A stretch of 63,815 nt of DNA, filler included, from Hausera hauseri (Eukaryota): assembly GCA_046269625.1 (NCBI GenBank). It is 11 parts of 11 records of this genome, joined end to end, with 100 filler letters (N's around TTAATTAATTAA, not from the genome) between each part and the next. Parts side by side here need not be neighbours in the genome. Positions count along the whole stretch, not along the records: positions 51,598 to 56,227 come from JBJURY010496686.1; 10 more parts are not named here. The stretch is one strand, 5' to 3'. The notes beneath the pieces are model-generated. The model was not told where the DNA came from, did not search any database, and saw only the letters and a list, made by a program, of their open reading frames with translations. Numbering within the stretch: position 1 is the stretch's first letter; every line of letters starts with the position of its first letter. The translations under genes were made by a program, and so were the position numbers. This document shows positions 1 through 63,815 of this stretch, piece after piece.

Positions 1-1417
1 TTGTGCCTGGGCCCACCCAAATCAAACGGCATTCTAAAATAAAATTAATAATAATAATAATAATAAAATTCTATGTATAATTTAGTTACATGTTTGAGGG
101 TGTCACTCAAAGCCATTATAAAACAAAATGAAATAAAATTCAAATGAACAAAATATTTCCCTAACACCCATTAAATTTTAGTTTAGGACGTATTCTCCGT
201 AAACCCACCCCCTGACACACACAGAGATGAGATCATTTCTTTTTTTTCCACAATTTTGGTAATAAAAAAAGAGGGAAAATTATAAGTCAAAATAATTATA
301 TTACAAGTTTTTTCGAGTCAAAGGAGTCGAGGTAGTTTTACGCACAGTGCGTACAGCCATACAACTTCAGGTGCCACTGGGTCAGATAAATATAATCAAA
401 AGTATGTTTATTTGTAAATTCCACGTTTAATAGAATCGTGTCTTTATATATCGGACACTGACAGAAACAGCTTCAAAGCTCATTAATAGTTAAAAAAGGA
501 AAAGCAGACAGCTGTCTGTCCCTCAGCAGCAGCGCGGGGCTTCATGTACAAATGGTGCGTAAAAGTTGTGTGCGCCAGATTCCACACACACGAGTTACGA
601 TGTATCAATTCAAAACTAACATTGAGTGAAAGGTGTGTATAAATATATGCACAGAAGTCCTGAAACTGACCTAAAAACACTAAAATGACTCCACTGTTTT
701 CTGGCTAGAGGAGCATCTGACACTGTTAGTTTTTTGTTTTGGGTAAAGGCTCAAACGATGAACCACATTTAACCGCAGACAACAAACAGAATAAGCCTAA
801 AACACAAAACTCTCTCTGTAAACTTTCTTATATTCTGTCATCGAGAAGAACGTGTTGATGTAAACATGTATCAGTGCAGCGCACCCCTGCAATGCGCACT
901 CACAGCTGCAGACTAAAATATGTGAATTGTGTAAGAAACATTATATTCTCACTTAACAAAAAAAAAACAGTCTGCTCATCAGATTAATCCAGGATAGCTC
1001 AGCTGGGATGAACCCTCAGTTCCATAAGATGTAAATATGTTCACATAGTAAAGTTGCACTGCGCATTCACTGAGCCACACCACACAGGACTGCTGCGGGC
1101 GCGCACGTGGGTGTGGTGAAGGGATGTGTATGTGTGCGCTGTGTTGAGTGCATGGGCTTTGTGGGACAGAAGCCCTGTTTTTTAGCAGCAGGCGATGGCC
1201 ATCGCACTCGTGGCTTTTTGTTGGTCAGGACCTGGTTGTGCCTGGTGTCACGCTGGTGTTTTGTGTGGTGCGCAATGCGCCCATGTGGCAGGTATTTGTG
1301 AGGGTCAGGTGCGGTGATGGTTTTGTGTGTACCCCCTAATAAAATCAAGCGCATCTGATCTGGCCCACCCATTTTTTCTCAGGCCCAGCCTAAAATCAAT
1401 TTCTGGCTACGCCACTG
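1..1417. mobile_element. Non-autonomous hAT-like DNA transposon remnant (one terminus visible)
   Basis: Ends in GGCTACGCCACTG (reverse complement CAGTGGCGTAGCC, a common hAT-type TIR start). Subterminal GGCCCACCC motif occurs near 10 and near 1362. The left end lies outside the contig. Confidence 0.4.
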
Positions 1418-1589
1418 CAGCTTACGTTTGGACCTCGGCACCTCCAGGAGCAGCTGATCAGCTGACCTGAGACACCGAGCAGGATAGTGTGGGTGAATCA
1501 GACAGGTAGGGTGGGTCAAGACCACTCAGACTCTTAAAAACAAATAAAAGAACCTTAAAATGAATTGTAAAGTGAAACAGGTAGCCTAT

Positions 1590-2700
1590 GGTTACCTGTT
1601 CAACAGTTAGCAGGTGAACTGCAGCATTCTGAACCAACTGGAGGTGTCTGAGGGAGCGTTACAGTAATCAACCCGTGATGTAACAAAAGCATGAATTACT
1701 GTGTCAACATGTTGTTTTCGAAGACATGGTTTTACCTTTGCCAGCTGCCTGAGATGATAAAAACTGGTCTTAACCACGGCTCCAATCTGGGAATCTAATT
1801 TAAAACCCCTGTCTATTTTATTACCCAAGATACGAACTGCTTTACATGCAGTGCCAGGGGACCAGCAGGTTCACAGGAGCCGCTGGGACTAAACACAATC
1901 ACTTCTGTTTTTCTCTCGTTAAAATTTAGAAAGTTTGAAGACATCCAGGCTTGGATGTCTTCTAACAGAAGTGGCCTAATTGAAAGGACATCTTTCTTTC
2001 TAACAATGAAAAAAGACCCCATGCTTCCTGAGTAAAGAACCCAAAGGAAGGAGGTAAAGAGAAGAAAGCAAGGGACCTAAGATAGAACCCTGGGGAACCC
2101 CGAAGGACAAAGGAGCAGTGGAGGAATCAGAACCAGCTATGTTGACACACATGGTTCTGTCAGACAGATATGATCTAAGCCAGTCTAGAGCGGTACCACA
2201 GATACCTACTTGCTCTAGATGTGAAATCAAAATGCTGTGATCCACTGTATCAAAAGCAGTGGCTCGGCCCGACAGGACAAGAACCGCATGGCTAATAGTT
2301 CACCAGAACCATTAGCCACGAGGAAGTCGCTGACACTTTCTTTTTTTATGACCCTCTCACTAGAACAGATTCTGTGCTGTACCTCGTGTTGAAGCTGAAC
2401 TGAAAAACCTCCAAGATGTTGTTTGCTCAAAAAAGGCTTGATCTGGGAATAGACTGTTTTTTCCAAGATTTTAGAAATAAAAGGCAGCTTGGAGATGGAG
2501 CTAAAATTTGCCAAGACAGTTTGGTCAAGGCTAGTTGTTTTAAGCAGGGGACCACCCCTGCATGTTTGAAGCTAGTGGGGACACCACCTGAAGACAAAGT
2601 GCTACAAAAAACAGCAAGGATCACCTGTTTGATGCTGCAGAACATCTCCTTAAAGAAACCTGAGGGAACAGGGTCATGAGGAGAACTGATGGTTGATTGT
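1590..2700 (-). pseudogene. Degenerate L2-clade LINE ORF2 (reverse transcriptase region), teleost-type
   Basis: Frameshifted ORFs carry ISKLPFISKILEK, LDWLRSYLSDR, GVPQGSILGPLL, WMSSNFLNFNERKTEVI and IHAFVTSRVDYCNA. Confidence 0.85.
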
Positions 2701-2824
2701 GGGCAAAATAAACTAAATTGGAAAGATTGATGCTGACTCAGCGTTCACATTCATCTGCTGACTAAAAAAAACAATCGCTCCACTCAAAATAGGTAAGAGA
2801 CATCTCCATCTTCTGCTGCTTATC

Positions 2825-2960
2825 TAAAGTCGGGTCGCTAAGGCAAGAGAAACCCAGACCTCCCTCTCCCCAGCAACACTTTCCAGCTCGTCCTGGGGGT
2901 CCCAGAGGTGTTCCCAGGCCAGAGAGGATACATAATCCCTCCAGAGTCCTGGGTCTTCCA
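2825..2960 (-). mobile_element. 3' fragment of a Rex3/Expander-like RTE LINE
   Basis: WRDYVSSLAWEHL...ELESVAGEREVWVSL resembles the C-terminus of fish RTE elements. Truncated by the TIR element at 2961. Confidence 0.6.
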
Positions 2961-3811
2961 CAGTGGTGGGCAAAGTACTTAACTCTAGTACTTCAGTATT
3001 GATACTCAGGGTCAAATCTACTCAACTACAAGTAAAAGTTACTAGGTCAAAAATTTACTCAAGTTAAAGTACTGAAGTACTTACTTTTGAAAATATTTAA
3101 GTTTTCACAAGTACATGCATTTAAAAAGTATCCAAAAGTACAAATGAAATTTTCTAATATCAGTACTTTGCTCTATTCTTTTCAGAGTGATTTTACAGAA
3201 CCTTGTAACTCAGAAACCACCTGATGTATGGACTCTGCTACAGATTCTCCACCTGTAAAGACTTCAGCATAAAAATACAATAAAGTGAGCGGTGAGTTCT
3301 TAAATGCAGACATGGAGTTATCCATGGTGAACATAGAAGACATTTAAACTGATACAAACTATTTTTAATCCTAGAATCTCAAACATGGAGCTGAGATTTG
3401 GTCATGAGTGCTGGTTTCTCTTCAATCGTCTCCATTTCTGGGTTCTGTTTGAAATGAAGGTGGAGCTCAGCTCACCACTGTTAATGAAGATGATGTCATT
3501 CTAAATCTATCCTGGATGTGAGATACGACTGTGATTGGTTTCCCTTGTGAGGAACAAAGTGTGGCCAAATGTATTTTAAGAAAGAAAAAAGCAACAGCTG
3601 ATTACAAAACTATGCTGGACCAAAAGTAACAAGTAACTAAAGGCTTCATAGAAATGTAGTGGAGTAAAAAATACAATATTTGTATTTGAAATGTAGTGGA
3701 GTGAAAGTTATAAGTACCCCAAAAACGATTACTTAAGTAAAGTAATGATACTCAAAAAATCTATTTAAGTACAGTACTCAAGTAAATGTACTCCATATTT
3801 GTCCACCACTG
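2961..3811. mobile_element. Non-autonomous TIR DNA transposon (fish hAT/MITE-like)
   Basis: 14-bp TIRs CAGTGGTGGGCAAA / TTTGTCCACCACTG with 1 mismatch. Dense subterminal AAGTA/TACTT repeats at both ends. No TSD recognised. Confidence 0.7.
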
Positions 3812-4021
3812 GCTGGCAGTCATCTTGCAGGAGGTGGACTCGCTCATCCACCTCCATCACTTCTTCATACAGCACATCAGGCATCACAACTTCCTGTTTT
3901 ACAAGTGACTGGATTCATTCACAGAGGAGGAACGAACAAGAGAAACAGGAATTTTTAAAAAAATGTGTCATTTATGTTGAAAGTTAAAACAGCAGGGTTA
4001 ATATTTAATGTTAGTCAAATA

Positions 4022-5053
4022 TGTAGTGGTCACCTCGTGTGGAAAAACAAGAAAACTTTGTCTTGAAGTCAGGCCTTGAATGAGCCTTTAAGACAGACAG
4101 ACTTCTGTCCCACTTTAAGTTTGAATTAATTCATTCTTTCAGTCTGGTATAGTTTTCCTCAGAGAAACTCAGTAAGTCAAAATGTTCCAACTATTCAGAT
4201 TGCAATGTATTGTGGACAGATAAGTGGCGTCTGGCAAGACTCTCAACTAACACATTCCTGTCTTATCTGTACTAACTTGACCCTGAATTTAGACTTCTCC
4301 CTCTTTAGAAAAACTAACAGTCAGCTGCACAGGCAGTTCGTTTTCTGCATCAAGCGGAGCAGACGCCGTGACAACACGGATTAGCTGTTCTCCCCAAGAG
4401 AGACAGCAATTCAGCCTGAAGATCTGAACCACGAGCCAAGGGGTGATCTTCAGCTGGAGAGGAGAGGAGAGTTCAGGCCGAGATAAGAGGACCGAAAGGA
4501 GCTTCTGATCCACCGTAAAACCTCCCAATTACCTGGACAGGTGACCCACACCATTCGTCTCAAGGTAAAGTAAGGCTTGTTACTAGTGTTGCTGGTCCGG
4601 CTGACATCGAGAGAACGACATGTTGCCTCTTCTGGTTCCACGGATTATTTAAGACTAATTAACTTACTTCCTCCTTTCCTTAAACCCTTTCCTTGCCAAA
4701 ATAAGTAAAGCCTCAAACACCTGGTATTTAAGATCTAAGCCAATGTTTGTGTTCTATATTAAGTGTTGGATTAATAATTAATTAAGTTCGGACGCGGACT
4801 CAATTGTTGTTGATTCTCAATCTTTTATAGGAAAACTGATTGCTCACATTAAGTTGTACAAAGTAATTTTATCCGATCGTGTAAATAAATGTCCTTTATT
4901 CATGGATCAAATCAAAATTCACTGAGTTACGTCACTTTTTGTGTGTCATTCACTCTTGCACAAAAGAGGATATTTACCGAAAAAAGGAAGATCCTTTCTA
5001 AATAATTTCCTTATAACCTTGTTATAAGAAGTGTAGGTAGCCAACCCCCTACA
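4022..5053 (+). repeat. Putative 5' LTR of a fish LTR retroelement
   Basis: TGTAG...CTACA termini, AATAAA near 4885, and a PBS follows 2 nt later. The left boundary is inferred. Confidence 0.55.
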
Positions 5054-5055
5054 TT

Positions 5056-5073
5056 TGGTGGAGAATGCGGGCA
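5056..5073 (+). promoter_or_regulatory. Primer-binding site complementary to the 3' end of tRNA-Ala(AGC)
   Basis: TGGTGGAGAATGCGGGCA is the reverse complement of TGCCCGCATTCTCCACCA, the 3' end of vertebrate tRNA-Ala. It lies directly after ...CTACA-TT. Confidence 0.8.
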
Positions 5074-5544
5074 GGGTCGATATGAAAAGAGTGATGTGGT
5101 CAATGTAGGTTATGGTACCTAAAGTAGCATTAATCTACATTGCCCTTCAAACAGATGAGATTTATCAACACCTGCATGTTGGCATGGTTAAATTCCCTTA
5201 GTATTTAACTCATTACAGTCTTACAAAACCTCAATTTCTTGGCTGGGGGTGTTCAGAACCAGTACAATGTTGTTTACCGTCTCACAGTGATGTTCCTTCT
5301 GTGTCGAACCGATTCAAACAATGAAAAGTTTAGAACGTACACGCATCAACCAAGTTAGTAAATAAGTAATAAAAGTTGGTGTTTTAATGCCTTAACTCAC
5401 TCTACTAGTCAAGATAAATCCTATGGATTTAAATTGTTATTATGGTCTTTATCTGTTTTGGGAATGTTAGACTTAGTGATTTTAAGTTTTAGTAGATGTT
5501 TTCCTTTAACACCTATTTTAGTTCAGACCTATTTTATTTTATTT

Positions 5545-6243
5545 TCAGTATCTTCTGCTTGGAAGACCTGTTTTATCCCATGAAGTCTGAGAGTTTGATT
5601 GAGTGTTGTGACTGATCATGTCTGTAGGTTTGTCCTTTTGTTTAAGTTGTTTGTGAGATCTTTGTTTGTTGTTAGTTGGTTTTGGTGGACCCATTTTAAT
5701 GTTTGTTCTTTCTGACCTTTGTTGACTTTGATCTAATTGGTGACTGAAAGCAGTTTGTTTGTTATCAGGTGGGGTACAATCCACCTGGGCATCAGTTTGT
5801 GGGCGAGAGTTCCAGTCCTGGACTCTCCTTGTCCCTTTGTTTGGTGAAAACATGTTATCAGGCCTATTTCCCCCCTTTTGGTTCTTTGTGGGAGTTTGTT
5901 TGGTCCTAATATATTTTGCATCATTTTGTGGTGGTCCGGTCTGTTTGTGGTTGTTGCAGACCTGGCACCTTTTGATGTAGTTTCTCACGTCTGTCTGCAT
6001 TTGTGGCCAGTAGGCGATTTGTTTCACTGCTTTGAGTGTCGCTTTCCTTATTTTAAGTCCTGTGGACGGAAAGTTGTTGGCATGAACTAAGTCATGGGCT
6101 TGTGCTAGCGCCACCCCCCTCTGGTTACGAGGCATCACGACTACAGGATATGTTGTCTCATGAGCAAAAGTCAGAATGCCCTGCACCATCTTCAAATGCT
6201 TTCGTGGCTTATAGAGCGTGCTAAGTTCAATGTTTGAGGCCAA
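5545..6243 (-). CDS. Retroelement pol-derived ORF: integrase N-terminal Zn-binding (H2C2) domain plus basic low-complexity tail; 5' end uncertain (gap)
   Basis: VVMPRNQRGVALAQAHD...KATLKAVKQIAYWPQMQTDVRNYIKRCQVC. No DDE core follows. Confidence 0.6.
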   Translation of the reverse strand: MASNIELSTLYKPRKHLKMVQGILTFAHETTYPVVVMPRNQRGVALAQAHDLVHANNFPSTGLKIRKATLKAVKQIAYWPQMQTDVRNYIKRCQVCNNHKQTGPPQNDAKYIRTKQTPTKNQKGGNRPDNMFSPNKGTRRVQDWNSRPQTDAQVDCTPPDNKQTAFSHQLDQSQQRSERTNIKMGPPKPTNNKQRSHKQLKQKDKPTDMISHNTQSNSQTSWDKTGLPSRRY

Positions 6244-6592
6244 AATGTCTTTAGACGCTGTGTTGTTTTCTGGGTCAGATAAGTAAGTTTATGTTAGGGT
6301 CCTGCCACTGTTGTTGGATGATTTCATTTCCTGNNNNNNNNNNTAGCTAATGTTTTTAGCAAGTTTGTCTGCTTTTGCAGTTTGGGTCAATGTTGCTGCC
6401 TTAAAGTTTGATTTGTTATCATTGGGTGTGGGTGAGTTTTGTTTACTCTTTGAGATTACATACTGAGTTGGACTCAGCTGTTTCTCTACTTGGCCTGGAA
6501 CTGATCCAGGTGAGGAGATTGTCCTGCCTCCTGAGACGTCCAGTGTGTGGCACTGGGTGTCGAACTCAGGAGGGAGATCGAAGGGCAGTGGT

Positions 6593-6692
6593 NNNNNNNN
6601 NNNNNNNNNNNNNNNNNNNNNNNNNNNNNNNNNNNNTTAATTAATTAANNNNNNNNNNNNNNNNNNNNNNNNNNNNNNNNNNNNNNNNNNNN
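6593..6692. other. Artificial contig spacer; repeated at 10858, 15911, 21331, 26027, 31001, 35888, 46326, 51498 and 56228 (100 nt each)
   Basis: 44 N + TTAATTAATTAA (stops in all six frames) + 44 N, identical at every junction. Confidence 0.98.
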
Positions 6693-9320
6693 ATGAGTGT
6701 CAGCCAAGATTTTTAAAGAAACTTTCATTGTTCGATGGAACCTTTCAAGAAGGCCATTTGCTTGAGGATGATATGGAGTTGTGTAAAAATGGGATATCCC
6801 CAAGTGTTTTACTAGCGATTGTTTTACTAGTTCCGATTCAAATTGTGGACCTTGATGTGTTATAATGTAACGTGGGGAACCAAACCGACTGATCCAGATT
6901 TTTATAATTGCATCAGCTACTAAATCAGTGTTTGTTGAACAAAGAGGAACGGCTTCAAGCCAGCGAGAAGCACGATCCATCATAGTAAGGATATATTGAT
7001 ATCCGTTGTCAGCAGGTAAAGGGTCAACAAGATCAAGATGAACTATGTGAAAGCGTAATGTGCAGGGGAAATGGTATAGCGGCGGTTTAAGGTGTTTGTT
7101 GATTTTGTATTTTTGACAGGCTATGCATTCTTTCACCCAGCCCTGTACATCTTTACGCATTGATGGCCAAACTACATGACGTTGTAACAGGCGAAAGGTT
7201 GTTTTCGAACCTGAATGATGGAGTGAATGCGTATGAACTAAAACTGGCTCTTGAAAAGGGGGTGTTAGAATGATCTTTTTATTACCGGTATTCGACGTAT
7301 CATAAGTAATGCCATCGATGATCTCGAAGGATTTGAAAGAACTAAGGAAGTCAGCAGACGGTAGATTTGCATTTAAAACTTTGGATGAAAAATCGGCTCA
7401 ACAGTGATGGAGCCAACCGACCTCGATAGAAAATCTGCTACCAAATTATGTGCCTGAGATGTATCCCAAAACAAAGATGAATGTATACAGGCATGATATG
7501 TCTCTCTTGCCTCGGTGATGGCTGTTTTAACGACATGATGAACAGGAGAGGCTTGTGATCAGTTTGAATCAGAAATGGACGAGAGAAGTAGATGTTTAAA
7601 ATGTTTTACTGCCAGAACTATGGCAAGTAACTCACAGTCAAATGTTGAATAACGGCTTTCGGGTTGTGTAAGCTTCCTAAAGTAAAATTCTAGTGGTTCA
7701 TCAACCTCTTGGAAATTCGGTGTAGTACTGCACCGGTGGCTGTGGTCGAGGCATCGGTGGTAAGTATAAGATCTGCGTTGGGCTTTGGATAGGCCAGTAT
7801 TTCGACGGATTTTAGGCCATCGCGTAAGTGATCAAACTTGGTGACTAAATCAGGAGTCCAGTGAATCAACTGCCTCCTTCCGGATGACAAATGTGTAAAA
7901 GGTGCTGTGAGCTCAGAATAATGAAGTACGTATTTGTGGATAAAGTGGAGTGTGCCTAAGAAACTTATCATGTCCATGATAGTCGTTGGTCGAGTTATGT
8001 TCTTCAATTGTTGTAGTCGATCCGGTTGTGGAGAGTGGCCGTGAGAAGTGATGACGTAACCTAGGAAATTTACCTTTGAAAGAAATGAGACTTGGCGAAG
8101 TTGACTTGCAAATTGCTGTGATGTCATCTGTGAAAGATAATACGAAGGAGTTCTTGATGTTGTTTGACTGACGTAGAGGCAACCAATGTCATCAATATAT
8201 GGATGAGAGAAGTCAAGGCCTGAGAGTACGGTATCAATGTACCGTTGAAAAGTTTGAGAAGCACTACGTAACCCAAATGGCATAAAGATATATTCGTAGA
8301 GGCCAAATGGAGTAATAATAGCAGTTTTTGGAATATCATCAGGTGCCACAGGAATTTTATGATATGCTTTATGCAAGTCAATTGTAGAGTACGTGTTAGT
8401 GTTGGTAAGGCTGTGCAGGATGTCATTTATGACAGGTAAAGGGTAAGCATCCAGGACTGTTAGATTATTTAACTGACGATAGTCACCACATGGTCTGTAA
8501 GTGCAATCTTTCTTTGTCACTACATGCAATGGTGAAGCCCATGGTGATTTAGATCTTCAAATTATGCCAGCCTTTTCGAGTTCATTGAACTCTGATTCAA
8601 CAGCTTTTCATCTGCGAGGTGACAGTGGCCCTACCTTTTGTCTAATAAGTCTTTGGTGTTCGGTGACTATGTGGTGATATGTTGTAGAATGCAGCTTGAA
8701 ATTGATGTCCTTCTTAAGAGTGCGGAAGCAAGAAGCTTTGATGAAGAATTTAAGATTGGATTCCAGCGATAAGAATGATGAAGGCATATTAGTGGAATAG
8801 TCGGTGGCTGTAATTGATGTAGAAATACGGAACACTTTATTAATGATATTCGGTTCAATCGATTGTTTCAAGATTGATTTGTTCTCACTTGATGAAATTG
8901 AAAATATTGATGAATTATTAAACGTGTTGTTATCAGCCGATGAGAAGCATGTCAAATTGACATTTGACTGAACAGGAGAAGACAAGGTGTCCGACTGGTC
9001 GTTTGGTGAGCATTTGTTGGTATTTGCAACGAAGTTTCTACGCAGGAGGCATCTATGCTTACAGTCAACTAACAAATCGTATGCAGCTAGGAAATCGAAG
9101 CCTATTATGGGAGATCTGATGTTGGCTGTGAAATTTCCAGGAGAATTTCCCTGGTAGGTTGGAGAATGTGAAAGTCAGTTTTGTGGTACCTACAATGTTC
9201 AAAGGTTGACCACAGGCAGCGAAGAGTGGAGGAGAGAAAACTGTGTTAGATGTAGCAGCAAAAGACAAAGGAAGAAGTGATAAGGCAGCTCCCGAATCGA
9301 TAAGGAAGTCTATTTGTGAT
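6693..9320 (-). pseudogene. pol: Decayed Ty3/Gypsy pol (PR-RT-RNaseH-INT), same family as the elements in C8 and C10; gag absent
   Basis: FLIDSGAA protease motif near 9300. RT motifs [23 protein letters not shown] and YIDD. RNase H motif TTDAS. Integrase motifs WVKECIACQ, HLDLV and TTPYHPQANGLLERFH. Multiple frameshifts. Confidence 0.92.
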
Positions 9321-9899
9321 GTGATAAAGTTTATTTGAACTTCAAAATGTAATCAATTAATCATTAACAATCAATTCATATTTTGTTATATTTTCATATT
9401 GCTGTCCATATACATATATACACACTAAATTGTATACAACACTAACAACACATGCATTGGTAATTATCATTTCATTCCAAATAAAAGAAACGTACAAAAT
9501 GTTCATGTTTCCCAAAAATATTCCGACAAAAAAAAGTTTGACAACTTTTGTGTCGTATAGTCACATGGTGGGGAAAGTCCTTTCATAGACACGCCAACCA
9601 CTCCAGTGCAACCAGACTAAGCGCTACAACCTCCTCCCGAGGGTAGGGGGTGGGACCGAATGAGTATTTTCCCACTACTATTAGGATAGCCTCAAAGTCT
9701 CAAAATGCAACAATTGGTGCTTTATGCATTTTTCATACTCTAAACTCGATATAATCTTTTTTGGGAAATTCGGTTCTGATACAATGATTGCTGTTGCAAT
9801 ATATCTTGTGTTCTTCGAGCTTCTCCACAGCTGATTCGCCATTGAAATGCGTAAAGCATAGTTTGCAGACCCCAGTTCTTTTGCCATGTTTTGTTCTTT

Positions 9900-10700
9900 G
9901 GAATCTCACCAGACGTTCAAAGTTCTTGATCCAGATAAAATCTCTTCACCATCATCTAACATGACCAGATCCCTATGGTCCGCTAATTCAGTTTTGTACA
10001 CATGTAAAGGATAGAATTTATCCGTTTCATTCAATCCAGATATTGATGGGCATCTGGTTTACTTGCTCAAATCTTTCAATTTCATGTATTGTTGGTGGAA
10101 AGTAATACAGCTGAAATCGTAATTATGTTGGATGTTTTGATATAAAGAAGCACGAAAAGCATGAATTTGATCCGTTACGTATTTTGAGAGAATCGCATAC
10201 TTGAAGCACATACTGTCATTATTTTTCACATTGATGCATGCTTCTTTTTGCTCAATCCATCGTTGAAGCTTTATATAAGAGCTTCCTCTCATCGGAGAGT
10301 ACTTGTGTACATGAATGATCAATCGTTTCATAGTTGCAAGAATCCACCCGCTTTTCTTATCCTGGCTCTCCTAAGCTTCACGTATGAGTTTGCATGTTCC
10401 TCATGTCGAAATTCTGATATATATTTCTGGCTTTCAATATTGGTTTGTTTTACGTTTTGGAAGCCCTATTTGATTCAACAACATTTCTCAACATTGGTGA
10501 AAGTGGCCTCTAATATTAGATTGATTTTGATGGACTTAGACTCAATCAAATTATCTTGTAGAATTCCAGCATTTTCATTCTTTTAATAATCCAGGAAGTC
10601 ATGGAGTGTAGTTTTTCCCATCCCAAGTCTGAGATCTCGCCTCATTTTCGTTCCGAATGCATGATTCTCTGGATTTCTTATCCTTCGGCCTTTGGATGGG
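9900..10700 (-). pseudogene. N-terminal fragment of a Polinton/adintovirus-type protein-primed PolB
   Basis: KYSPMRGSSYIKL..WI..KEACINVKNNDSMCFKYAILS aligns with the PolB N-terminus in C5 (24559-24801). Confidence 0.75.
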
Positions 10701-10957
10701 ACATTTGGATTGTCTGCCACCTGCTTTAATCCGGTATGAACAACTGGTTGCACTGATGTTATTACAGGATTGGATACACTACCTTATGTTCATTAAAAAT
10801 CATCTTTGACTTGGTTGTGAAACCACACCAATGAGCTTTATGATCATAAAACTGCTGNNNNNNNNNNNNNNNNNNNNNNNNNNNNNNNNNNNNNNNNNNN
10901 NTTAATTAATTAANNNNNNNNNNNNNNNNNNNNNNNNNNNNNNNNNNNNNNNNNNNN

Positions 10958-12700
10958 GTACCGTAAATATTGTCCGTAAGGCGCTAATAATAAAATATAT
11001 AGCTAGAAAACCGGAAGCTGCTTGGCCAAAATATAAGACCTTTCCCCACATCTTCTCCATAATATTTCTTCTTACTTTCCTTAGATAATCCTTGTCCATT
11101 AGATTTTCCCATTGTTGTGATTCTTCACCATCCCACATGACTCTCCGGGTTAGTTCTGTTATAACTCGTTGTCTTTGTTGTGGGAATAACAACATTTGTC
11201 GATAATATTCTAGATTTTGTTGTGTGTAAATTCCTCCATGTGATATTCCTGTTAATGGTTGAAATTTCTGATTCCTTTGCAAATTAATCAAACTCAAAGT
11301 CTTCGGTTTGGGCACTGATTCTCTTTTTGGCATTCTAATCCATTTATCGTTGTCGATCTTAAACATTGGCGACATATTAAAAGTGCAATTGTATAGTGGA
11401 GTATGATTTACATTAATATCTAATAGTATCCTCGTTACTAGCATCACATCTCGATTCTGTATGATAAACTACAGGTAATTCCATTGTACATTCGTTCGTT
11501 GGCCTGACTGATACTTCTACCTTTTTGCATTCTATTGTTATCAGTACCTCGCCCATCACTCTTCCGATAATTTCGTCGCCAACAGGCATTACTGGCGCTA
11601 CCATGCCTGGATTTGTTATTACCAATGCCACTTTATTACGCATTATTTCATAGTTTAGTTTACATTCATTCATTATTATTTCTCTATATAAACATATAAT
11701 TTCTTTCCTTACATAATTGATTAGAAAATCGATCTTGTTATCGAAATATTGCTTCAGCTTTATATCTTTCTTATCTGTTTTGGTTTTCGCCCCGGGTATC
11801 TCTTTTCTCGATAAGAAAATATCCTTATAGTTGGTTTTTGATATTTTTTCGGTACACTTATTTGTTACTCCAGTAATTTTGGATTGCATCATTTCTTCTG
11901 GGTTTTCCAAATAAACAATTGCAGCCACTTCCGTCATCTTAACTTTTTTTATTCCTTCTTTATATGTCTTTGTCTCTTTCTCCGCCGCTTTTCATACTGT
12001 TTTATTAAACTTTCCTTCTTTTAACAGCATCAACTGACATTTACTTGCAGAGGTTTCCCATGCCATTTTCGACTCTTCAGTATCACATTCGCCATTATAA
12101 TATTCACATTCACTCATAGTCGTCATCAATTTCGTTTGAGTCGAATAATCCTTCATATTCTTTCAAATGGATCTGATAGTCTTCTATGGCTACCGTTCTA
12201 GGTGCAATGGAACCTCCAACATCGTAGTCCACTCATTTACAGATGTCTTCCATTGTTTATCCATTCTTCCTTCCCTAAAAATTCTGGTATATTTTATTCT
12301 GTTTCGAACTGCCGCTATATGCGCGATTTGTATAGTTATGATACCAATCTTAAAAACATCCTGACATGCTGCTTGTGATATTATTATCGGTTAGAAAAGT
12401 GTGGGCTCAATTATGGCCGAATTTCTAGAGTAATAGCAACAATTAAGAAGGAAAAATGATCTCTTTACATAACATTCCCTGATTTTCGCCTTTATAAATT
12501 CGGATTCTTGGTATACCCAGTATGTAAGAACACTTGTCGTTGTTAACTGTTCTGGGTCGGCTTCTGGACACTTCTCTAAATCAACTAGAGAGTACTTTTA
12601 TCCTTCGCTAGGTTTAGAGCAACCATAAGCCACTATACCCACGGCTTTTGTCATTAATAATGACGTTATTAAGAGAATCTGAAGAATCTCCATTATTGAC
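10958..12700 (-). pseudogene. env: Chuvirus-like (class III/gB-type) envelope glycoprotein, degenerate, truncated at the contig end
   Basis: Signal peptide (ILQILLITSLLMTKAVG) followed by IVAYGCS (AYDC-like). Also GEVLITIECKKVEVSVRPTNECTMELPV, GGIYTQQNLEYYRQMLLFP and a C-terminal TM segment (FGQAASGFLAIYFII). These match chuvirus G motifs as I recall them. Confidence 0.8.
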
Positions 12701-12989
12701 ATACTTGTTATGCCTGGTCTAGAGGTGTTTGGTTGTGTCGCGGTTGGCGTATCTGTTACTCTTTCTCGTTCTTCTGACCTTACTATATTGGTCATTAAGC
12801 TGGTCAGCCATCCACCTCTACATTGAACCCAATTTCCTAACGTATCTTTTAAAATCTTGACGGCTGTCTTTATATTTCGCTCGATTTCTTCCAAATTTTG
12901 AGTCCGGTGATTATTTACTATTATTTTATATAGCAGATAAGATATAGCCGTTTGAGCTTTCTCTCGCGTAATTCCAGTTGCGAAGATTT

Positions 12990-14120
12990 TTATAAAATAT
13001 CTAGTTTATGCAATTCATTTATCCGTTTTTCGTCTAGATTCTCATAGAACTGTCTACTTATTCGTAACAAACTATTGATTAATGCTGCAATTAATTCGTC
13101 TGAAATTATTACCTGCATATCGGATGAGGCAAATGACGTATGATACTTAGCCAATAAAGTTCTTAGTAATGGATCTGTGTCCACCGATTTGGGGATACCA
13201 TTTCTTCCTGCTAATAATAAACGTCTTACTATTTCTTCGTTTCTGTCTTTTTTGTTACAAATATTGCTTATTTTTGTTCCTTTTGGCCTAACTCTTTTGT
13301 TGGCTTCTGTCTGAACTGTGACGTCTTATGAATCACCTGTAGGAATTTCTTATACTCCGTGTGGTTCCATTTCCCTTAAAATATTCTACACCGTTGCCTG
13401 TGCTCTTGCCTCTGGATGTATTTTGGTTATAATTGTCGGATCATAGTTCTCACTTCTACATCCAATTCTCAATAATTTATCGTAGTTATATAACGTCCTT
13501 CCATAGTAATTTAATCCACAAGGATTCCCTTGGTAAAAAGGCTCTAATTCCTCAATCTTTTCTCTTAAAGTTTGCATGTCGTCTGTTTCGTTCATCCTAA
13601 TGACCATCATATCTTGGTTTCCTTACATTACCGCTATCCGTATGACTTCATTTCTTCCTTTCTTATCTTCGACAGCTTTGGCCAGTACTGTTCTGGCTAT
13701 TTCTCTTACAAGACTGTTATTTTTGGCTAATAATACTAATTGAGGTAAGATTTCGTTCATCCTTTCTAACGTCACTTTATTGGTAATTATCTACAGTGTC
13801 GTGGTAGTCGTTTTGTCTACATCAGTTATATTATCGGGATCGACAGTCATTACTACCTGAATGATATTGTTTTCCTCGTCTAAATCTACAACTGGATTCC
13901 TTATTACTTGATCTAATGTAGCTTCATCAAATATTAATGTAGCTTGAGTTTCATCTTTATCAAATAAAGGTATACTAAGGTTACTTTTCTTTCTTCCTCT
14001 TTTCTTTTCCTTTACTACGTCTTTCCTCTTTGTTGATGTTTCTCTTGATCTAACCCCTACGTCAGTTATTTTCTTACTGCCTTTTTTTCTTCCTTTATGC
14101 GATGCTTTTTTCTCCAATTA
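12990..14120 (-). pseudogene. Accessory ORF between gag and env: Lys-rich segment, ubiquitin-like domain (about 13400-13650), helical segment
   Basis: VIRIAVM*GNQDMMVIRMNETDDMQTLREKIEEL...LNYYGRTLYNYDKLLRIG follows the beta-grasp pattern and is homologous to 29398-29730. Confidence 0.55.
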
Positions 14121-14379
14121 ATGTCCTATCATATAGATATTATTCTCTTTCAGTCTTTGCTGCTGTTTTCTATAATCTTTTATTTCTATTTCAAATTGCT
14201 TCTTCATACGTCGAGATAACGTATCATTTATATAGTGAACACTTTCTTTCTTTTTATCCTTTTTCGTAACTTTGTGTTCAGTAGCACTATCATCTGTTTC
14301 GTATTTTTGTTAGATAATTCTTCTGACGCAGCTAATGTGTAATCTTTCTTTTGTTTATTCTTATTACTTGATTTCGAGA

Positions 14380-15200
14380 TGTCTCCTCTACGTGATCTAC
14401 ATGATTACGCTATATAGATGTATTTATTGCAATTAAAACATTTCAAACTTCATTCGGAATCTATATGAGGTAATGTTCTTCCACCCTTCTTAGATTGCTT
14501 CTTATAACTTGCCTTCTCTCTATCATTCCGGAAATTAAATCTTACTTTCTTTTCTGCGTCTGACTCAGCTTCTGTGGCTGACGTCTGTGAAGGACTTTTA
14601 TTTCTTTCATAATGTTGATATTTTTGAGTACTATTGTTTCTTATTTTTATCGTAGCCATTACATTTAGGCTTATACCACATATATAGTTCCGCATCTCGT
14701 TCGGCTTTTTCCGCCTTTCTTATTGCCTCTTGAAACATAGGTGGGTCTGCTTGTGAAATTATTGTCTTTAACCTTTCTTCTAATCCATATTGGAATTGGG
14801 CTAACAATGCATTATTCAGTATCTTAATGTTAGGATATGCTCTCGCTGCGAGCCTCTCTAATGCACAGACAAAGTCCTGGACTGTTTCGTTTTTACGTTG
14901 CCTCCATTTATGAATTCTTCAATTTTCCACTTTCCAGAGGGATTTATTAAAATCTTTCAAGGCAATTTTTCTTTAATTCCTTTCCAGTCCTTCTTGTTCT
15001 CATTTGATATTTGGAAGTATATCACGAGAGCCGTCCCTTTTACATGAAGGGGTAATCTTTCAACTCTTGTTTATTATCCCATCTAAACCTTTGGAATATA
15101 CTTCATATTCCATCATAAAATCCTATATGTCTTCCTTACCTGGAAATTTTTTTATTTGTAGGCTGAAATCAGCCTTCTACTAAATTACCTGTTCTACTTT
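14380..15200 (-). pseudogene. gag: Ty3/Gypsy-type gag, degenerate
   Basis: Hand translation gives RLPLHVKGTAL, WKGIKEK, RQRKNETVQDFV and LAQFQYGL, plus a decayed CCHC knuckle CFNCNKYIYIA*SCR near 14395-14440. Confidence 0.75.
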
Positions 15201-16783
15201 ATGATTTGCTATTGGTTCGTTCTCACTTAGGTTTTTTAAATATTCTAGTCCGAAGGGCTCGTTTTCCTCTGGTTGATAAATTGATCTTTTTTTGTGGTAA
15301 TGTTGATACTTTTATAAAGGTCTGGAAATAATAATCCCGGGTCACGGCATTAGTTTGTTCAATCCTCACTAATTACTTTCGAAGAGACTTTTACGTAAAT
15401 GATTCATTAATGGGGCAAACAAATATCTTTAACTTTAATCGCTGTGAGAGGGTTTGCAGAGATGTGAGGTGATAGCCTAGTAGGGAGAAAATGGCGGTTC
15501 TAGCCCACCCCGTGGGAGGGGGTAATTGATAAAACGGTTTTGCACATGTCCCGATCGATAGCGTACACTGTGCACTATCGATCCATAAAGTGACTAGCAA
15601 CGGTGCCGCTAGACACCGTTGCTAAGGGCACTTTTTCCCTTTTCACTTATCGATCGCTGCGCAGTGCAGTATTAATCGAATCGGTCAGAACAAAGTGCTA
15701 ATCGATAGAGCACATCAAGGCGCTTCGACTGGTGCACAGTGCAAGTGTGCAAAAATCAATAATATCGAATTTCCGATAAATCCAATATGGCTGATTAGCA
15801 TTTGCAACCGGGTGCAATCGGAAGCAAACATGGTGTAGTATATGAATGTGCAGTTAGAATTTAAATTTATTGATTAGTTATTGATTAATATCGATCGAAA
15901 GTGCAAAATGNNNNNNNNNNNNNNNNNNNNNNNNNNNNNNNNNNNNNNNNNNNNTTAATTAATTAANNNNNNNNNNNNNNNNNNNNNNNNNNNNNNNNNN
16001 NNNNNNNNNNAAACAAACCTTGCTTTATTAATTTTACGGAATTTTCTAATTTGTTTTTGTAATAATTTGATATCCGAAAGAATGCATCACGTCACGTTCT
16101 TTGTCCTTATTGGAAACCACATGCAAATGTACATTAAAATGAAATCTACATATGGGGTACTATACATACAATAAGAACTGTAAAACAGATGCTGCATACA
16201 GGGGTAACACATGCAAAAAGTGCTGTAAAACAGAAGAAAAGTAGGGGAATTTATAAACTCAAGAAGCTTTTAATATTATATAATAAGAATTGAGTAAATC
16301 CATGCTTTGGGAATATGCTGGGCACACGACTGCTTGGATAATTTAAAAAATTTACACAATTTCAGTTACTAAGTATAATATATGAGTATATTTAATAATT
16401 AAATCAACATTGCCCCGTTAGTTATAAAAATATAATAAAAAAAGGAAGTACACTTACTTTTTTGCATATCCTTCTCCATCTTTCAGTGATTTCTAAAATT
16501 GAATAAATGCTTGTCATTTACCAACTATATAGGCAAATTACTTTGATAACTTGTCTAAATCAAAAATTTTTTTCTTAAAAGTAAATTTTACACCAATAAA
16601 CTTCAATGGAATATGCTGGAATAGTTTCATATTCAAGGACTCATGATTATTTATTTTTAACTTTGTTAATTTAATTCAATAATATCGAATATTATTTGCA
16701 TATTACCCTTCAACTGAAAATGTCATTTACTATTGAATTAATAACCTTTTGATTGAACAAATTACCACGTTTGAACTATTAGG

Positions 16784-17623
16784 CGTTGTAAAGCTTTGCT
16801 TTACAAACAAAAATAATAAGTACAAAAAATAAACAAATCACGAATTAGCCCAAATATATAAGTAACAAAAATCTGTGGATTTACACCAATTTGTTTAAAT
16901 CCACGAATCAGCAAAAGAGTTTAACTTTTCAAAAAAGGGAAAGCGACAAACATCAAATTCGCGTTGTTGTGGTCATCATCAGCAGCTGCAGTTTCCGCTG
17001 CGACTCCATTGTTACCAACCACATATCGAATGGACCATCTGTCGAAATATTCCAATTTATTCGCCGATTAACCCACACTGATGACGATTACGGAAATTAC
17101 AACCAACGCGACATATCAATTCAATATGGCACTTGTCAATCGACTCGACGACGCCACGTGGTCTCATCACAACTGACGACAGCTCATCGCCTCGTAATTT
17201 TTGTCAGTCATTCTGTTATCAACACTTCATCATTTTCATAAGATATCAAATGCGAATTCAATCGAATGGATGTAGACATGAACGCACTTCTCTGTTGATG
17301 ACTACACGCTTTTTCAAGAACGAAATAACCAAGCAGCGACAGCAGCAGCCGTGACGATGACAATGACCGAAATGAAGATTCACTAAAATGTTGTCTAAAA
17401 ACAGACAAAATAACCTCAACCAAATACCACATGGCGTCGAGGACATCTCCGCCATCTTCTTATAAGGTGTGGAGTCCAACTCCACCTACACACAACGTCG
17501 AGATCACCTCCGTCAACCTATATTTATTAAAATAAAACTTTTAGTATGGCGTTGTTGTTTCTTACGTTTTCATCAATTGTTTTATCGACTGGATTTTAGT
17601 ACTTGTATTGTGCGACCTATACA
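16784..17623 (+). repeat. 5' LTR (right boundary approximate)
   Basis: The first ~245 nt are repeated at 21095-21330. AATAAA near 17531 and ...CTATACA near 17622. Confidence 0.65.
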
Positions 17624-20600
17624 AGGCTTTGCACAATGCAAACCACTAAAATGCTGGCAGCGAATACCGCACACACGTCCGTTTTGGACAGAACCGTGGA
17701 TACTTATCCGGTTTTCGACAAACACAGCCACTGATAGCAATTCCGCTCAAACTTACACAAACACCGTTGAAATTAATCCGGTAAATACACTCACTAGTGA
17801 CGTCGAAAACAATCCGGTCACACATGCGTACATAACCAAATGTGATCACGTAACACTCACCGACAGTTGTATCAGGAAAAAACTGCAATCAGAAAATCAC
17901 AACGAGCGATTCCGAACAAGTGCCGAAATATACTAGCCCTAACATGCACGATAATAACGCCTACTCGGCGCACAAATCCGATAAAGCAACGATTCCACGA
18001 GAAATCTAGTTTCTTGTGCGAGGCCTACACAATGCGAGAGCACATCGTTTTTCGTCTAATACGTCCCTAAAGGCAATGCTACAACAGTTCGCCAGCTCCT
18101 ACCCGAACCACTCTTTCTCACATAATGCAAGCATCTTGCGGCCATGGAATAATTTCATTTCGGATTATTTTTCCACGCATAATGCGATACTGTTCGCAAC
18201 ACCTAAAATGAGTGGAGGCGTTGACACAATTATGTCCGACAAAAACCGAAACTACTCCAAGCACTGGCCAAACCGCCCAAATTAGCGTGTCCTACCTTTT
18301 CATAGGTTTGGACGGAGTGCCATTGAAATGATTCCATGTGTTTGAAATATGGGCTACTTAATACGGCATTAATGGTCAGTTAAACAAGGCCGTAACCCTA
18401 ATCCAATTTTATTGACCTAACAGCACGATGCGCTGACACAAGTATTAAACACTTCATTTTACAACCGCGTCGAAACACCCGACGATGACAAAGCATCCTG
18501 CATCAATCCCAAGGGGGAAAATTGTACCCACAATGAACCATTCGGTTTACATAAACATGGTCTTCGTTTGTTGAAACGGGAGTCACAAATGATCCAGGCT
18601 GTTACTGTCAAATAAATTGCATTACTAAATCAACAACAAGGATATCCAGTAATTAGTCATTCCATCAATATCCATAAGACGTGTAGGACTCGCACCCACT
18701 GGGATCCAAATGGATCGCAGCAGCTTGGACGACTTTTATTATAACGCTAATGTGATAGCTAATTACGTCAATTACTATCAATCTAGGGCGTCCAAACGTT
18801 GCTGTTTTTCTTTTAAATGCATCAACGGGACGGTCTATTGGCGAACAATACACATTCATCTTTAAAGACACAACAGATTGAACATAACAGAAAATCGAGA
18901 GTTCAAAATTCCATCTACTATGACGCATTAAAAACTCGCCGAACAATGTACCGATTTTCGGTTTCGACTAGACGAGGTTATCAAGTTGGTCCACGAACGT
19001 TGTCCTACTACGGAAGTTGCATTATGCACATCTCTGTGGTTTCATTTCGTTATCAGATTTTGATACGAAAAATCTATCGAGAATGCGAAACACTCCATCT
19101 CGATTTGAATATACGCGGATTATATTCGCTAAAATATGATAACTTTCTTATTATCATCAATTACACATCAACTGATATCCGAGTAATTCAAATATGAAAT
19201 TATATTTAACTGACAATATACGGAGCCAACACATTGGGATCAACAATTCACTTCGAAAGAGAGAACGTACAGTGGCGAGTCGAAAACTTGATCGGTACAG
19301 TGACTCCCTGAAACCGATAGAGCCGACCTTATACCTTTGATTCAATAGTATGTATTGCGCTTAATTTCATCCGACCGATTTGGCCAGTACTATTGATCAC
19401 TTGACCACGACAAATATTAACATGATCGCCGGCCTTGTATAACGGTACACATGGCTTTACGAATTTTCGGTTCCATCCAGCGGCAGTCGATGGAGTCTAC
19501 CGTAATTTTAGTCGGGAGTAACAAAAAATTCAATACCACGTTACGAAAAACGGGCAATTTTGACATCACGTCACAACATCCAAATCTCAGAAAATTCGTT
19601 TGATTTCCTCAAAACAATAAGCGCCATCATGGACTTGATGTCGATACCACCTTTCATACGATCAACGTTTTACAGATCCCTCTTAAATCCAACGATAAAA
19701 TATGGTTAAACGATCAAGTTCCAATGTACTACAGACACACAAACACAATAATGAAAGTGTGTTTGCAAACCAACAGCAAACGTACGTGATTGTGTGCAAC
19801 ATCAACAATCCCCAGGGCACTGAAATTAAACAAAAGTTACCAGCAAGCAGAACAAGCTGTACCCAGTGCTGCATCAAAACTTTTAATCCAGATTATTATT
19901 TGCCCGAATTTATCCTGCACCTATATCAGAATTATCTGCAACTTAGCAGCAATCAAATCATAGCTAAATGTACCTCAATCACCGTATTCCCCTATGTCCG
20001 AATTATACGTATCCCGTTTCAATGCATGAATGGTCAGTCATTGGGTTTTTGTCGATTTATTAAAGGCACGCAATTCCATTACCGGATTCATCGGTTTCGT
20101 CTCTCCAAAACGAGGAAGATCACTACATGCCTAATAATCTGTATAATTACTGCACGACACCAATTTTGAATGCACAGCTTCAGTGGAAACCACGCTTCCA
20201 AATCATTTTATTGCGGCAGCGTTATTTAATTCACTACTGACAATGTTTACAACCAACTGCTTAAAACTGGAGGAGGCAGCGTTGTAAACAATCCAGTTTC
20301 TTCATATGGATAAAACTACAATTTAGTGAAACAAGAATTTCTCTTCTTCATTAAAGTTATCAAGTTACTACAACAAATCTTCGAAATACTCAAATAAAAT
20401 TACAAACGGATCAGTCAATTATTTATCAAACAAAATCAGAATCCAACAATAAAATCGGTGTGTAACACAAATGATCTATATTTACAAATATCGATTCATA
20501 TTACCATTGCATGGGATAAATATATGAATGTACAGGGTAAAGTTTATTTCATTTTGGTATTTGTATTTTACCACTAAAAAGTATATTCGATAAAATCTCG

Positions 20601-21094
20601 ATTTCCAAAAGCATGTAGGAAATAGAGTTTAGCATTAGGTGAATACACAAAATTGTTAAATAGACAAATGCACTTAGCTACTAAACTACATTTCAATAAA
20701 ATATTTTATATAAAGCTACCACAAAGTACACTGCGTCACCCATTTTGGAGCACTTTAGATAACTTAATTTAAATAAAATTTATATGATAAGCTTCACAAA
20801 ATCAATGTTGGTAAATAAAAGTTAATTAAATTTATGTTGTTTTGCTATTATTAAATTAGGTTTCGTGAAAATCAAATTGATATTCAGGCATTCAATTAAC
20901 ATTCCCCGCTCCCAAAATTACAAATCGACGTGTGCAATTTTTTATTACACAAAATGCACACTAAATATGTCAAAATAACAATTACCTCAAATGATAAGGT
21001 GGATTGGTGCAAAATAATTTTTCTCCCTACATTCAATAAATATCTATCAAAACTCCGCTAAAAAATTAACTTGACATCTCAAAAGAACGGGGAG

Positions 21095-21330
21095 TATTGT
21101 AAAGCTTTGCTTTACAAACAAAAAAATAAGTACAAAAAATAAATCACGAATTCGCCCAAAATATAAGTAACAAAAGTCGGGATTTAAACCCATTTGTTTA
21201 AATCCACAGATTAGCAGAAGAGTTTAACTTTTCAAAAAAGGGAAAGCGACAAGCATCAAATTCGCGTTGTTGTGGTCGTCATCAGCAGCTGCAGTTTCCG
21301 CTGCGACTCCATCGTTACCAACCACATATC
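21095..21330 (+). repeat. 3' LTR, truncated by the contig end
   Basis: Follows the PPT and closely matches the 5' copy. Confidence 0.8.
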
Positions 21331-21430
21331 NNNNNNNNNNNNNNNNNNNNNNNNNNNNNNNNNNNNNNNNNNNNTTAATTAATTAANNNNNNNNNNNNNN
21401 NNNNNNNNNNNNNNNNNNNNNNNNNNNNNN

Positions 21431-21726
21431 ATCACAAACTGACTAGGGATGAATGTAATACCCGGTTTTTCAGAGATTGCCTTATGCGAGATATTGGGAA
21501 TATGTGTAATACAAATGAATCCATGTTCTATGTCAAAGATCATGCTGATGGGCGAAAGAAGAAGATATTTAATAGCATATTTCAAGAAATGCGAATATGT
21601 GCATATGAATGCAACAAATTGGTAACTATACCAAAGAACATTACATGTATTAATCGTGAACATGGTTCACATTGAGCATATAAAAAGTGTTTAGCGTTAT
21701 GTCAAAGTTATATTGTTACTAAATAA
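21431..21726 (+). pseudogene. C-terminal part of a small Polinton-associated gene, convergent with PolB
   Basis: FYVKD..GRKKKIF...CINREHGSH*AYKKCLAL resembles the YVKG.EK...C..H..CA pattern of small Polinton accessory proteins. Confidence 0.35.
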
Positions 21727-21877
21727 ATGTGTTACGTAATTAGTTGGTCTTATCCTATATAGTAATTACTTAGTTTTACTTAGCCTTATCCTATGTCTCA
21801 CATAACTTATCAAGAAGACAACACGATATTTCTATACAGCATTTATTAAACAAAAAAATAACAGTGAAAAACAATAT

Positions 21878-24800
21878 CTACAATGCTACATGTCCATGAG
21901 GTAGTGTGTGGATTCCATCACTCAGGATCTGCCTCTTGTCGTCCATCCAATTCAGGCTTTTCTTATTCAGAGTTACTGTTTGTATGTTAAGATCCCTAGA
22001 CTGGATCCTTCGCATCTCTGATATAATATGAGTCTGCTCATGCAGAACTGTCACATAGTTCTGAAAACTGATCTTTTTGGCCAATGTAGCCCATTGAACG
22101 CCCTTGGCTCTCTTTTTGATCTGACCACATACGTCTAGGGCATACATTTTTTACCTGAGAGCCACAAATCTCAAGTTGATTGCTCCATTCACCTCGTCTT
22201 TGAATTTCCCAAGGACCTTTTTGTTGGGATGATCCTTTGGATAGTCCGAGGTATCCATGTGTTGAGCCAACTGGGCAAAGTTCTTATAAATGTCCTCTGT
22301 ATGCATGGACTTGAACTTGGGGACCATAATGTCGTAGTGGAAATTATACATTAGGGTCTTTGACAGCTCGAGGATTGCCATACCCACATATATGGGCTTG
22401 TTGAATAACAGTGCTGTTTTCAGCATATAGATGCCTACAAAGTTCTTAGCATATATAGTGCTGCTGTGAAAGTTAGGTTTGGCAATAAACTTCTTTGCCC
22501 GCTTTCAATCACATACTAGCTCAATTTTGATCCTGTTGCGGATATTTTCCGTGGTCTTGCCAAAAACCGAGTTGTTGTAAAGCTTGAACTGGTCTTTCTC
22601 AAAGTCGTTCTTTGCATTAGTCCGCAGCTTCGTATTGAGATCGATGTATGACTGCAGCCACATGGACTGGCTAAACTGGAGGGCTCTATGGATCTTGGTA
22701 ATACAAAGTCCATGTCTAACTGCCTGATGGAGATTGATGTAGTGGACTACATACCTCTCCCTAATACCCAAATGACAGAGCAGCTTTCTATGCTTTCCAT
22801 AAGGCGGAGGCCTGCTCTCAAGGAGGAAAGGCAGCTGTTGATGACTTGCGCGGATGGAAGCCGGATATTCCATATCCACCTCCATTATGTAACCCGTATC
22901 TCCAATGGGATCCAGGTCCAATATGGGCATATTTTCAAGATTGTTGACCCATTTGACGTTATCATATGGCAATGGGACGCTCATTGCCCCATCCATACAA
23001 GCTGTTGGCATCTAGGTATGATATATATGAGGATTCCTTGGATAGATCATAATCTGTCATGAATTTGTTGTTGGCCTTGATATACCGGTAAATGGCCTGG
23101 CATATTCCACCTCTAATGCCTCCCTCGATCATAAGGATCATGTCATAATCCTTAATAATCGGCAACCTTATGCCGGTATAGCGCAGCATTGCTGCCCAAC
23201 TCATCCTTGGAGCCGTAAAAAAATGAGCCCGATCCAATGCATGGCTCTTCATTGTACCATCCCTGAAGCTCTCCAAGACGTCCATCAGCAGCAGCACGTC
23301 CGTCTTGGGGTATATGTCGCTGTATTCCCTTATTGTTCGGCATTGGAATGCATGGCACACGTTTTTGGCAAGCTGGTAGTCAGCATCACTGATATCACAG
23401 TCAGAGAGGATACTGTAAAAGTCCTTCTTGTCCGGCAATGAGGTCCCATCCAGTGTTTTCCATGAAGTTATGTAGTTATAGGGAAACACGTCTTTACTCT
23501 TGACGAAGTCAAATGCAGTGGGGAAGAACCGCTTCGTCTCCTTGAGTTCTTCTGCAGGGAGGTTCTTCACTAAACTGTCCAGTGAATACGACATGAAACG
23601 AAAGCTGTATATGAAGCGAAACCTGATTTTGCCCACATGCTTGGTAAAGGTGATGTATTTTTCCTCACTGTTGGGGATCACATCAATGTTTCCGTCAATG
23701 CTGCCCAGTTCCCGAATAATGAAGTAGAAATCATAACCACTGAGGTTGTGAAATACTACAGGCACATATGTACATTTTTTGCAGCGAAGATTGCAGTTGT
23801 TGCATGCTGCCCATCGATATGTACCTGTAATATGGCAATGATCCTTGACTTTATGATTTTCCTTGGTGAAAGACTTGTCGCACAAGTAACATGTTGTTGC
23901 CTTGGGCCATTCTTTTGTTTGTTTCTACGACATGCTCATTGTATCTTTATGTTGCTGAAGCATGTTTTCAAGCTTATGAGCCATATATTCAAGTCGTTTC
24001 ATGAAATGTGCTGCTGCACTCGGACCCCTGAATAGAAATGCTTCACTGTCCAGTCCTTTGGCATGCATGCAATACAATGACAGTTCATGATATTGGTATG
24101 CCGTTGTGCTGCTATGTTGGGGACTGGGAGTGCAGCTGTGAACTGGCCTGAAAATAGCTTCAAAGTCGCAATAGACGACAATTGGGACCTTGAGATTCTT
24201 CTCAAACTCCTTGAATTCAATGTAATCCTCCTTGGGAAATTCTGGCCTGATACAGTAATTGTTGTTGCAGTACATATTGTGCTCTGCAAGCTTGTCCACA
24301 ACTGAATCACCACTGAAATGGGAAAAGCATCGTTTGCATATTTCGATTCTTGTTGTGTGTTTCGTAATTTGAGGTCTGACTAGACGTTCAAAGTTCTTTA
24401 TCCATATGCAATGTTTCTTTTCACCATCGTCTAGTAGGAGCAGATCCATATGATCTTCCGATTCAGTATCATATATCTGCAGGGGATAAAATTTATCCTC
24501 CTCATCCAATCCAGTGATGTTGATGGATATGTTGTTGATTCGGCTGAACTTCTTAATTTCATCTAAGGATGGATGGAATGTGATACAATGGGAAGTCATA
24601 GTTGTGTTGCACATTTTTATACAGCCAAACTCGTAAAGCATTATGTTGATCCCGTATGAGTTTTGATAGAATGGCATACATGAAACACATGTTGTCATCA
24701 GTAAAGACATTGATGCATCCTTTTTTATTAGCGATCCAATCAGGGAGATGAATATAGGAACTGTCCTGCATTGGAGAGTACTTGTGCACATACACAAGCA

Positions 24801-25271
24801 ATCTCTTGATGGTTGCTAGAGTCCATCCACTCTTCTTATCCGGAATCTCATCGGCTACACGGATCAGCTTCTCATGCTCTTCATGCAGCCATTCTACTAT
24901 ATTGGTGGCTTCAAAAAGGGTCTATTTCTGGTCTTGAAGGCCCTTTTGGACTCTTCTACATCAACATTGATGTATGTGGCCTCAAGTTTCATATTAGCCT
25001 TAATGGCCTTCAGCTCAGCTATGTTGTTCTGAAGAAACCCCTCTGTCTCGTTCTTTGTGTACTCCAGGAACTCCTTGATGGTTGATTGACCAGTTTCACC
25101 AATGACATATTTGCGGCATTTCCTCTTTAATGCTGCAGCATAACCAGGCCGCTGTCTTTGACTCTTTGATGGAGCCGTTCCGCCTGATGCTGCTGCGTAT
25201 GATGTGGCTGCTCGTTTCAATTCTCTAATATGCTTCGCAGCTGCTGCACCAGATCCAGCAGCATAATGCAA
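21878..25271 (-). pseudogene. polB: Protein-primed family B DNA polymerase with an endonuclease VII-like insert (Polinton/Maverick, beta-adintovirus type), frameshifted
   Basis: ExoI VYCDFE; EndoVII KVKDHCHITG..R.AACNNCN; ExoII FHNLSGYD; motif A YLDANSLYG; motif B KLYNNSVFGKT; PIYVGMAILELSK; LGKFKDE; DDKR. The DTDS motif is deleted. Confidence 0.92.
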
Positions 25272-25343
25272 GGCAGAATACTACGAAGCATCATACTGTA
25301 AAGCAGATTCATCAATATTATGTTGATTTTGATGCGAAGTAAC

Positions 25344-25858
25344 TCAATTGATGTTTGTGATTATAATAGAACTGTATGGAATCTGCACCGCATACAGTCT
25401 CACATCCCGGACATATATAATATTGGATACTTTTGCATTTGTGTCCATAATACAGCTGCATCGTTTCATGACACTATGTGCTTTGGATGTGCAATAATCA
25501 TAGGAACCGCACATCTGATTTGCTTTTAGGACACTTGTTATCATTGGCATATTATTGTTGAATATTTCTTTCTTCCATTTTGTGAACGAGTCCAGATGCT
25601 GTTTATGCTGGTTGTAAAATTCCTCGTAACCGATCCGACACACTACCTGACATACAGGATATACATAGTATTAAGTCCTCTTGTGCTGGTATCAAAAATA
25701 ATTCTGCATTACACTGTGGCAATTCTGCTCCTCGTGTTTCTGCGCCATACAAACTTTGTAGAAGTTGCAAATTTAAACAAATGAATTATGTGTGGAGCAC
25801 AAATAACAAACTCACCATTCTTGGAATTGAATTTGGAAGTGATGAAATATGTAGCCAT
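25344..25858 (-). pseudogene. Unknown Cys-containing ORF upstream of polB, interrupted by stops
   Basis: Co-directional coding-like stretch from the ATG near 25858 through ORF 25344-25643. No recognisable motif. Confidence 0.3.
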
Positions 25859-26126
25859 GTAAACGCATACTGTCTTGTTTATAGATTTTTTTGAACATTC
25901 TAGAACACGTTGTTTTAATGCATCATTTTACATGAACTTGTTTGTATGATGCACTTGACTTGTCAATATCATGCATAGATGTACCAAAATTTGTTTTAAT
26001 GCATCAAATACATAAATTTCTCCGCGNNNNNNNNNNNNNNNNNNNNNNNNNNNNNNNNNNNNNNNNNNNNTTAATTAATTAANNNNNNNNNNNNNNNNNN
26101 NNNNNNNNNNNNNNNNNNNNNNNNNN

Positions 26127-26739
26127 TGACGATCATAGTAGTGAGAGTTGTACTCGAAACAATATACGGTTTCCTCATAGTGGTTGGAAACGGAAGCTTC
26201 CATACTCCCATTTTTGGACGGTATTCCCTTAAATAAGCGCTTCGTTCTCCGGGGTACGTATTGGACAAATTAAGTTGTAACTGATACTCTTGTCCTAATT
26301 GTAATTCACAGCACACTGTAGGTTTTCGTCGGGCAAAATAGCAATATTCTGAATTAGGAATCGAGACATTCAGTGGTATAAATCGTACAGAAATTTGTTT
26401 GTCTCCTGGCAGTTCCACCTTGGTTTTAACCCGAATACATCGGTGCTCTAAGTCCTTGTAGATCCCAATAATTTTATTGTGTAAGAGTCTTTTAAATGGA
26501 TCAGTATTCCAGTTTATCTCATCTGTTTTGCCTCGATTCGTGTCATTTCGCTGAGGCATTCTTATTAAGAATTCCGTGATTCTATAGGCTCGGGCTCCTA
26601 GCTGATTATGATAAAACATTTGAAATCTGTACTGGTAGATCTGTCCAAAGTCCAAATCGCAACATGTCTTGTGAATTCCGTACGGAAGATCGCATGTTCT
26701 CATCGTGGATCTAGATACAAATATTATTTGAAATATCAC
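26127..26739 (-). CDS. Orphan ORF downstream of integrase (env position), 'QLGARAYR' domain; runs off the contig
   Basis: Open frame of more than 200 codons after the integrase C-terminus. Shares motifs with 61700-61980. Confidence 0.5.
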
Positions 26740-26958
26740 ATGGCTCTGAATAGGTTCACTTGTTTCAAACCACGCACATGGTTTGCTCTAATCCATATCG
26801 TACACTCTAAGTGATATCATGTTTTGGACATCCCTTCGTCTTGCTGCATATTGTAGTTTTTCGGTTGGACTTATTGATTTTGCCTTTGGAATGTACGAAG
26901 CGATTAACGACAAAGCGCGGATTATTTGCGCATACGACATCGGTTTGGCCGTTATGGA

Positions 26959-29320
26959 CTATGTTTTCTTTTCTCTGTTGGTATGTTCCGATTTTGCTGT
27001 GCTAGAACGCATATAGTAGCGTTTGGTTGGTCTTATTCCGGTTTTTACTACTCTCCGGACCGATGTGACCTCCTCGCCGTTTTTATTTATGTAAACCGTG
27101 GTTGGCGTAGTTTTGGTAACTTCATAAGGCCTTCTGCATGTTCTGGTGAGTTTGAGAGATGTGCCTTTCTTGACCACTGGATAGTGTACGTAAACCCAGT
27201 TTCCTGGTTATAGGTCGTATGGTTTAGCCTTCTTGTCATACTGCTTCTTGAATTGTTCATGACATTCTCTACATAATTCCTTGGATATTTTCCAACACTT
27301 GTGTAATCTCAAATGCAGTATCTCGACAAAATTTTGTTCCTAATTTTCCATTCTTGTGCATGGGATCAATCCTAAATCTGTGGGCAATAGTGCCTCTCTA
27401 TCATACATCATGAAAAACGGGGTAAATCCCGTCGCATGTTGTGGGGTAGTATTAATAGCAAATTGTGTACCTTCTAAGAACTCGTCCCAATCTTTCTGGT
27501 CTTTTGCGACTACTGTCAATAAGATTCTTATAACTGTCGCTTTCATCCATTCAACCATTCCATTACATTGTGGGTGATACGCCGTGGTAGTTAGCCGTTC
27601 AATTTTGAAAATTTTGGTAATTTTGTCAAACAGTTCGCTTGTAAAGTTTCTCCCTCGGTCTGTTAGAATTTTTCGGGCGGTCCGTATCTGCAAATAATCT
27701 TCCGGACTACTACTTCTGCCAGAGTATCTGCCTTTTGGTCTATTAACTCTATAAGTTCGACGAAGTGAGTTAATCAATCTACACATGTTAAAATATATTT
27801 GTTGTTTTTGTGGGTCGTAGGTAATAGTCCTACGATATCCATGGACATTGCCTGCATCGGTCTATCCGGCACGCTGATGGGTGTGAGTTCGGCGATGTAG
27901 TTTTCACTTTTCTTTGTTTGGTTGCACATACCTCGCAAGCGTTCACCCAATTCCTCACATCAATGTAAACGCTCGGCCAATAATATTTATTTAAGATTCT
28001 TTCCAAGGTATTTTTCCACATGTGTCCGGTTAAATACGAATCATGCTCGGCCACCAGTACCTCTGTACGCAATCCCTTCGGTATGACTACCAATTTTCGT
28101 CCTTTTCGTTCGTAGTACAACACACTTTCATGGTTTAAGTCTCCTGTGAAATGGTATTTGTGGCCATATCTTCGTAAGTGTTTCCGTAACTGTTGACAAT
28201 TTGGTGTTTTTTTAGTATCAACGAACTCGATAATTTGTTGTATAACTCTGTCGTTTCTATGTTCGACTGAAATTTTTAACGCCTTATCTAACGTAAGGGT
28301 CCGCTGTCTTTCTANNNNNNNNNNTACCTTAGCCGCGCTAACTTTTGTCTTAAGTCTTGATAGTGCATTGTCATGGACATGTTTATTTTCAGGTTTGTAT
28401 TGAAATAAGAAATTATATCGTGAGATTTCATCGATCCATCTGTTAAGTCTACAGGTTGGATTATTTGTCCTACCCTTTAAGGTAGTAACTGCCTTATGAT
28501 CGGTAAAGATCACAGTCCTTTGTCTATATACGTACACGTTAAAATGTCGTAGTGCTTCTTTCATCGCTAGCGTTTCTAACTCCGTAACGGAATAGTTCTT
28601 CTCTGCTTTCTTTAAGGAACGTCCCACATATGCAATCGAATATTCCAGCTCCTCGTCGTCTTGTATTTGGGCCAGTTCATATCCGATATCTTCCTTATTG
28701 GCGTCCGTTTTGATTATAAATGGTAGGTTGAAGTCGGGATATCTTAAAACGGGTTCACTAGTTAGAATCTTTTTCATTTCATCGAAAGCTTTCTGTTCGA
28801 CATCGGTCCATTTCCATTTGATCCCTTCTTTTACTAAAGGATATAAAGGTGCGTTTATCTTTGCGTTATCTGGTATGTAAGTAGCATAATACACACATAA
28901 TCCTAACCAGTGTCTTAATTCCTTCTGATTCTGAGGTTTCATGCAGTCCGATATCTTACTTAATAGTGGTTTATCCGGCTTCGACCCTCCCTGTCCAACT
29001 ATATGTCCAAGGTACGACATAGCATTTTGAGCCCATTTTCACTTCTTGGGATTCAGTTTTAGTCCAGCTTGCTCCAGTCTCATAAGTGTACCTTCAATAT
29101 CCTTTAAATGATCCTCTTCCGTTTTTGATGCAATCATGACAAAGTCCAAATAGACAAATGCGTGCTCCAGTCCCATTAGTATCTTGTTCATCATGCGAGT
29201 AAAAATGGCCGGTCCGGTAGTTATCCCAAATGGCTTACCATTAATTTCGTATATACCATAGTGTGTCTTAAATGCCGTTTTATAACGATCTTTCTTTTCT
29301 ATCTCTACTTGCCAATTTTT
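26959..29320 (-). pseudogene. pol: Decayed Ty3/Gypsy pol (partial RT, RNase H, integrase with GPY/F tail)
   Basis: DRYKTAFKTHYGIYE, FVYLD, KTDAN, NYSVTELETLA, TDHKA, HDSYLTGH..CEVC, TDRGRNF and TTAYHPQCNGMVE. Confidence 0.9.
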
Positions 29321-29397
29321 TTTGTATTGCTCCTTATCTTCGTCTGTCTGTAGGTGCTCGAAATATACTGCTACATCTCGGACTCCTATTATTCGAC

Positions 29398-29730
29398 CTA
29401 CCACTGCTCTGCTTTAGCCTTCCTTCTAGCCTCCTGCTTTGTTTCCTCGATAGAAATGGTTACCGCTGCCCGATTTGCTTTACGTGGAATAATTCCGACT
29501 TCTATTAATAGTTCCGATTCATTTAATATCCTTCCTCTAAAATAAAATCTATAGCTCGGCTCATGGGCGTATCCATTGTTCTTTATTGACAGTAATACAT
29601 CCCTTACAAGGGAGCGCGTAGTGAACTCATGTTCCTTAGCGTCCATCTAGTCAGGTACTATCCTTACTGGAATAGTCTCCTCTGCCTTTGCCTTTAAGAT
29701 TTTGGCATATTCTTTAAGTAAAGCTTAGGT
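29398..29730 (-). pseudogene. Ubiquitin-like domain immediately upstream of RT
   Basis: TIPVRIVPD*MDAKEHEFTTRSLVRDVLLSIK...YRFYFRGRILNESELLIEVGI, compared with ubiquitin [21 protein letters not shown]. Confidence 0.6.
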
Positions 29731-29767
29731 GCCGTACTAAAAATCGTACCTTTATTAGCTAATTTAG

Positions 29768-30984
29768 TTAGTGGGGACTAACTGTCTTAACTGTTTTTTC
29801 AGTGAGGTTTACTTCAGTCAACTTAATGAAATCTTTCTCGGTTTGTGCTGGGTCCAAAATAATTCCTACGTTGAATCTTTGCTCCGAAGAATATGCCTCC
29901 ACTTTGCCAAATCGTATGGGGGTATTCGGATTCTCGGCAATCATTGCGTCTAAATATGCCGCCCAATCTGGTTCGTTTTCATCATACGGTAGATGATAGC
30001 CCTTTAACGGTGTATCAGTAGGCTCATTCACCCCTGCACTCTTTATGGTTTTTCTGAGTTCCTTTAGCTTCTGTTGCAATTGGACCATTTTCGTCGTTCG
30101 GAAAAAGTGCCCATTAGCAGACGTTTGGTGGAGCAGTGTTAACAACGAATATAATTCTTTGGGTGAAATTAACCCCTTTTCTTGATAGTTTGTTAGTTCG
30201 GACGTGACATCTCTTTGCCACCTTTGCACCAATTGCGACTTATTGGCCCTTTCTTCTTCCACAAGGGAGTATTTGTTTTTATAGACTTCGAGTTCTCTAG
30301 CTAGTTTGTCTAATCTTATGGCTCTCTGTTTGGTTTTAATGCATGTTTCTTCGACTTGCTGTATATGCTGTAACAGTTGTCTTAATTTCTCGTCACTAAT
30401 TTCTGCCATTTTCGCCATCAATAGTGCTAATTATTACATCTCGTTAATACTTTTTGACTCTGGATCTATCGCATCTAATAATTTTTTACAAATTTGATCT
30501 CTTTCAAGCTAAGGTGATGGTCATTCTTTATTTTAATCAGCTCTTTGTGATGTCTTTGATCTGTTCTATCCCTCCATTCTTGGGGACGATGTAAGAACTG
30601 CACCGCTTCTTCAACGATTGACCGATATTTTGGACAAAAGTATAAGGTTTTAAGATCCCGGATCGAGATTTTCTTAATAGGCTTGGCGGTCAAATGTCGG
30701 ATTACTTTCAGGCGGATATCTCTCAATCTCGGATAGAAGTCGCAAGTCGCATTCAGTTTCCGCATGAAGTGTGTTTCTTCAATCATCTTATATAGATCAT
30801 ATAATATCGTCATTTCTTGTTTCTTTTCCAAGAAGTCCAATTGACGTAATGCCTCAAATGGGGTTCGGATGTCAATTTCTGCTCTCATTGTATTTAGATT
30901 TCGGGCGTCTTCTTCCAATTGTTTCTTCACTGTAGGTTCGCTCTCCGGAAATTTCTTTTCCCGACTGGCTACTAATTTACTCAA
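29768..30984 (-). pseudogene. Long helical/coiled-coil ORF of unknown function upstream of the UBL domain and RT (two frameshifted pieces)
   Basis: ORFs 30475-30984 and 29768-30421 are charged, heptad-like and co-directional with pol. Confidence 0.45.
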
Positions 30985-31100
30985 CCTTGTTATTACTTCG
31001 NNNNNNNNNNNNNNNNNNNNNNNNNNNNNNNNNNNNNNNNNNNNTTAATTAATTAANNNNNNNNNNNNNNNNNNNNNNNNNNNNNNNNNNNNNNNNNNNN

Positions 31101-31342
31101 AAGAAAATTAGCATAAAACCTCCTCCAGGTGCTTTCAAACATCCAAAATGCAAATACTTGCCACCTGGCGGAAATAATGATCATTTTGGGAACAGGCGAA
31201 AATTCCGCCCATCCATGCAGCGAACGGAAATGCCACACAGTCCAAAGGTGAATAATTCACCCTCATTTCCAGCGGCGAAATATTCCTCTCAGCCGAATCG
31301 GAAAAATGAATCAGGAGGAAGGCTGGCGATATGCCCGCCACA
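31101..31342 (-). repeat. LTR, 5' (U3) part
   Basis: Begins TGTGGCG on the minus strand right after the PPT GGAGGGGGGTGA (31343-31354). Confidence 0.85.
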
Positions 31343-31360
31343 TCACCCCCCTCCGAGTCG

Positions 31361-34300
31361 TTATGACGGAACGACGAACTTCTCCGGTGGACGAACACAA
31401 CGTCCAGAGCGTGTAAACGTCGACTTCTCGGTCTGTGCCGATGGCGCTTCTGTCGCTTGAGGCACTGCATGGATGATATATGCGGGTTTTACCCGATCCT
31501 TTGATACAGTTTTTGATTTCCCACCGACATCCAAAATGACTGTTTTCTCGCAGCGCTTCTTTATTCGATATGGACCATCGTATTGAGGCTGCAGCGCACG
31601 ACGTACCGCATCATGCCTTAAAAATACATGCGTACATGTCTGAAGGTCCTTTGGAACATAGACATCAGGCATAGAATGACGTGATGCTGGACATGGTCGA
31701 CTTTCCCGAATTTTCCGCTTAAGTTGCTGTAAAAAAGTAGGCAAGAAAACAGGTTCCTTTATTTCGGAGTAAAAATCCGCTGGGAGCCGTATGGTTTCCC
31801 CGAAAACTAATTCTGCAGCAGAAGAATTTAAGTCTTCCCGCCAAGCACTGCGGATACCCAAAAGTACTGCAGGCAAGGCATCGACCCAGGATGAATTTGC
31901 ATGGCACATAATGGCTTGTTTCAGAGGCCTATGAAGCCGCTCGATCATCCCGTTACTTTTCGGGTTATACGGGGATGTCCTTTGTATCTGTATCCCAAAT
32001 AAAGTAGCAAAAGAGCGAAACAGGGCAGACTCGAATTGCCTGCCTTGGTCACTTGTCAGCTTAGCCGGGGTTCCATAACGAGCGATCCATTGTGAATAAA
32101 CCACCCGTGCAACCGCCTCAGCTGTTATATCTGCTATTGGGATAACCTCTGGCCAACGTGTATAGCGATCAATTATAGTAACGCAATGTGTATACCCCTG
32201 GCACACAGGTAACGGACCAATTAAATCAATATGAATGTGTTTAAAACGTCCCGTCGGAAGTACAAAATCACCGCACGGCGTTCGTGTATGCCGATGAACT
32301 TTCGTTCGTTGGCACTCGATACATGCACGTGCCCAATTTTTTATATCTTTGTTCATACCGGGCCAGACATACTTGTCGGCCACTAATTTACCGGTAGTTC
32401 TGATACCCGGATGAGCTAAGTTATGGAACGCCTCAAAAACCTTTTTCCTAAATCTTAATGGAACTAGCGGTCGAACCTGTTGAGTAGAAGCATCACTATA
32501 CAACAAAACATCGGTCTCCGGAACAGCAAATTGCTTAATCACAAAAGAATTTTTTATTTTACCGGCCACTATATCTTGAATTTCGGTATCCTCCGTTTGT
32601 GCGAGGGCTAATGCCTGCCAGTCAATCTGGGATGGAATTGTAATCTCTTCCAACCTAGATAAAGCATCTGCAATGGCATTCTGATCACCTGAAACGTACC
32701 GGATATCTGTAGAAAACTGCGAAATAAATTGCAATTGTCTAAGGCGCCTAGGTGGTGCCTTTGAGTCATTTTTTTGTAAAAACGAAAACGTAAGAGGCTT
32801 GTGATCAGTATAAATGCTAAATGGCCTCGCTTCGAGCATAAACCGAAAGTGAACTATAGCAGAATAAATGGCAAGTAACTCGCGATCATAAACTGAGTAA
32901 TTCTGTTGTGTCCGCGTCAATTTCCTGGAAAAGAATCCAAGGGGTTTTAAACCTCGCTCTTCCTTTTCATGAAGCGCAGCCCCCATAGCTAAATCGCTGC
33001 AATCAGTATATAATGCTAAGTGTGCATTTACTGAAGGATAGTGCAGCAAAGTTGCTTTAGCTAACGCCTGCTTTGTGGCCCGAAAGGCTTCCTTCGCTTC
33101 TTCCGTCCAGGAAATTTCCGTATTTTTATTTCGTTTCTTTGACCCCTGAAGATATGCATTTAATGGTATTTGTTTTTGTGCAAGGTGCGGTATAAATGAA
33201 TGATAAAAATTAACCATACCCAGAAATTGTCGCAAATTCCGGACGGTTTTAGGTAGAGGGTAATTCTGAATCGCCTGTACACGCTTTTCCAATGGCCGAA
33301 ATCCAGCCTGGCTAATCGCGTGGCCTAAAAACTCTACCTCCTGCACACCTAGTATACATTTAGAGGTATTAACTTTTATTCCGTATTCTCGGAACCTCGA
33401 AAAGATTACCTGCAGGTGTTGCATATGTTCCGTCTCATTTTGACTAGCAACCAACACGTCGTCGATATAGGCGAAACAAAATGACAATCCCCTTAGTACT
33501 TCATCTATAAAGCGCTGGAATGTTTGCGCTGCACCGCAAAGTCCAAAGCTCATAAACTTAAATTCATATAACCCAAAGGGCGTAATTATGGCTGTCTTAC
33601 ATCTATCTTCGGGGTTTACAGGTATTTGGTGATAAGCCCTTAACAAATCGATCTTAGAAAATATTCGAGTACCATGCAATTGCTGAGAAAAATCTTTCAA
33701 AAATGGCAAGGGATATTTATCAGGAACCGTAATCTTGTTTAATTGCCGATAGTCTCCCGTTGGCCTCCATTCACCCGATGCTTTCGGGACCATATGGAGA
33801 GGACTAGCCCAGTTGCTGCGTGATGGTATGCAAATCCCATTATCCAGCATATATTTAAACTCGGCCTTAGCGACCTTAAGCTGGGCAGGGTGCAATCTAC
33901 GCGCACGAGCCTGAACGGGAGGACCTTTCGTATTGATAAAATGCATTGTGTTATGTTTTACAGCCTCTGTCGATAAAAATCCCGGCTGTGTTATCTCCTT
34001 AAAATTGTCAAGAATCTGAAGAAATTGTGCTGTACCCTGTATACTTTTGATGTTCGGCATATCACATCTCAATATGTACCCTTTGTATGCACGAGATTCA
34101 TTGGGATCAGTTAACACTCTTTGTTTTATATCAATAATCAAACCAAAGTGTTGTATAAAATCCGCTCCTATAATCGGTTTAGATATATCAGCAATTATAA
34201 ATGTCCATCTATATCGCCGATCTCCCCCCAAATTCAAAGTAAATTCCTTCGTGCCGTAAGTACATATATTGGAGCCATTTGCAGCCGCCAGAGTGAAGTC

Positions 34301-35269
34301 AGTTTTCCTTTTACCTCTGACATGCCTAGCCGGAAAACAGCTCACATCACTCCCTGTATCAATAAGGTATTGTGTACCGGTACCTCTATCACTAATGAAG
34401 AGTCTTTGCCCCGTGGCATCTATCGCATTTAATTTTAACGGATCAGAAACTTTCTTTTTCTTTTTGTCATCGGCTGTGTAACTACATGGTTTAATACATT
34501 TTGTGGCTTTCTCGCCGTAGGAACGATGATACCAACAAAATCCGGCTTGGGATGTAGAACTACATGTTCTATCCGCCTTATGCCTTGTGGGTCCAGTTCG
34601 CTCCCTATATGAAGTCTTTGGGTATGTATTTTGCCTGTCATACAGCCTATTGACTTTAGAAGTTAAAGTTCTAATTTGAGATTCTAATTTTTTTAATCCA
34701 TTGGTATTGTCAGTCTGTGCAACAGCTGCCACGGTTGTCTGCGTACCTACACCCGCGATTTTATCGGCTATTTGTGCAAGCTCTGTTAAATCTAGTGGGC
34801 TTGCTGCCAAAATCGCTTGCATATTTTGTGGGAGGTGAGTCATCCAGAGGCATTTCAGGAATTCTTCGTCCAGCTTGTTGCTTCCCAACTCACGCATCTC
34901 CAGGAGAAGCTCTGAGGGTTTTTTATCACCCAGTACCAACTCCTTTAAGAGCATATGTACTTTTTCGGGTTTGGACGGCTCATACTGTTTTAACAAACGG
35001 CCTTTTAAAGTAGTATATGGTTCCTTTGCATGCGGAGTATAAACCACGTCGGAAACGTATTTTAAATGTTCCGCTCCCACTGCTGCTACCAAATAACTAA
35101 ACTTAGTACGCTCAGTGGTTACCTCAGCTATTTCAAAATTGGCTTCAATCTGGGCAAAAAAAAGCCGAATGTGTGCCGTTGAAAACTGCGGAATTTTCAT
35201 TCCAATCCTATTTACTGTTTCCCTGGGTTCCATCCCGCTAAGTGACAAAGTGACCAAAATGCAAAGCAA
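31361..35269 (-). CDS. gag-pol: Intact single-ORF Gag-Pol of a CsRn1-like Ty3/Gypsy retrotransposon (likely ATG at 35233)
   Basis: 1302 aa uninterrupted. CHCC knuckle [18 protein letters not shown], protease LIDTGS, RT YIDD, RNase H TDCS/ELLAI/TDHKPL/ADALSR, integrase HHCC + D,D35E, and a GPY motif. Confidence 0.97.
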
Positions 35270-35480
35270 AACGACTTACCCGTTCCTCCAGTTCAGTATC
35301 CAGTTACAGTTCTGTGCTGGCGAGGCTACTCACTCCCAGCTACAGTCAAAGCACTCCTCATTCCAAACTCCAAAGCGTAGCTTCTTCCTTCTTGAAACTT
35401 GTACAGGTCGCATATCAATTTTACCGACATCTGTTCGCAACTCCGGTCGTCCAAAAAGAAAACTTAGTCCAGACGATATC

Positions 35481-35488
35481 GGTCACCA
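35481..35488 (-). promoter_or_regulatory. Short PBS, tRNA-Trp-like
   Basis: TGGTGACC matches the first 8 nt of the tRNA-Trp PBS typical of CsRn1-like elements. Confidence 0.55.
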
Positions 35489-35490
35489 CT

Positions 35491-35887
35491 TTAGACAATT
35501 AAAAGTCCAATTTGACTCTGGGATACAAAGAAATCCCCAGAAGGCTACTCTTATTGTCGATAAATCCATGACGAATCCTGCAGTGGTTTCATTTAAATCA
35601 TGCACTAAACCAAAATCTTTTTCTAACAATTATTTATTTAAATTTAACATATATAAAATATAAAAGGTTAAAAAACAATTAAATTAATAAGCATCTTAGC
35701 TTTTAAACCAAGGAATGCCGAACTGGCGTACAAAAAAGAAAGGCAATCCTCGTATGAGGAAGAAAGAACTCGAATCTGAATGTCAGGAATGCTGCAAGCG
35801 TATTTAACCCAAGAAAATTAGCATAAAACCTCCTCCAGGTGCTTTCAAACATCCAAAATGCAAATACTTGCCACCTGGCGGAAATAA
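35491..35887 (-). repeat. LTR, 3' part; overlaps the other contig end by 77 identical nt
   Basis: 35811-35887 is identical to 31101-31177. The segment ends just before the PBS. Confidence 0.8.
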
Positions 35888-35990
35888 NNNNNNNNNNNNN
35901 NNNNNNNNNNNNNNNNNNNNNNNNNNNNNNNTTAATTAATTAANNNNNNNNNNNNNNNNNNNNNNNNNNNNNNNNNNNNNNNNNNNNGCT

Positions 35991-38570
35991 ATGTGTTCTC
36001 CAACTATTAGACGGACTCCAAATGAAATTCCCGTTGGATTAATTGATCCAAATAAATTTCTGTCTTATTCGCAAACTGTCCACAAGCCTCAATTGACAAA
36101 TTGCCAAACATATACAAAAACCGACGTTTCGGATGACGCGATTCTGAATTTTCCCGATATTCAATCAAAAACAACCAAACGGCGTGCTCCGGCTATTCAA
36201 AAAACAGTAAATAAAAAACAGAAATTATCTGAACAACCTTTTGTGGAACGACCGAATTTACCGCCTCAACGCTGTCAACAAAATATGGCTAAATTACTCG
36301 GATCTCCATGCTTTCGAAAATTAGTTCACGAACCAAAAATTGTCAACAATCTTCCCGATTTAACACCAATCGGATGTAAACATAAATCCAATTTGTGTTT
36401 TGATGTGAAACGTTTGCAAGAAAATTGCGTTAAATACAAACGATTTCCCTTTACAGTCCCTCGAATTAACCCTATGAATTTCAGAAATGTTTCGAAATCG
36501 TCAACGTCTGAAACATCAGAAAACAGCTTCATTCTTCAGAATCTAAATGCCATTATTCCGTACGGTCCGTTGCTCACCACCAGGGAATCCGATGAATGTA
36601 TTGATTGTATCATAGCTCCATCACCCAACACGAACGAATTGGATTATTTTAACGTTTTCAACTGCGACCAAATTTCATCTCCATCCGTCAATCTGTCTGG
36701 ACCGAATCTCGAAATGTTGCGTCCACCAAATCGAATCCAATCTCCTCAATTGTCTGTTTTCCATTGTCCAAATCGAACGTATGTGAAACTTGATCAATTG
36801 TCCGAATGTAATATGCAAACGCGGAAATTTGACGCGCAATCGTTGTTAAGATCGACGGGGATATCGAAAATACAGATTTCTCACAAATCAGCCTTTATTT
36901 CCGATTCCGTTTCAGCAACTATCGATTCAGAAACGGGTGAAATCGTCAATAAAGTTTCCAATGAACAGATTTCGTCGGAAATTAAACGAGAAAAATTGCT
37001 GTTGACGTTTACTCTAAATCCGCCAGATGATATTGAGAAAACCGTTCGTAACATAACCGACGTGTTAGGAATTGACTACAGCAGCGTTGCATTCAAATTA
37101 ACAACATCCGGTGGTGAGATATCAATCGATAAGCATAGTATTGTGGACAGTAAATTGAAATCCGATCCTGGTATTTTACCAAAGGAAATATCCGATCGTT
37201 TGGCAAACACGTCAGTTGCCGTCAATTCCTTGTAATCAACTGCCTGTTGTCCAACGACAACCACAAGTACGACGAATAATGCCGTTTCAAATTTATATTC
37301 AGACCATATTAAATCGGATTTTCCAACTTATTTATACAAAATATACAAATCGACGTCATTAATCGCCAAACCGAATTTGAAATGCTCAAATTACGATAAA
37401 CCACCAATTGCGAACTGGGATAAATCCAAATGTCGAGAAACGCTGTTTTGTGATGATGCATGCCAATTTCATTTCAACAATGCAACTGTTGACGACGATG
37501 GAAACGATGTTGTTCCATGAATAACGTCACCAACAACATTAAAACGACGGAACTGCGGGACCGTTGTATTTTTATCGGCCAACAACCATCGGAAATGGCG
37601 GTGATTTTATAAGGATCCTTGTCGAAATCGAAACAGTTGTCCAAGAAATCCGGTAACGTCGTCATTTGTGATAAGTTGTTCATAAAAAAGAAATTGAATT
37701 TGCAGCAATTAAAATTGTCACCAGCGACTGCAGCAGCAGCTGCGTCGGTAACGCAAAAAAATCACAAAGGGTAAAAGTACTTAACGTTCCATTCCAAAAT
37801 TCTAACCGATCAGTCATTGTGTCATTTGTCGGTTATTTCCGATAATCAATTTAAAAAAACTTTCAATTCCAAATGTGTCTTAAGGTGGAACGATCTCGCC
37901 GATAATTGAATTTGTTCGCTCTGTAAACGAAGCGGTGATTTGTCGGAAAACGGTGCTGTTCGTTTGTTGTTTTGACACGGACAAATGACTCCATGTTAAT
38001 TGTGCATTGTGATGTAACAGTGTTTTTGAAATGCAGTGCTGTGCATGCAATAACGTTTCCGAATCATTTGAGTGCGCCGCAAAAACCATCTGTTTGTCGT
38101 GCGGCAAATCCGGTGCGGGTATCGGATGTCTTTATTTTCGATGTACGTCGAAATTCCATGTGCCTTGTGCTCGGAAGATAAATTGCGTTTATTATGCTGA
38201 TAGAACTATATATTGTCCGGCACACTTCTATCAAGATCTCGGTTTGCCACTGAATTCGCTTATCGTTGGTAGGCGAGTGTACATTTCACGAGATGAGTCC
38301 CAACAAGTCGCCTTAGTTATAAATGACGATGATCGTAATTTTAATTTACGAATTGGATCACTTATTCTGTTGCCAATTGGCCAGTTGCTGCCTCAACAGA
38401 TTCATTCAGGTAATTACCATAATCTCAATTACGTCTATCCCGTTGGTTATAAGTCCTGAAGAATCCATTGATCATCTAGATTAATCGGTTGTCCATCAAT
38501 TTACGAATGAGAAATTGTCCCTGACAAAGACAACAAACAATTGTTTCAAGTTACAGCTCACGACAAATGG
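35991..38570 (+). pseudogene. KMT2C: KMT2C/D (MLL3/4, trithorax-related) fragment: low-complexity region, extended PHD and FYRN; no SET domain
   Basis: *LHVNCAL*C..VFE...CLSCGKSGAGIGC..FRCTSKFHVPCARKINCVYYADRTIYCPAH; VGRRVYISRDE; LRIGSLILLPIGQLLPQQ...YPVGY. Trp codons are converted to stops. Assignment of the upstream 414-aa ORF is by position only. Confidence 0.8.
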
Positions 38571-38599
38571 ATGAGTCTTGCTGTTGATCGACAGAAAGA

Positions 38600-38880
38600 T
38601 ACGGACTCTACGAGACGCATTACCACGTCACTGACTGATAAATTGATGTCGTGAGTACATTTGGGCATTCAGGGAGCGTTGTTGTCTCAGTTAATATCAC
38701 CGGTGTACCTTTATATCATTCAGTTTGGAAAAGATTACATACACGAACATATATCTCGAGCATTGTTGTGTCGTGTTCTAGTGAATTATTTGATAGACGA
38801 AACTGATACGTTCCATGACTCATTGATCGAGTTACACAAATAACAACCGATAAGCTTCGAATGGACTGGTTTCATTGGGA
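38600..38880 (+). pseudogene. ADAR/ADAT adenosine deaminase catalytic-domain fragment
   Basis: SLTDKLMS*VHLGIQGALLSQLISPVYL..I.FG..Y..EHISRAL..R, compared with ADAR [43 protein letters not shown]. Confidence 0.75.
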
Positions 38881-39659
38881 TGATGGACGGATTCACGTTA
38901 TACCAGTAGAAGCAAAGCAGAACGTCGCTGTATTAAAGAAGGTAATTGGACCAAAATCAAGAAAAATGATGGCGGAAATTTTCGAACCGGACTCTGAATA
39001 ATTTCTATTCGAAAAATAACGAACACCTTTTCAAATGTGCCAAAGGTGCACTGCATAACGTTACTGAACCTTCAACAACTGATGAATTATTGAAGAGGAA
39101 TTGAATTCAGTTACTATATATGGCTTAACAAACAGAACTGGTCATCCACCTATACAGACAAAGACACATCTAAGCTATTTAATCAAACATCTCTGTCTAT
39201 CATTTAGGTCTACATTCAGTATTCATCATACCGGTCTTCAACTTTACAACGGTCAGGAGTTACTCCATCTAATTTGTTCGAAAGAAATCGGACAGATCGC
39301 CCGTAAGACGACACGGTTGATATACAAAGACATCGATCTGCAATCTCCACAATACAACACGATACCACCAATCATGGAGAGACCAGTACACAACGAGGTG
39401 AGATTCACTATTATGCATTGTTCGGTCGGCGAATATTTTGATATTTTTTACCAACGATAAATCTTACACAACATTACCCTATAAAACCTATATATCTACC
39501 ATTATAAGGTTACCTTCCTCAAATGTGAGTATATCTGAGATTGTCGATTTACTTTCACGTTTGAGTATTTATATCGACGAAGAATTGAGAATCATGTCTC
39601 ATCATGTCCAGATAAGTAACATACCCACTTCGAATAATACTTTAAAGACAATCAGTCCA

Positions 39660-40390
39660 GCGGGTTCGCTCGCAATGGATAGTATGACTCTTTGGGGATT
39701 AGTAAACGATGTACTTGATTTAAATTGGCTACATAAAATATTACCGACAATCATGCTGTTACTTTTATTGATTGCATACACGTCTTCACATGCGACAACT
39801 TACATCGTCATACCGATGGCCTTTAAAACATTCTGGCAAAGTTGCCAATTTCGTTCGTATTTATTATAGTTATATGGTGTTCTTAGCTATTTCCAGTACA
39901 ATTCCCATCAATATTTTCTCCGGTATAAAGAAAATTTGGGATAGCCAAAGTTTGGTTGTCGCAATTTCTAGTCATTGTTTTGATTTTTTTGAATTTGCTA
40001 CCAGCCCTTTTTGACAGAACCATTTTTTCTCTATATCTGTTATGATTCCATCTGTTTTCTGTCGTCTCGAAATTTGGAAACACAGCCGTTATACAGCGAA
40101 GGCGTCTGTTGCTGATACAGTTTGTAATTATTCCTACACCACTTTTACCTTTGTTTTGATTCTAGACCATTTCAGTAAAACACTGCTTTTCTTTATTCCT
40201 CAGATAATAAATTTCGTCTATTCTATTCAACTGTTGTTTCACTTTATTCTTTGTCCACGACATTGCTTCTTGAGATATCTTGCTACTGTCGACAAAGTTA
40301 CTCATTCTACATTGAAATTTAAATTAGCTTCATTGGGCAAAATTGGTAAACTACGTTTTCACGTTCTGAAGTATTTACACTCGTAGGAAT
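39660..40390 (+). pseudogene. DPAGT1: UDP-GlcNAc:dolichol-phosphate GlcNAc-1-P transferase (ALG7) fragment
   Basis: GLVNDVLDLNWLHKILPTI, YYSYMVFLAISSTIPINIFSGI, VADTVCNY and ILDHFSKTLLFFIPQIINFVYSIQLLFHFILCPRH. Confidence 0.85.
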
Positions 40391-40640
40391 TCATGAACTC
40401 GACGATGACTAAATAGAATTTAATAAAATGGCCCAACCACCCTGTGGCATAGGTAAATGCTTATAACTCGTACCTTGTTCTACCAAACCGTTCAAATCCC
40501 ATACCGAACCATCTATGGAAATTATTGGATCTGTAAGGAGACGAAATGGAATCGAGGTACATTATCGCAAAGTAACCGTCCTAACTTTGTATGACCACGT
40601 TGACATACCACTCTATACTGCTTGCCGTTTATCATCGCTA

Positions 40641-41960
40641 TTTTCATTCTCACTTTATGTCAATAACAATTTAATATAAACCGTATATATCACACAACGT
40701 ATGGAAACATTACAATTATACGCTCTCGTTTATAATACCATCGCCTATGCAGATTTTTACCTGGCTCACAACGGTTTCATTTTAACCGACCTCACACAAA
40801 TCATGGTCTCATATCACCATCTATGTATACACGTCAATCCTAGGGTCCGCGGCGGTATGATTGCTCCACTAACTAGTGACACCACCGACAAAGCAACCAC
40901 AAAACCCAAACCCGTTCTCTACTACCCCAAACCAAACCATCCACCTACTTCGACCAATGCAAATTCTTCTCACAAAAATCCTATCAACACTTCCCCACAC
41001 TGTATTGAATACTTTATAGTTAATGAAAAGTCCAGCAAAACTTGGCTCCACTTCCGTCAACTCTGGTTACAGTCCAGCGGTATCACAGACTCGATATCCA
41101 AGCCCATAATCTACTTTATCTTTTACCAAACTCTATAAAGGCCTCAATCCATAACCTACTGGACATCTTCCAACACCCCGACCCTTATACACAATTGTTC
41201 AATGCCGTGTTAAAACAGACAGAACCATCAATTGTTTCAATAATTCAGCGTTTCTTTAATAAAAATGCAATGGGGATACAAAAACCGAGCGATTTCCTAC
41301 GCACCTCGTTGGCTCACTTACGTACTCTAGGCGTCACCAAGGAACATAACCCAGATCTACTTCGACGATATTTCCTTAACGCCTTATCCATTTAAATAAG
41401 GGCTTTACTTACCGTTGTGAAAGATTCTACAGCTTTAGATAAACTGGCTGAATTGGCAGACAAAGCACACGAAGTTTTACAAATCCAATCACAACCTATC
41501 ATATCAGCCGCTATTATTAACGATGACAATCAACGACATACTTCTATTGAGCACCAATTAAATCACCTACGAGCCGAAAATGCGGCCCTACAAACAACAA
41601 TAAATAATATAAACAATAAAATTAACGAGATTTCATTGACTCGACGTGAGGGTTTCATACGTGACCGCAACCATTCAGTATCTCGTGGTCGTTCACCTTC
41701 ACCTGGACGATCACTAATTTGCTATTACCACGGTAGATTCGACAACAAAGCACAAAAATGTTACCTAGGATGAAAATTTTATGATCAAAGATACCATACA
41801 GACACCGTAATTTGCATCTATCATGCAAAATTCAGACATAATGCACGCAAATGCATTCCAGTTTGCACGTTTAAAAACAAATCCCACCACGCAAATAATG
41901 AACCTACAACTTTCGTTTCTAACAGTCGTCCAGGTTCTCCGATTACAAAAAAACTGACTT
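40641..41960 (+). pseudogene. gag: CsRn1-like gag with an N-terminal ubiquitin-like domain (40641-40856) and two CHCC knuckles
   Basis: ...DFYLAHNGFIL...IHVNPRVRGG; capsid region KPSDFLR and LDKLAELADK; CYYH..KC..G* and CIYH..RKCIPVC. Confidence 0.8.
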
Positions 41961-44900
41961 GCTACGAGGGTTTTCGGCAAACACTGGCGAAGGCCACTCT
42001 TCGCTTCCTAATAGCCGAAAATTTTCTTTCACCGTTTTCACATTAAAAGCCTTTACCATCGCACCGACACCTCAACACATAGATTTTCTCTGATTCAGGT
42101 GCAGCGATTTCTTTACTGCTGCTTACCTTTCCAACTCAACATACTCTATCAAAAATTAAACCTTTATTCACAGCTTCCGGACAACCGCTACACGTTTTCG
42201 GTACATATATGCTTTCTTTTATCCTACTGAAATTTACTCAAACTTTCCGCTGGACATTTACCGTTGCAAATGTCCAAAGAGCCATTTTAGGACCTGATTT
42301 TCTTTTGCACTATAACCTCCTCGTCCATTGCAAAAAATGCTGTTTAACAAGCGGTCGCAATAAGGAGCGATTTTATCACGACCACACAATGTCGGCTGTC
42401 GTACGGATGAAGGCAACTCAAAAGCCGATATTACAAAAATCGTTAAACAAACCTTTTTCTAACAACCATGGCACCTTGCTTTATAAATCACTAAAGAACA
42501 ATGTTATTGACGATTGGGGTTTACACAGCGATGAAAGTGATCCTGTTACTACTACAAAATTTTTCGATAAAACTACAAACTACAATACCATCTTCAATAC
42601 TACCATCCTGCATCGAATACCACTTTATCCTCGACCACCAAATAACGTCCGAATTGCTACTGTTACTGATACCGCCAAAATTACCGGTAAGACCTCATCG
42701 CTACCACTAAATTTTTCACAATTACCTGCAAGTCTGCAGCAATTCATCCACGTATCTTTTTCTAGAGTTATTCAAAAAGATAGATCTTTTACACCAGCAA
42801 ACACCACTTTTCACCACATTGTGGCACAACATCAAAGACCTATCCGCCAAAAGGTGCGCCCTTTACCTCCTCGTCGTAGATATGCAGTTGAAGCCAAATT
42901 TCTAGAATTAGAACGTTCCGGAATTGTACATCGCTCTAAATCACATGGTCGTCACCACTATATATCGTTCAAAAGAAGGACGTAATTTTTCGACCATGTG
43001 GCGATTATCGTCAGTTTTCCATATGCTCATCCCTATATCTATGACTTATTAATTGTTTCTTCCCCAGCCAAACAACACGAAGAACATCTAAGATCAATTT
43101 TTCAACGCTTACACCAACATAACTTGCAGATAAATTTCGATAAATGCCATTTTTTAGAAGCGTATACATTTTCTTGGTTATGTTATCTCTGCCGAAGGTC
43201 ACTCGCCTCAATCGGACCGAGTCGAAGCCTTAAAAATCGTGCAGCTACGTCGTACAACAACAGAAATGAGGAGCTTTTTAAGCAATGCATTTCTTCCACA
43301 CGTATGTGCCATACTGCTCTAAACTTACCGCACTGTTTGCTCACCTTAATGGTGGAAAAAAACACCAACCTATACTATAAACTCCTGAACTTGTAAACAA
43401 ATTCGAAAAGCTAAGAGAAGGTTTAGAAACTGTCGAAATATTAGCTTTTCCAAAGCACGATGCACAGCTGATCCCCACTACGGACGCTTCCACCACCGCT
43501 GTGGGCGCCGTACTCATCAAATCTATAAGGGTGACAACCAGCCCTTGGAATTTTTTTCATGCAAGTTAACACCTCCCGAAACTAGATACTCCACTTTCGA
43601 CCGAGAACTACTGGCGATAGTTCTTGCTTTAAAACACTTTTCACATTTACTAACTGCTCGACGTTTTACCATATAGACCGATCACAAACCTTTAATCAAC
43701 ATCATGACAATGAAACATCCATCATCTCGGCAGGAACGTCAGATCTCTTACTTGTCGACGTTTAATTTTGAGATCAAACACATTAACGGTGTAAACAATT
43801 TAGTCGCCGATTTCCTTTCCAGATCCGTTAGCTCCATTAATTTTAAACCTATATTCACACAAGATCAGCTGCAAGAAAATCAAACACCTTTATACATGCT
43901 TAAATCTTTTCGATCTTACAACATCATTGACGGCGTAGCTTTTGACACTTCCAAACAAGGTCATTCCGTAATAGTCTTCGCACCACCTTTGCAACGACAA
44001 GCGTTTAACAGCGTACATTCGCTGCATCATACTGGGGCTAAGGCAACTTTTCGTTTGCTCCACCGGCAAGTAATATGGCCGACTATGAGTTCCGATGTGC
44101 AAGCGTTAGTTAAGGAGTGCGTGGCTAGCCAAAAATTTAAAATCACAAAACATCTAAACCACCACTATATCACTTCCCTTGCACATCACGTTGCGAGACC
44201 GTACATATAGATATCGTCGGCCCTCTTCCTCTTGACAACGGTCATCAATTCATTTTGACCATGAAGGATCGCGCCTCACGTTGGCCAGAATCTGTCCCTC
44301 TACGGAGCACTAACACGGACACAATAGCCGATGTTTTCATCCGCACTTGGATCAGCAGGTTTGGATCTCCTAGATTTATCATTTCGGACCAAGGCCCCCA
44401 ATTCGAGTGCAACCTATTCAAATCACTCGTCAGTAGATTGGGAATCCGTCATATACACACTACGCCTTATCACCCACAATCGAACGGTCTTATTGAGGGA
44501 TTCCACATAACCATGAAAACGTCGCTTAAAATTCTCGCCGAATCCAACAGTAGTTGGACTGTTCTTCTTATGGTCCTGCTTGGTTCGCGGAACACTCCAT
44601 CCACTTCCACTGGATTTTCACCTACCGAAGCTTTATTTGGAGCACCTGTTCGTTCATTGTTTGAACTAACTGCCCTAGATAATACACCTACAGACGAAAC
44701 GATCAAAACAGAGCAGGAACATTTCGTCGCGGTCAGTAAAGACTCGTTCTGTAGAATACTACACAACAAAAAATGTATTTACCCGACAATTTGTATTCCG
44801 TAAAGTTTGTTTGGCCAAGGAATCAAACACCGTTTGGTTTTCAACCGCAGTATCTATGGACCTATAAGCTAATTCAAATACATTCTCACAATGTGGTAAT

Positions 44901-45000
44901 TTTCAAAGATAAAAAGGAACAAGCAGTCCATATAAATAACGTGAAACCTGCCTTTATTGTAGACAACACATCTCCAACCAAAACTTCAACAAATTTTCTC
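41960..45000 (+). pseudogene. pol: Decayed Gypsy pol (PR, internally deleted RT, RNase H, integrase)
   Basis: DSGAA near 42092, WTFTVANVQRAILG.DFL, TTDAS, YSTFDRELLAI, TDHKPL, VADFLSR, SDQGPQFE and TTPYHPQSNGLIE. Confidence 0.92.
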
Positions 45001-45418
45001 ACTCCTGCATTTCCTTCTGTTTCTGTTCCTGTCTCCACTCCTACTCCATTTTCTTCTGTTACTGTTTCTGCTCCCACATTTTTTTCACCTCCTATTCCCA
45101 TCCCTAACCCAACTGCATTTTCTCCTCCGGCTTTTCACCCGTTACTACTCCTCCCTCCAACAATGTATCTTTAGGAACTCCCTTCGACAATTTCAAATAT
45201 TCACCTTCAATTACTTCTTTTCCTTCGCGTATTTTGCCTCAGCAAGACACTAAGCTCAACGTGACAGAAATTGACATCTTTCCTCCCGAAACACCTCAAC
45301 AACTAGAGACAAAAACAAAGACATACCGCAAAACTGCCACTTTGAGCAAGAGAAACATCGAATGGATACAACGTCTGTTCATTTAATCTTCCCTTTTATC
45401 CTTACAGTTCACAACTTG

Positions 45419-45436
45419 CCACGGGGGGTATTGTAG
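45419..45436 (+). promoter_or_regulatory. Polypurine tract and probable 3' LTR start (TGTAG at 45432)
   Basis: CCACGGGGGGTAT-TGTAG downstream of integrase. Confidence 0.55.
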
Positions 45437-45570
45437 TGCCTATTAAAAAATTTTAGTTTTGTCAAAGTCGGCCGTATGCTTGAATTCGTCTCTTAACTCA
45501 TTAACTTTACTCAGATCGACTCCTCGAAATTCTTTTTTGGAAAATCCAATCGATATACTTTAGATATAAA

Positions 45571-46300
45571 ATGAACGACATTTTCCATGATATTTATTGT
45601 GGTTCTGTTGAAGGTCTTTTTTGTTTCATGACATTCAACAAAGATTCCATATTATTGGATTCCTTAACTGATGATTACCGATTCGATCCAACCCATGCTG
45701 CTGCAGCATTCAACCAAGTTCATATTTTATCACTGCTCTATCTCTGGGAATGTAACATGGACAAACACGACAGTAATGGTCTGACACCAATCATGTACAC
45801 CTGCTTCAATGAAGATTCTATCGAATGCTTTCAATTTCTCTCTCTTATCGGTGCTAATCTAACGATTAAATCCATCAAAGTTAACATGTCAATAATTAAT
45901 CTTTTGATCCGGTATAAAAATGTCAAAATCCTTAGACACCTTGCTTTTAAAACAGATTTCAAAGATCTTTGTTCGACAAAACTCAGTTTGTCTAGTACCA
46001 AGTTCCTGGATTCCATTTTACTATCAGTATTTATTGCTTCATTCTTCCATGGTTGTTCTTTCTGATTTTAATAGTTTTAAATTCAAACAGATTCGGAATA
46101 ACACTCAAAATTGTTTTGGTAGATATAGCTTTTTATGCACACTCAGTAGACGTTACTGGATACAATCGTTCACGATTAACTCTGGGATCATGTTCGATAA
46201 TCATGTCGCCACATCTTGAGTTTTTTTAGAATCATGTTCTATGGAATTTCGGCATTCAACTAGTTGAATTTGGTATATTTGTACTGTGTGCTGTGAAGGC
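45571..46300 (+). pseudogene. Ankyrin-repeat fragment, ZDHHC17/HIP14-like palmitoyltransferase
   Basis: PTHAAAAFNQVHILSLL...MDKHDSNGLTPIMY...SIECFQFL, then a hydrophobic segment and a possible decayed Cys/His-rich region. Confidence 0.5.
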
Positions 46301-47524
46301 GATACAATTTAAGCTGCCGCCATCANNNNNNNNNNNNNNNNNNNNNNNNNNNNNNNNNNNNNNNNNNNNTTAATTAATTAANNNNNNNNNNNNNNNNNNN
46401 NNNNNNNNNNNNNNNNNNNNNNNNNTCACAAATCCATTCTTTTGCTTCTTTCGCAGATTTCCCAAGATTAAACATAAATAAAATACAATTTCGAATGTGA
46501 TTTTTTGTGGGATCCATAGTTGAATGATTCGGTTAAATAAAAAAACGTGGTTAGGTGTTTTTACTTCATTAAAACGTTTTGATATACCAGTCGGGTACTT
46601 ATGCACCACCCTAATACTTTTTGGTTTTCTGAAACAGAATTAGTGAAATATTTCTGACAACATCCTTCATTATTGATAAAACGCATTTCATAAAATTAAA
46701 TATTCAATATTGATGATCGTATCTATGTACTAGAATTTTTTCCATTGGGAGTTGGTCACTGCAATGATAGCTACGTAACATTTGTGAACGATAATGAAAT
46801 TAGAATCCCAAAAAATAGACATTTTGAATTTTTAATTTTTTTCTATTTGGGAAATGACAATAAATTTATAATAATTAGTTTATTGCAAAATTAAATCGAA
46901 ACTAAATTTTAGTCTAAAACATTATTGTCTTTTGCCAGATATAACACGGCAGGAACAGATAATTCCGACCAGAACAATGACTTCAAACATGGAAATATAT
47001 GGGAGCATATCAAGCTGTTGTTATATTACGAGACATAATTTTGCCATTAAATTGTAAAACTTATTTGACAATACAAATTGACTATTGGAGAATTTATTTG
47101 GTAAATTATATGACACGAAGATAAAGGAATTTTTTCACTATATAGAGCTTTTTCCAATAATGAAAAATATTCACGTCAGATAAAGAAGTGATGAAATTGC
47201 AACACAGGTCAATGAGCAATCAATAATGACTCATTCAACAGCTGCAGCATTAAATTGTTCACACTACCTACTCATGTATTTCGTGTGCAATCGAAAAATA
47301 TTTTGGAACATCAATATAAAAACAGGTTCGAAAGTAAAGAAAAGTTTCCATATTATTACTTTCAGGAAGCAATGTTTTATCATTTCTTTAATGATCAGTA
47401 TTATTTAATAAATAAATTATTAAAAAGAATAACAAAAAAGGCCAAACACCAAAATGATGAAAATAGCTTTATTATAGTTCTTATAAAGATGGAAGAAGAC
47501 TTTTGTCATGTGTGCACGGTATGA

Positions 47525-48118
47525 CTACGTCAAAGACTTCCGACATGTTTTCAACCCTTTTTTAAACATACTATAAGCGAACAAAAATATAGCTGCTTCG
47601 CTGTAATGTTGAATGTGCTTTGGAATAATAGTTTCAATAAAATCATTGCCAGATTTGTTTTGTCTGTTTGACACATTTGTCGCTAATTCAAGAGCTGTTT
47701 GACTAACTAATTTAAAATCATGAATTTCTTGTGATTGGTTGATATTAGCAACTTGAAATGAAACGTTGCATAGTTTTACTTCTGGGATCAAATATACAGC
47801 TTGTTGTCCATTTATTGCTTGAAAAGACGACTCACATTCAGGCAGTACGTCAATTTGAACAGCATGATTTTCCATTTCCGTAAACGTGGGTACGATCGGT
47901 TCATAAACTATGCAAACATTCTGTTCTTCTAAGCTGGCTATTTTCATATATTGTATCTCATGTTCCATAATAACTTCAACAAAATTTGGTATTTCACAAG
48001 GCAAACAATATTCAGCAAAAAAGACACTTTCTGCATAAGTGTAGTCTTCTGATTTGGTTGAATTTTCATCAACCGAAGAAAGGTTAAATGATGAAGCAGA
48101 AATAGCTAAGGTAATCAT
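47525..48118 (-). CDS. Hypothetical protein (orphan ORF, 197 aa)
   Basis: Longest ATG-initiated ORF in AT-rich C9. No motif recognised. Confidence 0.3.
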   Translation of the reverse strand: MITLAISASSFNLSSVDENSTKSEDYTYAESVFFAEYCLPCEIPNFVEVIMEHEIQYMKIASLEEQNVCIVYEPIVPTFTEMENHAVQIDVLPECESSFQAINGQQAVYLIPEVKLCNVSFQVANINQSQEIHDFKLVSQTALELATNVSNRQNKSGNDFIETIIPKHIQHYSEAAIFLFAYSMFKKGLKTCRKSLT

Positions 48119-50344
48119 TTAAATTGGGCTAAAGTAAACACTAATATACCCTTGAAATTGCCTAGGTTAGGCATTAATTTTCTTAACTTGTCAACAAATT
48201 CCTTTATGGTTCTGTTTACTTTGTTGGATTTGTTTGAATCTTTGTAACAAATCAGGAAGAAAGTATGGCAATTTTCCTGAAATACATTTTTGAATAAACG
48301 ACACAGTCTGGAACTTCGATATGGGACGTATTTCTAAAGCAGAAATGTGCTTAATGTCTGTTTTTATTCGTAGTCAATTAATAAAAGTGCAGTAGTAAAA
48401 TATTCATTCTATTATATGAGATAATTCACAAGGAACATTATTGGAATGTCAGACGCAGATTTCAATATTATAAAAATTCTAACAAAATTTTAATGTACAC
48501 AATCAACACGAAAATCTCTGTCGGACATTCCAATAGTGAATACGTAAATGTAAATTAGAAGCCACTTACACATTGCTTTCCTAGATAATCAACCACAGAC
48601 AGAAGATATGTCAACGAAACGTTAATCGACTTAGCAATAACATAATCTTCAGTTGAATCACTACCGTTTAGCGCCTGTTATCCGGCAATGTCCAAAATCA
48701 GAATTTCTCGCGGTTCGATTTTGAATTTATTTGACGTTTCTCTTAATTCGATGTTGAATGCTACGTGTCCGAGATTGCCCATATAATTATTTTCTAATTA
48801 ACCGGTAAAAAAATATAACAACATTCAAATCGAACTTGTTTTGAAATGCATGTTTTTTCTAACTCGATTAATAAACTCATGAAAATCGTGAACTTCAGCA
48901 ATTTTCTCAGCTTTTAAATTCTAAATTTAAATTTCGGAATGATAATGAAAGTTAAATGAAATTAAATACCTTTATGTTTAAGAATCGATCATTAATGTAT
49001 TAAAAATAAATATTTTTGCTAATTGTGTGCAATTTAATTTAATAATATATATATAGTTTGGTTACCGACAAAATTTCTTTTCACAGTGTGTTGCATTTTT
49101 TTTGTGTACATTTGGGTAAATTAGGTAATTCTTACAAGACCAAGATTGGAAGTACTGGTTCAATTCATTGTAATCAAAATTGGACGATAGTTCAGAGTGA
49201 CCCATCATTTGGAAAATTACAAATCGGAGTACCCATGAAATCGGTTAAAACCCAATCGACATTTACCATTCCTTTATCTGTATCGGATGATAGTAATTTA
49301 ACTTACACACATACTCACATAAACACACACTTACACGTGAGTATTGCCAGAATTACTCGCACACATACTCCACATTTGGTCACTCGAGTATGTGATTTTT
49401 GTATCGTCTATTGCACGGTTCTTTGTCAGGTAAACACTGTTTGGGAAGCAAATAGCACGTGTGGCAAATTTTTTTTTAACATGTATGCAATTGATATTCC
49501 GATTGCAACAGTAGCCTTGTTAATTTGTCTGGAGGCATAAACAATGGAGTAGGTGATAATCGTACATCGAATGCTGATGGTTTGATTACGTTCTGTTGCG
49601 CAATTAAAACGATTAACTTTTTCTGCGGGTAAGTGGCTATTTCCGGTGACGTATCTGCGGAAATTTCACGGTTGATTTCACGTTTTACTTGGCCTTATCC
49701 GCACGTGAAATCAGCGGAATATTTTAGTCGATTTTCTTTTTTGAGAAGGGGGGGGGAATTTTATTGGACTCTCTGTGGAATTTTATTAAGTTTGACAAAG
49801 ACATATAAATTCTGAAATTAAATTCGGTTCTCCGTCGTGTTATTGAATGTATCAATTTATATATTTTATCGATTCATTCGTTAGCTTTTGTAACTGTTAG
49901 TGTCTTTACAATTTGTGTGTCTTTCACTAACGTTCGTGGTTTTCGGTGGGATTGAAGTCTGTATCCTGTTGGCGAGAAGGGGACTATTGAGGTGTGTTTC
50001 AGCTAAATTTCATGTCCGACCCACACAAAAATACAGAAAGGGGTAGTAAATATCGACATATTCCAAACTCGGGGCAGACGTTATGTGATGCCAGCTCTAC
50101 GAAATTAATTAAACCTTCTGAAACAGTATGCAATTTGATCACATGAGGCTCATGTTCTGAAGGTCCAGTTGACGGAAATTTTCTCTAAAACGTCTTTACA
50201 ATTTCATTAATTCAGAGAACTGAGGTTTAGATTACTGAAATGAAAATAAAATTAAAACTACTCACTGCTCAATCATTGAGTTTATGGTAGGATTTTTGCG
50301 TTCATTTTTGTGTCCATTTCCTTTAGTTATCCACAGCTTTGTTA

Positions 50345-50585
50345 CTACTGGCTCGCCGAAGGTGTGGGTGGTGATTTAGGGGGTTAACCCCTTCCCCATA
50401 GAATCTGAATTCGCCTGATTAATATTGCTCATTTTAAATTTCATATTTGAAATTCCTTTATGCAAGAAGTGCCGTAAAAAGAGGCTACTGGTGGGAAACA
50501 ATAAAATGCAAGAAGTGTTTGGCATTGTGCAATTTGTATTATGTAAACCCCCCCTCCTCTGTTGGAAATCTTGGGCACGCCATTG
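50345..50585. mobile_element. Possible decayed hAT-like MITE
   Basis: Right end GGAAATCTTGGGCACGCCCATTG, with G-rich and C-rich subterminal tracts. The left TIR is poor. Confidence 0.25.
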
Positions 50586-51597
50586 CTTGCTACAATGTCA
50601 AAATTCTATCATAGTATGGAAATAAATCTTGACAATGACAGCCTCTATGAACAACAAATACATTTATAATCCCCACAGAGTGATATTCACAGGCACTACC
50701 CCGACCATACGTCAAATTGATCGCCAATCTTCTATGGGAAATGGTCTAAACGCTAATGAGACTCTCGATATTCTTCACCCATTGATCTTGCCTTTTTATA
50801 AAGATTACGAGTGTGTTTTATTTCCCATTTTTAGTAGGTCACTCTAGACTGGTTTGTTGAACGGGTGATGCAAATGTTTACTGGTAACCCTAATGGAGAT
50901 AAATTTACTTGTAACGTACTATCAAACACAGCTAAATTCCAACTAGCGCCGTTATATGTCTTCATTTCTCACAGAATAGCTTTAAATAATATGGGTGAAC
51001 CGAGTTATATATACTATCCTATTTTATTAATTATTATGCCTCACTTCCGCTTAAAATATACTATTCATCTTATATGTCCAACATATTTCATCAAAAATTC
51101 TTAATACAACAGGTACTCGGATTACGAACAATTCGGGTTACGAATGCGCGTCTGGATGAGAAAAACTTTCGGGATGGTATTATATATCCCGTTTATTCAA
51201 AATTATTCAAAGCGTTGAAAAAATAATAATAAGATAATGAAATTCGTTGGTCAGACGAGGAGGGGGGTAACAGAAGAAAAGTACCAGTGCTTACATGTGT
51301 CATTAAAGAATTGTTAAATAGGTGGAGATGGCACCAAACACCATAGAAGTTCATAGAGCATCTGATATAAATTTGTAAACCACTTCAGGGTTATTTTAAA
51401 GAAGAGAGTATTATTTTTTAAAAAGAAGCAGACGACTCAGGGGCATGTTTCCCAATATCATTCTGAAATCATTCTTAAAGATAATGTGTGACCAGACNNN
51501 NNNNNNNNNNNNNNNNNNNNNNNNNNNNNNNNNNNNNNNNNTTAATTAATTAANNNNNNNNNNNNNNNNNNNNNNNNNNNNNNNNNNNNNNNNNNNN

Positions 51598-54325
51598 TTA
51601 TGGATGAAGTGGAGTGTGCCTAAGAAACTCCTCATATCCGTAGTAGTCGTTGGTAGCGTTATGTTTTTTCATTGATGTAGTCGATCCGGTTATGGAGAGT
51701 AGCCGTAAGGAGTGATGATGTGGCCTAAAAAATTAACACGTTTTAGAAAGAAATGACACTTAGAGAAATTGACTTGAAAATTGCTGTGATGTAGTCTGTG
51801 AAAGATAATACGGAGGTGTTCTTGATATTGTTTAACATATGTGGAGGTAACTAGTATGTCATCAATGTATGGATGAGCAAAGTCAAGGCTTGAGAGGACG
51901 GTATCAATATGTCATTGAAAAGTTTGGGAAGCTCTACGTAAACCAAATAGCATAAAGATATATTTATAGAGGCCACATGGAGTAATGACGGCAGTTTTTG
52001 GTATATCATCAGGTGCAACCGGAATGTGATGATAATCTTTATGTAAGTCAATTTTAGAGCACGTGGTAGTATTGGTAAGACTTTGCAGGATGTCCTTTAT
52101 GAGAGGTAAAGGGCACGCATCTAGGGCTGTTAGGTTGTTTAACTGCCGATAGTCACCACATGGTCCATCTTTCTTTGTTACTACATGCATTGGTGATGCC
52201 CATGGTGATTTTGATCTTCGAATGATGCCAGCATTTTAGAGTTCATTAAACTCTGATTCAACGGCTTTTCGCCTACGATGTGTCAGTGGTCTGACATTTT
52301 GCCTCATATGTCTTTGGTGTTTGGTGACTATGTGGTGATAAGTTGTAAAAGGCGGCTTGAGATTGACATCCTTTTTGAGTGTGCGGAAGCAAGAAGTTGT
52401 GATATAAGATTTGAGATTGGAATTCAGCGATGAGAATGATTGAGGCATATCATCAAAAGTGACAGTGGATGGTATTGGCGAAGAAAAAACGTAACTGCCA
52501 CTCTCAACACTCCGTTTACTCGGTCGTTTTAAAACCGACTTAGATACGTTTGATGTGATAAAAGAAATGGATGAAACAGTAAATGCACCGTTATTTGCCG
52601 ACAAGCAAGTTTTCAAATTCACGCGCAAGTTGACAGCCGAAAACGGCCTAGTTTCTACTGGGGCTGTTTGGTAGATATTTGTTAGCATCCACGACGGAGA
52701 TTTTGCGCAGCGGACAGCGATACTTGCAGTCAACTAGCAGATCATATACGGCCAGAAAATCTGAGCCGATTATGGAGAATTTAATACTAGCCACGTAAAA
52801 TTTCCAGACAAACTCATCTGGCAAGTTGGCGAATGTGGAAATCAGTTCTGCAGTGAAAAGCGGTGGAGAAGAAACTATAGTGGATTTAGGAGTGAAGGAC
52901 AAGGGAAGGAGCGAAAAGGCAGCTCCTGAATCGATGAGTAAGACAATGTGTGAAGCACTGTTGTGGAGCAATGCAGCTTTTAACAGAAAAACTGCAGAGG
53001 CGGTGTTAAGACGGCCAGAATATTCAGCGGTATTGTTACTTTTTTGAGGTTTGTTGGGAAAAAAGAAGAGGAATGAAAAGAGGGAGGAGGCGAAGAAGAT
53101 GGAGAAAACTAGAATTCTTTTTATAATATTTGCATCCTGACACACACGACCTAGCCTTGGACTAATACTTTGTGTGATAGATGCAGATCGGGTTGTCTAC
53201 TGCATAACGTTCATCGTAGAATCGACAACCTAAAACACATTTCCTTGCGTCTCTGCGGAATTTATTGTAATAAAAACATGTCATTCTACCATCTCTAGAT
53301 TTGGACCGAAAAGAGTGCCTGGAAAAACTGCGATTGCGCGAACCACGGTTTTCGCTTCGTCGAGGCACAGATAAGTCACTAAGTTGGACTGTGATCGCAG
53401 AAATTGCCTGTTGTAATGTGTCGAATTGCTTCTCCATCATATGCAGTTGTTGTGCAAATAAACTGTTATCTGTGTGTGACGATGTGTGAGGGGTTGCTGC
53501 AGCTACTGGCTCTGAATTATTAGACTGCAAAATGTCAAAACTTTTGTCTGCCAATAGGGCGAGTTTTTCAAGGGCCGTTGAGTAGTCTACTACCGTGAGC
53601 AACGTTCTGATGGAGGTTGGCAAAGATGAAAGAAAATACCTACGAAGAAGATCGGCATTGTTTATAGGAGTGGCGCCTAAAAGACTTAATTGAGAGATCG
53701 CAGTTTTAAGGAAATCTGATGTTTTTGATTTCCGATGGCGTGTTCATTAAAGTATTTCTGAATTATGCTGTCAATGGAAGTGTCCGTGATATGCAGAACT
53801 GATTCATAAAGAATATCATATGTAGTTGAAGAAGTAAATATGTCAGCAAGATTGTTGATTTGCTGCTTGATATTAGCTGGAAGTAGTAGCAGCAAACTCT
53901 TCGCCCGCAAAAAGGAGTCTGTGATATGATTGGCTTTAAGCCATTGCAAATGGAACTATAGCCAAGTGCGACTCGAATTTGTTTTATCAAGAAAAAAATC
54001 TGTGCAAGGAAGATTTGGAAATGTAGTTCGTGTGGGATCGGCAGGACAACGACCAGATTTGGTTTTGACTAAATTTTCGGAGAAATGGTCAGTGTCTGAT
54101 CCACCACGGATACGACAATGGACAGTGAGTATCACTGAATGTTTCCCGGTTGCAAAAGATGACAGAGTCGGAAGGTAACAGAGTCAAGCCATTGTGCATG
54201 CATTAAAAGTCGGAGGAGCCGAAAAAGGAAGACAATTCAGAATAAAGGATGCGCGCCGTATGTTTTCATGCAACCATTAGTGTGTATTCATGTTTATTAT
54301 TAAAAAAATAAGAATGGAAAGGGGA
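51598..54325 (-). pseudogene. gag-pol: Decayed CsRn1-like Gypsy gag-PR-RT, same family as C2 and C8, with an N-terminal ubiquitin-like domain (54100-54325)
   Basis: LTVHCRIRGG, LEKLALLADK, twin CHCC knuckles, [27 protein letters not shown] and YIDD. Confidence 0.9.
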
Positions 54326-54849
54326 TACAGTGCAGCGGGGACGGTCACGCTTGGTTCCCCAGTCAGACAATTCCTTGGCTGATTTGTCAATAGAGAAATG
54401 TTTCATGAAAATCCAATTAAAATTACTTTGACTGTGGCCCTTTTGAGTCTTTCCAGTGAATTAACTTTCCATCGAATGACTCATCGAATGAACGAATGCG
54501 CCATCAGTGAATACCACCAGATATGATTTGGATTCAGGATTGGCATCTGTTAGTTGCAACATTTACCCCGTAGTCATATTGACAAATTTTTTAAGAACCT
54601 GTTGGGTTAAATCGCTTCTCAGTGTGTTATACTGGAAGTCTGAGTACATGGATTGCTCAATAGTCGACAATGACGGATAGATAGCATCAATCGTGATTGC
54701 GTTGGATTGTTTTGCGGATCTGTCATTTTGTGCATTGTAATCAAAGGTCTTTGCCTTTCCAGTCATTTTAAACGCTATATCATCATTAAGCTTCGTTGGA
54801 GTTGATAGATTTTTTTGTTCCATGTTGTCGATGTTGATCGTATTCTCCC

Positions 54850-55310
54850 AATTTACCCAAATCAATGATACAACATGAACAAGCGGTTGAATAAAACGCT
54901 TAATGTTTTCGAAAGCTTCTGATTCAATATACTCAACGTGAGTTATTAATGGAACTAAGAAGGCGTAAATCGTTTCGGCTTCAACATATGCTCGTACAGC
55001 CTTTTTAAATGTTTCTTTATACGGTTTGGCATATACAATGTTGTATTTTTCCAACAACAATGTCATGTTTTTCACTTTTGGATGTATTATTTGAGTATGA
55101 ATATCAAAAACACAATTTCATCGCTTTTTCCAAAATTTCAATTCATCGGAAGGTATAGCAATTTTGCCTTTGGAAATAATTTCGCCAGAATCTTCTAATA
55201 CTTCGGCTATATGTGATGTCCAATTAATAACCGTTGTTTCAAAACTGTACATCAGACTTACAATAACGTCATCACCCCTGCAATTTTAACATCAAATTCA
55301 TCCATTTTGT
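54850..55310 (-). pseudogene. Axonemal dynein heavy chain N-terminal (DHC_N1) fragment, outer-arm beta type
   Basis: FETTVINWTSHI...ELKFWKKR...KVKNMTLLLEK...EAETIYAFLVPL...IQPLVHVVSLIWVN resembles the DNAH9/11/17 tail. Confidence 0.75.
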
Positions 55311-55584
55311 CCAAATTTACTGGATGAATGTGTCGTTTAACAATTCGCGGTTTGCATGATACTTTGGTCTTACTTACTGATGTTGAAAATAGCTTTTTAC
55401 CCGAGTCTGTTTTGATAAGTGGCTTTAGAATTTTCGATGGAACGATGTTCTCATTTCTGGGAATGAAAGATAGAGCGAGATCGACTCGCGGGAACAATTT
55501 TGATTGTCGAATACTCTGATTAAACAGTTTCGGAATAAGAGATGTTTTAGCAACCGGTAACGATCGTAACAGATCGCTTATAAA

Positions 55585-56227
55585 TTCGGATAATTCGATA
55601 ATTCTGCACGCTAAAGCCTCGCCATCATTAAGCACTAATCATTCGATATGTAACTCGTGTCGGTGCAGTTGCCGAACTTCGTGGAACTAATGCTCTCAGT
55701 CCAACATGACGGTTGTCATGCATAGAAGCATCGACAAGAAACGATACCAGGAACACTGACGTAACTGGTTTCCTTGTAATTAGGACATTGTCTGGTGTGT
55801 AGTCCCAGTCAGTCAGAGTAACAGCGTAGTCACTGATTTCCTTTGTTCTCACAATGGAGTCCTTTATTATTCCAGACTCTCGTAGAAAATGATTTTGATC
55901 ATTAGCACATCCTTCATGTATGCTCTCTTCATGGGAAATTACCAAATGAAGTGCTGTGGAATCAAAATTCGTCTGTGCGCTGATATCACAGTTGTGCCGG
56001 AGAAGACATTTAATCATATTCAGTTGTCCAAAGTGACAAGCCGTGTGCAGTGGAGTATATCCGGCTTTTGTTTTTGAATCTATCTCGCAACCCGCCGACT
56101 CCAAAATTTCTGTAACATTTACACGATTTTCTTGAGCTGCTAAATGCATACTGTTTAAGAGATTTTTTGCTTTGGCATTAGCGTCTGTTTCTTGACTACA
56201 AAGGTGCAATGGAGTAAAACCGTCATG
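55585..56227 (-). pseudogene. ANK: Canonical ankyrin fragment (last ANK repeats plus start of ZU5), internally deleted
   Basis: HLAAQENRVNV, TKAGYTPLHTACHFGQLNMI, FLVSFLVDA, APTRVT and LNDGEALACRIIEL. Confidence 0.85.
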
Positions 56228-56327
56228 NNNNNNNNNNNNNNNNNNNNNNNNNNNNNNNNNNNNNNNNNNNNTTAATTAATTAANNNNNNNNNNNNNNNNN
56301 NNNNNNNNNNNNNNNNNNNNNNNNNNN

Positions 56328-57296
56328 ACATCGAGTTAGGTGCTGTAGTTGAGAAGGTACATCGGGCCGTGGAGTTTGATCAGGGTTATATATTAAGGAT
56401 TACATCGATCTTAATACTGCTAAAAGGGCTGCAGCAAATAATCCTTTTGAAAAAGTCTTTATAAGCTTAAGAATAACAGCTTATATGGCAAAACAGAAGA
56501 GAATTTGCTGATTAGGTCAAATTTGAGACTGTGCAATAATGTTAAAAAGCTAATCACATGTGCTAATACGGCCCACTTTAAAGAGAGCATAATAATAGCC
56601 GATGATGTGGTTGCCGTTCTCCTCGATAAAGATATGGTCAAATTAGATATGCCATCATACATCGGTCAGGCCGTATTTAATCTATCCAAGTTACGAATGT
56701 GTGAGCTGAATTATATCGAGTTGGAAACGTATAGGGACCAGTTTAATTGCGAACTTAGTGTTGTTGCTGTTGACACTAACAGTTTCTTTCTTGAGTGTCG
56801 CGGTGTTGACTTAAAATCACAACTGTTACCAACAATGATACCTAATGAACAGCTAGATACATCGAACTACGACAAGAGTGATCCGCTATACTCGACTCTC
56901 TTCGCAGCTGTAATTGGGAAATTTAAAGACGAAAGTAAGGGCCGCGTTCAGTATGAAGAGGGGATTTTTCCACGACTAAAATCTTATGCTTTCAAAACTG
57001 AATGCAAACCAGTTCTGAAATGCAAGGGTGTAAATCTCAAACAGACAGACTTGCAGTTTGACAGCTATTTACAGGCTTATGAATCCGGTTGTGAAACCAT
57101 GGTGGAGCAGGAACGAATCTGGACTAAAAACGACCAACTTATGTCGATCAGCACGAAAAAGAAAGCATTGGATCCATTCGACGACAAACGGCAGTGGATT
57201 GAGAAAAACAGATCAGTGCTTACGGATATTGTTGTATTTAATTGTAAAAATTTCGATTTATTTGTATATGTTGTATTAATGAAAGTTTTAATCTGA
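56328..57296 (+). pseudogene. polB: C-terminal part of a Polinton/adintovirus-type PolB
   Basis: YKLKNNSLYGKTEEN, PSYIGQAVFNLSK, VDTNSF (decayed DTDS), IGKFKDES and KALDPFDDKR. Confidence 0.88.
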
Positions 57297-57499
57297 ATTA
57301 TGTTGTTTTTGTTAGTTAGGCCTTTTAGTAAATACGTTCAATTTCCGTTATTTTCGACACTAGACACAGTGTTATGTTTGAACATACTACTACATAATCA
57401 CACATTAAAAAAACAATACACATATAAAGGTAATCGATGGCAGGGGAACATAAATGCACCTAAAATCACTTTATTCCTAATGTGGAAATAGGGAAACTT

Positions 57500-57615
57500 A
57501 ACCAACACTATGCCAAACGAAGCCAAACAAATCTAAACCCTAACCACACCAAGCCAAAGCCTAGCCACACCAAGCCAAAGTAAGGCACACCAAGACACAC
57601 CAAGCCACAGCAACC
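57500..57615. repeat. Degenerate minisatellite (CACACCAAGCCAAAG-like units)
   Basis: CACACCAAG occurs four times in 57545-57604, with related flanking units. Confidence 0.6.
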
Positions 57616-59849
57616 TTATATCCCCGACTGAGGGGGTCATGTCTTGTTTCCCATTGGTCTATTTTCCTATCCCACTATGACTCATCCGGCAAAGAAAATT
57701 TTTTTCCCAGTGGAGGGGGTCTTCGAGATAGGAAATTTATATTGGGGCCGTTCGCTCCCTTCTATCTACTTGTGGTCAATTCGAACCGAAGTCTTACGTG
57801 GCCTTTGTTTTCGTTTAACATTTTTATGAGTGTCAAACTCTTTACATGTCATACATCACATTTCACATATCATATTCCATGCTATATTCTAAATTTCATA
57901 CATAATATTGCGTATTTCATCTTGTTTTCACATATCTGACGTCATACCGGTTTGCCCATATATAGTTGCCTATGTCTACGCTTAAAGATTTTAACATTTT
58001 TGTATTATTATTCTTGAAAATCACAGTTTATTATTATACACAAGCAAGTACGGTTGAATTATATATAAATAATTTAATGGACAGCGGTGTACTGCACCGC
58101 ACCAAATTTAAAATTTCAACAAGGTTTTCATATATGCTGAATAAAATGAAGCAGCCAAAAATTTCGAATAATTTAGAATTGATCGATTTTTCGAGTCCGA
58201 ATCGATAAATAATCAATTTTGAATAATGTATTTGAATATCTGACATCGGATTCGGATTCCGCATATATTGTTTCCTATCTATCTAAGTTAAAAGATTATT
58301 CGATTTTCAACATTTAAATTCAAATTTATCGATTTTTATACTTTTTGAATAATGAAAACCTTCTTCAAACGATTATATCTCGGCACCAATTCAACTTATA
58401 GAAATGGCCAGTACCTCATTTTACGCATCTTGAAGTGCTTAATGCGGCAAGATTGGTGTCGATCGCTTTCCGATAAAAAATGATAAAATCGATATTAAGC
58501 CTCCGATCGATGAGACCTATATCAACCAATGGGATAATTAATTCTCATTTATATGCACTTAATCGCATTAAATTACCTTTAGTCAGTTCAGGAATATATC
58601 GATTTTACGTTATTACACACAATAACGAAAATCTCTGGATGCATACAACATTTCGGGGTGATTTTTGGCTTAAATAACAGCTGTTGACTGGAGGTACACA
58701 ATAAAATGAAAAATATAGGAAAAATCGATTTTTATCGAAAAAATTGGAAACCGGTAATGTCGATTTCGCTCGATAGAGGACATTTTCCTGTATCCGACAA
58801 ACTTTATTTCACTTCAGTACGACGTATGGTTGCCGAAATACAGCCTTTCGAAAATTTTATTCAAAATATTCGAATCGTTATAGATTTGGTTGCTAAGGTT
58901 GTATGGACTTGTAACCTATACCTTTCGATAGAGCTTAAAAATGTCACCACTTTTGACTTTCCGACCAAAATTATTCGAAAACACGGTAAAAAGATAATCA
59001 AATTTGAAAAAAGTTTTTCGAAAAATTTGTCCCACCTATACCATGTTGTATAAAATTCAAAAATACACAGTTTTTAATTTTTCGAAAATTTTTGAAATTT
59101 TGCACCGAATTCGAATAGTGCAGCACACTCTCGAAGTGTTAAAATCGGTAGTGCACTGTGGGAGGGGGTAATCTCACTTCGTAAGAAAAATTTAAAAAAT
59201 TTATAAAATTAAAAAAAAATGATTATTGTATATTAATTATCAATCCTGAGGGTCTGATCTCACTTCGTAAAAAAATGAGAACAAAAAAAATTTTGGCGCA
59301 AAGTGCAAATTTTTAAGTGCACCTACAAACCATGCAGTACGCATGCTTGTGTGTATCACTTTCATAACTGTCTTCTATCTACGCCCTATTAATCGTACGT
59401 GTGTGTATTACTTTTTTCTATCCCATGACTCATCCGCGAACCACATAATTTTTTTCACTGCGGGGGGATGGCGTCATGTGCTCCTTTCCATCTACTCACT
59501 AACGCAAATTAATGATGTATTTATTTTGCTGTTGTCTCTTTTGGCTAATATTAACGAGTTTTTGTAATTAACTCACAGCTACTGATGTCGACTGTTCCAA
59601 ATAATGGACAATAAATATCAATATGTTAGTAAACTAGATTTTTATACAATGCTTATGTTTTCAGTTATATATTATATACAAATTATTCCAGCACGCTACA
59701 TATAGACTTTTTACATGGGTATGGTCTTTTTATAACATCTTTCCTCCTTGAACGTCATCTTCAGATGAGTCTATTGCGTTAGAAGAGGTGACGTCGAGGT
59801 CCGGTTTTCTTAGTAGATTCAACATTCTATGTAAACTAGTGTCTGAATC

Positions 59850-60518
59850 TTATGCTTCTATTGTCCATCTGTAGTGGGTATTTTCCTCCAATCGATATCT
59901 GATATTTAGCCGGATTTCTACGACCCGATTCTTTTCTCTGTTAGAATAATATTTTATTTTCATGGCCTCCGCTCTGCATACTGGGTACATGGTCTTGCCA
60001 TTCCCTAAGGCCCATGCTTCGAGACAGTTCCGATAATATTTATATTTACATTTTTTATTATCCAGCATGACATAATCTTGTTTGAGACTATCGTCGCATA
60101 CGAGACAAGTGATTTCTTCTTCCTCGTCGTCTCTGTCAAAATCTACGTTAATAATATATTCTATTTGCTCGAACAATAGACCATCCTGATCTTGATGTAA
60201 ATAACCAGTGTTAATTGAGTTTTTCTTTGAGTAGTTCACGGAAACTAGCGCCCAATCGTGGATAACCTGTCCATCTAAATTCGGGATCTGGGCGTTGCTT
60301 TGATATCTTTAATGTTGTTTTTTTATTTGTATTTGAACTTGGATATATACTACCAGCGTTAATTTTTGCGTTCTTGATCGGAAAATTGGGGTCAGATATC
60401 GTCCGATTTTTGGATTTTCCCGTATATATGTGTTCTCGTATGCCTCTCGAGTTTCTTCCCTTTTAATGTAGAATACTGCATCTTTTATTTTCTTATGGCT
60501 GCAGTATTGTGCCATCAA
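59850..60518 (-). pseudogene. ORF with a decayed RING-H2 finger (59973-60107)
   Basis: CLVC-x15-CKYKYYRNC-LEAW-x8-YPVCR. The three missing ligands are Tyr codons one transition away from His or Cys. Confidence 0.65.
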
Positions 60519-60964
60519 TAGTATTTTCGTGAACTCATTTTTAGGATTTTCTTTGACACTTCCTCTTTCATTCGTTTTTTTGTTCCATAATGTGTTGACC
60601 TCCGTTAACCTTTTGGATTTGCCTTGGACAATTGAAGGTTCTCTCAGTTGATTATTCGAACTTCTTGATTCTTGGTTTTCTGTTCTACCTTCTGTTAGGT
60701 TCTTTAATTCTTCAGCTTCCTTTTCTAGTTTTTTTACTTTTTCTTCTTCAGTCTTTCCTCCGGTCAGGTAGTCATAGAAAGATTTTTTCTTTTTAATTTG
60801 TGGTGTTTCATCAATTTTTGTCTTTTTGCTACTTTTTGAAGTATTTAGGGTATTTTGAATTGGTTTTTTTCCGTTTTAGTGTTTGACTTGTTTACTAACA
60901 TGGGTTTGACTGTTTTCCTCTGTTATCGCTTCTGGCATTTGAGTTGATCTTCGGCCTTGTATAG

Positions 60965-63532
60965 TTACCTGGAAACGACTTTCTTCAGTGGTTTGGACGA
61001 TTCGTACTGAGATCTGTAGTGTTTATGACGTCTCGAACTTAAGTTTTCCGGATTCATAGGGCTTTGAAAGTTTTGTTTTGAGTTATCTGGCGGCCATTTG
61101 TGGTCCCGTTTCAAGGACATATAGATGTCATGTAGATATTGCTTACGCTGACTAGCTGACAGAAGTGTGGTGATTTTTAAATGCTTCCCGCTCATCGCTT
61201 CAAGTATTAACTTAAATAGTGCTTCAGTTTTCATTGGTAGCGAACTATTCATTTCCTGCAGTATTCTTTTGAGTTCTTCCACCATTGTGAGGTATATCTC
61301 TATCTCTCTCATTCCAAAGATATGGGAAGTAGGCACATCGAGTTTTCTAGTGTCTCCTGGATTTTATATCCAACCAAGATGAATCCGTAGAAACAGTGTT
61401 TGATTTCGGCGCTGACTAATTCACTGTTCTTGCCGTGTCCTAAATGCTCCTTCTCTATTCCTGTTAGTTTGGAAAATGTTTCCCTGATCCTTTTTAGAGG
61501 GGCAACGATTTTGGAGTAGATTTCGGCTCCGTGCATTTCCCTAATTTAAACTTCTATCGAAACATAATTTCCGTCATCCCCTACTCCGTAGTGCAAGGCT
61601 ATAATTCTCTCATTTCGTCCGTCTTGAACTAATCCCTATGATTGTAGATGTTCTTCTTGATTCTTTTCTGTTGGGCTTTGTCGCAACGTTATAGATGGAA
61701 GCTGTATGTACGGCCCATCTTCGTAGGTGACTTCCATCATAATTATGACAGATAGAGCTGTAATTCTAAATTTCAACTCGTATTCTCCCAGGTTTCCAGT
61801 GCATAGCTAAAGGGTGTTAAATCTGAATTATCTCCCTTTGTTTGCGTCCCAGTTTTGTCATGATATCTAATAATATAGTTCACCTTCAACTAGGTGTATG
61901 AAAATGCTTTGGTTATACATGGGCTCGTACGTGATTAGGCCCTTTAATCTATACGCCCGGGCACCGAATTGCTTCTCATTACATAGAGTCGCACAACGCG
62001 ATCTTCTTCGGTGGTGCTTTTAAGATTATTTGGGATCCTGCTGGTCTGATTAAATTCTACGATTATTTTCTCATACAACTCTGTATTAATTTGGCCGTAA
62101 ATTGACTTGGATACTCACTGATACTGTGTCCTCTTCGATTTCCGTTTTGCATCGTCATGATGGTACCTACCACTTTAAAAATAAACAAATAAATGTTAAT
62201 TCTAAAACGAAGTATTGTTTTAAACCAAAACCAATTCTTTATTTCGTAATGGAATAACTCGATCTGTAACTGCCAAGTTATTTCACCAAAGGTTTCGTCT
62301 CAGGGCGTTGTTACCCTTAATTCCCTTTCTTTGATTTTATGACTCTTGGACCGTCAATTTTTGATAAGTAATCGAAAAATCGCGACTAATATTATGAGAA
62401 CAAACGTTGATAGTCCAATAACTGATAAAATTGGCAAAGTCGTTAATCCAGTCGGTTTTTTTGTAGTGGTTGGTGTTGTTAACTCGTTATCTGCTTCATT
62501 GTCTAAGTACGGCTTTGCATGGACTTCATCTAATATACGTAAGGCGAACGTCTGGTTTTGTGTATTCTGTGCATGTACTTGTATTATATAATCTGACCGT
62601 GGTTCAGTGAATTACATTCTGTTTGATAAATATTTTTAAATAATGTCACAAATTTGTTATTATACAGTTTTCGGCAGCTTAGATGGATGTCGTAATTTAC
62701 TTTTATTTAATAGGTATACTCTCTAATCCTTTTTGGGTGTTCCATCTGAAGTGATTGATTCACTAACGGTAGTCATCCGAGTGGTCGGCTTCTTTTGTTG
62801 TCGTTTCGAGTGGAATTTTCCATATCCCAGTTAGTTCTTTGTTCGGGTTCCATATAAATCGAATTGTATTCTGTATTCGTGCCACAATGCAATTTTACAG
62901 CAAGGGTTAGCTTTATCCGTCCAATATAAAAGTATTTTTCTGACAGGGCTAACTTTTATATCGGAATTAGTCGAATGGACACATTTGGATACATTTGTTC
63001 TTTACGTTTTTCGGAATCCCCATTATGTTATTATCCAAAACCCGTCTATACGGATGGGCAATACGAATGATATCGTTAAGTTTTGCTTGATTAGTTTCGT
63101 TCCACTTCGACATGACTATTTTAAGTTGTGGAAATATGTAGGCTTGAGTTCTATGAAAATGGTAGTAGAACATTTAAAGGTTATATCCGTAAATCCGTCA
63201 AAATTCTAGTTCACAACATTTTCGTCGGGCCCATAGTGAATATCCTAGTTTCTCATCATTTTGCTGGTTTTGTCTATAAATCATATCTGAAATTTTACAT
63301 GACTTCTAACAGGACTACCTGCCTTAAACGAGGAACAAAGTAATTTTCAATCCATGTCGTAGACTCTTAATGATTTTAAATTCAATATATCTTTACATCT
63401 TTCTGAATGTTGCCATCTCTTAATAGAAGGGTTGTCATCCTTGTTTTTCGGAAGATAAGAAGCGATTAATGATAGTACCAAAGTTATCTGTACATATGAT
63501 ACTGGTCTGGCAATTATAGAGGAAGTTTTCAT
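60965..63532 (-). pseudogene. Long decayed accessory/env-position ORF of an LTR retroelement
   Basis: Preceded by the integrase-tail-like KRYNLRPK (about 63560-63585). Hydrophobic leader ITLVLSLIASYL. QFGARAYRL motif shared with 26127-26739. Confidence 0.45.
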
Positions 63533-63815
63533 AATTTTCCCATTCTGGTTTCTGTTCTTCGGCCGTAAATTATAACGTTTAAAATGGTTTTATTTCCGTT
63601 TTGACGACTATAGCAATAATTTACTCTCAAAGTTTAATTGAAATTTTTACGAGTAAAGTATAACGTTCTAGTTAGGCATTTTGTGCTTAGTTTATAAACT
63701 ATACTTGTACTATATGCGATTTTATGCAAGAGGTTAAAAATTCTCGTCCTAACTGTAAATTTTACACTTTATTTTAACACTTAATGTGGTACAAATCCCC
63801 CTTAATGGGCGATGA

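Follow-up and report, generated by a model that had tools for sequence, protein, structure and literature searches.

A 4,953-base contig of Hausera hauseri carries what is very probably the decayed 5' part of a multicopy Ty3/Gypsy LTR element, likely one of the flatworm Burro/Smed_errantivirus type in which the envelope gene precedes pol (GAG-ENV-POL), with pol itself probably lying just off the contig. The contig (positions 10958-15910) belongs to a stretch of 63,815 nucleotides, here called the window, that consists of unlinked contigs joined with N spacers, and the element described here lies on the minus strand of this one contig. Read along that strand, a tRNA-His primer site is followed by gag with the relic of a CCHC knuckle, then by a linker rich in Lys, a weakly supported ubiquitin-like (UBL) region and a glycoprotein; a likely Bcl-2-like region directly before the signal stretch was absent from the earlier annotation. 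Several of the assignments listed below draw on a homolog, the 1,130-residue ENA protein P0001.

15356..15546, minus strand: possible 5' LTR, its 3' part or the whole, placed by its distance of 3 nt from the primer site, on the upstream side, with provisional bounds.
15341..15352, minus strand: tRNA-His(GUG) primer-binding site, agreeing at 10 of 12 positions with the His_GUG 12-mer of PMC13524379, supplement 1.
14688..15180, minus strand: Gag capsid of Ty3/Gypsy (Arc-like) type, broken, from identity to P0001 and a dArc2 profile match.
14399..14440, minus strand: relic of a single CCHC zinc knuckle, with the His position changed and one stop.
13890..14309, minus strand: coiled, Lys/Arg-rich linker, from its sequence, with a similar basic linker at the equivalent place in P0001.
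13640..13889, minus strand: short helical domain, aligning to P0001 aa 378-465.
13390..13640, minus strand: likely ubiquitin-like domain (weak), from P0001 homology and a place that agrees with the Ubi2/SUMO-like domain of Burro.
12808..13100, minus strand: likely Bcl-2-like domain, interrupted near 12990 by a frameshift, from sub-threshold profile matches.
12620..12711, minus strand: internal signal-peptide-like hydrophobic stretch, with Kyte-Doolittle 19-residue windows reaching 2.06.
10958..12630, minus strand: class III (chuvirus/gB-type) envelope glycoprotein (PF24664), broken, its membrane-proximal region truncated where the contig stops.

When the accessory region was compared by phmmer with 1.84 billion representative sequences, a single match was returned, P0001 (E 1e-21), which is encoded on a 4,786-nt contig and is the only member of its 90% cluster. 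This protein is one open frame, uninterrupted by any stop, that runs through Gag, CCHC knuckle, basic linker, UBL-like domain, Bcl-2-like domain, signal and glycoprotein, and it is collinear with the window element at 47% identity in the capsid (P0001 aa 55-182), 29% in the accessory region and 41% over the C-terminal half of the Bcl-2-like region together with the glycoprotein. The single frame and its collinearity with the window therefore indicate one polyprotein gene, rather than nested insertions or a separate accessory ORF. A first reading of the DNA, made from the sequence only, had given the accessory region an ORF of its own, which P0001 contradicts, and had allowed that the parts might prove to be separate nested insertions, which the same parts in one open frame speak against. 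Elsewhere, a word-index protein search among longer proteins gave no match for the accessory region or the glycoprotein, a search of the same kind with P0001 residues 400-1130 returned only P0001 itself among 6,919 candidates, no related loci were found in viral or metagenome contigs, and the ESM Atlas held no usable match.

The gag pieces of the window had no match in a Pfam search. A profile built from P0001 and four window pieces matched the capsid of Drosophila Arc2 (6taq) with E 6.4e-5, which favours Ty3/Gypsy over BEL/Pao, and the CCHC knuckle is intact in P0001 (zf-CCHC, PF00098, E 2.5e-4). No BEL/Pao Gag family in Pfam was matched by either the window pieces or P0001. At the other end of the element, the region 11413-12705, with stops read as X, matched PF24664 (Monjiviricetes_fusion) with E 2e-31 over profile positions 4-411, and two open pieces gave matches of their own (E 6e-22 and 5e-29), the second of which covers positions 420-569. 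The glycoprotein thus spans profile positions 4-569 of 653, the contig ending ~85 residues short of the profile end. In P0001 the glycoprotein matches the same family (E 6e-19), and a signal-like stretch lies at the equivalent place, aa 784. These results uphold a good part of the sequence-only reading: the Gypsy-type Gag with a CCHC relic; the chuvirus-type glycoprotein with a hydrophobic stretch ahead of it, now assigned to a class III fusogen family; and the enveloped Gypsy-type nature of the element. The grouping of Gag with BEL/Pao, which would have refuted that reading, is countered by an Arc/Gypsy-like capsid followed by one knuckle.

A Gypsy/Arc-type capsid with a CCHC knuckle and a tRNA primer site upstream of gag are both features of Ty3/Gypsy elements, and the contig shows the two of them, the knuckle as a relic. 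One further 10/12 match to the His_GUG 12-mer occurs in the 63.8 kb, at 58377. At the two mismatched positions of the primer site, contigs of the same family read otherwise in about 99% of their depth, and the mismatches are therefore private decay of the contig copy. Beyond the primer site, the putative LTR (15356-15546) begins and ends, on the minus strand, with trinucleotides like those of LTRs, and no second copy of it was found in the contig or the window. A segment of very great depth above about 15440-15600 (20- to 100-fold deeper) was considered as a part of the LTR and rejected because depth beside the primer site is not raised.

The contig copy is dead, with 15 stop codons across its six homologous frame pieces (a few of them where the frame is locally shifted) and some eight frameshifts, counted by eye. 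It belongs to a repeat of many copies, since 36,456 of 15.5 million contigs in run X1 and 3,007 of 9.55 million in run X2 map to the element stretch; these family contigs, mostly 80-95% alike, cover 30 of 30 bins. Summed contig depth is no measure of copy number and was not read as one. The longest of the family pieces are ~325 nt, so that none connects gag with env or env with pol.

The accessory domains between Gag and the signal stretch were assigned with less assurance. For the short helical domain, four to five helices are predicted at a pLDDT of 56-64, and a Foldseek search with this low-confidence model gave no significant match at E<=0.001. For the UBL region, P0001 aa 473-522 match the ubiquitin family (PF00240) with E 0.031, below the cut-off, and the window piece found no domain match in profile searches; P0001 is the sole sequence with a UBL match, and the window accessory region is 29% identical to it. 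Two AlphaFold2 models were of low confidence (pLDDT 37.6 and 35.9), the second rendering the UBL region as helices, and both are poor because homologs are lacking. The Lys-rich, ubiquitin-like region of the sequence-only reading survives in its basic linker, and its ubiquitin-like part is a weak call.

For the Bcl-2-like region, the C-terminal half of the window piece matches PF00452 with E 0.001 and TIGR00865 with E 0.024, and P0001 matches PF00452 over profile positions 6-100 with E 0.055. Of the 16 PDB sequences that the window piece reached at E<=10, eight belong to the Bcl-2 family, headed by 5vmn, which is labelled Bak, and a profile was collinear with BOK over 100 positions that include the BH1 and BH2 regions (E 1.8). 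All of these UBL and Bcl-2 matches fall below curated cut-offs, and the P0001 stretch over the Bcl-2-like region, when run by phmmer against the PDB, found no Bcl-2 match, which counts against the call. Confidence in both assignments is raised because the same layout has been published for Burro/GYPSM1, in which Ubi/SUMO-like and BCL2-like domains lie between gag and an in-frame env (PMC6431247). That a ubiquitin fold would be new for such elements is therefore not supported. As in Burro/GYPSM1, the Bcl-2-like region lies directly before env, in frame with it in P0001, by matches that are sub-threshold and concordant. Judged from these matches and the published layout taken together, a UBL identity for the one domain and a Bcl-2-like identity for the other both appear likely.

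Burro/GYPSM1 is a giant Gypsy-like element of planarians with one ORF that reads Gag-CCHC, Ubi2/SUMO-like, BCL2, Env and PR-dUTPase-RT; its ORF1 runs to 4,873-5,140 aa and carries BIR, ankyrin and dUTPase domains, and its env, with matches to mononegavirus fusion proteins, was called gypsy-Env/paramyxovirus-related (PMC6431247). The contig family shares with it Gag-CCHC, a likely BCL2-like domain and an in-frame env, in the same order, and has its weak ubiquitin-like call where Burro carries the Ubi2/SUMO-like domain. It differs in several respects. Burro proper is described with two or three knuckles and a MATH domain, whereas the contig family and P0001 have one knuckle and no MATH match; P0001 is compact, with about 790 aa from its start to env compared with the giant ORF1 of Burro; and the env here belongs to PF24664, of class III, in contrast to the paramyxovirus-related description of the Burro env. 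The element probably represents a compact, decayed family of a published architecture, Burro-like but not Burro proper. The supplement of Grohme 2018, which reportedly gives the domains of Burro-2 to -4, may already cover the compact layout. The figure supplements of PMC13524379 may include it as well.

The closest published envelopes come from another source. Chary and Hayashi (eLife, PMC13524379) describe gB-type env genes in Gypsy elements from many animal groups, with the order GAG-ENV-POL in elements of Nematoda, Bryozoa and Platyhelminthes; among the last, Smed_errantivirus_1-6 have an HSV/gB-type ENV of group C1a. The motif YQES, present in the window and in P0001, has four matches listed in the ENV table of that paper, all four in Smed_errantivirus rows, in a table whose gaps and incomplete cells could hide further matches. 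By eye, P0001 and the window also agree with the six Platyhelminthes_C1a rows in how their cysteines are spaced and in a number of motif blocks, throughout the domain I-II region, and both features are absent from the rows of that table page for nematodes, orthomyxoviruses and rhabdoviruses. The PF24664 match, the motif and this by-eye, motif-level comparison point to an env of the Platyhelminthes C1a gB type, and from this env lineage a flatworm host is likely. The contig element thus resembles Smed_errantivirus in having a gB/chuvirus-type env beside gag with no pol between them, in shared env motifs and in being multicopy. It differs in its tRNA-His site, Smed_errantivirus_1-6 being listed without a primer site (PMC13524379), and in being decayed, with pol not seen; the words 'Bcl' and 'ubiquitin' do not occur in the main text of that paper.

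The sequence-only reading had placed no reverse transcriptase or integrase between gag and the glycoprotein, and this is correct. A tblastn search of the contig with a 1,304-aa intact Gypsy polyprotein from the window gave nothing better than E 4.4, and the same query found pol on other window contigs; as these adjoining contigs are unlinked, none of their pol genes was assigned to the gag-env element. Env therefore follows gag without an intervening pol, as it does in GAG-ENV-POL elements, and the part of the element that starts with gag and closes with env measures about 4.5 kb. Since the contig ends inside env and the relatives carry pol after env, pol probably lies beyond the contig end. 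The spans tabulated for Smed_errantivirus_1-4 are 14.5-14.9 kb, which would correspond to an ORF of 8.5-8.9 kb if 3-kb flanks are included (PMC13524379); set against the 4.5 kb here, such an ORF would leave room for a pol of ~4 kb.

The same observations bear on the proposal, made in the sequence-only reading, that the element is a pol-less, non-autonomous derivative. In that case Gag-UBL-Bcl2-Env would be followed by the 3' LTR and the element copied in trans by a pol-bearing partner, which would agree with the contig having no pol, with the lack of a pol linked to env in any of the sequences (the contig, P0001 and the ~325-nt family pieces), with P0001 ending without pol and with the abundance of the family. 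However, P0001 breaks off within the glycoprotein after 1,130 aa, and the contig likewise ends in env, so that both stop before the place that pol occupies in the relatives; moreover, the closest envelopes come from GAG-ENV-POL elements that were selected for an intact pol (PMC13524379). The claim of a pol-less derivative was accordingly set aside as unlikely. We consider it similarly improbable that the family is a high-copy satellite parasite of GAG-ENV-POL elements that borrows reverse transcriptase and integrase from its partner. Were this true, a Gag-UBL-Bcl2-Env polyprotein would give infectious-style particles together with a BOK-like, membrane-anchored protection of the cell, in a layout conserved across two families that are only 29-47% identical.

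A loss of pol from the contig copy by internal deletion, in what was originally a gag-pol-env errantivirus, is very improbable. Gypsy elements of gag-pol-env order with a chuvirus-like env are known, with 114 arthropod elements described (PMC13524379), yet P0001, at 29-47% identity, passes from gag to env at the same join with its frame open, which makes such a deletion unlikely. Family coverage is also unbroken over the CCHC-linker join, and among the 12 of 515 loose ends listed, none at the join departs into other sequence, the last being a weak point.

The weakest alternatives, that the parts are nested insertions, an Anakin-like BEL/Pao element or a chuvirus EVE in a gag remnant, can draw on a window full of broken mobile elements and on a glycoprotein in the same Pfam family as those of chuviruses, but they are hardly credible, being refuted by the one open frame of P0001 and the collinear parts on one strand unless P0001 is a chimeric assembly, and opposed by the Arc/Gypsy-like capsid with its one knuckle and no BEL/Pao Gag match. 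Anakin, a group of mosquito BEL/Pao elements with a chuvirus glycoprotein (Dezordi 2020, PMC7642597), resembles the contig element in that an LTR element carries a class III glycoprotein of chuvirus-like type. As described there, it carries its env with a Pao Gag and a complete Pao polyprotein, whereas the contig element combines accessory domains with an Arc/Gypsy-like capsid and has its env ahead of any pol; a Pao-type Gag and polyprotein ahead of the glycoprotein were not found. Dezordi 2023 (PMC10084718) reported no Gypsy capture, a result that PMC13524379 supersedes.

If the element is indeed a GAG-ENV-POL element with pol beyond the contig end, its reverse transcription would be primed by tRNA-His, and one long frame would give Gag-UBL-Bcl2-signal-Env-Pol. 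The internal signal peptide may send the ectodomain into the ER and then stay in place, anchoring the C-terminus of Gag-UBL-Bcl2 in the membrane. Host Bcl-2 proteins have a tail-anchored topology, and the Bcl-2 domain of the element would be placed like that of such a protein, with the capsid tied to the Env-bearing membrane. The transmembrane helix of Env would bring the chain back to the cytosol for PR-RT-RH-IN, and capsid, fusogen and enzymes would in this way be produced in a 1:1:1 ratio, all tied to one membrane for budding. For the Bcl-2-like domain, the most likely role would be to damp the death of the producing cell; it may instead act as a membrane scaffold, an alternative that is kept because the Trp-Gly that BOK has in BH1 is missing at the corresponding position. 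The UBL has no C-terminal di-Gly in P0001, and for this reason it would more likely be a binding module than a cleavage tag.

The significance of the contig copy is modest, as it is dead and its architecture is already in print. To that architecture the data add a compact family, a site for priming by tRNA-His and, in P0001, a natural relative without breaks, within a lineage of retroelements that join apparent apoptosis- and ubiquitin-related domains in one frame to a class III fusogen. Experimental tests were asked for in the review of the Burro layout (PMC6431247), and the Bcl-2-like domain of P0001, being small and natural, would be tractable for probing interference of a retrotransposon with the death of host cells. 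Apart from the element described here, the window holds many Gypsy and Polinton-like pieces, broken mobile elements and fragments of animal genes.

In the part of the decayed Gypsy-type element that lies between gag and env, the likely ubiquitin-like domain is preceded by a further domain, whose coordinates are also given on P0001, the natural homolog of the element polyprotein.

13640-13889 (P0001 aa 378-465): conserved domain of 4-5 helices in the predicted model

This helical domain shows the highest prediction quality within the accessory region (pLDDT 56-64), and the fold search gave no more than non-significant matches to alpha-solenoid folds (e.g. CID and VHS). At the end of the same contig, positions 15440-15910 hold a separate, very abundant repeat bearing short inverted repeats, whose summed contig depth, which is not a copy number, is 20- to 100-fold higher than that of the interior of the Gag-Env element.

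Other contigs of the window carry further features.

31361-35275 (-): intact single-ORF Gypsy element, 1,304 aa, with DUF7041 gag, RT, RNase H and integrase
59850-60308: RING-like ORF (PF13639, E 0.0013)

The intact element is flanked on both sides by identical 77-nt repeats at the two ends of its contig and is an insertion of very young age. The contig at 26127-31000 may be another Gypsy laden with accessory domains. Upstream of its RT, 29398-29724 (-) looks ubiquitin-like by eye; a Pfam search gave no ubiquitin match for this stretch. Downstream of its integrase, an unannotated Cys-containing coding region at 26128-27000 (-) was recognized by eye as common to ∼61400-63800 (-), with zero matches in a Pfam search; the latter contig also carries the RING-like ORF and a hydrophobic stretch.

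Decayed Polinton-like DNA polymerase B pieces were likewise seen by eye at 9681-10783 and 22505-24815 (-), and the two are 75% alike across 199 nt.

Follow-up and report, generated by a model that had tools for sequence, protein, structure and literature searches.

Sense fragments of several host genes lie ahead of gag in two Gypsy-type elements of Hausera hauseri, possibly captured from mRNA

A broken Gypsy-type retrotransposon of Hausera hauseri is directly preceded by a 4.7 kb mosaic of host-gene fragments in the sense of its gag, and a sister element carries fragments of different genes at the same place and in the same sense (Table 1). The origin that we lean towards is the uptake of host mRNA cargo into the Gypsy 5' leader through template switching by the reverse transcriptase (RT), followed by passive amplification. 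The window, which is the whole stretch of 63,815 nucleotides that was analysed, consists of 11 contigs from assembly GCA_046269625.1 with 100-base N spacers between them.

Table 1. Features of the mosaic, of the element behind it and of the sister element (positions count along the window)
Feature	Position	Strand	Details
N spacer	35888..35987	.	Artificial; divides two unrelated contigs
KMT2C/D (Trr-like) fragment	35988..38570	+	Upstream region, ePHD, FYRN; cut inside FYRC; no SET
ADAR-type adenosine deaminase domain fragment	38607..38795	+	About 60 of 329 profile positions; one stop
Coding-like stretch	38800..39665	+	Without gene identity
DPAGT1 fragment	39669..40377	+	Human residues 104-341; one frameshift and one stop
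Cargo end and leader	40378..40700	+	220 bp without gene identity and an AT-rich leader remnant
gag	40701..41900	+	Broken; N-terminal block of 60 aa with R-x-R-G-G at its end, matching relative L004
pol	42083..45024	+	Broken; Gypsy order PR-RT-RH-IN; stops, frameshifts, about 75 RT codons absent compared with L004
Polypurine tract (PPT) and LTR start	45421..45438	+	TGTAGTG at 45432
Ankyrin-repeat ORF	45568..46062	+	Lies 136 bp into the presumed 3' LTR; multi-copy in run X1
Sister element, gag-PR-RT	51598..54132	-	Same lineage
Sister cargo 2, dynein heavy chain N1 fragment	54851..55249	-	Profile 2-130 of 562, E 5e-24
Sister cargo 1, ankyrin repeats	55931..56227	-	Best PDB matches ankyrin-1/-2; cut by contig end

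The mosaic of KMT2C/D, ADAR, unassigned and DPAGT1 pieces described in the initial annotation is real, as judged by Pfam, PDB and human-protein matches. The ePHD-FYRN part of the first piece matched Pfam FYRN and zf-HC5HC2H, and the piece matched human KMT2D at E 9e-25, or E 2.5e-31 when read through its stops. This identity agrees with the annotation, but the extent does not, since the opening 414-codon ORF is also KMT2C/D (65% identical to the intact KMT2 relative P0121 and collinear across residues 229-1103), giving a piece of about 2.6 kb. An Atlas search with this ORF returned nothing, a homologue search with the PHD-FYRN part among longer proteins gave none from 128 candidates, and a 20-base KMT2 pattern had no exact match in viral contigs. 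The ADAR piece covers positions 138-196 of the 329-position A_deamin profile (E 3e-12) and also matched ADARs in the PDB; from a motif that we take to belong to it, the fragment may extend to about 38950. The stretch that follows had no PDB match under E 1, its Atlas matches were nameless and of low recognition, and Pfam gave only a weak furry / MOR2-PAG1_N match at 39440-39605 (E 0.02-0.03, below the cut-off), which is treated as a lead only. DPAGT1 matched over human residues 104-162 (E 2e-4) and 169-341 (E 4e-29) of a 409-residue PDB chain, and the one homologue found among 64 candidates was a 40% relative, useless as a parent. Neither a primer-binding site (PBS) nor a tRNA gene nor a Helitron-type end was detected between DPAGT1 and gag.

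The pieces were also described as nearly spacerless, cut mid-domain, on one strand and apparently intronless, and all of this is borne out. KMT2 and ADAR are only about 40 bp apart, and KMT2, ADAR and DPAGT1 are each truncated within a domain. All mosaic pieces are on the strand of gag, with no Pfam match in the three opposite-strand frames and none in the nine opposite-strand frames scanned at the two loci. The longest insertion in the KMT2 piece relative to its intact relative is 19 aa, and the DPAGT1 alignment has no intron-sized gaps. However, P0121 too consists of one ORF, on a contig of 4940 bp, so the intronless look of the pieces is not proof of intron loss, and the host lineage may be intron-poor.

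Decay was said to affect the pieces in general. Stops or frameshifts do occur in all of them, but the first 1.2 kb of KMT2 is an exception: the frame is open over 35988-37232, whereas 37233-38570 holds nine stops and two frameshifts (0 breaks in 414 codons compared with 11 in the next 445; binomial p=0.001). Variants of this piece were found in X1, a single sequencing run from which the window itself may derive. Three X1 contigs are without the stop that the window has at 38469, so the window copy decayed on its own. X1 variants look more degenerate than the window at 36723-36726 but more parent-like at 37134-37343, and one contig with the more parent-like reading is gap-free over 37014-37461. 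There are two explanations for this open first 1.2 kb, which is low in copy number: it was added later from the parent mRNA, or it is joined to the parent gene, whether genuinely or through the assembly.

A contig begins at position 35988, so the left edge of the mosaic is a contig end. The 5' LTR reported as missing is indeed absent from the assembled 4.7 kb, as are a PBS and a target-site duplication, but since the mosaic starts at a contig edge the LTR may be off-contig. The post-PPT sequence has no copy upstream of gag in the assembled part of the contig, and no LTR-sized direct repeat was found within that contig. In both elements the cargo is flanked by element sequence on its 3' side and cut by the contig end on its 5' side. 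The adjacent Gypsy gag is on the same strand as stated, though its start is corrected to near 40701, just past the end of the mosaic.

The initial annotation had considered cargo-filled LTRs. A giant LTR of more than 5.6 kb, with the ankyrin piece after the PPT at its start and the KMT2-ADAR-DPAGT1 mosaic at its end, would agree with the sequence past the conserved LTR start entering a multi-copy ankyrin ORF, and the contig ends would not overlap at such a length. We nevertheless consider it improbable, as a PBS of either relative type (at most two mismatches) is absent upstream of gag in both elements and the LTRs of relatives are only about 170-520 bp. Additionally, X1 depth over the mosaic and the post-PPT sequence is mostly 10-600 compared with 850-4600 over gag-RT, which an LTR should equal or exceed. 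The proposal is thus disfavoured for the upstream mosaic, with no PBS before gag and low depth compared with gag-pol, while the post-PPT ankyrin ORF, to which the search assigned no parent gene, could still be LTR cargo. The lack of a PBS between cargo and gag, together with a cargo depth below that of gag-pol, favours a leader position for the cargo, with LTR and PBS off-contig, over a cargo-filled LTR.

The element behind the mosaic has the Ty3/Gypsy arrangement, with gag followed by PR-RT-RH-IN and a PPT followed by a 3' LTR starting in TG; this LTR start after the purine tract is common to the relatives L003, L004 and L008. The N-terminal gag block of L004 may be ubiquitin-like, judging by its motif. 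When metagenome contigs were scanned by integrase, 511 loci were found, of which the best 80 were kept, and the integrase is 37-52% identical to those 80. We take these relatives to be CsRN1-like Gypsy elements; many of the best 80 of 511 loci have a tRNA-Trp-type PBS and short LTRs, but the mosaic's element falls in a separate nine-row integrase clade (SH-aLRT 98 in a quick tree), where L004 has the R-x-R-G-G block at the start of gag. The only complete member of this clade, L004, has no cargo, a leader of about 190 bp and a PBS that we assume to be of tRNA-Leu type. Leaders were 59-167 bp long at those 13 of the 82 loci where a gag match follows a PBS, and 255 bp in a neighbouring intact element. 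L018, in which PBS and gag do not adjoin, and L051, whose PBS-like match falls within pol, were excluded from this measurement. The cargo pieces of the mosaic were found in none of the 82 outside loci (the metagenome part being the best 80 of 511), which gave no third example. In an earlier metagenome scan none of 186 pattern matches was confirmed, and viral contigs yielded no relatives with integrase alone and two distant loci with the alignment.

The sister element is 45-57% identical in amino acids to the gag pieces of the mosaic's element and 65% identical in DNA in RT, and 75% identical in DNA to the element in the contig at 6693-10857. Its ankyrin and dynein heavy chain cargo differs in genes from the mosaic but has the same place and sense, ahead of gag. 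A motif after the ankyrin repeats is presumably ZU5-like, though neither Pfam nor PDB supported ZU5 there. Multi-gene cargo ahead of gag is present in both family members that have gag and upstream sequence assembled, with different genes in each. All six identified pieces at these two loci are on the strand of gag, for which the chance is 1/64 if the pieces are independent, with only two loci to draw on.

Cargo pieces occur in X1 at 10-80 times single-copy depth, and exact-match pieces have a depth of 11-15. Summed depth reaches 1024 in the KMT2 PHD bin, 140 in ADAR, 165-1188 in DPAGT1 and about 580-600 at 40376 and 40677. Along the mosaic the depth varies widely (from 9 to 1188), which means that the 4.7 kb as a whole has not been amplified evenly as a single unit. 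Two variant joints were found, 38170-39223 and 40343-40394, each in one contig placed at 85% likeness, and the former joins KMT2 to 39223 without ADAR. This high depth and these rearranged variants are consistent with amplification of the cargo. The copy-number check suggested by the annotation thus found pieces that are multi-copy and rearranged in X1, though summed contig depth is not a true copy number.

The contigs are short-read products of a highly repetitive sample, and the assembler could have threaded unrelated repeats into one contig. The open-to-decayed switch in KMT2 and the mixed pattern of X1 variants resemble a switch from parent to copy, and a partial chimera at the 5' end of the mosaic is a possibility to be taken seriously, if on the unlikely side. 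For the mosaic as a whole a chimera is very unlikely: the junctions between unrelated genes share no repeat for threading, separately assembled X1 contigs cross the DPAGT1 junction (one of them identical over 280 bp) and link pieces in the same order, and the layout is repeated in the sister contig. Among the 8 of 7057 X1 pieces listed, none bridges KMT2 and ADAR or leader and gag.

A uni-strand piRNA-cluster-like trap with sense-aligned remnants was offered in the initial annotation as an alternative. The fragments are on the same strand, decayed and tightly packed, as such a trap would have them, but clusters of the flamenco type consist largely of transposon pieces in antisense, gathered at one locus. 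Here the pieces derive from host genes and not from many transposon families, they seem amplified and rearranged in other contigs and are apparently dispersed, and the arrangement is seen at two separate elements. Their sense orientation also argues against a trap, which fits poorly and is the faintest of the possibilities considered.

Capture at the DNA level is unlikely; here the mosaic would have been built by an element of the Helitron or Pack type, or by segmental duplications in series, and would have landed in or near the Gypsy leader. Helitron and Pack-TIR capture keeps introns, but if the host is intron-poor their absence from the pieces says nothing either way, and the uneven depth of the mosaic suggests that pieces also occur apart. 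Helitrons are described as taking up to nine gene fragments (PMC6431247), and Helitron and Pack-TIR capture gives multi-gene mosaics like this one, which are amplified, though at the DNA level and with defined ends (PMC6431247, PMC13317346; see also PMC8277862). Neither Helitron nor TIR ends, which the annotation had listed as evidence against its model, were found around the mosaic in the assembled sequence. A scan of six strand-regions found 50 CTRRT sites, three with a hairpin of -3.5 kcal/mol or lower; none of these was at the cargo/gag boundary, in either element or on either strand, and the best hairpins (-3.7 to -4.9 kcal/mol) were all within coding pieces, though decay could hide an end. 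Terminal inverted repeats were not found above chance level in the contig, whose 5' end is missing. DNA-level capture is also opposed by cargo in the sense of gag and the lack of a PBS before gag in both elements.

Transduction by read-through from upstream genes, or LINE-made processed pseudogenes piled up beside 5'-truncated Gypsy copies, with later block amplification, would suit the near-functional look of the open, low-copy 5' KMT2 part, and SVA elements are a known case of 5' transduction (PMC13317346). However, there is no poly-A run of 8 or more at the pieces, the pieces are internal and without 3' ends such as the SET domain, and independent insertions would not all be on the strand of gag. 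We therefore hold this route to be improbable as well.

Serial capture by the Gypsy lineage, as first proposed, is supported by the sister with other cargo, by the common strand of the pieces and by their multi-copy, rearranged state, whereas we infer the RNA origin and the template switching. Cellular mRNAs would be co-packaged in the element particle, and during minus-strand synthesis the RT would quit the element RNA just upstream of gag and copy part of an mRNA. It would then return or jump to another mRNA, and repeated rounds could stack DPAGT1, the unassigned piece, ADAR and KMT2, with the PBS and 5' LTR presumably beyond the contig edge. With kilobases of start codons ahead of it, gag would be silenced, such that loaded copies would decay and move in trans on helper proteins. 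Further switches or deletions would yield rearranged forms, among them the joint from KMT2 to 39223 without ADAR.

The process itself is known, and what is unusual here is the position: in two members the cargo precedes a gag-pol that has been kept. LTR-mediated retroposition has been described in metazoans (Tan et al. 2016, PMC5131818), and in the parts of that study cited here the chimeras resemble the mosaic in joining partial, sense host-gene pieces to LTR-element sequence and in having several parents per chimera, up to four genes plus Alu in mouse. The present case likewise unites truncated parts of several host genes with the sequence of an LTR element, as expected of a chimeric retrocopy of this kind. 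Secondary amplification as non-autonomous copies, also described there, may have its counterpart in the high X1 depth and the two variant joints. Those chimeras showed flanking LTRs, microsimilarity and intron loss, while the likeness here rests on partial pieces joined to the element; the Drosophila cargo replaced part of the element ORFs, while here it is upstream of a gag with its N-terminus, with PR-RT-RH-IN behind. Maize Bs1 is described as a multi-copy LTR element with three unrelated host-gene segments stacked in it (PMC5131818, PMC13317346, in the passages cited), but it is non-autonomous, with a hybrid ORF and few copies, whereas the present cargo is decayed, at least 4.7 kb long and in an animal. 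Bdelloid Juno and Vesta with their ORF3 (PMC5408684) and planarian Burro and others (PMC6431247) are, as far as the cited sections go, Gypsy-type elements with added host-derived coding sequence and gag-pol kept, as here. However, the Juno/Vesta and Burro ORFs are described in these sections as unbroken, present throughout their families and either placed downstream of pol or forming in-frame fusions, and those found here are broken, upstream of gag and member-specific. The open-access literature searched yielded no account of an element with multi-gene cargo in front of gag.

For LTR elements, gene capture has been described largely in isolated examples where cargo takes the place of element genes. 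Fragments such as these inflate the paralogue counts of KMT2C/D, ADAR, DPAGT1, ankyrin or dynein in short-read data. Both assembled members carry different multi-gene cargo, and this suggests that capture may be routine in this host. A stronger version, which we regard as speculative and rather unlikely, is that the leader (perhaps the LTR) of this Gypsy lineage is a standing mRNA-sampling cassette in this one host, such that capture would be the rule of the family and many copies would carry different multi-kb sense strings that grow over rounds and multiply pieces of hundreds of single-copy genes. If capture is routine, the genome would be a large natural record of the mRNAs that enter retrotransposon particles and of the sites at which RT switches.

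The initial annotation had named three host genes, KMT2C/D, ADAR and DPAGT1, in the mosaic at 35988-40640 ahead of the Gypsy gag, and Pfam and PDB searches upheld all three names. The KMT2C/D ePHD-FYRN region matched human KMT2D (E 2.5e-31), the ADAR piece corresponds to positions 138-196 of the deaminase profile (E 3e-12), and the DPAGT1 piece matches its human counterpart at residues 104-162 and 169-341 with one frameshift between them (E 4e-29 for the longer part). The best match of 38800-39665 was furry/MOR2-PAG1_N, which is sub-threshold (E 0.02-0.03). The opening 414-codon ORF had no match in Pfam or Atlas; a search against 1.84 billion representatives gave two matches, the one strong match (65%) being P0121, an intact protein of 1438 aa with ePHD, FYRN, FYRC and SET. 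Window 36096-38570 is collinear with P0121 residues 229-1103, and because this alignment takes in the opening ORF, the KMT2 piece is about 2.6 kb long. It ends a dozen residues into FYRC, and ADAR starts about 40 bp past its end.

The pieces had also been described as decayed, which is true of the later part of KMT2 (9 stops and 2 frameshifts in 445 codons) but not of codons 1-414, which have no breaks (p=0.001). Over this opening part, contigs of the sequencing run X1 show about 5% divergence from the window; they look more degenerate at 36723-36726 and closer to P0121 at 37134-37343. The opening part is present in at least two versions; it may have been added from the parent at a later stage, or it may mark a joining to the parent gene.

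The start of gag lies near 40701, and the block there, alignable with that of the outside locus L004 (19/50 identical), has no Pfam match; its terminal motif presumably resembles the C-terminus of ubiquitin. Downstream follow PR, RT, RH and IN in order, every one broken, with RT short by about 75 codons. The element falls in one 9-row clade with L003, L004 and L008 (SH-aLRT 98 in a quick tree of 98 rows).

Coordinates of features in and around the element and on the other contigs of the window
Feature	Position	Remark
N-terminal gag block, ~60 aa	window 40701-40856; window 54100-54132 (-); L004:43-177	ends in R-x-R-G-G motif
PPT + LTR start	45421-45438	same as in L003, L004, L008
Ankyrin-repeat ORF	45568-46062	downstream of PPT
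Intact 1304-codon Gypsy gag-pol, DUF7041 gag	31101-35887 (-)	77-bp terminal repeat, read as collapsed-LTR circle
Open, coding-like stretch	54400-54850 (-)	between dynein piece and sister gag; no Pfam match
Direct repeat, 240 bp, 92% identical	16786-17027; 21097-21330	4.3 kb apart; no long ORF between
Broken Monjiviricetes-type viral fusion glycoprotein	10958-11991 (-)	Pfam E 6e-22 and 9e-29
Decayed protein-primed DNA polymerase B with endonuclease VII domain	21431-26026 (-)	
ORF similar by eye to this polymerase B	56451-57296 (+)	without corresponding Pfam match

In L004, the sole complete clade member (unit 5175 bp), the LTR measures about 520 bp, a PBS is present, the leader from PBS to gag spans about 190 bp, and the cargo is absent. 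Where a PBS is followed by a gag match (13 of 82 loci), 59-167 bp separate the two; in the intact neighbour, which is probably young and belongs to another lineage, the PBS lies 255 bp before the gag ATG. Upstream of gag, a PBS of either type with at most 2 mismatches is absent from both the finding and the sister element, and the cargo pieces occur at no locus among the 82 outside ones. Contig 35988-46325 opens with the mosaic, which takes up 4.65 kb and whose left edge is thus an assembly end; within this contig, as the initial annotation had observed, no 5' LTR copy of the post-PPT sequence lies upstream. The sequence after the PPT holds the ankyrin ORF, and along this sequence the summed X1 depth drops from 600 to 110. 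Since the PBS is missing and the relative depth of the cargo is low, the cargo is better placed in the leader than in the LTR; the same two points disfavour the earlier reading as a giant cargo-filled LTR, which is improbable.

The sister element (contig 51598-56227, minus strand) carries ankyrin repeats and a dynein heavy-chain N1 piece (E 5e-24) upstream of gag and on its strand, until the contig ends after about 2 kb of cargo. The open stretch beside its gag may be a third cargo gene. A third family member (6693-10857, minus strand) is without gag and hence no guide to cargo position; it runs from a remnant 71% identical to the polB-type region 24154-24983 through a purine tract and an LTR-like start to protease-pol. 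In the finding and sister element together, 6 of 6 identified pieces lie on the gag strand, and nine opposite-strand frames scanned with Pfam gave no match. A uni-strand piRNA trap, the alternative offered earlier, is the least probable explanation. Sense bias, mid-domain ends and the lack of intron-sized gaps would together suggest an RNA origin, which falls short of proof because P0121 too, on its 4940-bp contig, reads as a single ORF and introns may be scarce in the host. Capture at the DNA level is unlikely; a search for Helitron ends and for inverted repeats found neither. Transduction or nested retrocopies would be about as improbable a source as the giant LTR. We lean towards capture of host mRNA pieces in the leader, where template switches between the RNA of the element and mRNAs packaged with it would give the layout seen.

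X1 is one run containing the stretch, available as contigs only (42% of sampled words), and is possibly the window's source; its contigs were matched at 85% likeness, and the depths are sums, not copy number. Exact-match pieces have a depth of 11-15. Summed depth was 9-40 over 35988-37367, 51-60 up to 38057, 1024 at PHD, 140 at ADAR, 26-113 in 38800-39665, 165-1188 over DPAGT1, 850-4600 over gag-RT and up to 33000 over IN. As normally single-copy genes stand at 10-80 times baseline, the depths suggest that fragments were amplified. In one contig KMT2 (38170) runs straight into 39223, leaving out ADAR, and another ties DPAGT1 to the sequence behind it. An identical 280-bp contig crosses the junction into DPAGT1, and none of the 8 pieces listed out of 7057 bridges KMT2/ADAR or leader/gag. 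That the whole arrangement is an assembly chimera is very doubtful.

The window is 11 contigs separated by identical 100-base N spacers, not one chromosome stretch; most bear transposons, and they apparently come from more than one organism. The RT remnant at 1-6592, which from its translation we take to resemble fish L2/CR1 elements, suggests a mixture of contigs of fish and at least one other animal. The direct repeats are possibly a non-autonomous LTR element, the glycoprotein could be an LTR-element env or else a piece of endogenous virus, and the polymerase B region is presumably Polinton- or adintovirus-like.

PMC5131818 describes template switching with co-packaged mRNAs, with multi-gene chimeras and secondary amplification among the outcomes, in flies, mosquito, fish, chicken and mouse, and PMC13317346 describes the same kind of capture for maize Bs1. 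The cargo in the Drosophila cases of Tan 2016 (PMC5131818) replaces element ORFs, and other reported cargo lies downstream of pol (PMC6431247, PMC5408684), whereas here it lies upstream of gag and ahead of a retained gag-pol. Searches of the open-access literature listed no case of multi-gene cargo in this position, though the Tan 2016 supplements could hold one. Judged from its sequence, the finding would work like an LTR-mediated chimeric retrocopy and likely belongs to that class. The capture process is already known; what would be new is the position of the cargo ahead of a retained gag-pol.

Follow-up and report, generated by a model that had tools for sequence, protein, structure and literature searches.

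Fragments of host genes 5' of a decayed CsRn1-like gag-pol in a contig of the Hausera hauseri assembly: possible capture of host mRNAs by an LTR retrotransposon

One contig of the Hausera hauseri assembly (GCA_046269625.1) contains a mosaic of broken pieces of an ankyrin gene and a dynein heavy chain gene, together with two stop-poor segments, 5' of a decayed Ty3/Gypsy gag-pol. The cargo is best explained, on a modest balance of probability, as host mRNAs captured by the element through template switching of its reverse transcriptase. The identity of the named host pieces, their order, their strand and their deletions are read directly from the DNA and are listed in Table 1. The window is the whole stretch of DNA analysed (63,815 nt); it is not one locus, but 11 contigs of 4-10 kb split by ten identical 100-nt linkers, and the joined contigs are unrelated and not necessarily all from one organism. 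The mosaic lies in contig 10 (51598-56227, JBJURY010496686.1). It is a real feature of that contig, as the original prediction had it, although the prediction overlooked that position 56227 is the contig end beside a 100-nt linker; the upstream limit of the mosaic at 56227 is a mere contig end.

Table 1. Features of contigs 10 and 8, in positions of the window
Feature	Position	Strand	Remarks
Contig 10: ankyrin (UNC-44 type), last ANK repeats, in-frame 13-codon deletion	55943..56227	-	Pfam Ank; 51% to O. viverrini P0004 808-914
Contig 10: ankyrin linker and ZU5 start, internal 3-codon deletion	55637..55942	-	47% to P0004 1076-1188
Contig 10: ZU5 piece	55591..55632	-	86% over 14 aa to P0004 1199-1212
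Contig 10: segment 1, open, in frame with ZU5 piece; 3' boundary with dynein uncertain	55274..55590	-	0 stops
Contig 10: axonemal outer-arm dynein heavy chain (DNAH9/17-like) DHC_N1 piece, one stop	54848..55273	-	Pfam DHC_N1; DNAH9 207-349
Contig 10: segment 2, almost open, same frame as dynein piece	54362..54847	-	2 stops
Contig 10: PBS-like motif, weak	54345..54361	-	92 nt before likely gag start; 12/18 to tRNA-Trp PBS
Contig 10: decayed gag, CsRn1-like Ty3/Gypsy; leader ending xRxRGG, DUF7041-like core, two CHCC-type knuckles (~53278-53132)	53036..54269	-	
Contig 10: decayed pol (protease, RT), cut by contig end	51598..53060	-	RVT_1; 39% to intact contig-7 polyprotein, 4 stops
Contig 8: mosaic, KMT2C/D-type PHD and FYRN, then ADAR deaminase piece in same frame	37992..38780	+	
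Contig 8: decayed gag-pol, same lineage as contig 10	40701..45170	+	
Contig 8: PPT-like G run 45423-45428, TGTAG at 45432, ATG-started ankyrin-repeat ORF 45571-46062	45423..46062	+	
Artificial linker, 44 N + 12 bases + 44 N	56228..56327	.	cuts contig-10 mosaic

The predicted joining of ANK repeats to ZU5 with deletions is borne out by a Pfam Ank match (E 6.6e-15) and by three protein alignments with P0004: 56224-55943 aligned with residues 808-914 (13 aa missing), 55939-55637 with residues 1076-1188, and 55632-55591 with residues 1199-1212. The repeats join the linker in frame with a loss of about 161 codons, and about 10 codons are lost, with a frameshift, between the ZU5 start and the final ZU5 piece, so that the ankyrin carries four internal deletions in total. 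A hint of microsimilarity was seen at the protein level at a putative switch point, with HL on one side and HS in cestode linkers. For the linker and ZU5 part, the best six of 120 ankyrins were all from trematodes or cestodes (77-90 bits; the others at most 60). Judged by this piece, the host of contig 10 is likely a parasitic flatworm.

The DHC_N1 piece expected on the minus strand was found at 55273-54848, with a Pfam match at E 1e-24 when stops were written as X and a match to DNAH9 207-349 at E 2.3e-19. Its upstream limit is uncertain, as matches end at 55273 and the preceding codons are without any match; a word-index search limited to 2000 residues returned no longer dynein relatives. 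No intron was found in the 212 ankyrin and 142 dynein codons. Exon borders are likely at three places in these stretches, because trematode annotations drop a block there.

The two segments predicted to be of unknown nature are without a family match, yet stop-poor on the same strand: segment 1 has 0 stops (7.1 expected, P 0.0055) and segment 2 has 2 (10.6 expected, P 0.0065), each as the best of six frames over 2000 shuffles. Segment 1 gave no Pfam match and no PDB match at E<=10. Segment 2 had no Pfam family, no usable Atlas match and no true relative among 1.84 billion representatives; two matches in the last set were rejected as sums of weak repeats. The idea that segment 2 is a gag extension common to contig 8 was also rejected, the loose DNA alignment being lost under stricter scoring and shuffles. 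Neither segment 2 nor the upstream region of contig 8 matched the post-PPT sequence of contig 8. Five of the seven junctions are in frame (P 0.045), a partly circular figure that was not counted as evidence of selection.

Downstream of the cargo, the 17-mer predicted to be PBS-like was located at 54361-54345, but its identity as a PBS is weak. It agrees at 12/18 (P 0.03 within 300 nt) with the tRNA-Trp PBS motif, a chance site at 54986 scores as well, and it does not resemble the candidate PBS of contig 7, where the element is intact. At a similar distance contig 8 reaches 10/18 to the same motif. The gag-pol itself lies on the predicted strand, but the ubiquitin-like domain ascribed to the gag was not recovered: there was no Pfam match at E<=1, no PDB match at E<=10 and no ubiquitin cluster among the Atlas matches listed. 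The sole ubiquitin-like trait of the leader is the C-terminal-like xRxRGG motif, which is common to the contig 8 and contig 10 copies. A gag search returned three matches, two of them DUF7041 proteins, and the decayed gags gave no direct Pfam DUF7041 match. Contigs 8 and 10 each have two CX2HX9CX3C knuckles; one of the contig 8 pair is intact, and in contig 10 the first has H to Y and the second contains a stop. The order PR-RT-RH-IN is present in contigs 2 and 8, and contig 10 ends within RT. By its knuckles, domain order and gag similarity to DUF7041 proteins, the contig 10 element would be a CsRn1-like Ty3/Gypsy element. Contig 10, which is cut on both sides, shows neither an LTR pair nor a TSD or 5' boundary, and element sequence stands on the 3' side of the cargo only. 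The contig contains no tRNA and no Rfam match near the gathering score (two weak matches), and no relatives were found in viral contigs or prokaryote genomes. From metagenomes, a scan yielded just the bacterial half of P0124, a protein of a public collection in which this gag is part of a chimera.

A second mosaic is present in contig 8, taken by its layout to be the copy to which contig 10 had been compared. Its KMT2C/D and ADAR pieces share no sequence with the upstream region of contig 10, and the cargo is unrelated, as claimed. The architecture and orientation are the same relative to the element, but the two mosaics lie on opposite strands of the window. The elements of contigs 8 and 10 had also been assigned to one family. 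The usual rule for a family is about 80% DNA identity; contigs 8 and 10 share 62-65%, which speaks against that assignment, and contig 2, the close relative of contig 10, shares 76-84% with it. Contigs 8 and 10 are therefore different families of one lineage, and the two cases are independent, though not of the same family. What stands of the original prediction is the architecture and its recurrence, with sense, intron-free host pieces 5' of gag and unrelated cargo; the UBL and PBS labels are tentative.

The 3' side of contig 8 is visible as well. Its G6 tract and TGTAG are spaced as in the intact contig 7 element, TGTAG at 45432 is likely the start of the 3' LTR, and the ankyrin-repeat ORF begins 140 nt after the PPT on the same strand as pol. 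No repeat pair was found between the 4.7 kb 5' of gag and the 0.9 kb 3' of pol; since nothing in the former stretch corresponds to the 0.9 kb of post-PPT sequence, contig 8 is without a short LTR pair. Weak Pfam hints of RPC82 HTH (E 0.05) and NEPRO_N (E 0.008) in contig 8 were left out of the cargo count. The third copy of the lineage (contig 2) has lost its gag and adjoins a Polinton-like polB piece rather than host mRNA.

All five firmly named host pieces, on three flanks (ankyrin, dynein, KMT2C/D, ADAR and the 3' ankyrin-repeat ORF), are sense to gag-pol, with a probability of 0.03 if pieces are independent and 0.125 if flanks are. A mosaic is found in both contigs that keep the gag of the lineage and in none of eight other scanned contigs, a comparison with n=2, made post hoc and within the window, with contig 7 outside the scan. 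The eight control contigs held 134 open frames of at least 70 aa, 15 of them with a Pfam match at E<=0.001 (one kinesin and one weak ubiquitin-like domain, the other 13 being domains of mobile elements or viruses), and in none were two host genes found on one strand. In contrast to the host pieces, the kinesin-like gene in contig 9 is interrupted by a GT-AG intron (48569-48334). The view that recurrence argues against chance gains from the eight-contig control, but is weakened by the two post hoc cases from differing families.

Support for the joins was sought in X1, one public run (0.49 of sampled words) that is possibly the source sample. Contigs from X1 cover 30/30 bins of contig 10, and one of them is letter-identical over 401 nt (54916-55316). 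Another joins 55200 to 55287 via 36 other letters, and within these a 25-letter core agrees with 55262-55286 at 24 letters; X1 thus contains a diverged version of 55200-55287, a second copy that is about 50 nt shorter. Variant contigs are present over segment 2 (3-15 per listed site), the PBS-like motif and the leader, and since some of them run for 60-112 letters to their ends, the junction of these three is likely common to other copies. One junction region was seen among the X1 rows listed; the ankyrin joins and the dynein/segment 2 join are without a bridging contig there. Summed contig depth, which serves as a contrast only and not as a copy number, is at least 2,300 in most gag-pol bins (409 and 1,027 in two), being high from about 54230 downward. 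It falls to 193 at 54233-54387 and to 76-105 across segment 2, is 14-33 through dynein, segment 1 and ZU5, and rises again to 132-165 where the ANK repeats lie. The step between segment 2 and dynein lies at 54852/54853. Because of the drop from 76-105 to 14-33, most copies with segment 2 may be without the distal cargo.

These observations lead us to infer an mRNA origin for the host pieces. The reverse transcriptase of the element would have switched onto co-packaged host mRNAs and then back, in serial switches of which a jump within one mRNA would leave a deletion and a jump between mRNAs would add a new piece. Capture is suggested by pieces that are sense, intron-free at three likely exon borders, cut at both ends and marked by codon-scale deletions, and, in X1, by the diverged second copy and by variant contigs at segment 2, at the PBS-like motif and at the leader. 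It is also suggested by the similar decay of cargo (3 stops in about 620 codons) and aligned gag-pol (5 in 530); the cargo would have moved with the element and decayed together with it. The captured sequence could sit in a long 5' leader, with the true LTR past the contig end, or instead of or inside the 5' LTR; in the first case the PBS-like motif would be fortuitous, and in the second the cargo would hold the position of the LTR. In an extended form of the second case, the LTRs of this lineage would be multi-kilobase (>5.5 kb in contig 8), with a U3 that collects scraps of host mRNA and with segment 2, by the PBS, as LTR core, and each cycle would double and spread copy-specific gene mosaics. 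We regard cargo-loaded LTRs of this kind as unlikely; the presence of host pieces at each of the three visible flanks, one of them 140 nt after the PPT, and the depth step at 54850 would fit them.

It is conceivable, though rather unlikely, that other machinery (template jumps of a LINE, or a pile-up of processed pseudogenes) built the mosaic, that the Gypsy copy merely lies beside it, and that segment 2 (~490 nt) is an ordinary subfamily LTR. The depth step falls exactly at the dynein/segment 2 border, TG stands at 54850, the length of segment 2 is LTR-like, and head-to-tail chimeras from LINE double jumps are described in PMC2104539. Segment 2 is coding-like (P 0.0065), however, is without a terminal CA and is no deeper than the leader. 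The post-PPT sequence of contig 8 is unmatched in the 4.7 kb before gag, no poly(A) tail was seen, and mosaics occur in none of the eight control contigs.

That the joins are assembly or amplification chimeras of a fragmented short-read assembly appears improbable. The contigs are only 4-10 kb long, contig 7 has a 77-nt overlap of its ends, a chimeric protein with this gag (P0124) is known from a public collection, and X1, in which one junction region was seen among the rows listed, may be the source sample itself. Set against these points are the complete coverage of the bins, the 401-nt identity across 54916-55316 and the diverged second copy. Nor do assemblers or strand-displacement chimeras usually yield what the mosaic shows: deletions on the codon scale inside a single gene, stop codons, and pieces strictly ordered on one strand. 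Least probable is capture at the DNA level, in which a Helitron or Pack-type transposon would have gathered the pieces before the Gypsy element inserted. Such elements do take up same-strand fragments from several genes (PMC6431247), but the pieces here are without introns, no ends are visible, and the scanned frames of contigs 8 and 10 gave no Rep/helicase or transposase match.

Capture of host mRNAs by LTR elements is already known in animals and plants. In LTR-mediated retroposition in animals, as set out by Tan et al. 2016 (PMC5131818), partial, multi-gene retrocopies are flanked by or joined to LTR elements, with the cargo standing in for part of the internal ORFs that lie between the LTRs. 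Contig 10 shares with these cases partial, apparently intron-free host pieces that are cut at both ends, sometimes stem from two or more genes, have no poly(A) and could be copied again with the element. It differs in keeping gag and pol downstream of the cargo, which is placed upstream of the PBS-like motif, bears numerous internal deletions and comprises up to four pieces. From plants, PMC13317346 gives maize Bs1, in which parts of three host genes form a single fused frame, and BARE-2, whose LTR took in foreign sequence, another retrotransposon rather than host mRNA, by template switching; here, in contrast, the fused frame is disrupted and the cargo differs between two distant families.

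The CsRn1 clade is defined, in PMC2582038 and PMC3630058, by CHCC, a tRNA-Trp PBS and a 4-bp TSD. The present elements resemble CsRn1 and PwRn1 as described there in the CHCC-type knuckle, the PR-RT-RH-IN order, the probable flatworm host and a likely -1 gag/pol overlap, and differ in the doubled knuckle, the leader ending in xRxRGG, the host cargo and the absence of a visible short LTR pair. Host-like domains, including ankyrin repeats and a ubiquitin/SUMO-like motif, are likewise found in the planarian giant Gypsy Burro; PMC6431247 describes for it CCHC knuckles, intact extra domains inside a giant polyprotein and thousands of copies, whereas in contigs 8 and 10 the pieces are disrupted, lie outside gag-pol and vary from copy to copy. 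In searches of mostly open literature, no flatworm report was found of host mRNA pieces sited before the gag, or in the LTR, of a CsRn1-like element. The position 5' of the PBS-like motif and gag would be new if the cargo is tied to the element.

In the case in which the cargo is not the element's, contig 10 shows a decayed pseudogene mosaic next to a common retrotransposon. If it does belong to the element, the lineage would act as an engine that shuffles exons and amplifies pseudogenes in the genome of a parasitic flatworm. Apparent gene copy numbers would then be inflated, small-RNA regulation of the parent genes could be fed, and many independent junctions would be available for the study of template switching. 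Should the LTRs themselves hold the cargo, the limits of what an LTR can be would be widened.

The intact gag-pol of contig 7 was the reference used in comparisons. The flanks of this gag-pol are non-coding and ordinary. The ends of contig 7 overlap by 77 nt, which represents either a collapsed repeat or a circle.

Features in contigs 2, 3, 5, 7, 8, 9 and 11 of the window
Feature	Position	Strand	Contig	Remarks
Polinton-like protein-primed DNA polymerase B piece	9686-10510		2	
Fusion glycoprotein pieces, Monjiviricetes-type	10959-13005	-	3	broken; Pfam E 5e-29 and 6e-22
Protein-primed DNA polymerase B piece, Polinton-like	22154-25280		5	
DUF7041 gag-pol	31101-35887		7	intact, 1304 aa
Open frame, 415 codons	35988-37232	+	8	mosaic start; without family match
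Kinesin-like gene	47528-48780	-	9	divergent
Protein-primed DNA polymerase B piece, Polinton-like (probable)	56451-57293		11	

The polymerase B piece of contig 2 adjoins a gag-less copy of the contig 10 family. The kinesin-like gene contains a GT-AG intron (48569-48334) and, upstream, one in-frame stop. The open frame at the start of the contig 8 mosaic is possibly a further stretch of the KMT2C/D mRNA or another piece of cargo.

The public protein P0124 consists of an N-terminal half that is a bacterial DUF5777 protein (87% to its match L001) and a C-terminal half that is a gag of the contig 10 lineage (62% to contig 10). The fusion is most likely an assembly chimera.

Over the ankyrin repeats of contig 10 (55938-56227), the summed depth of contigs from the public run X1, read as a contrast and not as copy number, was 132-165, compared with 14-33 in the adjoining cargo; three X1 contigs covered the repeats at the sites listed. 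Because this depth is well above that of the neighboring cargo, further copies of the ankyrin piece may exist.
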